From Marsupella aquatica (taxonomy: Eukaryota > Plantae > Marchantiophyta), in the NCBI GenBank assembly GCA_973895155.1, contig OZ316891.1, forward strand, positions 6,419,708 through 6,483,707: DNA of 64,000 bases. Reading direction: 5' to 3'. This document shows, in pieces, positions 1-64,000 of the stretch. Numbering within the stretch: position 1 is the stretch's first letter; every line of letters starts with the position of its first letter. Under the pieces are notes generated by a model. That model was not told where the DNA came from. It did no database searches and saw only the letters and a program-made list of their open reading frames with translations. Both the position numbers and the translations under genes were made by a program.

Positions 1-3000
1 GAGTAGCTTAGCTTGTCTTTGTCATTACTACAATCCAGAGATGTAAACGACATTAGCACCGACGCAAGGTCATCATTGTAGTCTGAAATTGTTTACTGTG
101 AAGCAAAATGCCAGACTTATGCTGAATCCGTTGAACACACTGCAACTCCGGAAACTTTTCATCATTGCTAGTGATCTGCTACTAAAAAGTTCAACATAAG
201 GAAAACCTAATTTCACCGCAACCCCTTGAAATCCGAGACTCTTACCGAAAGGCGGTTCGAGTCAAGAGATTCACATCTTCCTTGAAAGCCTTAAAGCCAT
301 CTTTCCCTCCGGCATAAGCTCCATATTTCAGCTTTTTTTCAATCACCAACAGATCCAGGGCCTTTGCTTGGACTGACGTAGCTCCGTTGCCATCAGTTGC
401 GACAATATGAGCCTACAGCCAACCAAAACATGATCCGTAAGACAAACCACTCTCGTTAAAGAACAAACTTTAGTGGAGCTGCAAAACGAGCTCATTAGAA
501 TTAAGGAAAACAAAGATGCTCCAATCAGGACCCAGTAGGCTTGTAGCAGTGCCCTTCGACTTGAGCTCTTCTGCAAAATTTGCCTCTTTTTCCACTTGTG
601 AAATGTAATTCACATTATTGAAACTAATATCACAGAGTTGATGTCCAAAAGAAGAAAAGAATGGAAGAGAAACACGAACACACCGGCTGGAAACATTTGT
701 TGTTGTCAGCCTCCATCATCACTCTCAGTATCAGCCTCATTTCTTTCTCCAGAGTTTTATCTCCTTCAAACAAACTTGAAATCGTACTCCTTGGTGGATG
801 CTCCACTTTGACACTCGTGCTGGAATGCTTATCTGAGAGTAATCGTTGACCCCCCGTTACTGGCTTAAACATTCTGTAAGAGGCTTTATCGAGCTTTCTC
901 AGTAACGATCCGGACGGTGTTTTCCGTTTCAGGTGCGGTAAACGGGAAACACTGTTACCATTCTCCTGTTTGACTGCCTTAATGGATCCATTGACACCAT
1001 TGCTCTTCACGATTGCCCCTCCGTTGTTCAATTTCAAAAGTTTGACTCCATCACTTGAGTGCGTAACTGCAGAGTCTTGAAAAGATTCATTTATGTCAGT
1101 CTCCTCCACCGTGCTCACCACACACGTATAACCATTGGGACTTCTTGCTTTACTCGCACCATCACTGACAGGGTGCATCTCGGATTCAATACCATATCTG
1201 CTTGAGGATTCACGAAGCCTGTGTCTGCTCACCCCAATGACCTTCAAACTTCTAGTCTTCAAATGTTTTGCTTCTCGTTTGCGTGTGAGAGCATCTTTGG
1301 GACTCTGACCATCATATCCGACCCATCTCACATTTGGAAAGCTGTCTCTGAGTTCCTGAATAAGTTCAATAGGCCTTATATCAACGGCGGAGATGGACGG
1401 GCATGCCATCAAGAGGTGTCGTACGGATTCAGGGCTCACGTTGCACCCCTTTAAATTTACGCTCCGAAGCTTCCCAGCTCCAAATCCCTGCTCAACCAAC
1501 AAAGTAAGTCTTCTCATTGAGCATCAAAATTTGATTTCAATAACTAGAAGAGGACGAAATGAAGACAGGAGAGCAACAGAATACAACACGACAATTTAAA
1601 AACCCATTAGCATCAAAGGAATAAGTTGCAACTTCCTAAATTTGAGAAATCACAAATTGAGCAGAACAGAGCAAGTCGCAGTCACAACTCTCCTGACAAT
1701 GAAGGAACGAACAACCACACCAAATCAGCATCTACTTCAAGAAATCTATATGCCAAATAAGATTAGGGTTTAAACTTACTGGCAAAGATTCAAGCACCGC
1801 ATCGAGACTCTGACCGTGCACTGAAGACAGATCAGCTATCTTCAACTGCGTTTTGTATCTCTCACCAACAGCCAACCATGACTTGCATGTCGCCATTGCA
1901 TTTACTAGTGTCTTTAGATCACCCCGTAAGGAGCGGAATACGGAGCATAAAATGCTGGGCTTTAAAGCAGCCCAATTCTGTTCCTGAGCTTTGTCTTCGA
2001 CTTGATCCTGTCCCTCCAGACGATCCACTTCCGAAGCTTTTGCTTGGCCCTCTACGAGCGGGGACATGGATGAATTCACATGGGGCAACGGTGACGAATG
2101 GGCTCGTTTTCCGTCAGATTCACTATCTTCCTTTCCCAGAGTACGCTTTTTGTGGCTACTTTTCTGACGCTGCTTGGAGGGCTCTCCATCTTCTACAGAT
2201 AAAGCTTTCCTCTTCAACCGAAATGAACCCACATCCCCAAAAGGTCCATCTGTACAGGGTGGGACATTGACAGCGTAAACCAGAAAGAAAGTCAATATCC
2301 CTAGAAAACAAATGACCTCAAATCCATGTCAGAACAAAAAGCAAAGTGAAGCTATCACCTGTCCGGCTTGTTCACTTAAGTTGTTCAAAACATATTTGCG
2401 CGATACATCTATCCTTCCGCGTTGAAATTTCCTTCATATCAGGCCCATCTCAAATGAAATAGAACAATGAGCTTCAACAAAACCTAAAGACCATCTCACC
2501 ACAAATAGAGGCATCCAAGACGCTTTCAAACAATCCAATGTTGTGCAAAAGGAACTGAGGTGCTGCCCATTACCTCGTCCATCACATACTTCGACCTCCA
2601 TCATTTTGAGACCGTTGTCGCGAGGTGTCTCAAACACTGTACTGCTTGCTTGCTCCATAGAGTGATCAAGCAACCGCTTCTTATGTTTTGGTGTGTCATG
2701 GGATTCTTCAGTCACCGATAAATGCGACATTGTGGAAGGGGCACTGTTGAGGGCAGCAGGCGTCAGGATACTCAACGCTGGGCTCACGGGTACTCCAAGC
2801 GAGGTGACAACAGACGAGTCCTTTGCCTCTGACCATTTCTCCAAACGTTCGTTTCCCGCCACAAGTATTCCGTTCTTGTTTGGCTTTGTGACAAATTCAT
2901 GCCCCTCAGAATCAAGTTCCTCCTTAGGCATACTTCGGCTTATAAACAGCTTTTTCAAAGGGGTAGCGTTGGCACTCTTGGAGAACTCCAGATCTGATCC

Positions 3001-6000
3001 TTGCAAGTCTGAATTACGGGAAGGGGTCTTACGTGAACCATCCGGCAAAGAAGGTTTGCTCTTCTGATACAAAATATCGACAGGGTGATCCGAGGGTAAT
3101 TTCAACTGACCATCAGCACCACTTGCTACCAAACGTAGAGGTCCACGCTTGTCCACCACACTGTTATTTTTCACACTACAAGTCAACTCTTTTTTTAGGC
3201 TGGCCCTAAAATGTTTTGCTTGACCAAGAGATTTGGTCCCTGTGCCACTGGGTAAGCCTTGAGTTGAGCTGCCTTCGCCAGACTTGTTCACTTGAAAGCC
3301 AGCTACGACACCAACTGAACGATCCTTCACCGGTGTGGACAGGTGAGCACGAGGTGTCGAGCCTTGAGATTTTGGTGTCACAGCACCTTTCAACAACATC
3401 ACAGAATGCTGAGTTAAGGTGACATTATAATCTTCCGCAAAACTCTCAGCTTTATGCAACACGGGTTTCAGGGCAAACTTTGGTAGCTGAAGCCTCATGG
3501 GCTCTGCTACGGTTGTCCTCCAGGACTCTTGATTCTGCTTCCGTGGGTCACGTAAATTCTTGCTCTTACTCCCGCAAAGAGGATGTCCTCCATTCATGAC
3601 CACCTTTCTATGATGAGATGTCTCTACTTTTGCATGGTGTGAATTGTCCGTTACAAGCCTCCAATCACCACCTCTTGATGGCCACTTCCATGATTCTTGC
3701 TTGCTTTCTAAATGATAAGGTACGCTACTAGCTCGAGGAGTAGGCTCAGGAGGGGCACTGGCGACCACTGTACCACCTTCTGATGCATCTCCAACCCTTA
3801 TCTCTTCAGATTTTGCATCTACCTTCGTAACCGGTTGATCAAATCCAAACCCTTCCAAACCTTGGACCTCACTCCCAAAATCACCATCCTTCCACTGGTC
3901 ACCAATGTCAGCAAATCCACCATGCGATCGAGGAGATTCTGGAGAATTCATTGACATTGTCATCACAAAACGTTAGAATGTCTTCAGCTTATGTACTGTG
4001 GACGAGAAAAGTGTTTCAACATGCCAAATCGATCCAAGATGTTTCTGAGATCAAAACTGTTATCAAAATGGCTGCGGCCTTACCTTCAACAACAATGTCT
4101 GATTCGTACTCCTGCCGGACACGCTTTGAGGCGATACTTAAGGCCTCTGAAAACCATTGAAAAAAGAAACTAAGTTCAGTCTGTGTACTCACATCTGAGA
4201 TAGATCAAGTAGCTTACATTATACAAATAGCTCAATGCAAAAGCAACCTTGGAAGAAGTACTAAGCAGTTACCATGGACAATATCCTTTTCCCTGCCGGG
4301 AATTAAAGTCCTGCCCTCCATTAGCCTGTCAACACGTTCATCAATATGAAAGTCTTCGTACTCTTCATCAAGAGATGCAGCATTATGTGCCTCTGTTCCT
4401 GGAGGACATATATCGCGGTCTGAGTTCTCGACTTTGCCGTGATCTCGGGGTCGTAACTCTTGGCCGAAAGGAGCACTGGGCAGAATAGATTCTTCGGATA
4501 GCATAGGAGATTTTATGACAGACTGCTGTTGAGATTCAGGAGGCTTTGAGGCCATGGAGGGATTGCGAGGCGACCGGGCATGCGCTAACGTAACCCGATC
4601 CTCACTTCCCTCTTGTTGAAGCAAACCTTCCGACAGCTGCTTCACACTGACCGATTCCTCCATCTGAGTGAGAGCCACAGGCCCTTGCAAGGGTCCCTGC
4701 GAATGATGATGCATCCAACCTTTGCCCTGTGATTGCGAGGCATTGTTGTAGCCCTGTTCAAAATGCCTCGAAGGCGACACTGAGTCCAGAAAAATACCAT
4801 TATGGCGTGATGGTGGGGACAAGCTACCCCTTCTAAGCCGATAGTACCGAGCATTGCATACAGCCAGATAAGAGCCAGGACGGTACTGACAATGCCCTGG
4901 AGGCGCCTCCCAAATTCTTGAATGCCTCCACCCATGATGCTCTCCACCATCGTCCCTTAAATGACAACCCGCATTCCCAGTTTTGTCAAAGCCGTCAGCG
5001 CAGCCGTGGAGCCAGTACTCAGATTTCAAACCAGTCCTTCCCTTTCTGGTGTAGCCATTCCTATCCCAATTTCTATCGACACTGCCTTCTCTACTGCTCC
5101 AACCCATGTGTCGATCCATTGAGTTATCCCTCTCTCTACTATGGTGTCTCCCTCTCCCTGGTGTTCCAGAGCGAGAGTGGGTTAAATTTTCAGTGCGCTC
5201 TCGGTAAGAATCCCTCGCACTGGCACTGGCTCCCTCTATGCCCATGCTATTTGGATCAGACTCATTCCCTCCCCGCCGAAAGTAAGACTCACTTTCTCTG
5301 AGATGGTACTCTTCCTCCATACGTCTCCGATGCCATTCGGGCTCAACATCTAGCTCCCTTGAAGATCTTTGACTCGAAACCCGGCCTGATGTGCTATCCT
5401 CTGAGTGTTTCAGGTATCTAATTCTCTCTGAATTGGATGTACTTTTCGCAGCTTCACGATGAGTATCGTCCAGACAGCTGCCAGTGCCCGTCAGCTTAAT
5501 CTTAGGATCTTGCTCTGCTAAGGCTGAAGGACGGACGCCCTCCAAAACTTCAGCGGCATCCGCAACAGGATCTTTGCTGTCTCTACGAGAAGGATGCAAA
5601 CGTTTCTCAGAATCTCTCGCTTGAGCATTGTCTCCCCTGACGCCCCATCCCGAGACGCGTTTTGCACTTCCATCAATTCCATTTGCCTTGCCACGAATAT
5701 CATCAAGGCCAGATACTATATGGACGTCTGGTTGCTTTGATAATTCACACAATACTTTCTCTTCAACACTATCTTTCGCATTCGTGCAATCAATCTCACC
5801 TTTTCTTCCATGGTCAGGCGAGTTGCTAACCTCAGAGTCCTTACCACTGGCAGTACATTTTCCATCAAGTCGTGGAGAAGGAAAGTCTACTTTGATGTCT
5901 CCATTCCCCTCTACAACACTCTCTTGTCCATCCTTTCCGTGACCAGATGAAGGTAGAACAGGTTCCTTTACAGCACTCACTTGTCCGTCCTTCCTTTGAC

Positions 6001-7693
6001 CTGATGATGATAGAATGGCCTCCTTTGCAATTTTTTCTGGCTCATCATTTCTTTGACCTGGTAAAGATAGAAAAGGCTCCTTCACAAGGCTCTCTTGTCC
6101 ATCGGTTCGCTCTGATGAAAACACAATGAGGTCCTTCGCAATACTCTCTGGTTCATCCTTTCTGCGACCTGTTGAAGATACAATGGTCTTCTTTGCATTA
6201 CTCTCTGGTCCATCCTTTCTCTGCCCTGATGACGATAACATGGTCTCCTTCGCAAAACTCTCTGGACCATCCTTTCTCTGACCTGATGAGGATAGAATGG
6301 GCTCCTTGGTCATGCTCTCTGGTCCATCCTTTCTTTGATATGATGAAGACAGAATGGGCTCCTTCGCAACACTCTCCTTTGCAAAACTCTCTGGTCCATC
6401 CTTTCTCTGACCTGATGAAGACAGAATGGGCTCCTTCACAACACTCTCTTGTCCATCCTTTCTCTGACCTGATGAGGATAAAATGGGCTCCTTGGCCATG
6501 CTCTCTTGTCCATCCTTTCTCTGACCTGATGAAGACAGAATGGGCTCCTTCGCAACACCCTCCTGTCTATCCTTTCTCTGCCCTGATGAAGACAGAATGG
6601 TCTCCTTTGCCAAACTCTCTTGTCCACCCTTTCTCTGACCTGATGAGGATAGAATGGGCTCCTTGGCCAAGCTCTCTGGTCCGTCCTTTCTCTGCCCTGA
6701 TGAAGACAGAATGGTCTCTTTTGCAAAACTCTCTTGCCCATCCTTTCTCTGACCTGATGAGGATAGAATGGGCTCCTTGGCCATGCTCTCTGGTCCGTCC
6801 TTTCTTTGAAATGATGAAGACAAAATGGGCTCCTTCGCAACAATCTCCTGTCTATCCTTTCTCTGCCCTGATGAAGACAGAATGCTTTCCTTTGCCAAAC
6901 TCTCTGGTCCATCCTTTCTCTGACCTGATGAGGATAGAATGCGCTCCTTGGCCATGCTCTCTGGTCCATCCTTTCTTTGATGTGATGAAGACAGAATGGG
7001 CTCCTTCGCAACACTCTCCTGTCTATCCTTTCTTTGGACTGAGGGAGATAGAATGGGCTCCTTTGCCATGCTCGCTGGTCCATCCTTCTTTTGACCTCCT
7101 GAAGATAGAATGGGCTCCTTTGCAACACTCTCTTGTCCATCCCTTCTCTGACCTGAAGCAGATAGAATGGCCTCCTTTAGAGTAGTTTCTTGTCCATCCC
7201 TTCTTTGACCTGACGCAGACAAAATGGCCTCCCGTAGAGTAGTCTCTTGTCCGTCCTTCCTTTGACCTGACACAACTCCATGGCCCCTGACCTCGTTATC
7301 CCTGTGCCTATCCCCTGTATCACGAGGTCTCTGATTACCGACGTCACCGTTGTCATGATAATCAAAGTGCGCGTGTCGACTACTGCCACTTTCTCTCACG
7401 CTATCTGTTCTCGAGTTACCGTAATCCCTACCACCTGGCAAGGCAATTCGAGACGATGCCCAAGAATCGTGACCCCAACGCCTGTCACCACCTGTTATTG
7501 ACCTGTCCATTCTTCCCGAGTCGTTGTATCTGCAATCCAAGGTCGGGCAATTCCTCCGAATGTGCCCATCTTGCCCGCAAGAATAACAATATTTACGATC
7601 ATAAGGCATTCCTCGGCCACGATCGTATGGTTGTTGCCCTAATCGAGGCCTTTCGGGGCCCGAAGAAGCGGCTGGATGCCACGCTCTGTCCAT
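1..7693 (-). CDS. ATXR3: ATXR3/SDG2-like histone H3K4 methyltransferase, N-terminal and central exons; the SET domain is expected beyond the left edge
   Basis: Exons approx. 7693-4273, 4146-4084, 3938-~2575, ~2300-1780, ~1480-680 and smaller downstream exons. Motifs resembling ATXR3: DFHIDERVDRLMEGRTLIPGREKDIVHEAL, F-box-like WAALKPSILCSVFRSLRGDLKTLVNAMATCKSW, LRR-like LRSVNLKGCNVS...ACPSISAVDI. GT-AG junctions checked for the first two introns. Confidence 0.75.
5915..7272 (-). repeat. Coding minisatellite, 57-bp (19-aa) unit, ~24 copies, consensus SGQRKDGxESxAKEPILSS
   Basis: Units counted directly in the translation of ORF 4232..7693. Confidence 0.95.
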
Positions 7694-9039
7694 GGGGCCA
7701 AAACCGAAAGAAAAGTGCTACCAAGTCCAATCCTCAGGGCACCGCTAATGAGCCAGGTCCTGACATCTGCACAACCGATACATTTCTTACTTCATAAAAT
7801 GCAACAGCGTTTCCAACGCAAGCAGAGCAGTCTTGTATCGAGCTAAAACTCCGACTTGTAAATAGACTAGCACATAAAAGAGCTAGAACAAACCAAATTG
7901 CCCGCGGAGGTGGTGTCCAGTGAGAAAATAACTAGTCCTTCCTGAGAATCCACAGCATCCCCCGAAGACGACGTAGGCATCAGGGAACAAATTCTCCTCC
8001 ATGATTAATGTGCCAAAATTCCATGATTCTAGAGTCCTATTTCCTCCGTGATTGTTTTCGACTTCATTCCAAACGCTTCGTTTCTACGCCATAAGGCTTA
8101 AAATTCGTAGCACGAAAAGAACGAGCAATACCTTTCCCCTCAGCATTTTGCCAAATATTTCGCGGGAACCTCTTCAAGAACGGAACAGTCCTTGCCTGAT
8201 TGAGGTGGAGAGGGCAGAGCAAGACATTCCTAGCCATGCACGAGCACCATCACAACACATCACAGAACTCCCAAAGCAAGCAATCAACATCAATTCTGAA
8301 GGACGGCATGGAGGCACTCACCGATTCAGGAACTTCAAGCACGCGAGTAAGAGTAAAGGAACCTTTCATCATCTCTCGGATCCAGTAGCACATCGTCACC
8401 CGCCGGCAGGACTTCTCCTTCCTTGTCATCCAAAGCAGGCATGCAATTGCTGCAACGCGCCCGCCCTAGCCAAGACACGCCAGAAAGCCAACACAGGAAG
8501 ACCTAACAACGCAATCGCGAACAAGAGTACGAAGAACAAAACGCCTCGAGGAAAGACCGGGTAAAAGGTCCATCTACTTATCCCTCTTGTCCTCTTCGCC
8601 TCCCTTCGCTGTTCTCCTCCTTCACCGAAACCGGCGCCTCTGATCCAAATCTCTACACTAATGTTAATGTCAAGCCAGAAATGTTCATCCTGTACCCTTG
8701 GGCCTTGTCCCCCCTCCCTCGTTCCACGGAAACCCTGTCCGTCACCGATCCAAATCGCCAACCCTGAAAACACTAGTCCCAATCAAAATGCTCCTCGTCC
8801 CAGGTCCAGGTCCATCGCTTCCCGCTTCCCCCGGCTACCACTGCACCTCCACTTCCTCTTGCCCGCACATCCGGAGAAACTCTCGTCCTCCACCGATAAC
8901 CTCGCTCCCGCTCCTGCTCCTCCTCCTCCTCCTCTGCTCGTCTCTTCCTTTTCGTCTCCCTCCGCGCAACCCCGCGCCACCTCTGCTCCAAGTACCCCGA
9001 AGCTGCAACACTCTTAATAATCAATCCGAATGCGCCTCC

Positions 9040-9660
9040 CCGCCTCCTCACTCCTCTCCATCTCCCTCTCCCTCCTCTCCTTTCCCTCCACCGCATATAA
9101 TCCTCCCCTCTCCCTCTCCCTCTCTCGCTCCACTCTCTCACTCCCTCACTCACTCACTCTCGTCCGTCCTGCCCCCGACGACACAAAGCACCCCAATCCC
9201 AATGCCTCTCCTCCGTGCTCCACTCCACACTCTCAATCACTGAATCAAAGATGCGCTCTCTCTCTCCCTCTCTCTCCACAATATGTCGCCCGTCTCTCTA
9301 TCTCGACGTCCCTCTCGACGTCCTCTCGACGTCCCGCTCGACTACTTCTGTGTCTCGCGTGGCGTGACACAAATGTCCGAAGGGCGCACACAACGAACGT
9401 AGCACTCCCACAGCGAGGGAAGCGAAGGGAAGGGAAGGAAAGGGAAGCAGCGCGCGCGGGGGAAAAATGTTGACGACACACACACACACACTCTCAATCT
9501 CTTCTTCTTCGTCGTCGTCGTCGTCACAACTTCATCATCATCAACAGCAGAGAGAGGAGAGGAGAGGAGAGGAGAGCAGAGGACAGGAGAGGGGAGCAGA
9601 GGCAGAGGAGCAGCAGAGACAGAGGAGCAGCAGAGACAGGCGCAGCAGCAGCAGCAGCAA
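9040..9660. repeat. CT/GA-rich, CA, TCG and GCA microsatellite tracts in the probable 5' region of the ATXR3-like gene
   Basis: Visible (CT)n, (CA)n, (TCG)n, (GGAGA)n and (GCA)n tracts. Confidence 0.8.
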
Positions 9661-12600
9661 CAACACAGCAGATAGACATTTTTTTTTTACTACCGTAGTT
9701 CTGAAAAGGCCGCACACTGAAGACAGGCAGACAAAGCGGCCCGACCCGGCCGGGCGGGCCGGCGGGCCAGACGGCAGTCTCGTCGGCCCAGCCTCGGCCC
9801 TCCTCCTCAACTCCCGACCAGCCACTGGACCCCGACTCGACTCGACTGGACTCGGGTCGTGGCCTGGCGTGGCGTGGTGAGGAGGCCGAGGGAGGAGAGC
9901 GAAGAGGGCCGCGCCCGGCCCGGCACCGCTGGTCGCTGGCGCCAGCTCTGGCTGGCTCCTTGAGGAGCGTGGGAGCGAAGGAAGCGAAGCAACAAAGAAG
10001 AGGAGCGAACAACTGAAGTGAGGGTGAGCCTGCCAGAAGGAACAAGAAGGGCGGAGGAGCAAATGGGGTTCCGTTGCGGTCATGGGCAAGTGAGCAAGTG
10101 AACCCACCCAAGCGTTTATCATACTTCGATGCGGGTCGTTTCCATTATTTTAGAAGTAATTATACTAGGGGGTCTCAAATATCCCCTCTGGACCCCTTTT
10201 TGTTGCCCATGTTAGGTTTGGAGCAGGTGCACCGAGTACATGTGAGGCATTGGTCTGCACAGTAGATCTGTGGGATTTGGCTATTGCCCATGGTCTGCTC
10301 CACTCTAACTGAAGCCAGGGAATGTCGGCCGCATTTTGGAAAGACTAAGTAGACATTGGACAACAATGGTGGAGACAGGATTGAGGACGTGTGAAGGCTG
10401 CCGCCAACAACATGTTTCAGTATGCTGAACAATTTAGACTTATTTCACAAAGGTTAGGCACCATTTTGTAGGCCCATGGGAGCACTTTTGGCAGTTTGCC
10501 CCTTCCCACAAGCTTTTGTCCACAGAGGATAGCTGAGACCCCCTAATAAATGGAGTACAAGCAAAAAAATGTCTAAAGAGAGTACAAACTTAAATGAATT
10601 AAGATGGCAAATGCAAACCCCAAAAGATAGACGAAAGAAGAGATGGAGATCTACCATTGCAATACTATGATGAGCTAGTAGTCCACGCCTAGTGCGTGCG
10701 AGCTAGTGGTCCACCTCTAGTGCTCTAAGTAAGTTTGCAAGTGGGACATGAATATATTCTAAGGGGCAACCCTAAATAGAGCCCCCAAAGCAAATTTACA
10801 CCTTCTCTATGTCAGAGATTTTTTTTAACATAAGTTTACAGCAACCTTGGGAATAACCTATCTATGATTTTGGGCTTGTGTAACATCTTCCAGAAAATTG
10901 GAACCCTAGGTAAACCTGGGGGACAGCATCACCTCCCTTACAGCAATGTCACAAATGTTCAGAATACAATTTGTTGTTTCACTTATATGTACAAATCTAG
11001 GAAGTTCTCCACAAAAAAAGAAGTGGGCATGAGGTGAATCTTTTCCTTCCCTTATTTGTGCCAGGACATAAGTATTTAGACAATTTTTGGAGGGTAGATG
11101 CTTGCAAGCAAACTAGTTTGCACCTTGTGGGAGCAAATCATCCTCGGGAATGCCTTTGAGTGACCTTCTGGATGTGGGGGGCCCATTTTCCTAGAAAAGT
11201 AGGGGGAGGATTCAGTTCTAGATTGTGGAAAGAGACCAAGAAATCCAAATCTATCAGAGAGAGAAAGTGATGGTTTGAGCTTCAGGCATGTGTTAAATAA
11301 ACCACAAGAAATATACTTAAGTGGGCCCAAGAGAGGGTCTCAAATGCATATTGTACCTATTGTATTATGAATAGTGCCCTCGTGAGTCTCATAAGTGTGC
11401 AGCTGTCTTTATGAAAGCTTACAATGTAGATCTTGGAGCTGGAAAGAAATATGCATTGTAAGCAAAAGAAAGGGTATTTTTAATTGGCTAGTGAAGCCTT
11501 AGACGTAGTGTAATGAGTGGACGCCAATAGAAATAGGGACGGATGTGGGACTTAGGCAAACAAAGGAAAAGGCTGCAATATTGTCAAGCAAAGAGTAGAA
11601 AGTGTATGCTATAGGGTAGTAATTATACGTCTGCCATGGGTAGAAATATAGCTGATTTGGACAACGATAAAAAATACCATTGGCACTCTACATTGCGTTT
11701 GAATCAAAGTAGGAGTACTACTAACGTTGTGTTTTGAGCTATAGTTAAATCTTCTCCAGCTTTTATGCAAACCTATGCGACTATGTAATGTAGTATATTT
11801 AATCATACAAGTAATTATTTCCTTGCAAATCCTGGGTGAGTACTTAATTAATTGGCCCGCCGATGAGGTAGTATAGATTCACTTTAATGCCTCTTAAATA
11901 CCCTCTTGTTCTCCAATTATCTGTGAGAGTGTGGACGATGTTGACGGATTCCCTAGTACAAGTGGCTGTTCTCAGTTGTCCTTGTACATCCACTTCTGGC
12001 AATATGGTTTATCGATGCAAAGTTTGCTAATTGGAGTTAGCCTCAACTAAAACTGTAATATTTTGAATCATGAGCTTGGATGGATTCAAAAGTGGTCTTT
12101 GCGTAAAAAGCTTACTTATTCCATATCTATTTTATCCTAGTTATAATGTAGGTTGCTCTAGATCCGATCTAAACTTAGGAATCCTATCCACACACACACA
12201 AAGAACAATTTTTTGGGGGTAAAGATCCCATGCAAGCTTACTTTAATACTGATATTTAATAAAATGCCACACTTTCCCACCAAAATCCTTGAATGCCTCG
12301 GTTTATAGTTTAAGGATCACTTGTTTTAATGACACTGAATTCAATCAAAAATTGTGCAAATCAATACGGTACAAAAGATCCTCCCTTGCCTTAGGTAATG
12401 AAAATAAAAACCATTCAAGCTTAGCAAACAAAAGTTTGAGGAGACTTAAAGCAGGAGGAGTCCACACCTCAAAGTATCAATTCTCTCGCTCAATCACTAG
12501 AATTGGCAGAAATTTCATAAAATCTGTTAAAGGGGATGAATGCACGATATTGAAAACTAAATGTAGTGGGAAATGAGAGCCCTAGCATAGGAAGATAGAA

Positions 12601-12734
12601 ATCACTTAGAAGGTGCCAAAGTAATCTAAAGTCTAAATTATACAAGTGGTGCACCTTGGTAGGGCACATTAAAATAAAACTACATGACAACAATTCTTAG
12701 TAAGACAAAACATTGAAAGGTGGATTGGCCATGT

Positions 12735-13019
12735 TGTTAGGAATTGACTCGAGTTCCCGACTTTAGTTAGTTTGGCCTTATTAGGGTTAGTTGACCCTTG
12801 GTTAGATTAGGATAAGATCCACTAATTTAGGCCCACACATTTTAGTCCCCCTGGGGGTATAGGTTGGAAGGAGAGCATTTTCTCCCTCATTCTTTACATG
12901 TACTCTCATATGCCATGGGTAATTTCTCCACTTGTGGTGTCTTGTCGGTGTAGTATGTGACTGAGTGTCTCTCTCATGTTCCACATTTGCTGCCTAGTTT
13001 GAGCTCATGGTTTCTTACA
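12735..13019. mobile_element. Solo LTR (285 bp)
   Basis: Starts TGTTAG, ends CTTACA, flanked by an exact 5-bp duplication CATGT (12730-12734 and 13020-13024). Confidence 0.75.
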
Positions 13020-13229
13020 CATGTAGCAATGTCATTGATAAAGGGGCAATGTCAGTCCTCATTTTGACTAACCATGGCATTTCGATAGTGCAAATACTGA
13101 CAATTTGACAGCTTTCAGTGAATATGGTGGCTATGGAGCAAGAAGAAGCCCAAATGGACTACAATATTTGTCAAACAACTTGGGTGCCACTGGACCACTA
13201 CAGTCCAGATAGACCATTTGCAAAACATT

Positions 13230-13690
13230 GCTTTGAACTCAATATTATCTTTCTTTTGTATCATTCAATGGTCACATTTTGGGTCTCAAAAGCTGCTAGG
13301 TGTATCTCAGTTGCATGGTCAGATGTTGTGGTCCATCCAAGCATCAATTTCAACAAAATTTGATATGTTCTGTAAAGTTTTTTTAAATGGGACAAAATAA
13401 TAATTTACCCTAACAATTGACAAAATTTACCCTCACAATTGGGCCACATCACTATAAGAGCAAGAGTTTCCTCAGATCAATTAAGACAAGTTGGGTCACA
13501 TGAACTGAATAGTATCTTTCCTTTGGTCACATGTTTGGGTCTCAAAAGCTGCTAGATTTATCGAAGTTGTATGGTCAAACATTTGCAGTTCATTCACAAA
13601 TCAATCACAGTCAGCAAATCTTGAGCTTTTCTATAATTAAAATACAAAAATGGGACAAAATAATAAGTCATCCATTAACCAGGGCACCTC
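13230..13690. repeat. Degenerate direct repeat, two copies ~280 bp apart
   Basis: ttgggtctcaaaagctgctag and aaatgggacaaaataataa each occur twice at similar spacing. Confidence 0.65.
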
Positions 13691-15957
13691 ACCTCAAGAA
13701 AGGAATTGGGTCACAACATTGGGTTTATAGGGTTTTGAGGACTCCCAAATGGATGATGAGGAAACAACAAAGGAGGAAGAGCAAGACGAAGCCTTGGAGT
13801 GCAAGATGATTGACTGATGATTTGTCAGTATAGTAATTCATCTACTTTTTCCGTGTGTGGATTTGTAGAGGCAAGGAGAGGGTCTTTACTCCATGGCAAA
13901 GGGAATGGGAAGAGAACAGATTTGGAATCAGTGACTAGGGGTTTGGGGCGGGTTGGATGTCCACTTTGCTGCTGAGAGAGTGGAGATATGCGCTTTGCTG
14001 GATATCAAGCGCATGTGGCAATCAAGGACCCGAGGAAGGGAAATGCTATGGTGCTCACAATTTGGTATCAACGGAAGAGTTTAGCAACCTAGGATGGACT
14101 CTGGTGCTCATAATTTGGTATTGGAAGAGTTTAGCAACCTCGATCGGATTGGACCCTGCCTTGCAAGTCTCATTTGTCACTGTCTGCCACTTGCACCTTA
14201 GTGTATTTCTCATTCAAATTTCAGTATCCCCAGGCCAGGCTGGCACAGGGGTTCCATGGCTTCACCCGGGGGTAATGTCTCATAACCAGGTATAGACATA
14301 CAAACAAAAAACTTCATTTGGGGGTTTATGGGGACTATCTTGGTCTGGTTCTGGTTGGGTGTGGGGTCTAAGGTTTAAGGGTCTTTGATGTCTGTAGCAA
14401 AGTACGCCGGGCAGAATCCACGTTCAGGCACAGTTCTTATGTATGCATGTATGATGGATGGATTATGCTCCTGCTAGTGGGACATCTTGAGAATAGTGGA
14501 GTTTAAGGAACTGTGACAATTTTGTGATGGGCACATCTGAGCCCTATTCGAAAACAAGGAATTCCATCAAACTCACATTAACATGACCTGTGTTCCTGTC
14601 AAGGTGACTCTGACCACCCTTGGGTCAATTGACTGAGGGGTGGGTCGTGTGGTCCAGTTGTCCCATCCTACACATTGCCGTTGTCCAGGGCTAGCATGTC
14701 CCTATGCGTAGCCTCGGCCTCTGTCCCACTGAGGTGGTCAAAGTCACATTTAGCAAGACTGGCCAGGGGCCGATCGCGGGACTGGGTGCAATGACAACTA
14801 TTTGGAGGTGAAGGAGCTCACCCTGGGGCTCACCCAGGTTTTCTTAACCTACAAACAAGAAAGTGGCATTGTGATAAATAGAAAAATTTCAGTGGCAAGG
14901 TAATCTAATAAATCCTAGTCAACTCAAATCCTCTTGGTCGGGGACAAGTTAGAATAAGAAATTGGGGAATTTATTGCAATCTTTTCTTGGGTAATTTCTT
15001 CTTAGACTCTGAAAGCACATTTGGGAGACCTCTCTTACTCTTGCTGGGTGTCAAAGACCAGCAATCGAGAGCTGAGCATTCCCGGAACTGTAGGGTGAGC
15101 TTGGTGATCTCTCAGCGCTTGTGGACCTGTTGCAAAGTTAAAGACAAATTAAGGCTATAAGGCAAAGGGTTCCCTTGTGAAAAGGACGGTGCCCACCACC
15201 CACCAATAACAACTATCAATCATCATCATAAACAAAACAACATCTTCGCCCAAGAGGATCCCGGACATGGAGAACTCTCCACTCCAAACCAATTGCGAGG
15301 GATTTGCTTGATGGGACCCCAAAATGAAACATGTTACTTGACAGGACCCCTGAGTGATCCAAACCATTATTCCAGGTCGAATGACCGTACCCAAAACTTC
15401 AGGGGTCCTATCGAGTAACCCAATCCATTTTAGGGTCCCATCAAGCAAATCCCTCAACCAATTGCTCATCAAACACCCCAAAAGTAAAGTAGACCATATT
15501 AGACAGCAGCAGTACTACGAGTCAATGTGGCACAGGAGTCTACCATTTGTAAAAGAAACAAAGAGCATATGAATGAATGTGGGTAGCATGGGAGTCTAAG
15601 AGTAGTAAAAGGAGCAAACAGTAGTATGAATCAATCGGGGCATGGGAGGGGAGTCTAAGAGTCATAAAAGAAACAAATAGACTAGAAATCAGTGTAGAAT
15701 GGGAGTTTAAGAGTCATATGAGGAACAAAGAGTCATATGAGGAACAAAGAGTCACGATCCTTCACTCACCAATCAGATCAGAAAATAAAGTATAGTTTTT
15801 AATTTTGTTTACATGATTGACTAACAAAAAAGTGCCGTTTTTTTTCTAATGGTCGTCCTCTCTCGCTCGTGAAATCCTCGATGCTCTCGGGAATTAAATT
15901 CTTCTTTACAAGAGACGAGAGAGAGGCGGATCCCCAAGCAGGGTCTGCCTCGCAGAG

Positions 15958-18900
15958 ATGGCTCCTCTCACAGGATCCTTGGAGGTGCCCGAAGGATTGC
16001 GTGAAGCGTTGACAGGGAGCCGTGGGGAAGAGGGCACTACTCTTGTTACGGATCTACCCTCTGGCATCGTGGGCTCAATTCTTGCGCGTATCCCCAACCT
16101 GTTCGACGTTGCCTCAGCTTTCAGAGCTTCCCGCGTCTTCTGGTTGGCCCGATCAGCTCCGTTTAAATTACGATTAAGGCCCAGTCGATACCAGGAGACG
16201 AGTGGATTTGGAGATGATCTGGGCTCCCCAAACAGGTATGCTCTAGATGTCCTGAGTGCCTCCGGTGAATTTTCGTGTTTAAGGTTGGGTAAGCATCAGT
16301 TCCACTCGATGATTCAACTAGGGCATCGAGGATTGAAGTCACTTTCTTCCAAAATGTGTGGATTTGGAAGTATAGTTGGGGTAGTCGTTGTTTTCTTTCT
16401 GTTATATGCTGACTAGTTTTGCTTCTGCTTCAGATTATATCTCCAATTGCTCTTCCCGTAACTTAGCTTGGTAAAATGGTAACCTCCTGCTGCTCATTCT
16501 AGAACTCTAAGGAGCCTGAAAGTTTTACTTATGGGCATTGAATCTGAAAGAGATAGCATTATCTACCACTAAGCAGTTAACTGCAGTTGAAAATCTTCTT
16601 TAACCCTTTCAATTTCTGAGCTGGTCCAGTAATTTAGGTCAGAAAGTCAGCCTGGGAGCTAATTTCTTCGTTAGGGTTCTTCCAACCTGTACGTTTGGAC
16701 CTATCTTTGCCTTTAGTATGGAGAGATATCGATGATGGCCCCTGAAATATTCATTTTTGTGCCCAGCTGTTGAGCTTATATCTGCCTCCACAAATCTCTC
16801 CAATGCGGTTTTCCAAAATGTGTACTGTTGAAGCGTTGGTCCCATTCATAGTCGGTTTTTGATCCCCCAAAAAACAAACCTCACAATTCTGATGGACCGT
16901 TCATTCCGACTAACACCTGCGCCTCTTCCAAGTCAGATTTCTCCTTTCGGACATGAAGCTCAATTCCATTGTACATTGATTTCTTGATGAGACGCGTTGT
17001 AGGAAGGCGACTTAGTAATCACACATCTGATGAATTGCAGAATTGAAAAGTGTAAAGAGGAACTACAACTTGTTCGACATCCCTGGTGGTCAATGTTTGG
17101 AAGCTTGAGTATTTGGGTCAATGGCAGAGGGCCTTCTTTGACCCGTAGTTTCTTGTTCTCTCATCAGGACAGATAAGGATGCAACGAAGCTAGCAGCTCG
17201 GATCAGGGCAGCTCTCACAGGAATAAGACGTGTAATGCCAAGGACGCAGGAGCTGGATTTAGCAGGGTGTCCAATTCTGGATGATGACGTCACTGGGGTG
17301 CTGGCTGATCTGCAATGCCTGGAATGTCTTGTTCTAGATGGTTGCCAGAAATTGTAAGCTTTCAAACCCTAATGTCTACGTAGAGGCTAAACATGCTATA
17401 AGGAGAAAAATGTTTTCGAATGCTTCTTTCACCAAAATCAATTCCCACACCTAGACCACGCATACCGGTGCCATGTTCCAGGCATGACCATCTTACAGAA
17501 TATGCAACTCTTGTTGCCCTTTGACATGCTGATCGAACGTTTGCTTGCTTCCATCTATGTTGTGCAGGACTTCCTCAGCTGCAGATGCGTTAGCATCGTC
17601 AGTTCGATCAGGTCCACGAGTACTTAGTTTGCAAAGATGTTTTCGGTTGGGACCTGCTGCGGCTGGTAACCTTCTGGCAGCTGCTGCAGCTGAAGGATCG
17701 CAGCTAGAAACCATACTCTTTAGCCATTTGGATGGGCTTGACCTTCCTCAAGAGCCTCTGCAATTGAACCCAGTACGAGATGACAATTCTAAGGAGATAG
17801 AGCACATGGAGATTGTCAAGAGCGTGGGTAGCTCAAACCCTGGGGCTGGCCTGAGAATCTTAGCTCTCCATAATTGTGGAAGCCTTGGGAATTCTCAGCT
17901 GGTGGCAATGGTATGTACACACCAATGTTGAACCTTAAGTGGCTTTATAGGTTTACCATTTTCCTCATTTAAAGCTAGTTTGAATAGCAGAGCTGAATTG
18001 TCTGTATTTATGTCCCAAAAAACACAGATTCGATGCTTCAAGCTAGTTGCCAAATGTTAAGATTAGTAATTTTTCAGTTGCGTGAGACGAAACCCCCCAA
18101 AGCTAGATGTTCCTACATGCTAGAAACCATTGGAACAAGATAAAAGCTAGGAATCAGCCTTTGCATTGAGTACCGACACTGAATAAATCGGCTGACACAT
18201 TTCTTCCTGGCTGTGATATAGTCGGAAACTTGCCCACGTCTTGAGGTGTTGATGTTGGGAGGTTCTGTGGATGGCCTGGGCCTCTCCAGACCAGATATCG
18301 TACCTTCCAATAAAGCAATGGAGGCTGTGTCGGCTTTGGTTGGAGCCATTGAGGGTTTGCCAAGATTGCGGATTCTTGAAATCACCTTTTTTACTAGTTT
18401 TGTAGCACGAGCGGTCAGGTCAGCCTCTCAACTCTAGGGTCTTGTAAGTTTTGGTGGAATTTTCTCCACGATATATGCAAAAACTGCGCAATAATTAGTG
18501 CGCCTTGGGTGTCGCATCTCTCAGATGCTTCTGTCTTTAATGCGCTTTAATGCCATTTTCATGAGCTCCTGGAAATGAAAGCTGATGTGTTATTGAAATA
18601 CATCCACTGATCACAGGGAGCTAGTTTCGAAGAGTATCTACGTGTGGGACTTCTGTGACAAGGATTCAGTGGCAACGGCAGCAGCGGTTGTGGCAAGTTT
18701 GAAGAGTCCCAGTCAATCAAATGGTGGAGAAGACTATGTCTTGGGATTTCCTGATGATCTATCCGTGGGCTGCAACATACTTTCTCTGAGTGAACAAGAT
18801 CACTTGGAGTCTGAGGCTTGTGTCGGTCACAAGCGAGATAGAGAACATGAGGGAGTGAATGACGGGGAGCGCTTTCTGAGCAAAACAAGTAGTAGCCAGT

Positions 18901-20748
18901 ACCGCCGTCCGCATCAGGGGGTTGATAAGAGATGGGATAGTAACGCAGAAGAGATTTTAATGGCTGTCAGGGCAGGCGCCAACTGTTCAGGTGCACGGAG
19001 GAGGACTCCTTTGCATGTTGCAGCAGCTTTAGGCGAATCAGCAGTGGTTGCAAACTTGCTATCTATTGGGGCTGTTGCCAGGGGAATGAAAGATTCGGCA
19101 GGAGCTTCCGCACTCTTCCTTGCTGCCGAGAGTGGTCATGCCCAGGTTTGTGACCACCTCTTGCGAGGAGGCGCTGATGTTCTGGCTAGTAACAGAACTG
19201 GAGAAACTCCCCTTTACATTGCGGCTTTGAAGGGGCACTCAGCGGCTGTAGAGGTTATGCTCCGCTTTTGTCAAGAATATGGAATAAATTGGCAAGATGC
19301 AGATGTATACGGTATGTGATTCCCATTCTCATCCCTCGCAAGACTGGTGTTTGGAGAATGGAAATACAAAACGCAGAAAGATAAAAACTCAAAAGCCAAA
19401 GGCCAAAAGTGGCAAGAGGTTGTCTGGCATTTTTGTACATGCTTAGGTGTTTGAAATCTCAAACTTTCATTAGTGTCGGTTTGGAGTGCAGCCAATATAT
19501 GAATGCTTCAGATCCTTTTTGCAGTTGACAAGGCACTACTGTTTCGTTTTCATTTTCGATTGTTTTCAGTTGTGCTTTTGCATTTGTCTTGCCAAGGAGT
19601 GTATAAACTTCTGAAGCTTCTGTCTTCGTGGTTCCATTCCAGAACTCCTCTTACACGAGCAATGCCTGCGGCAGCAGAATTGGAAAAAGAGAATATGAGG
19701 GAATATTATTTGTAATGGAGCCTTTGGACGTTGTGCAGGTGATGGTTGGACTCCCTTAATGGCAGCCACCGTTGCTGATCGGCAAGAGGTGGGCAAAGTA
19801 TTATTATGTGCAGCAGGAACAACTTCAAAAACTGCGTCACAGCAATTTGTGTGCCCTGAATCCAAAATGGGCTGGGAGTCTGGAAGCCAGTTTGGTGCTA
19901 AGGATGAGATTGACAACATATCAAATTTCTTTGCAAATTTATGTGCGCAAGAACACATTATTGATGAGACGGTGGCTACTCTTCCGGAGCCTGCTCCACA
20001 ACTCCTCGATGCACAGAATCGCTACGGGCAGACAGCACTCCATATTGCCGCACGTCGAGGTTTCTTGTGGTTTGTATTCAATCTCCTCCGTGCTGGCGCT
20101 TCTCCACATGTGCAAGATGAATATGGGTTACGCGCAATTGATGTGGCTCGCAAACAAAATCATTCTACTGTGGAAAAGCTGCTAAAGGAGTGGGGAGAGG
20201 AACGTCACAATGGAAAGGGTTCAAATCAAGCATCAACTAGCAAGAAACAGCCAGGATCTCGAAGAAAAGGAGCGAAAAAGGACCTTGCAGCTAACAGCAT
20301 TTCTTCAGGAGGGAACCACAAGAATCAGAATTCATCTACCCACAGAGTTGTTGCCTGGGTGCCAAAGAATTCTTCTGTCGCAAAATCCTCTGGTGAGAGC
20401 ACTCCTGATGCTAGTAGCTATGCCGACAGCTCAACTTCCACATCTGGGCTGGATCAGGAACTGTCATCTGTACCTGATTCCCCCAACAGTATTGTTCCTA
20501 GTTGGATGCATTCAAGTCCACCTGTGAGTCCGCGGTTTGAGCACCTGCCTGCAACAACAGTCGAACATAGGAACGACGAAGGTGAAGACAGAAGGGGTAG
20601 TCCACAAGACATTCCGGATTTGTTAGGATCTGAAGCAAGTCATGTACACGATAGCGTTCGAGATACTCGAAACTATTGGAGAGGCAGGGGCACACGACAA
20701 AGGACATCCTCAGGTGACAGTAACATTTTCATATCTTCGGAGGATTGA
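15958..20748 (+). CDS. F-box + LRR (FBXL/AMN1-like) + ankyrin-repeat protein, multi-exon
   Basis: F-box-like LVTDLPSGIVGSILARIPNLFDVASAFRASRVFW; Cys-containing LRR exons (LDLAGCPILDDD, LVLDGCQK, LSLQRCFRL, LALHNCGSL); ankyrin repeats RRTPLHVAA, GASALFLAA, GETPLYIAA, GWTPLMAA, GQTALHIAA. Exons approx. 15958-16234, 17041-17353, 17568-17910, ~18222-18417, ~18617-19311, 19739-20748. Confidence 0.8.
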
Positions 20749-22916
20749 TAGTGCTGAGGGTTTTTAGCGACCTTTCCGTAACCAAGATGCCAAATGTTCA
20801 TCTAGGATGACGGGAATGTAATCTCCCCTTAGGCTTCATCAGTCGCTGTAGAATCTATCACTGAGGCATCCCTCTTTTTACCAGCTGTGAGGACGAGCTA
20901 TAGGATATTGATTGTGCACTGAATGTAATAAAACCAGAGCAGAAGTCATTGTCTGACATATTTGCACGAATTGCACTAACTGCTTGTTGGTTTTTATCAC
21001 GCCTTGTAGTGGCAAACGATATCTATTTTGGGCACAATCTTGGTTCTACTTTTGTTCGGACTTGGTTCAGTTTACTTTTCGCACATGGGGTGCTTAGTCG
21101 TTGTGGTTGAGACTCAATATCCTGGAGTGACATTAGGAGTGCAAGTGGGTGAGTATCGTGTGTGCTCACTTAAAACAAGTGAAACGAACATTAATGAAAA
21201 TTTAATACCTGACTGGTGTGCACATGTTGGGTATTTCAAGCCCGTGTGCACAGCTTTGGTTTGTGGGTTTGCCCTTTGGCGAGGAGTTTACAAAGGCTGC
21301 CTCTAGATTGCTTGGGACGCCATCACTGTTGAGACAGAGGAGAGCAAAAGCCTCTTTCTGAAGGGAAAGGAGAGGAAACGTGAAATACTATAACCAAGCT
21401 TGCCGTGTGAGCCTCATGGCTGTGCAAAGGCGCCGAACTATCCATCACATACCAGAGCCTGAGATTGCTAAATGTACCTTCAATCAGAAGATCTGGTTTT
21501 GCCACAGGCGTACGATTGAAACAATGAACCATCAAAACAAAAGGTACAATATTTGGTTGCCTTCAATGTTCTTTGTATGTACGTCCACTTCAGTTTTATT
21601 TATTTTACTGTCATCAGCTTGAGAAGAACGAAGCTTAATGACACGTCCAGTCATAGCAAATATGACCAATGACTTTGAAAGGTTTTCTTGCTCAGAACTA
21701 CCGTGTTGTAGTAAATGACCAATTTTGTAGCTCATGTGCTCGTACCAGGGCCTGTATTGGAGTTCTTGATCTTTATACGCTTTGAACTAAGCGAAGAATT
21801 AAACAGAGGTTATTTATTCGTAGATCAAATTCATGGAAGTGAAAGTTGCAGATGGAGTACCACTACTTCCTAAGAAGTCACTCTGGGAAATTCTTTTCAG
21901 CGTCATAGTATTCTGTTAGTACATTCAAATTATGAAACATAGAAGTAAGCGACACCTAGGTCACTGTGCCACTTGTATGAACACATCCGCAACGCCTGAG
22001 CACTTAGCTTCACGTTTGAGTGCATACAGTTTAATGCTCTCATAGACACCCTTTCTCATGCAACCGACGTTACAGGGGGCTTTGAAGCGCCAAAATTCAA
22101 GACAAATAAAATACAGGAGACTAGCTACAGAGCACTAAAGTCCCTGATCTCTGATAAACGACTAATAAACGGACCAACCAATTTCTTATGCGAGTAGGCC
22201 AGAAATTTATTTAATAAATTGAGTAGTCGAAACTCAGGTCCGAACCTCTTTTCTCATGAAAACTAAATTCACTTATGAAGTGCTTCTCATCTGCTACATG
22301 TCGTGGCACTTCAAAATTGGCTCCGGACCTGTTAGTCCCAGTTCCAAATATCAAGAGCTATGCTGTGTGATCCACATCGGCATCCACCCACACTTTGGTG
22401 TGGAGAGGAATTGTGAAAAACTTCTTACCATTGGTAAACTGAAGTGATGCTCATCCTGTATGTGTCCTCCTGAGAAACACGTGATCTTTGCGTCCATCTT
22501 TGAAGACTACTATCCACGTGGCCTCGATATGAATGAATTAAGGCAATTTTGCTGTAACACCGGCTAAAATTCTTTCCGGTGAATACTGTCCTTCCCTATG
22601 AATCGTTTGCGGTCCAGAAATTTCAGTCCTACTCGTGCCATCTCTCAAACAGCATCAAGCCTGGTTCCTGCTGGTCCGAGTGGTGTTTCGGGTTCTGATG
22701 TCTCACTTTTGGAGCCAAATTTTAGCATCCAAGAACATATTTTGCCAGTCAATTCGGGTGATGAATGAAGGGGCCCGTATATAAGATGGTTACTTCTTAC
22801 ATACCATCGTCCTCCGCTTTGCTTGAGTTGTAGTGTTGGCAGAAGCATGCCTCAGGACAAAACAGAGGTCTGCCTTTGTGATCTTGGAGATATTTCCAAA
22901 TATATGTAAACAAACC

Positions 22917-25585
22917 TTATGTACCAAACCTGGAAAGGAACGCAGCCCCAAGGACTACCACCAGCGACGAACAAAGAAGCCCAGCGACCGACTTTTTATC
23001 TGTCACCTCCTTGTAGTAGAAGGCAGCCCACATGGCACTAATAATGAGCTGGCACTGCACCAGTGGCCAACCAAGAGACATCCCCAAGTACAGAGTTGCA
23101 TAAATGCTGCAGGCCAACCATTAAGACTTGCATTTCAGGATCTCTGGCATACATTATCCGCAAAATATTGGCAAGCACTCACTAGAAAATTGATGTCAAA
23201 TGAAGGTGGAAAAATGCAATGAAAGACAAGATGAAGAAACTCTGAGAACAACAGGAACGGCAAGACTGCTAGTCCACCCACCTGCAAAAATTTCCTGCGC
23301 TCCAAAAGAGTCCTGTCAGCAGTGCTGGACCAGCTACTATAGAAAAATGGAACAGAGGGAGAGGCTTCCCGTGGAAGACGAGAACCACAGAATGGATCGT
23401 AAGAACACAGCTAGTAATCGTGATGGCTCCCACCCCAAAGGAGATGATATACTCCACTCCCACCACATCCTGTATTGACGAGCCCATACGAATTTTATGC
23501 CGCTTGCAATCATATGAAACCGCCACATGTCCTGTTTTGCTACTCCTCTTGCCGTCAAGTCATGGGAGGTATTTCACGAAATGCTCTTGTATAAATCTAG
23601 CTTCTTTGGCTACAGTTGAAATAAGTTCCGGTGTTACCTTATTTGCATATTCGAGTGGTATCATGAAGCTTCCGTTGGTGATACCGACTATAACTGCAAC
23701 CATGACCCCCTTGAAGAATCTGTCGTCTGCATCAAATTTTGCTCCACTACCGTCATGCACAGCGTTGACGGGACTTTCCTGCGTGTCCACAATCAGGCTA
23801 CTGCTTTCATCTTCCCTTTTGGCAAGTCCTTCAAATGTCCCATGTGCCTTTTTGCCCCGTGATAAACGAACTAAAGTAATCCATGACTTTCGGAGTTGAC
23901 CAAGAGGACTTCCTCCACCAGAGGTAGCCCACGTTATCCCGATCATACCAGCTGCCATTATAGCGAGGGCAAGAAACGCCAATAGCTGATTTCGAATTGG
24001 CTCCTTGAAGACATAGGCTCCCCAAATGTAGGACACAAATACTGCAACCAACGGAACTTGGTGTCAACCAAAGACATACCAACGTATCATCACAACAACG
24101 AGCATAAACCCGGTCGACCGTAATAGGAATTGCGTCTGCACATTTGGTGCTTCAACCACTTCTAAATGTTGAGGAACTGAATACAGGTATCCATCATCTA
24201 CAATCTCAAAAGTAGTAATCTATTAGACAACCCTTCTTCAATCTTCTAATGTGAATGAACTGAGTTTTTCCCATTCGCTCGGATTAGCTCAGTATAGAAC
24301 GCAAATTACATGTCACTCAATGAACGTCATTTAAAGCCCACACAGGAGGCATCCATACTGCTGAGAGCACTCCACAGGGACTGAGTTGGGCCTATTCCAG
24401 CCAATCGCACGGCTGTTATTGCACCAAGGCCCGTGATCACCCACAAACCAGCTCCCACCATTCCCCACCATGTGAATTTCAGTGGCTGCCACCAAACAGT
24501 AGATCAAAGCAGTAGATTACATATGAGCTGACACAGTTTGCACTTACAGCAATGCAGAGCGTCGTTCTATGGTAGAGCCGACTCAGTAACGGAAGAACAA
24601 TCATGTAGTTGTTGAGCGCTAATACCTTCTGGCTAAACAGGGAAAGAGTTGCACATACCGCATAGAGCAGTACAAGCCAGCTAGTTGCGAAACAGGCAAA
24701 CGATTTATATGTCTGAAAGACAATAGGATCAACATCGATGGCCATTACGCTTGGCATTCTTATAAACACCGCTGCAAAAGAAACAAGTCCAGGAAAGATT
24801 TGGTTACTGAAATTGTTCCCCAGTACTCATTAGACCAACTCATCTTTGTAGCAGCATCATCTGGGACGCTTGAATTCTTCAGAGAAATGGACAAGTAATA
24901 TAGTCACAACGACAAGTGACCATGTAATGACTCTGAAATAGATCCCAGGAGCAAACAGAGGGATATTCCAACCAATGGCAACAGGGCTACAAAGTATGAG
25001 ATCATCTGCATCAGTTTAAGAGTGGAGAATTCCGCTGTTCCAATCACTCGTTCATCTTTGCTCAACCATGTTGCTTGCTTCTGTTTTCACCTTAGCACAG
25101 GTAATAAAAAGACTTCATACTGTGACCCTTTGATTTCATTCGATCTGTAAATCTTTCTTGCTCCCTCGCACAGACAGACATAAGTTTAAGTAGAACTTCC
25201 ATTCACTAAGCATATCAAGAGATTTAGAGGGAGACGGGGTAGCCATTGAGTTCCAGAGAGAGGCAGCTGCTAAGAGCCAAGAGTGAGCACCAACACTTCA
25301 AAAACCATTCACTCAATTCGCTGTACTCTCCTGCACGGCCACAGACTGAACAACTCCTAAAGGGACGACAGAATGATATCCCTTGTTCCAAGAGGAGATT
25401 TACCAGAGTGTCTCGAGATTGGACACCAAAACCGGATTAATAGGGAAGCAGAAGGAAAACACAACACACGTCCGCTCCAGTATGTCAATATTAGTTGAAG
25501 AATGAAATCAATTCCTCTTACCATAAGTCCCGAAGAAGACAATGGAGCCGAGTGCGCCAAGCGCTCCAATGAGACTGTCATTCAT
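22917..25585 (-). CDS. TMEM144-like (DMT-superfamily) multi-pass membrane protein
   Basis: First exon MNDSLIGALGALGSIVFFGTY (25585-25522, GTAAG donor), then VDPIVFQTYKSFACF, GIGPTQSLWS, GITNGSFMIP, GLFWSAGNF, LGWPLVQCQLIISAMWAAFYYKE. This matches the TMEM144/DUF1632 pattern as I recall it. Confidence 0.75.
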
Positions 25586-25714
25586 GGTTCTCGCTGCTGC
25601 AGCTGTCCAAGAGGATAGCTAACCGAGTGAAGGGCTTTTTAGCTGACTGATTGTATGAATCCCTTACTAGTCAGCTCGACAGAATGATATTGGATGTGGT
25701 GGGCAGCATCCTTG

Positions 25715-26080
25715 TCTCACGTCGTCAATTCAATCATCAACAATTCCTCTCTAGTTGACATAGAGAAACTTTTCTCGTCTCTTCCTTTTCTCACGTCGTC
25801 CTCTCAATCGTGAACAACTCCTCTGAACATTTCTCTTCTCTTCTCACGTCATTCTTCAATCATCAACAATTCCTCTGAAATTGACAAATGGTGAAATTCT
25901 CTTCTCTTCTCTTCTCTTCTCTTCTCTCACGTCATTCTAAAAATCATCTACAATTTCTCTTCTCTTCTTTTCTCTTCTCTTCTTTCCCTTTTCTCACGTC
26001 ATTCTTCTGTTCTGTTCTGTTCTCTTCAATCATCGACAATTTCTCCGAAAATGTAACATGACATAGCGAAAGTTTCTCTC
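25715..26080. repeat. Degenerate 70-85-bp repeats (tctcacgtc...caatcatcaacaattcctct) with TTCTC tracts upstream of the TMEM144-like gene
   Basis: tctcacgtc recurs five times (~25716, 25789, 25842, 25925, 25992). Confidence 0.7.
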
Positions 26081-26499
26081 TTCTTTGGTTATTATTATAA
26101 AAATGATGCTCCCATGTGACTTCCATGACCGTGTCACCTTTTACATCTTCACTCATTGACAACTTTTCCAGAAAGTTTTTCACTGGCGGCCCAGTTTGAC
26201 CTTCAATTAGACCCATCCTTAATGGTAGTGACTGTTTTATTGCATGTTTTTTTAGGAAGTGTTCAAAATAGTACTAATAATTGCAAACCTAAGCTACGGG
26301 CTAGGGTCTAGGTGAAGCCTCTAGACCCTAACTCCATGTATAGACAAAATTGGATTCTAAACTAAGACAAAGTGAGGGTGAACAAACTGGGCTGATAAGG
26401 ACTTTTTAGAAATGACAAAGGTGTCTATTAGTGGTCTAAAAGGTGTGAGGGGAATCTAAAATACACTCAGAACAAATATTTTCTATGCCCATATTGTTA

Positions 26500-27035
26500 C
26501 ACTGTTCACTGTAATTAGTGTGAGTAACACTAATTCGAGAGTGCCCATTTTCAGGGTCTACTCGCAAATTAGTGTTAGTCACACTAATTTTATGCTAACA
26601 CTATTTTAGTACACATGAATTAGTGTTACTATGGTCTTAAAAGTGGCAAAATACAAATAAAAAAACTATTTAAAAAAATACATAATAATTAATGTTACTT
26701 TGGACTAGAGACTAATTCGAGAGCACCCATTTTCAGGGTCTACTCGCAAATTAATGTTAGTCACACTAATTTTATGCTAACATTATTTTAGTACACATGA
26801 ATTAGTGTTACTATGGTCTTAAAAGTGGCAAAATACAAATAAAAAAATTATTTAAAAAAATACATAATAATTAGTGTTACTTTGGACTAGAGATCATCCA
26901 TTTTTAAGAAGCAATTTAAACTAAAGTTAAAAAAATTCATTTTGAAAACTGACAAAAATTAGTATATTTGGATTCAAAATCATTAATTTTATACTAACAT
27001 TAATTTTTGTATAACACTAATTATTGTGAACAGTG
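26500..27035. mobile_element. MITE with 22-bp TIRs and TA flanks; internal ~180-bp tandem duplication and a duplicated right end extending to ~27140
   Basis: Left end cactgttcactgtaattagtgt versus reverse complement of right end cactgttcacaataattagtgt; TA on both sides; 26530-26710 repeated at 26711-26890. Confidence 0.75.
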
Positions 27036-28657
27036 TAGAAAGCAGCATAGAAATTAGTGTATTTGGATTCAAAATCATTAATTTTATACTAACATTAATT
27101 TTTGTATAACACTAATTATTGTGAACAGTGTAGAAAGCAGCAGGTCAATTTTCCATTTTGGAGTCTCCATTTCTCTCCTTGTAGCTCTGACCATGAAATG
27201 ATTCGTGTATTGAATTGACACATGGAATATAGGAAAGTCCTTCCCTCTTCTTTCAGCTGTGACCATGAGGTCAGAGTCTTCCACAAGGTAGACAGGTAGG
27301 TTACCCGGGGAGCTTTCAAAACAAATCTAAGGCATGTGGTCGAAATCCTCTTCCCCTTACTGCCGGAACCTGGAAGTAGAAAATGGTTGAAACAAGTGGA
27401 CTCTGTTGGTAATCTTTCAGAATCTGTTCATACTTCACAACCATTTCCAAGGGTGCACAAGTAAACCAGAACTGGCGGGTTTCCTACTTGTATGATAAAT
27501 TCCATTGCAAGAAACATAACCAAAGGAAAACTACATGCACTCAAAATGTGGCACACGGGCAAATAAAAAATCATGTAACTGTTACAAAAGTACACAGAAA
27601 TATCATCCATTTGACAAAACAGCAACAATACTCAATAGTAAAAAAGGTGACAGCTCAAATTTTGTTTAGGATTCCCACTTCCGACTGGTGTGAATGTGAC
27701 CAGATTGTTGAATCCATCCTCCGTAGAAGTTGAACAACTTTAAGCTTCAGACAAAGAAGCTACAGATCTCACTCTTGTCATTCTACAAACTTCTTGAGTG
27801 GACACTGCAAATAATACCTTTGGATCAAAACGTCGACAGCAACAAGCTGGAATAACTCTTTCTACACCTCTCATCGACACTGATTGAACGATCGATAAGA
27901 TGTACCTACTAAATAACCGATGGTGTCTGATAGTTTAAAAAATCAATATGAGATGTCATGCACTGAAGCTCATGAAATTGATCGATTGAGTGATTGATTT
28001 TCAACCAACCTTGGTAAAGTTCTTTGTTATAGCATCCGCAAAATGCCACCAGCCAGACTCTGGTCTTTGAAATTATCAACGAGACTGAATCTCTGACAAT
28101 GCTCTCAGCTCTGGGTCGTCTACGCATACAAGCTCATTTTCACTTGAATTACGCTGCTACTACTTCGACAACAACAGGAAGATAAGGAACATCAGTCCCA
28201 CCGATAAAGTAACTCGTTCGCTACTAGCCAGACGAGCCATGTCCTCTGCTGCACTTTCCAATGCTTACATCTTCGGTTGATTGAGTCTCGAACACAGGAC
28301 ACATTTAGGGCAATCTGAACACTGCAGTCGACATACATTGACATACCACGACAAGAACTCGAATTTTTAACAAATGATAACATATTCATTTGAGGACCGA
28401 AGCCACGGTCCTTGCAATAACAGTAATAGCAACTCCGTAATTTGGGTCACAGATGCGTAATCTGGCCTGCAGCCTAACTATCTAGCATCGATGTCTGTCG
28501 TCCAGATAGTTAAGCACCGAATGCTGCAAACCCGTTCCACTCCCCTTCCTTCCTACATCTCGTCAAGAAATGGCAATTCAAAAACGGACAAAACCGGGAG
28601 TCACACTTGGATGGACTCCAGAGCGTCCTCCTCTCTGCTTCGTATCACTAAGCCGAT

Positions 28658-29594
28658 TTACTTCTTTTTATCTTTGTCACCACCGGCGGCCCTGTTGCAC
28701 AGAACGGCGAAACAATCAGAATAGGGCACAGAAAGGCTACAAACAGCAGGCTACGACAATAGTAAGTAAAAGCTTAAAGGTGCGGCAACAAACCTGGACT
28801 TCCGGAGGACGGTAGTCATCTCCTCTCTTTTCCTCTTGGCACGCAAATGGGTGCCCAATTTCTTCTTGGCGACCTTCAAAGCCCGCTTGTCCTTACCGAC
28901 CTTCAACAACTCCGTGATTCTCTTCTCATACGGTGCGAATCCAACAACCTCGCGGATCAAAGACCTCACCATCTTGGTTCTCTTTCCGAGTTTCTGCAAA
29001 GCCAGCAAATCAACACGCATATCGTCAGACATACAAACCACACTAGCAAATTTCCCTAATCAACAGTTCCCGAAAGTAAACCAGCAAAAACCACTTGTCG
29101 TTCAGTACCTCACATCCCAAAGCTATTTCCCATTCTGCGCTCTCCGTCCCTTTCCTTTCTGTTGCCCCTCTTCGTTAGACCCTCAAACACTGCAGCGGCT
29201 ACGCCACCCCCGTCCATCCGGAACAACACAAAAACTCACAGGCCCCTTAAACCCGTTTCTTCAATCCTTTTGCTACTCGTCCCATCAACACTCAATTCCC
29301 AAAAAACCACCTCTAAGACTACCGCAACTATTGTAGCATACACGGAAGAGGCAGGGTACCGGGAAACGGAGAACCACGACAACATGGTAAATAATCTTCA
29401 TTCATGTCTTCAATTCATACAACAGAATGCCACGAAAGAGATGAGGATCGAAACCCTAGGAGACGGGGTATAACAGTAGCGAATGCACATACCCCCTTGG
29501 TCGAGGAGGGGCGGGGAGCGAGCTCCCGCTTGGTGACGATGTGGCCCTTGTTCAAGCCCACGGCAATACCGCTGCTGGCCACGGCGGGCGCCAT
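28658..29594 (-). CDS. RPL36: 60S ribosomal protein L36 (eL36), three coding exons: 29594-29493, 28993-28794, 28691-28658
   Basis: Spliced translation [115 protein letters not shown] junctions are in phase. Confidence 0.97.
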
Positions 29595-29790
29595 CGCTGC
29601 TGCAGATCCGAAGCACCTCCGCGAAGAAACGATCCCGACACAAAATTCAGCGAGACGAGTGACGAATGTCGATCAGAGCTTCCAAAGAGAAATGCTCGAC
29701 GGCCGCTGCGCCTCTTTTCACCAGAGTCTAGAAGAGAGAGGAAAGGAAATGAAAGGAAGGGGATGGGAGGGAAGACGGGGCCAGGCACCG

Positions 29791-29798
29791 AAACCCTA
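29791..29798 (+). promoter_or_regulatory. Telo-box (AAACCCTA) in the RPL36 promoter; a second copy at 29451 in intron 1
   Basis: Exact motif. Telo-boxes are established elements of plant ribosomal protein gene promoters. Confidence 0.65.
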
Positions 29799-29824
29799 GC
29801 CTCGGCCCCAGCCTTGCGGACGGG

Positions 29825-31370
29825 AGCCCTCGGCCCTGGCCCTCGTCCGAGAACCGCGTAGCTTGCGTGGAGAGCGTCCGTTTCCTCTGTAGGTGTTGTT
29901 CACTACAGTAGCTAATTATCATGGTTTTTTGTGGCCGGGAGCTCAGTTGGCGAACCTTGGCCCCGGCCCTTGTCCGAGAACCCCGTAGCTTGTGTGGAGA
30001 GCATCTGTTTCCTCAGTAGGTGTGGTTCACTACAGTAGCTAATAGGGCGTCTCAAACTTTACGTTGCTGCTTCTAGTTGCGGTCAGACACTGAATCCCGG
30101 GAAAAAAGTGGTAGACACAAAAATCCATGTCCGCACACTGCTGAACCGTGACCAAAACTGCTAGTTCCGGGTCTCTCTTTTTTCCCGCGACTCCAAGGAT
30201 TGAGACGCCCTAATATATCGTGGTTTTGGTGGCCGGGAGCTCAGTGGGTGAACCTTGGCCCCGGCCCTTGTCCGAGAACCATGTAGCTTGCATGGAGAGC
30301 GTCCATTTTCTCAGTAGGTGTGGTTCACTACAGTAGCAAATTACCATGGTTTTTGTGGCCGGAAAGTTGGCAAACCTTGGCCCTGGCCCTCATCCGAGAA
30401 CCACGTATCTTGCATGGAGAGCGTCCATTTCCTCAGTAGGTGTGGTTCACTACAGTATGTGTGGTTCACTACAGTAGCAAATTACCATGGTTTTTGTGGC
30501 CAGGAGCCCAGTTGGTGAACCTTGACCCCGGCCCTCGTCGGAGAACCGCGTAGCTTACGAGGAAAGCATCCTTTTCCTCAATACTGTGGTTCACTACAGT
30601 ACTGCTGAACCACAGTACTGTATCTAATTACTATGGTTTTTGCGGCCAGGAGCTCAGTTGGCAAACCTCGGCCTTGGCCCTTGTCCAATAAGCAAGTAGC
30701 TTGCTTGGAGAGCAGGTTCGCCAACCAAACTCCTTGCCAAAAAAAAAAAACAGTAGATAGCTCCACGGTCCACCTCATTTAGTGTTTAGCCTTTTAAATT
30801 CACCGTTTACGTCTCACATAAAAATAGTGTGTCACATTATTTCAGGTGTCACACTAATTAGAGTTCACAAGAAAGTCACACTTTTGGGCTCACTAAGTGA
30901 GATGTTCACCTTGAATACTACACACTGAGAATCTAGGCATAAAACTAAGACTCAAGAAGACTCTCATTATGAAGTAACATCATGACTTAACATACTTCAT
31001 TAGTGTGATTTGGGTTGGAAAAAAATGTTCACACAATAAAGTGTGAGTCACTTTAATTTTGGTGTCACACTAATTATATACTCAAACTATTTACGGTAGA
31101 CAGTGTAGTGAACCACTCTAGTGAGGAAATATATACGCCCACTCTCCACACAAGCTACACAGGCTAGGTATTGGACAATGTCCGGGGCCAAGATTTGCCA
31201 ACCAAATTCCTAGCCAAAAAACACCATGGTAATTAGCTAGTGTACCACAATAGTGGGGAAATGGACTCTCTCGCTCTAGCTAATTACTGTGGTTTTTTGG
31301 CTGGGAGTTTGGTGGTGAATCTTGGCCCCAGCCATCGTCCCATACTTGTGTAGCTTGGGTGGAGAGCGGG
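29825..31370. repeat. ~118-bp tandem array (about 7 units to ~30740), followed by one inverted and one direct degenerate unit at 31105-31370
   Basis: Unit ccttggccccggcccttgtccgagaacc.cgtagcttg..tggagagc.tcc.tttcctcagtaggtgtggttcactacagtagctaatt...ggtttttgtggccgggagctcagttgg recurs. Confidence 0.9.
30044..30211. mobile_element. 168-bp MITE (Tourist/PIF-like) inserted in one array unit
   Basis: Perfect TIR agggcgtctcaa...ttgagacgccct with AAT on both sides (a TA-flanked reading is also possible); absent from sibling units. Confidence 0.8.
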
Positions 31371-32262
31371 ATTTCAAAGTGCACACGTTCAATTTCACTA
31401 GGAATCCACAGTTTATGGTGAGTATATTATTTATTATAGGACAGAAATGGGCAATAGCAAGGAAGGAACAGGGGGAGGAAATGATGCTTTTATATGATTG
31501 GGCAGGTGTGGTTTGAGGGGCTATTACAATATCATTTTCATTGGGCAACAACAGCCCTTCCAAACTAAAGCCTTTGTTTCTCAGGGCATTATGGCCCAAA
31601 ATGCCCTGTAAGTAGGTTATTACTATATATATTTGAGTGTCCATTGTGATATTTGTTTTGTAATTATAATGGGGTGCTTAATGGAGAAGAATGCCCACTC
31701 CAGATTTGATCTACGAACTATGAAACATCTCATCTACAATTACTAAATTAAAGTAGTAAAACATTAAAATAATCTCAGGCCATTAAGTGTAGCCCCTAAA
31801 ACCTCAAGTTAAAGCCATCATTTTGAGGGCCATCACAAAAATCATTTTGGGTCATTTGACGTTTCATTAATGTAGAATAGATTGGTGCAAATTTCTACAT
31901 CAATTGATGTAGTTTCTATTATTGTTAAGGATTGCTCTTAGTCATGTGACTCAAAGGTTACGGTAATTAGGTTAACCTCAGTTAGGGACTTAATTGAGGT
32001 TAGGCTAGTCGTGTGTGACAGACCTAGCTTGCATATACCAGGTTAGCGTAAGCCGCTGGTATGTGGTGCTTGCTCATTGTAATGGAACAACTTGAGGAAG
32101 AGAGAGAGCTTGTGTGTTCTACTACTCTGAAGTAAAGTTAGTGTGTTCGAGTGGACGTAGCCTTTGAGAAGAGGTGAACCACATATGGATTGTGTCGACT
32201 ACGTGAGCATGGTATGAGTCATGATCGTATCATTATGAAGGAAGATGTCATAGTTCAACAAT

Positions 32263-32274
32263 TGGTATCAGAGC
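32263..32274 (+). promoter_or_regulatory. Primer-binding site complementary to tRNA-iMet
   Basis: TGGTATCAGAGC, 2 nt after the LTR-terminal CA. Confidence 0.9.
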
Positions 32275-35200
32275 AATCTTGGGAGGTGACGCTGAGGTGA
32301 CGATAAACATAAGCAAAAGCCAATAGCACTTGCAACGTATCCCGCATAGACGCCGTAGGCGCGTTGAAATAACGAGAAAGATTTACCTTTAATCTATATC
32401 CGCATTGAGACAAAAAATAGAATTTTACCATCATTATCGCCGATGATTTGTGTCATTATTGGCTCTACCTTTCATGAATTTTTCATGACGTGTTTGTGAT
32501 GTTTTTTCCAACGGTTAGTGCCGGTGGATTTCACGGAGTTCCATCGCATGGAACTTGGAGCTGTTGGGCTCATTGGATAGATCGGGGCAAGGGCATTCTA
32601 ATGGTGCTTAGAAATCACTGAACGGAGTTTGTGGTGTAGAGGAATTCACATTTCCACCGTTCTGGATTTTTTGTGATTCGTGTTTGACGGTTTTTCTTTG
32701 ACGGTTTTTGTGGGAGGGACTTGAGATTGTTTACTCGATGGTGTGAGCTTTGCGGTGCGCAAGGCATCACATATTATAGCTCAAATTGTAGATCGGGCGA
32801 AGCTGGTCATTTCGGTATCAGGTGTGGTGAAAAGGATAAATTGAGTGTGACGGTATGAGTGACGGAGTCATTTCTGGTTTTGTTTATGGCTATGGAGAAA
32901 TAGCCTTGACTGAACTGGGTTTCTTGTCATTGGGTCCAACTTGGAGGAAGATTCGTGAAGTGCTACGGCTTAAAGGAGAGATCATGGCGAGGCGGTCATT
33001 TTGAGCTTGGGATTGGCACTTGACGCGGAGCAAGCAAGTTGCAGTGAATGTTTGTACGTTGCTGGACCTGCTGACGGCAAGGCGACAAAGGAGGCAAAAT
33101 CCGAAAACATTTTTTCCTATCAGCGGCATTAACTTGACCAAGCGACAAGGGGTGTAAAAAGGGAAACTTTTTTTGTAAGGGTCAAATTTTGCTTTTAAAG
33201 GGGTGTTTTCTCGTGTGTATACACACCTCGGCCCCCTTGAGCCCCTTATACACATAACCCCGCTCCTCCCTGACTACTCTATTTTGTGGCTACGACTACC
33301 TCACCGATCGGTGGCTTTTTTTGCCGCTCCCCGCATCCCGCCCTTTGCCTGCTAGTTAGTCATAGCCGCAACTCAGTTTCCTCCCCCCTCCCTCTTCGCA
33401 CCCGGTATCCCCCTCCCGCACTTGTTTCTTTGTCGCCGCTTTGCGGCATCATTTCAGTTCTCGGCCCAGCTCGCCCCCGGTCACCTATATTCGGCCCCTT
33501 CTTTCCCCGACCATACGCCTTCTACGCCCTTGTACATACCGCCTGGCCGGTCACGCGTATAGGGATTTTTGGGGTATAGGGCCTTTTTGGGCCGTATTTT
33601 CATGTTAAGGGGCTTAAACCCCCCTTTAGGCCTGGTTTTTTTAATTTCTTTTTTCCGCCTCTCATTGGTTAGGCGGCATCCCGGGCCCGATGACCCGCCA
33701 ATTTAACTACTTGGATAGGGAGAACGGCCCCCTGTGAGACCTGCTACACAGTCGGAGAATATTGCTGAAAAATAGAGAGCGTGCTTTTGGCCATTTGTAA
33801 AAGATTCTGACTTGAAGATGATAACTTTTTGGGTTCTTTTTTGGTGAGGGTGGAGCCATTGAAGTCGGGACTGAAGCTACCAACGCGGTGCACTAATCAA
33901 TTTGTATTCTGGTTATTCCCTGAGGTGGTCAAAATATTTTTCATCGAAGCTTGATTTCAATTTTAGATTTTGGCGTTGGTTTGCTAGGCTAGCGGGCTAT
34001 GTGGTGGTGATATAAGCTACAAGTTTTTTTAGAAGTTGCAAAAATTGATTTTTTTTCCATGATGTTGAGTTGAGTTGGGATGGAAGAAAGGAAAAAGCGA
34101 CAAAAGGATATAGGAAGCAACGTATCAATAGCACGTGAAGAACGTTGGGAGGACAGAGACGGCATCCAAGTTTGGAGGTGTCAAGTTTGAGGTAGAAAAG
34201 TATGATGGACGGACGGATTACTTGCTATGGGAAAAACTGGTCAAGAGAATTCTTCATGCTATGGGCCTAGATCATCTACTGGGGAGGAGTCTAGCAGTGA
34301 AGAGGAGATCCCGTTGAGAAAATGGAGGCAGGAGCAAGGGATCGTTGTTCATGCGGTGATGTTGTATCTCAAACCGCATATCATCAAGAAGTTGGATGAC
34401 TACGAGGATTGCGTATGCTTGTTCAAGTCTCTAAGAGACAAGCTACCACAAAGATGCCTCAAATCGGTTATACAAGAAGTCTCTCTTGATGAGCTTGAGG
34501 CTCAAAGAAGGAGGCAAGCTTAGAGATCACTTGGATAAATTTGACAGCCTAGCTATGGATTTATCAAATCTTGGCAAGGGAGTGGAAGATGAAGACTCGG
34601 GGCCTCAGTATACAGAGGCCCCCATACCACGCTCGATGTTTTGGTCCCTTGTGACCCTAACTTATTAAGTAAAATATTTTTTTCTCCCTCCCTACCATAC
34701 TTAGAAGAATTCCAAATCCTTAAATTTTGACCCCTAAAAAAGGTTAAGTAAATTTTTGGCTTCATTTAAACATACCTTACTAAGAAAAGAAAAGTTCTTT
34801 CAAATGCGTACCTTTTTTGAGTGTTTGTCAAGATTATTCGAGTCTTATTGAAGCCCTCCTATGCTCCTTTGCATTGGCATCCATGATGTCTCATCATAAA
34901 AAACTTATAATATATAGTGTTGATGCTTCCACTAAGAATCTCAATTCTAGTAGAAGCTTCAGGAATATACAATATGAGTTGTTCATATTTGCAATCTCCT
35001 ATGCTTACAGTCTCATGTGAAAGGTAGGTACGTGCACCAAAAGGAAATTGAGTTAACAATCTGAATGAGTGTATGTGGCAGAGGGAAATTGAACCCCTGA
35101 TTGAGCAAGAAGCTCAAGTATCCAAATCTGCCACCCCCTAACCTATTCCCCTAACCTATCCCTTGTACCTACTTAAACCACTACCATGACTATGGATACA

Positions 35201-36346
35201 TGCACATCATTCAACTCTAGACATGGTCTCTAGATAAGTATCCAAAGCTTGTTTGTCAACTCGATCTAACACATACACTAAGCCAATCCCTTGTTTCATG
35301 GTCAAAGTAACATTAGTCATCACCATTTCTATATCAATCCATTGTAAATCAATAGTATCATAAGTGAATTCAACCTTGCTTGAGCTTGTTGGCTTATACC
35401 AATTAAATAAAAACTAACAAATACTCCCTATGTGTCCATGAGGACGTGTAGGCCTGTCAAGCAAATCAATAGCAGATCTCACTCTAGTCCATTGTCCCTT
35501 AACTTTCTGTCTCATCATCATAATCCGACCAAGCCAAAATTCTTTCTTGGCTTGAACTTCTGGTTCCTGAGTCCTAGCTTTACCTCTTCCCTTACCTTTC
35601 CCCTTCTTTGATCTTGTAGAAGGGCCTGCAGCATTAGCACTTTCAAATGCTACTCCACAATCACTCCCAACATCAACAAAACAGGTCGCAGTATTTGGAT
35701 CACATTGTTTCCTCTTACCAAGATTATATGCCACTTGTTTCACCCTTGTGAGCCTATCCTTGGACAAATGAGGGTTGCCCACTAGTTGACTCACCAAAGT
35801 AGATTTGTAAATTGTTCTGCTCTCATAGGTAACTGTAGGCAACACCTTCCTCTTTTCCTGTAGAGGGCTCTGAATAGACTTTGTAAGATCAGCCACAACA
35901 GAAGACAACACATGACGAACCTCATGCCCCAAAGTATCTATCTCTACAGAATGAGGTTCTGGTACATCTAACTCAGCCCCATCCTGCAAAACATCGTTAG
36001 GAATGGTTAGCTCATCTGTCAACCATGCATCAATTCGATTTAGATCTTCCTCAGGGTCTTCAAATTCATGAAACTCTCCTTCTGGACGAGGTCCAATTGG
36101 AGATCTATGCTCTACATGGTCTTCAGAATCGTCAACAACAACTGCCTTTGCTATGACAGCTGAATCTGGCCATGTTTCACCTTCCACATGCCAGGGGTGA
36201 GTCCACCATCGCTTTCTTGATGCTGGCAGATCACTTCGGGGAGACATTCGCAACCTTCTAAGGAACTCTTTTGCTTCTTCAAATCCTTCTTTCAAGGCTG
36301 CAACCACCAACTCATTAGTTTGCACTTCAGAGTAATCAAAAAGATT

Positions 36347-39300
36347 GGATGGGAATGACGGATCCCCCTTCTGACCCTCACATGAGATTTGCACAGGCTT
36401 TTCAAAGGATAAGGCAATGCTATATGACCCTACAGGCTTCTCCCCTTCCACGCGACCAGGAGATGTTACTATTGAAAGAGAAACTTCGCCTACTGAAGAT
36501 TACAATCATGGAAGATTACTCCCCCGATAGCATCAGGGATTTTGCAAACACTAAGGACAGTGTACGTTCTTTAGAGCTAGAAGAAGCGCATCACTGTCGC
36601 AGACTCTCTCGAATTAAATGGCTTGGGCAGGGGGATGAGCCTTCTAAATTCTACTTCTCAACTGTGAAAGCAAAGAGGCAGCGAGAAAGAATGGAGTACT
36701 TGGTGGTGGAAGGAGGACGCGAAATACTGGATGAAAAACTTGTGGTTCAAGAATTACAGAGCTTCTGTGAGGCCCTTTACTCACCACCTGTGCGGACTGC
36801 TGAAGCCCTCAGAGATATGTATGCAGCTCGTAGAGAACTGACCCAAACCACTCATTTTGCCCCTTCGTCGGCAAAAATCAAAATGCTGGAAGAGCTTCCC
36901 TCTACGAGAGAGATACAGGAGACACTAATGATGCTACCCAATGACAAGGCTCCTGGAATCGACGGAATGACGGCAGAAGTGTTCAGAGCTTGCTGGAACT
37001 TCATGGAAGCCGATTTTCATGACATGATTTCTGATTTCTGGAGGACAGGACAACTTGCCTCCTGTATCCGTGATGGTGTGATTCGGTTTATTTCGAAGAA
37101 AACGGATAAACGTCGTTTAGGAGATTGGAGAGCTTTGACCATGCTTACCACTACCTATAAACTCATTGCTAAACTGTTGGCCCTCAGGTTAAAAATACTA
37201 CTTCCCAGTATGATTAGCCCGCAACAGACTGGCTTTATCCCTGGTAGGCACATACTGGAAAACATCTCCCTCACCTGGCTGGCCAATGATTGGATTAATT
37301 GTACCAGGACGCCATCTCTTTTCTTGAAACTGGACTTTGAAAAAGCTTTTGACAGAGTAGATCATTCCTACATCTGGGAAACGATGTACTTGTTAGGGAT
37401 AGGATCCCACTTTATTTTTCTTGTCAAATCGTTGATTGGTGGTGCTACCTCCAGGGCTCTGGTTAATGGCCTCTGGACCGCTGATGTGAGGATGTGCAGA
37501 GGGGTACGACAAGGCTGCCCACTTTCCCCTTTACTTTTTGTTCTATCTACTCAACCGCTCATGGATTTTTTCAAGGCTGAAATTGAGGCAGGTCGACTAC
37601 AGGGTATACAGGTGTCTTCAGTTTTGACTATCTGCTTTAGACTCTTTGCTGATGACCTTGGGATGTTCATTCCTGCCACAGCGGAGTCTTTTGAACAGGC
37701 TAGATGTGCTATTAATTGCTATGAGCGTGTGACGGGTGCTAAATTAAATCTAAGCAAATCGGTGGTGGTGCCTATTGCATTAGATGACATCCCTGGTTGG
37801 CTTAGGGAGACTGGCTGCCTGATCAGTGCGGAAGGAGTTGTCCAAAAATACCTCGGGGCACCCTTCGGTTACGGTCTCTCCGAGGCACAATTGCATGGTT
37901 TTTGTCTTGACAGGATCAGTGCTCGGCTCTCATCTTGGTCTACTCGGTTTCTTTCATTCACTGGTCGGGTGCTACTGGTCAAGCATGTCCTACAGGCTAT
38001 CCCGGTCTACCACATGATGTTTCTCAGGTCACCTAGTTCCTTGGCTAAGAGACTGATAGCCTTGAGTCAGGTCTTTCTATGGGGGATGAATAAACAGGGA
38101 GGGAAGCGGATCTCCCTGGTGGCCTGGTCCAAGTTATGTCGACCCAAGATGGAAGGTGGTCTGGGCTTTAAAGAATTTTGCAGTCATTCTGATGCCCTCT
38201 TGAGCAGGTGGTTTACTGGAGCACTGGATCATCCAGGGTCGGAGTGGGCTCTAATGTATGCTGAGAATTTACTGCTGACAAAATGGAGAAACTTTAAGAC
38301 TGTCCGTAGAAACCGCTACTCCATGCAGGACAAGATTCTTTTGAGCACACCTCGTTCTTTTGGCCGTTTACAGTACACAGGACAGATTTGGAGTGCTTGG
38401 ATGCAGGTGAGAGGGAATCTGATCTTCTGTCCTGGCACCGGCTCAATTCCCGGTCATTGGGGGATCGAAGACCTTCTTAGATGCTTACATGGATACTACG
38501 ACTTGCAGGAGGACATCAGAACTAGCATTGTTAAGATTTGTGGGAAACTGGGGATCAGGAAAGTATGTGACTTTTGGTCCCCTGCTGTCCACGAGTGGAA
38601 GGACTTACATGATAAGATGCATCGCATTCGTGGGCTCCCTGAGGATCTCAAGAGAACTTGCTTTGCTCTTCTGGATACAATCCGTTTGACTACCTTCCAG
38701 GGAAGTAACATGGACTCCCCTGCCAGACAATGGCGTTGGCTTGATCTTGCTTCACATCCCAAGCTATTTGTTTTATCTAATCATAGGATTTATGATATGC
38801 TCCGCACTAAGGGATCTGATTACGTTCGGCTAAACAGGATCTGGGATGTCATGCTTTCAGAGAAAGAATGGAGTGATGTCTGGCAGATTTCTTGGAAATC
38901 TGATCTGTCCACCAGGGCTAAAACCTTTGTATGGCGTGTTCTTGCCCAGGGCCTGTTCTCCGGATCCAGGGCTTTGCGGATTTTGAAGTCTGATGGCTGC
39001 TGTGAGCTCTGCCGGGGGGTGATTGAGACTATCCCACACCTTTTCTTTCACTGCCGACATGCACAGAGCTGCTGGAGCGAGACAAGTGGCTGGTTGAATG
39101 GACAGATTATTGGCCAGGACTTTAGCATTTTTGATCTCCTACTGTCTTGCCGTGTGAAGTCCCCACTGAGCACACTACGTGCCTTTTTAATCTACCAAAT
39201 CCTCTGGAATATCTGGACTGCTCGGAATGGACAGATCTTTGACTTGACAAAGACCACGAAACGCAACTTTGATCAAATAGCTGTTATTTCTGGGACGCTT

Positions 39301-39672
39301 GATCATCTTTCTGGGGTGACAGTCACATCTGGAACAAGCAAGAAACATGATCGTCTGATGGGTGCTACTGTTATGCTGGATAGAGAAAGAAGCAAGATTT
39401 TAGGTGGTAGAATTAGACGTATTGAATCTTCATGAAAGTAATGTCCCTCTGCTGGACTTTGGATGGCCTGCCCTTCACGTTTGTTTTTTAGATATGTGCT
39501 TTTGGCCTGCCAAGAGCCTAGTGTTAGAAAGATACCATGCTCCTTACTGGACTCTTTGGTCTTGGAGCTTGTACCCACTGCCCTTTTGGGACTGTTGCCG
39601 TTTGGCCTGCTTGGTCCCCTCATCCGTGGGGTTCACGCGGAATAAAATTCAAATTAAAAAAAAAAAAAAAAA
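36347..39672 (+). mobile_element. 5'-truncated L1-clade LINE inserted antisense into the transposase
   Basis: AATAAA at 39641, poly(A) to 39672, and an 18-bp TSD AGAGTAAT(C/A)AAAAAGATT at 36329-36346 and 39673-39690. Confidence 0.93.
36349..39435 (+). CDS. LINE ORF2 fragment: reverse transcriptase + zf-RVT; no endonuclease domain
   Basis: KAPGIDG, WRALTML, QTGFIPGR, KLDFEKAFD, GVRQGCPLSP, LFADD, KYLG, CELC...ETIPHLFFHC. Confidence 0.95.
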   Translation: MGMTDPPSDPHMRFAQAFQRIRQCYMTLQASPLPRDQEMLLLKEKLRLLKITIMEDYSPDSIRDFANTKDSVRSLELEEAHHCRRLSRIKWLGQGDEPSKFYFSTVKAKRQRERMEYLVVEGGREILDEKLVVQELQSFCEALYSPPVRTAEALRDMYAARRELTQTTHFAPSSAKIKMLEELPSTREIQETLMMLPNDKAPGIDGMTAEVFRACWNFMEADFHDMISDFWRTGQLASCIRDGVIRFISKKTDKRRLGDWRALTMLTTTYKLIAKLLALRLKILLPSMISPQQTGFIPGRHILENISLTWLANDWINCTRTPSLFLKLDFEKAFDRVDHSYIWETMYLLGIGSHFIFLVKSLIGGATSRALVNGLWTADVRMCRGVRQGCPLSPLLFVLSTQPLMDFFKAEIEAGRLQGIQVSSVLTICFRLFADDLGMFIPATAESFEQARCAINCYERVTGAKLNLSKSVVVPIALDDIPGWLRETGCLISAEGVVQKYLGAPFGYGLSEAQLHGFCLDRISARLSSWSTRFLSFTGRVLLVKHVLQAIPVYHMMFLRSPSSLAKRLIALSQVFLWGMNKQGGKRISLVAWSKLCRPKMEGGLGFKEFCSHSDALLSRWFTGALDHPGSEWALMYAENLLLTKWRNFKTVRRNRYSMQDKILLSTPRSFGRLQYTGQIWSAWMQVRGNLIFCPGTGSIPGHWGIEDLLRCLHGYYDLQEDIRTSIVKICGKLGIRKVCDFWSPAVHEWKDLHDKMHRIRGLPEDLKRTCFALLDTIRLTTFQGSNMDSPARQWRWLDLASHPKLFVLSNHRIYDMLRTKGSDYVRLNRIWDVMLSEKEWSDVWQISWKSDLSTRAKTFVWRVLAQGLFSGSRALRILKSDGCCELCRGVIETIPHLFFHCRHAQSCWSETSGWLNGQIIGQDFSIFDLLLSCRVKSPLSTLRAFLIYQILWNIWTARNGQIFDLTKTTKRNFDQIAVISGTLDHLSGVTVTSGTSKKHDRLMGATVMLDRERSKILGGRIRRIESS

Positions 39673-42600
39673 AGAGTAATAAAAAAGATTAGGTGCATCT
39701 TCACCTTCAAGTAAAGGATGAAGCTTGGCCCACACATGATCTTGCTTCTTATGTGATCGAGCTACTTTCAAGCCCTCTGGTCCACATTCTAATCCAGCAA
39801 GACGATTCAACCCAACAACACTATCTAACAAAGAGCCAAAGTCATAATTCCTCTCATGGCCACTCATTCCACCTACCTTGCTGAAAAAGATCTCACAACA
39901 ATCAGAACCCAACTCATGAAATGGAATACACAAGTGAGAAAATTTATCACGAAATGCACATACAAGCAACACAATGAATTGGCAAGACATATTAACATCA
40001 TGAAAAGCTTGGATTGAAATCATATTTTTCTTTGTATGTGAAGCAACATTTCCACCTACAGCATGATCACCATACCTTAACCACAACCTCCACAATCGAA
40101 AGAACCAAGAAACTTTGCCTGCCAGTTTCACTCTAGTCCTCAGATCATGTCTCTGGGAGTAGAAAATGTCAATATAATCTGCACAGATCTGCAGATACAA
40201 CTCTGTCCCCAAGCTTCGTTCATACAACATATCAGTTCTTGCATGTAGATCTGTTAAACATTCACGCACCTTGTCTGATGCTATCTTCTGAGGACCAGCC
40301 CAATTCTGACGGTCAGATCTGTTTACATCATCCCAATTCAATCCATGTTGATGAATTGGGTAATGATTGTATACATTACAAACATGAAATAGAGAAGCAT
40401 GTTGGTCTCCAAGTGCCATTATTGAGGACACTCGATCTAGTGGGTTAATCAATTTTTTCCCATTGTGAGGTTGGTCTTGATCACCAAAACCATAGAGGTC
40501 CCCATTAGGCAATATGGCAACTGAGTAAGGCCATCCTTCCCACCCTAAAGAAAATCTAGGGTAAATGCCATTTGCTCCTCTGTAGTCTTCTAACATCAAT
40601 TTTTTGCGTCTTGCATCACCATCACTAGCATGCCCAAGCAAAGGACCTACAGAGTCTCTGCAATGCACATCCCAAGATTCCTTCAATTGCACCCAATGCT
40701 CTCGAACCCATTCTGCCTTGAATTTGTTACATGTTGAAATAGCATAGAGGGCCAACTTTGGCATTCCAACATGCAATGGATTCACAATGACAACTCTAGC
40801 ATACATGCCCTTGTTAAAATCCTCAAATGTATTTACAATCTTGTTATAACCATCCTCACCGTCACCTACAAGAATTTCTAATCCAAATTCACAGGTGTGC
40901 CCATCCTTATGGCCACAGAAACCAATCAGAGTGTCATATTTGGCCTCCCACCTGCACAGAGCCCAATGAGAACCAAGTCAGATTCAAAGAATTGGTTCAA
41001 AACTACATGCATCACAAATAGTCTTCACCTCCAATCACATCATTATGTGCTATTGCAATTGACGTACCGTGGGCTTTCCTTGATCCTGGTTTCATCCTCC
41101 GCAAACATGACAGGCACATCCCCTACAATCCCCAACATCTCCTTTGTAGCAGACAAAATTCGAGCCACCTCCTTGAATGTTTCTGGCCTAATCCCAACAC
41201 GAAATTGCACAAATTTTGCTCTGTCTCGTTTTAGTGTCTTCAGGCTTGGCCCAGATAAGTTTCTTGCAAAAACATGTGCCACCTGCCGGCCTCCATATTG
41301 AAACATAGCCTGAGCAATGGCTTTTGTTTTTTGACTGTAGCGAAACCCCCTTGCACTTCTCTCCAAATTTCTACCTACATCCTTCAAGAAATCCCAAACA
41401 CCTTCTTTTCCACCAAATGCACCATTCCTATGACCATTGACAATACTCCTTAAAAAAAGTCTCAAATCTTTTCTGTCTGCAGCTACTCCTAACAGTTCTT
41501 GCAATTTTCTCTTCCTAGTACTCAGGGCACACACTTTCTGAGTCTGTAGTGCCAACAACCATCTCTCCTTTCTTCTCTTGATATTCAGGCCATGCATCTG
41601 TGTACTCAACTCTGGACGTGTCAAATAACGTGCATTCAAACCATCCTCTGTGCTTCTTTCCCCTCTCTTTGCTAAAGCCTCCGCTTCCCTGTGCACCCGT
41701 CCACGAAAGTCATCTTCTAGTGTTATAGCATGACACCTACTGCAAGTTAGGTTCAGAAAAACCCCCACCATACAAGGACAACCTACAACAATCTTTATGC
41801 CTAAATAATCCTTCTATATGTACAGTAGAATTTGTGTTAGGATTGTAGACATGAACAGAGATTGTAGCATCCATATTCCAGACATGTCCTCCCTGCTGAT
41901 CATGCAAGATACCCTTCACAGCATACTTCACATTCTTCCACTCTACATATTCATCCCATATTCCCCAACAGAGCAAACTTAAGCCCACATCAATGTCTCT
42001 AGACCCACCTGTGCCAGAGCTGCTGCTTGCATTGGAAGCATCCTCCTTGAAGAATTTTAAGATTGAATTCTGTGAAGGATGTTGATCCCTCTCATCTGGC
42101 TTCCTTGGTCTTCCCCTCTTTCCAGATCTCAATGCAAGTTCAGCAGTATTCTCTCTGGCTTCAACTACATCCAGGTGACCTCGACTGACCAAGTGTGTCC
42201 TCAAGTTGTGATCCAAAGTCCCTTTCTTACAAACCAAATCCATGATTGCCCCACAGACTTTGCAACGAACCTTATAAAGGAACCACTTGTTTGCATTATT
42301 GGCTGGACCAGGCACAGGGGGCACATGAAATAACCATCATCACCTCCACATTCAACATTCAGATTCTGGACTATCTCTAGGCCAGTTGCTATGGCACCCT
42401 CATAGTCAAACTCAAGCTTCTGTGCAAGATCAGAGGGCTTCACCCCAGTCATAGCAATACCCCTTCTCCTACAGTAATTGTCTTTGTGTTTAGCAAAGGC
42501 AAGGTGCTTGGTCTTAAAATTGCTGAACAAATTAGCAATTGACTTCTTATCTTGGGAATTATCTGCCCTCCCATAGACCACTCTACACTCAAGACACTCC

Positions 42601-43466
42601 AAATGGCCTCTCACATCCTGTCCTTCATCCCATGTTCGAACTCTCCAATTATGATTTTTATAGCCATTCTTCTGAATCCACTTCTCCAGTCTTGTAAATT
42701 CATCATTCCAGACTTTGACAGCCACCTTAGACATCAGAATAGACTCAAAAGAAGCTCTCACAGGGGGAGCTTCTTGAAGCTGTTCACCCTGGGAAGAGTC
42801 CACTGCAACCGATTGGGTGACAGCAGCGGAAACTGATGGGAACCCTGTCCTAGCAGAAGGTAGGGATCCAATTTGTTCAATGACAACAACTTTCCCATCC
42901 AATTCACACAACTCAGTCATTTTCTCACTGTTGACCTTCATGCGACCAGGAAGCCTATAATCCCAGAAATCAAAATCAAAATCAACCAATTCAGGAATTC
43001 GACTTCAAAAATCAGCTAAGGTTTGTCCTTCTTTGAAGGCCAACACAACTATAGGTTCTTCATCTTTCCCGTCAGTCACCCCATCCCTTTTTTTGTGCAA
43101 TAGCTTCACAAACTGGGTAGCCATTTCAATCAACTGGTTCAAGTAAGTTAAAGCATCAAGGGTTCTAAATACAATCACAGACACATATTGAACCTGCCAT
43201 ACATAATGAACCTGCCATCCAGCACAATAAACAACACAATATGAATCAAATTAGAGACTGCTCAAAAAACCTTTTCATAACCACATTTAAAGACCAACAC
43301 AAACAATTCTTGTTGGTTATTGTTCACATGTGATTAGCCCAGTGAAGAAGTTTGCTTTGTACTATCAATTTCACAAACTCTAAGACGTATGAGGCTGAAC
43401 AGGGACCAAGTTGCCCTCAGATATTGCATGCCTATGACAGTAAATGAAACGCCACCCTTCCACATC

Positions 43467-44045
43467 CTAGTGGTCCCTGCCCTTCACACACCTCCTGAGG
43501 TGTTTCACTCCCCCAGAGGTCTCATCATGACACCAACTTCGAGGGCACCTGCGACACTGTACAAAGTCCTTAATCCCATCCTTGTAGACTTTATAGTACT
43601 CACAAAAATGCCTTGGGCATATTAGGGTTTTTGGATTGGTTGGATGAGACCTCTGAGGCAGTGCCCCAACCATAAGTAGCACCCTAAGGCAGCTAGGGTG
43701 ATAATGAGAAAAGCAATTCGGGTGGGCACAATGGAGCACAAGAGATTCCTGTGCAGTGGGATGTTCGAATCTTCCAATGAGTCCACAAGCAAAGCATCTA
43801 GCTCTGCCGGCAGCACACAATTGACAAACCCAGGGTGCCCTCCAGTCATTGTTCTCAGGCAATGTGACAGGAGTGCAAATGGGCCCCTGCATACCTTTTC
43901 CACCAACAAAGTGAAAATGTCTACTACAAGGCCCATCACAGAATACCACATCATCTGTCTCATCACAAAAGAAACAACAAGGGGGATCCATGCGGTGGTG
44001 CTCCTTATGGGAAAATATATCAATCCTTGGCACATCAGAAGCCAT
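43467..44045 (-). CDS. Transposon-borne stand-alone PHD-finger protein (EDM2/NSD-like tandem PHDs, ~192 aa)
   Basis: CFFCDETDDVVFCDGPCSRHFH...C...WVCQLC, RCFACG...HCAHPNCFSHYHPSC, LICPRHFC...VQCRRCPRSWCH; first in-frame ATG at 44045. Confidence 0.8.
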   Translation of the reverse strand: MASDVPRIDIFSHKEHHRMDPPCCFFCDETDDVVFCDGPCSRHFHFVGGKGMQGPICTPVTLPENNDWRAPWVCQLCAAGRARCFACGLIGRFEHPTAQESLVLHCAHPNCFSHYHPSCLRVLLMVGALPQRSHPTNPKTLICPRHFCEYYKVYKDGIKDFVQCRRCPRSWCHDETSGGVKHLRRCVKGRDH

Positions 44046-45949
44046 CTCGGCTTGCCAGATAGTGAGTTTACCTCTGCACAACAGATCATTCACTTAGAAT
44101 CCGTTTTCAGCCCCTCAACATTCAACAGTAACTTGGTAGTTATTGGTCAAACAACACATACTTAACATTTAAGCATACCTTTAATGCCTTATCAAGCAAG
44201 AGATGTAGCAAATGTTGTTTGAGGTCTGCTCCTTCCACAGTTTTTTGGATCTGAACTATGGTATATTGCTGAAGCTTCTGAGATGCCTTCACTATGCCCT
44301 AAACCTATCAGGAAACCAACCCATCCTGCAAGAACAGTTGAGAGCATGTACTAATTTATCAAAAACCTGACTGATTTCAAAGAGATAACCTGCATGCGGC
44401 CAAGTTCATTCTTGGTAGAAATTGAGTCCCTTGTAGAGCACAAACCTGCTTAGATAGGAGACTAAATAGAGAAGGAGGAAAGGCAATTGAACCCCTACCA
44501 TGAAACATCCAATAAGACCAAAAACAAAAGAAGAATCTGAATGAAATTCAAGCTGAGCTCACTAGAATTTAGCATACCTTGGCAAATACTGGTTCGAGTT
44601 TATAGACTTTAGACAGCTCCTTGACAACCTGCCGTGTAATCTTCTTTGACAAACTGCACAACACAATGGCAGATGAATGTCAATCAAAGCTTTCTTTTTT
44701 TTGACTGATTTTATCTTGAAACATACAAACACAATGTCAGAATCATAGGATCACAAAAGCAAATCAATTCACCATTCATAAAACAAACTAATAAGCAGAG
44801 CAATCATTACAAAGCTTCCAAGAGTACTCAGTATTCAACATTGTTCGAGACTTAGTAGACAGCCTCAAGTGACTTCGACAGCAGATTGAACTCCAGCAAC
44901 AAGTTCTCCAGCCTCGAGTGAACTTCAGCTCAGATTGAACTCCATCCTCAAGTGACTTTGACAGCAGCAAGTTTCTAATCTGAGCGAGAATCTAAGACAT
45001 CTGAGGCAGGATTTGAGGCTTAACCAATGTGCATATTTATAAGTTGAATTGACATAACTGATAATAATTTGATTGGGCCTGTCTACTGTAATTATTTGGC
45101 ATTATGTTGATACATTGGAGCTACTTGAAACTGAAGAGACAAAGCCAAGATGGGTGCATGCTGCCAACCGAGGATGCTTCTGCCAACTAAGGACTTCTTT
45201 GGATGGAGCTAGTGAGCATCGAGAGGAAGCAATGAAGACAAACCTGGCTGCCCAACTGCTAGCTACACAGAAGCTGACTCTGAAGATTGAAGACTACTGA
45301 CTGAAGACAATTATAAAGAACTGAATCTTGATTTACTATAGTGATGCTACACTGGATCCTCGGTATCGTTCACTTAGTTACTACTACATTGATAGACTCA
45401 AGGTGCTACGCCTACTCTATCGGGAGTAAGCTCAAGATCGATGAGCTTTCCTGTTGGACAGCTGCCACTTTAAACCTTTAAAGTGGGGCAAAAAGGCAGC
45501 AACTAAATTAAAGCTGAAAGATAGATCGACAGAAAACATATTTGATAGACCTTGACGAGTGCAAGTGGAGCTAGATAGCGAAGGAAAAAGTAACAACACA
45601 GTTATCTCGCAACTCAAAAGCACCAAGATTGAGATAGAGAACTTCACCAAAAGTAGCTGTAGCAGATGAAGCACACCCAACCAAGCTTGATCAGCTCACA
45701 ATGAGCACTCGCGCCCAACCTTGGTTCACCTTGAACTCTCTATTGCAGCCCACAATGCAGCTCGCAACTTAGCACACCCAATCACAATATGACAATAGCA
45801 GCAATGGAGGCAGAACGCATGCAGCAATGCAGGCAGCAACGCCCGGTTTGAACTTGCCCAATCAATAGCCTCGCCAAATCATTGATAGCAACAACTCCTT
45901 CCAAATTAACTCGCCCCCAATCACAACCTTCCCCAATCAGAGAAGCAAT

Positions 45950-46260
45950 CTACGCCTCAATCAGAGCAGCAATATTAGCGCCTCAATCATAGCGCCTCAA
46001 TCGTAGCAGCAATCGCAGTGCAGCACCTCAAGCCACAATCGCCATAGCAATCGTAGCGTAGCACCTCAAGCCTCAATCGCAACTAGCACCTCAATCATAG
46101 CAGCGCAGCACCTCAAGCCTCAATCGATCAGCACCTCAATCACAGTAGCGCAGCACCTCAAGCCTCAATCGATCAGCACCTCAAGCCTCAATCGATCAAC
46201 AGCGCCTCAATCGATCAGCATTGTAGCAGTGCAGTGCCTCAATCGATCAGCATTGCAGCA
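45950..46260. repeat. Subterminal degenerate minisatellite (cagcacctcaagcctcaatcg-like) inside the DNA transposon
   Basis: More than 10 cctcaa(g/t)c units visible. Confidence 0.85.
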
Positions 46261-48402
46261 GCACAGCCCCTGCATCGCAGCCCCCGGCCCACTTCAAAGC
46301 TTTTTCTTTGTAAAAATGTCGATGCAACACCCAGCCCCCGATCCCCAAATTTTCCTTCACAAGCGCATTCGAATCATGTTCCCTAACCAGCCATCGCAAA
46401 CTACAACCGATGGATGGCCCAACAAATGGATGGATGGATGGCTGCCCAATTTTACCCTAAACTTGGTGTTGGACGGCTACGACAACTAGTAACAAGAAAC
46501 GGTCCCTTCCATGGACCCGAGCGACCAAATGTATGGCCCCATGATTTCACCCAAACGGCTCTAACTAGGATCGACGGACCTAAGTGACCCTTGAGTGGCT
46601 ACCCTAACCCTTGCTCTCCCCCCCTCCCTGTCCACCTCCCGCTCACACAAACAATTTGAAATTTTCCCTCAAAACTCTATGAAACCCACATGTTGCCCCT
46701 AAACCATGTTTATGCAAGGGAGTGCCACGTGGACCAATTAAAGGTTGACGCGTATCACTAGTATATTTTCTTTCCCAAGATACCCTATCTTAAACGTACA
46801 ACTTATATTGAAGAATTGAGTTTTTACCCATCCCTACCAAACTTCTAAGTTGCACTATTTATTTTTATACCCCTAAAGTTCTTCAACAAAACTTCTTAAG
46901 TCTTCCGCGACATCGAATTAAAAAACCCTATACTTAGTCACGCGTGATGGGTCGGAAGGAAATAAGTGAGGACCCCGGGGATGAAGATAAAACATTGCTT
47001 CTTCTCAACTCCTTATTCCCATTGTATCAGGGTTTGAAGCAAGTTCTCTTGTATAGAGACCTGAAAACTATTTCATATGATGAGGTGGTCAACTCTTTGC
47101 TGTCAGATGATGCACAAAAGAAATTGGGTCATGCCCAGACACCATCTTCATCTGGGACTACGTTGAATGTGAACCATGGGAGGACTCAATAGCGGATGAC
47201 TGAGAAAACATGTATTTTTCACAATCATACCCTTCACAAAATAGAGGCAAGTTGAGGTTAGGTTAGTTGTGTGTGACCTTGCATATACAAGGGCTAGTAT
47301 AAGCGGCTGGTATGTGGTGCTTGCTCATTGGAACGGAAAAACTTGAGGAAGAGAGAGAGCTTGCGTGTTCTACTACTCTGAAGTAAAGTTGACATGTTCG
47401 AGTGGACATAGCCTTTCAGAAGAGGTAAACCACGTATGGATTGTGTCGACTACGTGAGCATGGTATGAGTCATGATCATATCGTCATGAAGGAAGACGTC
47501 ATAGTTCAACAATTACACCCAATCAATAATGTGCACCTGAAATGTTGGATATTATAAATAACATTGACATTAAAGATATATACATCTTAATGCAAATTGA
47601 AGGACAACATCCAAAAAGCTTGTCAATTTGATATGCATTTCTTACACTTAGGGTTCACTGATGTACATCAATCCTCCGACTTCCATGGAAAGAGAAAATC
47701 TCCTTCCTTTCAACTATGAATTCATTATGAGAATCAATTCATTACCATGTACGTTTGACAATTCATGTCTTTCTCACAGTCAAAAGTCTCACAGCCAAAA
47801 TAGGCTGAAAATCCTAATAATACAAATGATGCACCTTAATTAGGCACATTGAAAATAAGAATACACAAAAAAAGTTTGAGTAAGATAAAATATTGATGAA
47901 AGGTGAATGGGGTATTTACAAACGACATAAAACAGTAACTAGTAACAGGAAAGTGGGTGATAATTTGTAACTTGGATTTTTTTTGGATTTTTTTTTGGTG
48001 AACAAAGTTTTTTTTGTTGGGTTAATTATCATCATATTGTTAGCGCCTGGAGCTAACAATAGCAGCGCCTGGAGCTAACAATAGCAGCGCTTGGCGCTCG
48101 CAAAAAAAGTCATAAGTTTAATTATTTTGATAAATAAGACTTTAAATAGTATATTTTTAGATCATCTTTTTTACTGGTGATAGTAAAATTTTCCTAGTAA
48201 TAGAAAACTTTTTGCTGGTACCAGCAAACCTGTTTGCTATGGTGATGCCTAGGTGAATTAGCCATTATAGTAGTATCAAAACCAAAATAAACTATATACA
48301 ATGTTCCCATTGAGACTCTCACTTGGAACATTCACTTGAGACAAGATGACATTTCACTGAGTGTCATAAAATCATGTTCATACCTTACTGGTGTTGTTGC
48401 TG

Positions 48403-51273
48403 TTCTCCGTCACTCTTGTTTCCCACCGGTACCCTGAATTGGGAAAGTTAGGTAGGCTGACCACCCAATGTAGAGGCTGCCAAATTTTCTAAGAGTGGTG
48501 GTCACCTGTACTATTTAGGCTGTCAAAGACTCCCCTCAAAGATATTGAGGGTGCAAACATGGCCCACAAGCCATTCCTAGTTCTGCTAGATCATAAACTA
48601 AGGACAGCAGTAGCGTCAACCATGCTAATGTGACTGGACATAAATCTAAAAGAGACTTGACTTAGAGGAGGAAAAGTAACCCAAATAGTTTAAGGGTAGA
48701 TGCCATGGCCCCCCCAAAAATATTTCATCTGCAATACTTTCAATACCAATAACACAACGAGTAGTTTTACGTTGTAGCTGTTGGGCAGCTTCTACATCCG
48801 CCCTAGCTCCAACTTCATCCTTCATTAAATATTTGATGTAGCCTCTATGCTGGAGGATAGTAAAATCAAGTTTGTTTTCTTGCCCGAGGTCTTGCCTCAG
48901 TTGATAAGCTGCATCCAAGTCATCAAGCGCCCCTGATAAATCTCTGCATAGCCTCCGTACAATTCCTCTCCATGTCAAGTATAGACAGAGGTTAGACTGC
49001 TGCCCGCACATCTCAGCTCTCCGTCTTAAGTATATTGGGAGGTTAGATTGCTGGGTCCTCGTGATCTCAACTTCCCCATCTGCACCCAATAAGGCGTTTG
49101 TGTAATCCCCCAACATAGCTTCAAGAAATATCCATGCCCACCTGCCGACACAGGTCGATGTGTCAATTGACCTGTGGAACTGCATAAGACATCTTAATAT
49201 GGAAGCGGAGGGGACATAGACCTCCAAATAACTTGAGTTCCTTCTCACACACCACTTTGACAAGCTTGTGTATAGTGAAGCCCTCTCACAAGGGCATTTT
49301 TGTGGATAATGCCTGTCTTACGTTGATTCTAAAGGACAGGACCTCAGGGCAGGACCTCAAGGCTGCAAAGTTTGCAGCCCTTGCCCCTGGTTCTCCACCT
49401 TTGCATGCCATAAGACCTGCCTGAATAGCAGGTTCTTCCACAAAATTCTCAGTTAGTATGTTATTGCCATCTTTGGAGTGGAGGGCAGGAAAACTAAGGG
49501 CCTCACACATACAAGAGAGCCCTAAGGGCCGTCTTGCATGTAGACGGTCCTAAAAACTCTGCCCTTTACTTAATGTCTCTCGGGCTATGAGTGAGCCAAG
49601 CTTCCCCCCTCACCATGCAGTCCTCACGGGTTTAGGGTGCAAGGAGTTTGAAGGGCAAGGGCCAGAAAGTTTCCTGCCCTTCAGAGTCCCAACTTTTGAT
49701 ATATGAATAAGACAATATATTGCCCTAGAAAGAAGGAAAGAAAGGGACAAAGAAGGACAGGCGGGTGAGTGGGAAGGGCACACATCTTGAAGTAGCAGAT
49801 TATGTGAGGATTTGAGATGACCTTTTGGATTATGTGAGGATTTGAGATGACCTTTTTGGCCGACAATTTAGGAGTCATAAGGGCCCCATTTTTTTTAAGA
49901 CGATGGCACTTGCAGGACAGCCTTAAGGACCTCACACATAAATCTAAATAGAAGATTACACTTTGGGAACACAAGCCATTTCTCTTTGCACACAAGGCAA
50001 GCTCAAAGGTACACAATCCAAGCAGTTTCGTACCTCAACATTTCTGCAGCATAATCGGCGTACAACGAATAATAACTGAACGTCATCACCACTAAGTTCA
50101 TTCCCACTAAAACGACCCTATCCGGAGTCGGGATCTGGTCAAAATGCAGTAGAGCGAGTTCCAAGTTTTCAAGAGCCTCCTCGTACGCTCCCATATGAAA
50201 ATGAACTTCAAATCGAGTCCAATATATTCCGAAGCATTCGCACGCTCCCATCGCTGGAGAAGAAGATACTGCTTGTAGTTGTTTCAGAGTTGGTACGTCT
50301 CTCAATCTTGGGTTTGTTGAAGCGTAGCAGAGCCTTGTAAGCGCCATAGTAGAATTAAAGGGCCACACCCAAGGGTAATCATTGCTTGTATTAATCTCGA
50401 TAAGTTGCAAGAATAGCAAACCTTCCTCAAGCCCAGGCAATGAAGCAATGGAATGTCTCAGCTCCTTGTCCCGTGCTAGCTGATCCAGTATTCCGGCAGC
50501 TCTAGAAGCTCGATCCGTCAATTCTGTCCGATGCTTCTCGCTTTGAGTGCCCTGCCATGTTTCCTTGAGTCGAGCCAGGATATTTCCAAGGCCACGTAAT
50601 GAACCGCTCTGGATGGTACGAAATTTGATCCTGTTCTCTTCCACGGATGCCAGATCACGCAATATGTATCCTGCCAATTTGCGGAGTAATAGACGTTCCA
50701 GCTCAGTGGATGCAACCTGTGAGGGTGTCACTGTTGTGAGGAACAAATTGAAGAGCTCATTTGTGACTCAAATTCATCTTTTGTGAGCTCATTTGTGACT
50801 CAAATTCATCATTTGTGACTCAAATGATTTGTGACTCAAATTGTGACTCAAATTCATCTGTGATAAGAGTTCCGGCCATGCGAAGCTATTATGGAATAAT
50901 GGACTTCGACCAGAGCCCAACTATGAAGTGAGATTGTGACTCAAATGATGTGCGTCTCTGCGGCAGACGAGAGGATACCACACTATCTATACATGCAAAC
51001 TAGTTAATCAACCATGGGTTCCTATGCGACGAGCAATAGTTTGCTAAATTATGGTCATACATGCTCTCCTGTGCGAATGCGAGGAATTAGAGAGTGTGGT
51101 GTCGATCTTAGAGGCTCGATCTGGGCATGTGGCCGTTGCACAAAGTCGCTTGCCCGCGTTGGGGGAGACTCCAACGCGCTAAGTGGGGTACCATAGCCGT
51201 GTTTGCCGCGACACTTTGACTACTGGAGCCACGCGGAACATTCGGTCCATGAGGAATTGGTCGACAAGTCAAC
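48403..51273 (-). pseudogene. Internally deleted tandem copy of the NB-ARC-ARM/TPR gene (upstream fragment fused to the 3' exons)
   Basis: 48403-50757 aligns with 53409-56656; ~50851-51273 aligns with 60056-60490; last exon 49312-48646 is open; no in-frame ATG at the junction. Confidence 0.85.
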
Positions 51274-53654
51274 AAATGGGGGACTGGGAAGATAGAGATC
51301 AGGCAATATTTTAGAGAAAGTAAGGATTACCAATAGGATAAGGTACTGGTTAGAGGGCATTGTGAAATATAATGCCCTGAAAAAAGAGGGCAGTAGCCCG
51401 AGTTTTGAGGGCATTATTTTCATAAGGCCGGTAACTAGTACATTAATGTACATAAAAACTTGAGTGACTTTTCACCCCAAGGGCAAGGCAACCCATGGTT
51501 AATGCTTTATTTGTAAACGACACACCATAGTTGGTTAGGATTTGTGCCTATCCACCCCCACCCCCACCCCCAAGGAAAATGCTGCAAGAACAAGGGAGAT
51601 TGGTGGGTTAAGTTGTGTGCCCAGTAAGTTGAGGTTTCAGAGGTGAGGTTTTTACTACACACCGAGCTCGGGGGGCCATTATATGAAGGGTCCTACATGG
51701 TGTGCAATGTGTTTAGGTCTAAACCCATAAATTATAAGCAATTTTAGTTTTTCCTGACCTTACTTACTTTAAAGCAGCCAATTTTTTTATTATGTTTACC
51801 CCTTAAAACTTTAAGTAAAGTTGTGTTTTGAATTAAACAATGCATATAAAGAAATGATAAGTATCTTGTAGGTTAGAGCCCAAATGTTTTGTAATTATTC
51901 AATTTGCTCCGTCTTTTCGCTTAATGCAATTTACTTTGCCTTTCCACTTGACAGTAGATCCTACATCTCTTGTACAGTCCATAGACCATGAAACTAAATA
52001 ATTATATATATTATTCTATGGGTGTTCAATTAATTAACAATCAACTTGTCTATTTTGCTCTCTAAACTCTCAAATATTGTAGCATGGTGGGTACCATGCA
52101 CTACAAATAGGAAACCAAACACTATCCATTGCCTATTCAAGGTGTCAATTCTTTACCTTGCTTCACAACCCGTTGCATGACTACATTATATCCACAGACT
52201 GGAGCAGAATTGAGCCAATGGCAATTTACAACTCATTTGTTTGAGCTCATGGCCTCAAATAAGAAGCAGAGGTGACCTTCACCATAGGTCACTTGAATGC
52301 AAAAGAAAGGTCCCCTTGACACAAGTGGGGCATTGAACACATTGGGCTTAGGATAGGATTTTCATGGTTAATTCTATGATAATGATAAAGTAAAAAAATA
52401 CAAACTATATCCTAGACATTTTTCAAACCAACTAGCAATACTCGTATTTGCAATTATTAACAACATTGAAAATAACACAAGGCATTACAAGACACACAAA
52501 CCTCTCAGACATGAAAACTCAAACTTTGCACTTTTCCTTCACCAAGCTTCCTTTCTTAGTTTTATTGTTTTCCTTCTCTTCTCATGCAACCAGTTAGACA
52601 CAATCATTTCCTTGGGTTAGACAATATGGGCATGTAAACAAATGCTAGCAAAATGGATAGCAGTAGATGTCTATGACAAACAAACAATGAGTCTACCCAA
52701 AGACCTCAGTCTACATTGCACTTCAAGGTCCAACGGCAGTTCTCCTAGCCAACATTGTCCTTGAACCACATCTTGTTATGGCATCAACCTCTGCCTTTTG
52801 ACCTCTGCATGAAACTCAAAGTGTTCAAACTGAACATTGGAATTGGGTGGCAGGTTGGCTGCCCCTTAATTCCCTGGCTTGAACCCCAAACCTGAATAGC
52901 AAAAACCCTAGCCTAACCTAACTTAACCCTCTATTCCTATCAAAGCCCCAATAGCCTCCTTAGGTTACGCCCTTCCATAGCCCTTCTATAGCTAGCCCTC
53001 CTCCAGTAACAGCAGCAACAATTGAGACTCCATGAAATTGGTTTGCCACTAAATATAAATGCCCAAACCCTACACCCATGCATGCTTTTAGCTATTCTCT
53101 TGGGAAAAGTTAAATTAACTATTCTTTGGGATATACACGTGTACCAATTACACAGTGACAGGCTACCAATTAGAACATGACACATGTCCAATTCATGTAC
53201 ATGACACAAAAAACCCTTTCTTAGACAACTTCATGGAATATGACCCATTTAATATGGGCCTATTGTTCTTTGATGCAGACCCAAAAATTTAACCAAGTAG
53301 TTGGGGTACATCAAGTTTTGAGGGTTCAGACCCCTGGACCAATTAGAACATCCCCAATGGTGCCATTTTTGCTTAAAGCCTCAAAAACAATGATATTGGA
53401 GATGAGTATTCTCCGTCTTGTCTCCCACCCTAAACTCCGGTACCCTGAATTGGGAAATTTAGGTAGGTTGACCACCCAATGTAGAGGCCGCCAAATTTTC
53501 TAAGAGTGGTGGTCACCTGTACTTTTAGGCTGCCAAAGACTCCCGTGAAAGCAATGACAGCGCAAACATGGCCCACAAGCCAGTCCTAGTTCTGCTAGAC
53601 CATAAACTAAGGACAGCAGTAGCGTCAACCATGCTAATGTGACTGGACATAAAT

Positions 53655-56600
53655 CTAAAAGAGACTTGACTTAGAGGAGGAAAAGTAACCCAAATAGTTT
53701 ACCCATAGATGCGATGGCTCCCCAAAATACTTATCATCTGTAACACTTTCAATACCAATAACATAACGAGTAGTTTTACGTTGTAGCTGTTGGGCAGCTT
53801 CTGCATCTGCCCTAGCTCCAACTTCATCCTTCATTAAATATTTGATGTAGCCTCTATGCTGGAGGATAGTAAAATCAAAATAGTTTTCCTGCCCAAGGTC
53901 ATGCCTCAGTTGATAAGCTGCATCCAAGTCATCAAGCGCCCCTGATAAATCTCTGCATAGCCTCCGTACAATTCCTCTCCATGTCAAGTATAGACAGAGG
54001 TTAGACTGCTGCCCGCAAAACTTAGCTCTCCGTGATAAGTATATTGGGAGGTTAGATTGCTGGGTCCTCTCAACTTCCCCATCTGCACCCAATAGGGCGC
54101 TGGTGTAATCCCCCAACATAGCTTCAAGGAATATCCTATCCCACCTGTGTACACAGGTTGGTGTGTCAATTGACCTGTGGAACTGCATAAGACATCTTAA
54201 TATGGAAGCAGAGGGGACATAGGCCTCCAAATAACTTGAGTTCCTTCTCACACACCACACTGACAAGCTTGTGTATAGTGAAGCCCTCTCTCACAAGGGC
54301 ATTTTTATGGATAAAGCCCAAGGGTACTAGGCTTGCCTGGGTGCTTTTCCTGAAACATTGCTTTGGAAGGGTTTTACAGTGCGGCCTTTACTGTGCCTGG
54401 AGCTGGACTTAAAGTTTTCTGATTTTTGGAGTGCATCGTAGTTGAAAACCTGCACAGGGCATTCACACATCTGCCCAAAGCAAAAGGGTTGTTCACATGG
54501 ACCAAGACCATCAACCATACAACCCCCATGGACCATTACACCTTAGTTTAACACCTTCACTCATTGACAACTTCTCATTTCCAAAGAGTTTTCAATAGCA
54601 AAGTTTGACCTTCAACATCATTCTCCATTTCTGTCCAGCGGAATTGGCTCTACTTGGGATCATTAGATGTGGATTGGAAATATCTTTCCCACTAGTCTAA
54701 TATCTCTATTCACGAAGAATTGACAGAGTTATGAATTCCTAAAATTACTCACTATCCACACTTTACTCTAAACCCACTAACCAGTTCGGATGGCTGTAAT
54801 TTATCATTTATAATTTCATATTATTTGAAGGTATTATGAACCAGGTGCCCAAGTGTTCTGGTGCCTTCAACATTAAAAATAAATTAAGATTAATAGGCAT
54901 TACTAACCCATCCATTGTATTGCATGGCGTCAGGGCCAGGAGAAGAGGGAATTTACTTGTGTATCTATCTTTGGCAACAATTGATGACGTCCCTTGGGTG
55001 GTCAGCACTTTTGATTACTATAGTTGTCAAGCTCAAAATTAGAACCTGAGAGTTGTTTCTATCCCTTTAAATTTCCACCTTAAATTGATCATTATTAAAA
55101 TTGCTAATGTGAACTCGGGCCGTGGTCCTAAAACAAGCGGGCCGTACCTTTCCCTGAATTGTAGGATTTATATCCTCTTGTCATGCTCAGTACGAGGCCC
55201 ACACTTTTTTTTCTTGATTTTTGGTCGTTTCCTGACTCACTGTGTTGTTTGCTTTGCCTGTCTTATGTTGATTCTAAAGGACAGGACCTCAAGGCTGCAA
55301 AGTTTGCAGCCCCTGCCCCTGGTTCTCCACCTTTGCATGCCATAAGACCTGCCTGAATAGTAGGTTCTTCCACAAAATTCTTAGTATGTTATTGTCATCT
55401 GTGGAGTGGAGGGCAGGAAAACTAAGGACCTCACACATACAAGAGAGCCCTAAGGGCCGTCTTGCATGTAGACGGTCCTAAAAACTCGGCCCTTTACTTA
55501 ATGTCTCTCGGGCTATGAGCCTATGAGTGAGCCAAGCTTTCCCCCTCACCATGCAGTCCTCACGGCAGAAAACAAGGAGTTTGAAGGGCAAGGGCCAGAA
55601 AGTTTCCTGCCCTTCAGAGTCCCAACTTTTGATATATGAATAAGACAATATATTGACCTAGAAGGAAGGAAAGAAAGCGACAAAGAAGGACAGGCGGGTG
55701 AGTGGGTAGGGCACACATATTTAAGTAGCAGATTATGTGAGGATTTGAGATGACCTTTTTGCCAGCAATTTAGGAGTCATAAGGGCCCCATTTTTTTTAA
55801 GACGATGGCACTTGCAGGACAGCCTTAAGGACCTCACACATAAATCTAAATCGAAGATTACACTTTGGGAACACAAGCCATTTCTCTTTGCACACAAGCC
55901 AAGCTCAAAGGTACACAATCCAAGCAGTTTCGTACCTCAACATTTCTGCAGTATAACAGACGCTCCACGGCCTATATACGAACCTCAGCTCCATTATCTC
56001 CATTCCCACTAACCCGATCCCATCCGGAGTCGGGAGCTGGTCAAAATGCAGTTGAGCGAGTTCCAAGTTTTCAAGAGCCTCCTCGTACGCTCCCACATCA
56101 CAATGGACTTGCAATCGACTCCAATATATTCCGAAGCATTCCCTCGCTCCCATCGCTGGAGAAGAAGAGACTGCTTGTAGTTGTTTCAGAGTTGGTACGT
56201 CTCTCAATCTTGGGTTTGTTGAAGCGTAGCAGAGCTTTGTAAGCGCCAGAGTAGAATCAAAGGGCCACAAATAGGAATCTTTGCTTCTATCAATGTCGAT
56301 AAGTTGCAAGAATAGCAAACCTTCCTCAAGCTCAGGCAATGAAGCAATGGAATGTCTCAGCTCCTTGTCCCGTGCTAGCTCATCCAGTATTCTGGCAGCT
56401 ATAGAAGCTCGTTCCGTCAATTCTGTCCGATGCTTCTCGCTTTGAGTGCCTTGCCATGTTTCCTTGAGTCGAGCCAGGATATTTCCAAGGCCACGTAATG
56501 AACCGCTCTGGATGGCACGGAATTTGATCCTGTTCTCTTCCACGGATGCCAGATCACGCAATATGTATCCTGCCCAATCGCGGAGTAATAGACGTTCCAG

Positions 56601-59600
56601 CTCAGTGGATGCAACCTGTGATGGTGTCACTGTTGTGAGGAACAAATTGAAGAGCTTTTCGACGGCGTCTGGTATGGCTGCTACCTTGAGGGCAATACAC
56701 TTCCAGTGACATAAGCGCCAAAGGGAACGTCCTGCAGAAAGCCGGACCTCGTAGTCTTTCACGGAGACTAGTAACGCCACGAGGAGATCCAAGATTCCAG
56801 TAAATTCGCCAATAATTACAATTGCTGCTCTTGAAGGCAAGTAAGAACTAAGGCTATCCGCTACAGCAGTCTGGAGAGTAGAGTCACTGAAATCCATGGC
56901 CAGCAGTTCCATATACTTAGCGGCCACGCTGAGGATTGTATCTTTGCTCTCGTAGTCAAGTACAGCCCCAAGAGCACCAATTACAGGAACTCGTCTGGTG
57001 GTTGATGCACCATCATCACGCAAGAGAGCGAGCAGAGCATTCATTGTCTTGCCATGTGCGCTTGAAAATGGTGGCATTACATCAAAATCACCCCAGGAAC
57101 GAGCATAGCCCTCGACAACTGCACATGCAACTGAGGTTGTTTGAGGGAGTTGAAGCAAGCTTGCCATACTGTTGTCGTCCAATTTGCCTTGATAGGCTAG
57201 CTTGATAATAATCTATCACCAAATAGGAAACGTAAGTGTCATTAGTAAACAATTGATGCTTGAATTGGGAGAAACCAGATGTCGATCCCTAGTTTACTGT
57301 GTACTTTGTCATAGCTTTAATAGTGGCATTCTGGTTTTGTGAACTACATCGAACCTTGGATTGCAGACCTGGCAATCCCATTATTCTCCATAATTTCTAT
57401 TCCTTTCAATCTTAAATCATGTTCTCAGGCCAGTTAAGCATCAAGTCAGTATGGATTTCAATTTTACTCAGAGACACTGAAAACTTAGAACGAAGGAATT
57501 GGACATTGCGTGCCTCACTAATCACGGTTGATTTTTTCCAGCTGAGATATGTACTATGGTATTTGAAGGCGAATTGTTTTGGCAGAATATGATAGGCAGT
57601 CGTACCTTTTTTGCATACCCATGTGCTTGCTGCTTCCAAGCAGGATCTCCACGATCGACATTAATGAGCCAGACTAGATCTTTGAATCCGTACCTTGTCT
57701 TTAGCGTTGTCATCTTTACAAGATCATGTGGATCGATGTCCGTACTGAGGCTCCGAGGAATGGTTCCATCATAGATGGTTTGACGATGCTTTTCGAGAGT
57801 ATTTACTAGGACATCCGTGAACGGTTCTTGGAAGTAAATTGCACTCAAGACAGTCACAAGCGTTGCCTCTGCGTCCCCTTTCTCAATAAGTTCAGTTCCA
57901 CCTTGATTACTGCTTTCTAATATGTGAGCAGCGATGGACCGCACTTCGAGAGACTTCCTCTCCCGAATGAAGCGCATCCTCAAGCAATGACCAGCCAAAG
58001 TTCTTTGCCCCCGCATGTAGGGCATACTCTCCCACGTTGACTCATTTCCTTGCATGTGCAAATCAATCAATGACCTGTCTGCCAGGTACTTCTCCTGGTT
58101 CTCGTAGTTCAGCCTGTGGAAAGCTGTGGATTGAGCCGGTTGAATCCATTTGTAAAAATACCTCACCAGGGTTTCTGGCAAATGGTCGCCCCGTAATAAT
58201 GCAATCAAGAAGAGGAGTCGCCTTGCATCTGGACGTGGAGTCAAAGACTCCACCATGAGCAGCATTGAGGCCGCGACTGTGCGATCGTAATATTTCTCAT
58301 ACATACCCGGACTGACCTGGAAGTCATCCTCCTGGAGAAGAACTTGATGTAAATTATCATTGATCGCTTCCCAATGACTTGCATCAGTTGCTCTGCTACT
58401 GTTGACGCTGATGCCAACATGAGCCAAAGATAGTGGAAGGTAGCCTACTTTACTGATGATGGTATGAATCACACTCTACAGGCAATGGAAAACGCTCGAA
58501 ATCAGTAAATCCTTTATGGATAACAGTTACTATTACGGTTTAAGATCTCTTTGCTTCTACACTTTAAACGGTTGGCAGCAATCAACGACGCAAGGGCTGC
58601 TAACATTAATTCAAGTGAAAGCAAGACATCCACAGACAGTTCCCTGAACCTCAGACAGAAAACTGCAGTAGCAAGATTTGAAGTTGTACCTGAATGTTGT
58701 CAGGAAATTTTCCCTTCATCGTAAGTCCGTTTGTGTAATTCGACATGATTTGCGTGGCTTCTGCAAGATTCGGATATCTCATCTGGACTTTTGCAGCAGA
58801 ATCCCAAATTTCTTTCATCTGGGATGTTACGAGAAATCGTACTCCCTTCGCAGGAACCAATTGCAAGAGCTGTTGCAAAACCTGCCGCTCCCATACATCA
58901 TCCAGTACAATGAGCAAGGTTTGCTCAGCTAAGCGTGATCTAAGCTTCATTCGATGTAAAGGTAGTTGAAGATAGCCGCCTTCCTGCATTCCGTTACCCG
59001 TCTGGTCATTCAGTGGAGCTGAACTTGAACCCGGTCCAAAGCCCAGACACTCGACCAGCTCTAGCTCCAACTGCTTCACACTCTCTTGGGCGTCCTTTCC
59101 ACAAAACAAATAGTAGACACCATATGGAAAACTGAGTGGGTTGCTCGGGGGTTGTTTTAAGCCTTGCTTTCTCTCCTCTTCGTACTGGAGTGCTAAATAT
59201 TTCACCACACTACTCTTGCCCAGTCCGGGCCCTCCAAACACAGTCACTACGCGAGGGCCCTCTTTATCCTCCAACGCTTTTCGTATCTCTAGAACAGACT
59301 CTGAAATCGGGACGTAATTGGGATCCGGAATGAAAGGCAATGGAGCCGGAGTCAGGGCTACGATTCTCTCCAACACATCAAACGTATCAACCCTTGCGGC
59401 CAGCAGCTGAGGCCCAGCGTCCACGATGTCCGAGACATTTTTCAAGACATAGGTAAGCTGGCCGGGGAATGCCTTTCTCCTCAATCTCAAGAGATTATTT
59501 TTCTGGAGTCTGCTCACGTATTGCTCTTGCTTGTCCAGAACCTGAACGGCTGCCTGCACTGCCCGCAAAAGCCGTTCGTCCTCCGAAACCCCATGCCTCC

Positions 59601-59769
59601 GTAGCTGAGCGCTCCACTGATCATGCTTCTGACGAAGTATCGAGACTTGGGCTTTGAATGACTCCACCTCAGCGGAACCTTTGTACCAACCATCTTGGAG
59701 CTGGTTAGCAAACTCGGACGCTTTTAGGACCAGATCTAGGCAGGACTTCACCTCTGTTATTATAACCAT
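53655..59769 (-). CDS. Non-canonical NLR-like STAND ATPase: helical N-terminus + NB-ARC + ARM-like + TPR-like repeats
   Basis: Exons 59769-58690, 58475-57606, 57212-55936 and ~54283-53655 (last acceptor uncertain). P-loop GGPGLGKS, Walker B LLIVLDDVWE, RNBS-B RFLVTSQ, GLPL-like GYLPLSL, MHD-position AGHCL; TPR-like YLTWRGIVRRLCRDLSGALDDLDAAYQL and LQHRGYIKYLMKDEVGARADAEAA. Confidence 0.85.
54315..55254. other. 940-bp segment present in the full-length gene but absent from the duplicate
   Basis: The duplicate reads ggataa|tgcctg (49304-49315); here the two halves lie at 54309-54314 and 55255-55260. Confidence 0.8.
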
Positions 59770-59948
59770 CTGGTAGATAGGAGAAGATCGAAGAGAGCTC
59801 TATCGTGACCGTCGGTACTGTTAGTTGCAAATCCCGATCATTTTGTTCTTACAATTATCGCACGATCGCATTTGAAGGGATCGGGATGTGAACACAATCC
59901 TAGCTAGATCATTCATGCTAACTAGGAAAAACCCGAGCCTGAAATCAG

Positions 59949-62263
59949 AGCTGAACTGGACCTGACCACGTAGCGGACGGATGATTGTAAAGGAGTTGGG
60001 TTTTGGAAACTATCATACAGGAGATCCTTAGTAGCAAAATCAAGGAAAGTACGCGAATTCATCTGTGATAACAGTTCAGGCCATGCGAAGCTCTTACGGA
60101 ATAATGGACCTGCCAACTAGCTTCGACCAGAGCCCAACTATGAAGTCAGATTGTGACTCAAATGATGTGCGTCTCTGCGGCAGACGAGAGCATACCACAC
60201 TATCTATACATGCAAACTAGTTAATCAACCACGGGTTCCTCTGCGACGAGCAATAGTTTGCTAAATTATGTCCATACATGCTCTCCTGTGCGAATGCGAG
60301 GAATTAGAGAGTGTGGTGTCGATCTTAGAGGCTCGATCTGGGCATATGTGGCCGTCACACAGAGTCGCTTGCCCGCGTTGGGGAGACTCCAACGCGCTAA
60401 GTGGGGTACCATAGCCGTGTTTGCCGCGACTTTTTGACTAATGGAGGCACGAGGAACCTTCGGTCCATTTGAAACTGGTCAACAAGTCGACATAAATTAA
60501 GTGTTGTATTGGAAATTACGTGTACACTTGGACCCTGTTTTGTTTTTTTGTGTTGTAGTGTAGTGTCCACTTGGATCCTCTTTTGTTTTTTCTTTTGTAC
60601 TCTGTTTGATCTCTGTTTGATCCCTTTCTATAAAAAGTGTGTATATTTCACTCAAGCACGCAATATTTTAGAGAAACTAAAGACTTACAGCACAATATTT
60701 TAGTGTCTAGGGGTCGACGACACAATTCTCTAGACATCGATTTTCACCCCCTTAGCCTGGAGGCGAGCCTGCCACACAAATTGAACGTGACGGAGAAGTT
60801 TGCTTGATTGTCTAGCTTCTTGTCCTCATCCACAGGAGTTTTGTCTATAGATCTCTCGATAGATCTATCGTAGCAGAAAATTATTTGAAATAAATATGCT
60901 AACTAGCCTGATTACCCTTTCTTTCTTTGAATGTGAAGACAAATGAATTTTTTTTTAAAGAATTTCGAAACAAAGATGCTATTATTCTTCTTTGCCTGCA
61001 TCCCCTCTTTTTATTTATCCCTCACTTTGCATTGCACTTTATTAGTAGGATACATATTTTCAGGTCATGCAAAGCTAGAATGGAATAATGGACCTGTCAA
61101 CTTCGACCAGGGACCGACCGTGAAGTAAATTTGTGCCTCGAAAGGTGATAACTAGCAATCTTTGCATGCCAAACTACACAAACTAATCATGCATCATACT
61201 GTGTAAGATTTCTTCGTACCTAGCTGAGAAAGATACTGGGACAGAGTCTTGGACCAAAAAGTGTGGACTCTGTCCCAGTAGCTTTGCATGACCTGAAAAT
61301 AAATATGAGCAGATGTATCTTACTGATAAAGTGCAATGCAAAGTGAGGGATAAATTAAGAAAGAGGGGATGCAGGCAAAGAAGAATAATAGCATGTTTGT
61401 TTTGCAAATTTTAAATTTTTTTCCATTTCTATTCACATTCAAAGAAAGAAAGGGTAATCAAACTAGTTAGCATATTTATTTCAAATAATTTTCTGCTACG
61501 ATAGATCTATCGAAAGATCTATAGACAAAACTCCTGTGGATGAGGACAAGAAGCTAGAGAACCAAGCAAACTTCTCCGTGACGTTCAATTTGTATGGCAG
61601 GCTCGCCTCCATGCTAGGGGGGTGAAAATCAATGTCTTAAGAATTGTGTCGTCGACCCCTAGACACTAAAATATTCTGCTGTAAAATAAGTCTTTAGTTT
61701 CTCTAAAATATTGCCTGCTTTCTTTCTTTCCAGTACAACACGTAATTTATGTTGACTTGTTGACCAGTTTCAAATGGACCGAAGGTTCCTCGTGCCTCCA
61801 GTAGTCAAAGAGTCGCGGCAAACACGGCTATGGTACCCCACTTAGCGCGTTGGAGTCTCCCCAATGCGGGCAAGCGACGCTGTGTGACGGCCACATGCCC
61901 AGATCGAGCCTCTAAGATCGAAACCACACTGTCTAATTCCTCGCATTCGCACAGGAGAGCATGTATGGCCATAATTTAGCAGTTGATTAACTAGTTTGCA
62001 TGTATAGATAGTGTGGTATGCTCTCGTCTGCCACAGAGACGCACATCATTTGAGTCACAATCTCACTTCATAGCTGGGCTCTTGTCAAAGCTAGTTGGCA
62101 GGTCCATTATTCCACAATAGCTTCGCATGGCCTGAACTGTGTGTCACAGATGAATTCGCATACTTTCCTTGATTTTGCTACTAAGGATCTCCTGTATGAT
62201 AGTTTCCAAAACCCAACTCCTTTACAATCATCCGTCTGCTACATGGTCAGGTCCAGTTCAGCT
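59949..62263. repeat. ~2.3-kb fold-back inverted repeat: arms 59949-61248 and 61266-62263, 17-nt loop
   Basis: The reverse complement of the right arm matches the left arm throughout, apart from two blocks (~60520-60650 and ~61078-61235) missing from the right arm. Apex: tactgggacagagtc-N17-gactctgtcccagta. Confidence 0.92.
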
Positions 62264-62641
62264 TTAATAATATTTTCATACACACAGGGCTTTTTCACGG
62301 CTTAAATTTATGAACGATGTGCATAGATTTAATCTATTTTCTCTAAAAATCTGCATCCGGTAAGGTAGTTACACAAGAATATCTTTTAGTTTTTGGAAAA
62401 AGGATAGGAAAAACTTTTAGTCCGAGCATTCAATCTAGCCTCAATATACACTGCAAGGGGTAATTATAGCATGAGAGCAAACAATGAAAAAAATCCATTT
62501 GAATAAAAAAACCCCACTTCACTAGCAAAGTTAATCCCCAGCTAGCCAACATGGTTAATAAATTCCAAATTTGCAAGTACTCTTTTGGCTAGTAGACTCG
62601 CTGAAAAATATAAAGCACTCAAAATATAAAAACCGGCAAAA

Positions 62642-62846
62642 ATCAAAAGAATTTAAAACCCACTAGTGAGTTGCTAAGAACATTCTCCTTGTTATGAAAT
62701 TCCTGTTTGCTTGCATCATACTGTACCTCCACTGCCAGCAAACATCAAAAGAATTTAAAACCCACTGTCTAGTGACTTGCTAAGAACATTCTCCTTGCTA
62801 TCAAAATTCCTGTTTGCTTGCATCATACAATACCTCACTGCCAGCA
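62642..62846. repeat. ~100-bp direct tandem duplication
   Basis: atcaaaagaatttaaaacccact...ttgctaagaacattctcctt...cactgccagca occurs twice. Confidence 0.85.
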
Positions 62847-64000
62847 TCCATGCAAAGCTAAAAAACAATTTGCAAAATGTCTACAAAAAGGAGTTCTTGC
62901 TACGTGTCACCCAGCAGCAGGTCTCCTTTCCACCAGATTACTAAAGAGTCACCATAATTGAACCTTGGCCCTCCAATCTTCTCTATTGGCTGTTTAGAGC
63001 ATGGCCTTTGGCACTTCAAGCCCCACTGAGTCCATGAGGTCCCTTCACGGTTGAATAAGTGTAACATGTTGGCTAAACCCTAAACCTGATGCCAGTTGAA
63101 ATGCTTACAGGAATCAAGGTGGTTGTGTCCCAAAAGCTTGCAGGAGATATGCTTGAGCACAGCCCGGGAGCACAGAGCTAGAATATGGCATTATATTGTT
63201 GCCAGCAGTTCAAATTGCTTCAAAGCATATCTGGTGTCCAAACTTAAATTGTATCAAAGCATTGTCACAACTTTGAACTATCATTTTTTGTTTTTTTGGT
63301 AAAAAGTGACTGTGCCCAAAATGTATACCAAACGGCCATTGTGGCAAAGACCAGCAAGGCAAAGAGAAGACACATTCAAAGGGCCAAGGAGCATGGGCCA
63401 AGGAACATGTCAACCAAGCCTCGGGGGTTTCACTTCCATAGAATTGACACATCACGTAAGACTAAGACTAAGGTAGTTTTGGGTTTTAAGAAAAGACTTG
63501 GAATTTTTTGCCGTGGAAGAACTTTATGGTCTTTTAAACCCAATTTTGAGTTTGTAAGAACATTAGGGTCCTTGTAATCAAATTTTCTGAAAATATTCCA
63601 ATTTCATAGGGTTTTTTTTCAAATAGATGTTTTCTTATATTTTCAGGGGTACGCGGCTTAGAAACACCGCAGGTGATGCGGGGCTTCTATGTAGTGAGAC
63701 CCCCTTGAACCAAGTGCACAATGGCACAATGCCAAACACCTTACGGTAGCCCGAGATTGTCAAAAAGCTGGCCCAAAGCAGCCTAAGGCCGAGACAAAGC
63801 CTGAGTCAGATGGGATCGAGGTCAACAACCATAGCACAGAATTGAAAGGAAACCAAAACCATATTCAAAAGAAGGGGGCCAACCTATAGGTAAGTGGGAA
63901 TTTGCCAACAGCATTCTTTGTGAAAGTATAGGTGGCAATGAGAGGACATCCAACCCCAAAGCAAGCAATTGAGCGTACGTGCAGAAAGCAACCCTCAAAG

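Follow-up and report, generated by a model that had tools for sequence, protein, structure and literature searches.

A selected triple-PHD accessory gene in a predicted P-type transposon of a liverwort

INTRODUCTION

Repbase holds P-element entries from green algae, and Rehavkus is one of the mobile elements that bear PHD fingers. For land plants, Table 1 of one review names six TIR superfamilies, and P is not among them (PMC9033089). Plant DNA transposons are known to carry accessory genes that were co-opted from host chromatin proteins (PMC5735166, PMC13547354), and the PHD finger of RAG2 reads H3K4me for its DDE partner (PMC8355894). The C-terminal PHD fingers of EDM2 and of NSD proteins end in His (PMC3776765). 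Our literature search, with most subscription papers outside its scope, found nothing on bryophyte P elements or on PHD accessory genes in them; the main text of PMC13547354 has no occurrence of PHD or EDM2, and PMC8616336, in the part available, does not cover either subject. Earlier annotation of the element family described here is possible.

Here, we analysed a 64,000-nucleotide stretch of contig OZ316891.1 from the liverwort Marsupella aquatica (the window, to which all coordinates refer). A preliminary description had proposed that an EDM2-like triple PHD finger is encoded there as a stand-alone transposon accessory gene, used for anti-silencing or for integration targeting. We find that the PHD gene is a real, selected and lineage-specific accessory gene of a predicted P-type element.

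RESULTS

The carrier element and its insertion site

The carrier is a 12.4-kb multi-copy element (34596–46979) with short inverted ends of the form C[C/T]CGGGG and an 8-bp target duplication. Its boundaries and its surroundings are as follows.

34588–34595, plus strand: left copy of the 8-bp target-site duplication GATGAAGA (from the sequence and an insertion-free joint)
46980–46987, plus strand: right copy of the same duplication (from the sequence and an insertion-free joint)
34596–34609, plus strand: short imperfect terminal inverted repeat (CTCGGGG...) at the element's 3′ end, a terminus common to the complete relative L003
46965–46979, minus strand: short imperfect terminal inverted repeat (CCCGGGG...) at the element's 5′ end; run contigs diverge behind 46979
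31994–47514, plus strand: Copia-type LTR element hosting the insertion, with LTR-like repeats at 31994–32263 and 47252–47514 and insertion-free copies in the runs

A duplication combined with a 6-of-7 inverted match is weak alone, as 37 of 200 shuffles gave one by chance, and the element's ends therefore rest on the read joints and on L003. Contigs joining 34587 to 46980, with eight letters fitting both sides, were found in three of four runs, while 28 contigs of run X1 exit the element at 46979 into unlike flanks (agreement 0.35), evidence of many insertion sites. The insertion-free joints need not mark an empty allele, as other copies of the Copia-type family may supply them. The gag-like ORF of the Copia-type element, so labelled from our own reading of gag-like sequence without a library match, is split at the 8-bp duplication. 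The earlier observation that the element landed inside another transposon is thus borne out, with Copia gag and a copy of the duplication on both sides.

Within the element, the transposase gene spans 43124 to about 35213 and is interrupted as follows.

41068–43124, minus strand: transposase exon 1, encoding the N-terminal and Cys/His domains up to the first catalytic Asp (motif AEDET)
40952–41067, minus strand: probable GT..AG transposase intron of 116 nt, read from sequence only
39691–40951, minus strand: transposase catalytic core (GHASDGD, DQxHNGKK, GSDxxExFFS), from the sequence and the fold of homolog P0007
36347–39672, plus strand: 5′-truncated LINE (RT, zf-RVT, poly-A) in the transposase gene, flanked by an 18-bp duplication
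35213–36346, minus strand: transposase C-terminal part, with a premature stop at 35414–35416 where other copies have Gln

Joining across the probable intron gives ESPR-WEAK, in line with KPRVRWESR in P0007. Exon 1 carries an in-frame stop (43005–43007) and frameshifts near 42334 and 41757. The 3.3-kb LINE lies between duplicated stretches (36329–36346 and 39673–39690, 17 of 18 letters alike), and a loose end at 36346 in run X4 goes on as window position 39691; its open 1,038-aa RT frame and poly-A tail point to a probably recent insertion. None of the other copies listed has either frameshift, the stop at 35414 or the LINE; the stop at 43005 is not among the listed differences. The element's 5′ region (44100–46979) varies between copies, with joints that skip 150–210 bp near 44050–44260, and contains exon-like stretches with GT donors (44179 and about 44578) and short tandem repeats (45950–46260).

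Elsewhere in the window, further CTCGGGG-like terminus motifs occur at 63420, 51667 and 14821, the first of which resembles the ends of loci L004 and L013 and may begin another element. Duplicated NB-ARC/TPR-like gene pieces (48500–60500, repeats 89–97% alike) adjoin long inverted repeats (59944–62268), and ankyrin-repeat ORFs lie at 18597–20748. In long minus-strand ORFs with a zinc knuckle (630–7717), a coding repeat of 57 nt recurs about 20 times (5906–7357); Pfam found no RT match in this interval.

Superfamily placement of the transposase

The transposase core has 37 longer homologs, the named ones coming from Riccia, Calypogeia and Adiantum, and it nests with the Riccia proteins with support of 99/99 in a tree without three long-branch rows, as befits a liverwort host. 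Sequence searches of the PDB gave no significant match, and folding alone placed the transposase. The fold test was made not on the window's broken protein but on P0007, a Riccia homolog that is 57% identical to the window core and belongs to the same clade (99/99). The P0007 model (pLDDT 78) matched the Drosophila P transposase 6p5a with a Foldseek E of 3e-10 and a VIA Z of 25.5 (rmsd 3.4 Å over 394 residues; next entry Z 9.4), and this fold match includes an RNase H DDE core with the P-type helical insertion domain. Across 29 transposase homologs, Pfam reported TNP-like RNaseH_N in one (E=2.6e-4) and GBD in one (E=0.13); P-transposase clusters appeared among the Atlas look-alikes with scores under 0.9. 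We rejected hAT, Transib/RAG and MULE, whose solved structures, where there are any, fall far short of the P score; KDZ was also considered and, having no listed structure, stood outside the fold comparison.

Animal P elements begin with CA, and the termini in the window differ. The 8-bp target-site duplication is common to the window (GATGAAGA) and L003 (GTTTTCAT); the terminal inverted repeats are short and imperfect in the window and perfect over at least 25 bp in L003. Ends similar to those of the family adjoin the transposase in L001, L004 and L013. Pfam found no THAP domain in the window ORFs or in the 29 transposase homologs. Because THAP is described as not found in plants (PMC7776569), a THAP9-like filing is barred, though not the wider P superfamily. 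We classify the element as a predicted cut-and-paste transposon of the P-element superfamily.

The complete relative L003 (192–6287) is 6.1 kb long and has a single ORF of 1,500 aa; its CTCGGGG... ends are perfect, and an 8-bp duplication flanks it. Intact in appearance, it is a candidate active P-type element. As to other chromatin-type modules in the family, motifs led us to suspect a BAH- or Tudor-like reader in the window transposase's C-terminus, where profile searches found nothing. In the distant family member P0036, the C-terminus is a PTM/DIR17-like Tudor domain (E=1.6e-8), which may have been gained independently.

The PHD gene and its lesions in the window copy

The second gene of the element lies on the same strand, upstream of the transposase.

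43380–44045, minus strand: stand-alone triple-PHD (NSD/EDM2-type) accessory gene of 221 codons, pseudogenised in the window copy
43467–43469, minus strand: premature TAG at codon 193 of the PHD gene, a Trp codon in all other covering copies
44074–44178, minus strand: candidate 5′-UTR intron before the PHD start codon, from splice-like motifs

From the ATG at 44045 to this TAG, the ORF encodes 192 residues with the three Cys/His fingers that had been noticed at the outset, and it scores above the curated cut-off for Pfam PHD_NSD (E=5e-9), with weaker matches to PHD-1st_NSD and PHD. The ORF had also been called uninterrupted, which did not hold. At base 43468, the Trp letter makes up 100% of depth in all four runs of a first set (11, 9, 17 and 1 contigs) and in all four runs of a second; X1 and X5 belong to both sets, which together comprise six different runs. 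Translation beyond the TAG yields DVEGWRFIYCHRH, followed by a second stop at 43380–43382, and this read-through C-terminus agrees with the C-termini of homologs P0002 and P0003. The final C..H of the 221-codon gene, near its end, is the last zinc-ligand pair. The stop at 43467–43469 is thus private to the window copy and premature, and it deprives finger 3 of its closing C..H ligands. In addition, the window copy has Tyr at codon 151, a ligand position read as Cys in 72–100% of the depth from other copies, and Ser at codon 118, where nearly all other copies keep a conserved Gly. The PHD gene of the window copy is a pseudogene.

The gene's true end lies 255 bp from the transposase ATG (43124); the upstream, same-strand arrangement first described was correct, but the distance of ~340 bp was not. 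Run contigs show that other copies stay alike up to 44087. The observed/expected CpG ratio of the PHD gene (0.21) equals that of the transposase (0.21–0.26), while the element's 5′ region reaches 0.53; this shared depletion suggests long residence in the element.

Retention and selection across copies

In four runs, each from a different study (organisms A, B and C and an air metagenome), 147, 154, 15 and 45 contigs cover the PHD stretch; most of these contigs are at or below about 95% likeness, and X1 and X2 may come from the same source as the window. One diverged contig (43 other letters, 34 gaps), present in X1 and X4, spans 43101–43485 and links the 3′ end of the PHD gene to the transposase start. 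The ORF is accordingly retained in other element copies across several runs and organisms, and a stand-alone gene consisting of fingers only does travel with a DNA transposon, as had been proposed. Relative to the transposase, the summed depth of contigs is 0.76–1.08 for the PHD gene and 0.03–0.13 for the 5′ region; contig depth cannot rank genes, and these ratios are a hint only.

Among the 40 best-supported of 152 difference rows, 39 were coding and 20 synonymous, compared with 21–28% expected. The corresponding pN/pS is about 0.25–0.37 (p from 3e-5 to 2e-3), a value that mixes lineage differences with the window copy's own lesions and is not branch-wise. The preliminary description had looked to a dN/dS below 1 as its check, with neutral evolution or a single-copy host fragment as the contrary outcome; we found a synonymous excess and many copies. 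One of 19 amino-acid differences falls at a ligand codon, where the others restore Cys, a count that alone is not significant. The homologs P0002 and P0003 (57% and 53% identical to the PHD gene) have a like length, keep all ligands, start at a similar place and stop about 15 residues past the last ligand.

We found the PHD gene in none of 35 metagenome loci with more distant related transposases, eight of which (two near-duplicates) have ~900 bp or more upstream, in addition to the complete L003; five of these upstream-covered loci were placed in the transposase tree, outside the window's clade. This distribution implies a lineage-specific gain, or loss elsewhere. None of the 37 transposase homologs contains a PHD, and none of the PHD-search matches contains a transposase. 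A metagenome scan with the PHD alignment returned 143 pattern matches and no confirmed relative. In run X5, one contig leaves the PHD gene at window position 43847 into sequence that resembles the family terminus, a junction that points to a probable insertion of a related element into the PHD gene of organism C.

Origin of the PHD gene

Among 1.84 billion representatives searched, 148 matched the PHD gene, comprising EDM2, shorter bryophyte EDM2-like paralogs without the methyltransferase-like domain, and free-standing triple-PHD proteins of 215–245 aa. Identity to any named host protein is at most 29%, which argues against a fresh Pack-type capture; a Pack-type captured host fragment was rejected on this identity, the many copies in several organisms and the pN/pS of 0.25–0.37. 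A recent capture is also unlikely because the Riccia and Marchantia paralogs are mutually close, and the PHD gene is far from them.

A quick tree of 149 rows (18 of 167 were dropped for short coverage) did not settle the gene's place. In careful trees of 46 and 26 rows chosen from these 149, the gene groups with liverwort paralogs (100/99 and 99/99) on a very long stem branch of 2.5–3.5 changes per site, and its DPP..C and RHFH motifs match those paralogs. Approximately unbiased tests gave p=0.126 and 0.208 for EDM2 proper as sister, and p=0.147 for the moss paralog. The gene is far diverged from host genes, and neither EDM2 proper nor the moss paralog is rejected as its sister. The likeness to EDM2 stands in so far as the gene encodes an EDM2/NSD-type triple PHD module; the best trees put it nearest to EDM2-like paralogs of liverworts, not to EDM2 proper. 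We favour as putative donor a liverwort EDM2-like paralog without the methyltransferase-like domain, and we infer an ancient capture after which all other domains were lost.

A second free-standing triple-PHD clade (P0051, P0190–P0193, P0195, P0153 and P0125; 215–245 aa) is 25–35% identical to the window gene and its sister in one tree (90/95, long branches). Its members are possibly accessory genes of other transposons.

Fold and predicted reader properties

Single-sequence PDB searches with the PHD ORF returned nothing significant, and a 29-member profile matched PHD1–3 of NSD2/NSD3 (E=5e-23) and PHD1 of AIRE (E=2e-4). The closest folds of the P0002 model (pLDDT 75) are the NSD3/NSD2 tandem PHD modules, several of which were solved with H3 peptides; these fold matches are weak, the best values being a Foldseek E of 1.4e-3 and a Z of 5.9. 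The Atlas score to a streptophyte PHD_NSD cluster was 0.93. The tandem atypical PHD ligand pattern that ends in C..H is complete in P0002, in P0003 and in the read-through translation.

The first finger shows an acidic C..CDE...CDG pattern, and His takes the place of the Trp found in K4me3 readers. Fingers with this acidic pattern and without the cage Trp bind H3 tails unmethylated at K4, and by this general rule we predict the same for the PHD protein. Pfam detected no recognisable DNA-binding or catalytic domain and no VANC-like family match, so the protein likely needs a partner. A predicted complex of P0001 with the core plus C-terminus of P0005 scored 0.00; P0005 is a non-cognate transposase, 73% identical to the window core, and the prediction was run with alignments unused and the transposase's N-terminal half absent.

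DISCUSSION

Several mechanisms would allow a small PHD protein to benefit the transposon that carries it. In our leading, though still tentative, reading, the PHD protein is a partner of the transposase that biases insertion to silent, repeat-rich chromatin. On this view the element is a P-type transposon with two genes, the second of which codes for a small zinc protein with three fingers, made as a separate product as its conserved start and stop suggest. This protein would bind H3 tails unmethylated at K4, contact the transposase and, through that contact, direct insertions toward silent, repeat-rich chromatin. Since a readers-only protein needs a partner, the element's own transposase is the simplest choice from which the carrier alone would profit, and RAG2 offers a parallel. 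Both readable insertion sites lie in transposons (the Copia gag and, in run X5, the PHD gene), but in a repeat-rich genome two sites cannot reveal a bias. As counterpoints, Drosophila P elements prefer promoters and replication origins in open chromatin (PMC7776569), and related elements move without the PHD gene, as in the 35 loci and the single-ORF L003.

Alternatively, the PHD protein could be an anti-silencing or read-through factor that binds the element's own H3K9me chromatin, either mimicking EDM2, and so yielding full-length transposase transcripts from heterochromatin, or displacing, as a decoy, the host's EDM2-like readers together with their partners. EDM2 binds H3K9me2, alters the silencing of many TEs and promotes full-length transcripts near TEs (PMC7529245, PMC3632883), and plant DNA transposons have co-opted host chromatin proteins as anti-silencers, VANC being one (PMC5735166, PMC13547354). 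The element's CpG depletion implies long methylation, and all the selection evidence fits this alternative equally well. However, EDM2's other domains are absent from the PHD protein, and a general decoy would presumably free other TEs as well, a weak benefit to the carrier. The analogy with the VANC proteins of MULEs, which the preliminary description had drawn, is weak because VANC takes its specificity from DNA motifs, for which the PHD protein has no recognisable domain. The carrier itself is P-superfamily-like and not a MULE. We regard anti-silencing as possible and somewhat doubtful, and modestly favour targeting over it.

It is unlikely that the fingers instead serve as a non-histone adaptor or regulator, with the transposase or some other host protein as their binding partner and transposition licensed, stabilised or repressed as a result. 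The long stem branch can be read as a change of function, surface residues diverge while ligands are kept, and the host C-terminal TPxRxHIxFP motif has been lost; yet the first finger (DPPxCxxCDEGGxxLxCDGPCxRHFH) is still close to host paralogs, with its H3-binding surface predicted by the general rule above. A mere passenger, whether a captured host fragment that was amplified with the element and decays neutrally, or an exon that lies upstream of the transposase and is spliced to it, is quite improbable: the window copy is broken, relatives lack the gene and P elements do use alternative splicing (PMC7776569), but the gene shows synonymous excess, distance from named host proteins and intact homologs (53–57% identical) that stop at a similar place, while the transposase has its own start, aligning with homolog N-termini, and none of the homologs retrieved for either protein joins the two.

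Returning to chromatin-guided targeting, a broader conjecture, which we hold possible but would not count on, is that the PHD gene is a RAG2-like targeting subunit in one liverwort lineage of an overlooked land-plant branch of P elements, an EDM2-like capture stripped to 220 residues. If true, this P branch would be widespread (liverworts, a fern and many plant-like contigs), with insertions sent to heterochromatin, and the clade of P0051, P0190–P0193 and P0195 would stand for other lineages that use such a subunit. Because some sister lineages have the PHD gene and others lack it, redirected insertion can be tested directly against defeated silencing. The element would represent a two-gene P-type transposon in land plants, for which the review's table lists no P (PMC9033089), with an accessory gene taken from the proteins by which the host itself reads heterochromatin; a compact reader subunit that can be exchanged would also be of interest for targeted transposon tools.

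Comparison with known systems

Compared with the P-element superfamily (PDB 6p5a/6pe2; THAP9-like), the window's family shares, by a wide margin, the fold of the catalytic core and insertion domain, together with the 8-bp duplication and terminal inverted repeats. It differs in having no detected THAP, a transposase of about 1,500 aa with other N- and C-terminal domains, C[C/T]CGGGG termini, a separate second gene, and named homologs from liverworts and a fern.

EDM2, bryophyte EDM2-like proteins and PHD1–3 of NSD1–3 share with the PHD gene a tandem atypical PHD module ending in His (PMC3776765), and Marchantia Mp1g03210 and Riccia R1sor_003797 also have its DPP..C and RHFH/RYFH motifs. Unlike EDM2, the PHD gene encodes fingers only, with neither an RFD-like N-terminal domain nor the ELP methyltransferase-like domain, and unlike EDM2 and NSD alike it is transposon-borne, at 29% identity or less.

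The RAG1L/RAG2L pair (ProtoRAG/Transib) likewise combines a DDE transposase with a separate partner gene and possibly an H3-reading PHD (PMC8355894). RAG2, of another superfamily, is a beta-propeller with one H3K4me-reading PHD that was lost in amphioxus ProtoRAG, whereas the window gene is a tandem triple PHD alone. VANC of VANDAL (MULE) and TnpA of En/Spm are, like the PHD gene, lineage-specific accessory genes with an origin in host chromatin proteins (PMC5735166, PMC13547354), but they bind specific DNA and belong to unrelated superfamilies, whereas the PHD protein is a predicted histone-tail reader. Finally, PHD fingers recur in transposons, as in Chlamydomonas Gypsy-7a and CR1-like LINEs (PMC9940879), where they are domains of a polyprotein or transposase rather than a free-standing NSD/EDM2-type triple module. 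The theme is therefore not new; the novelty lies in the superfamily, in the host group and in a free-standing module of the EDM2 type.
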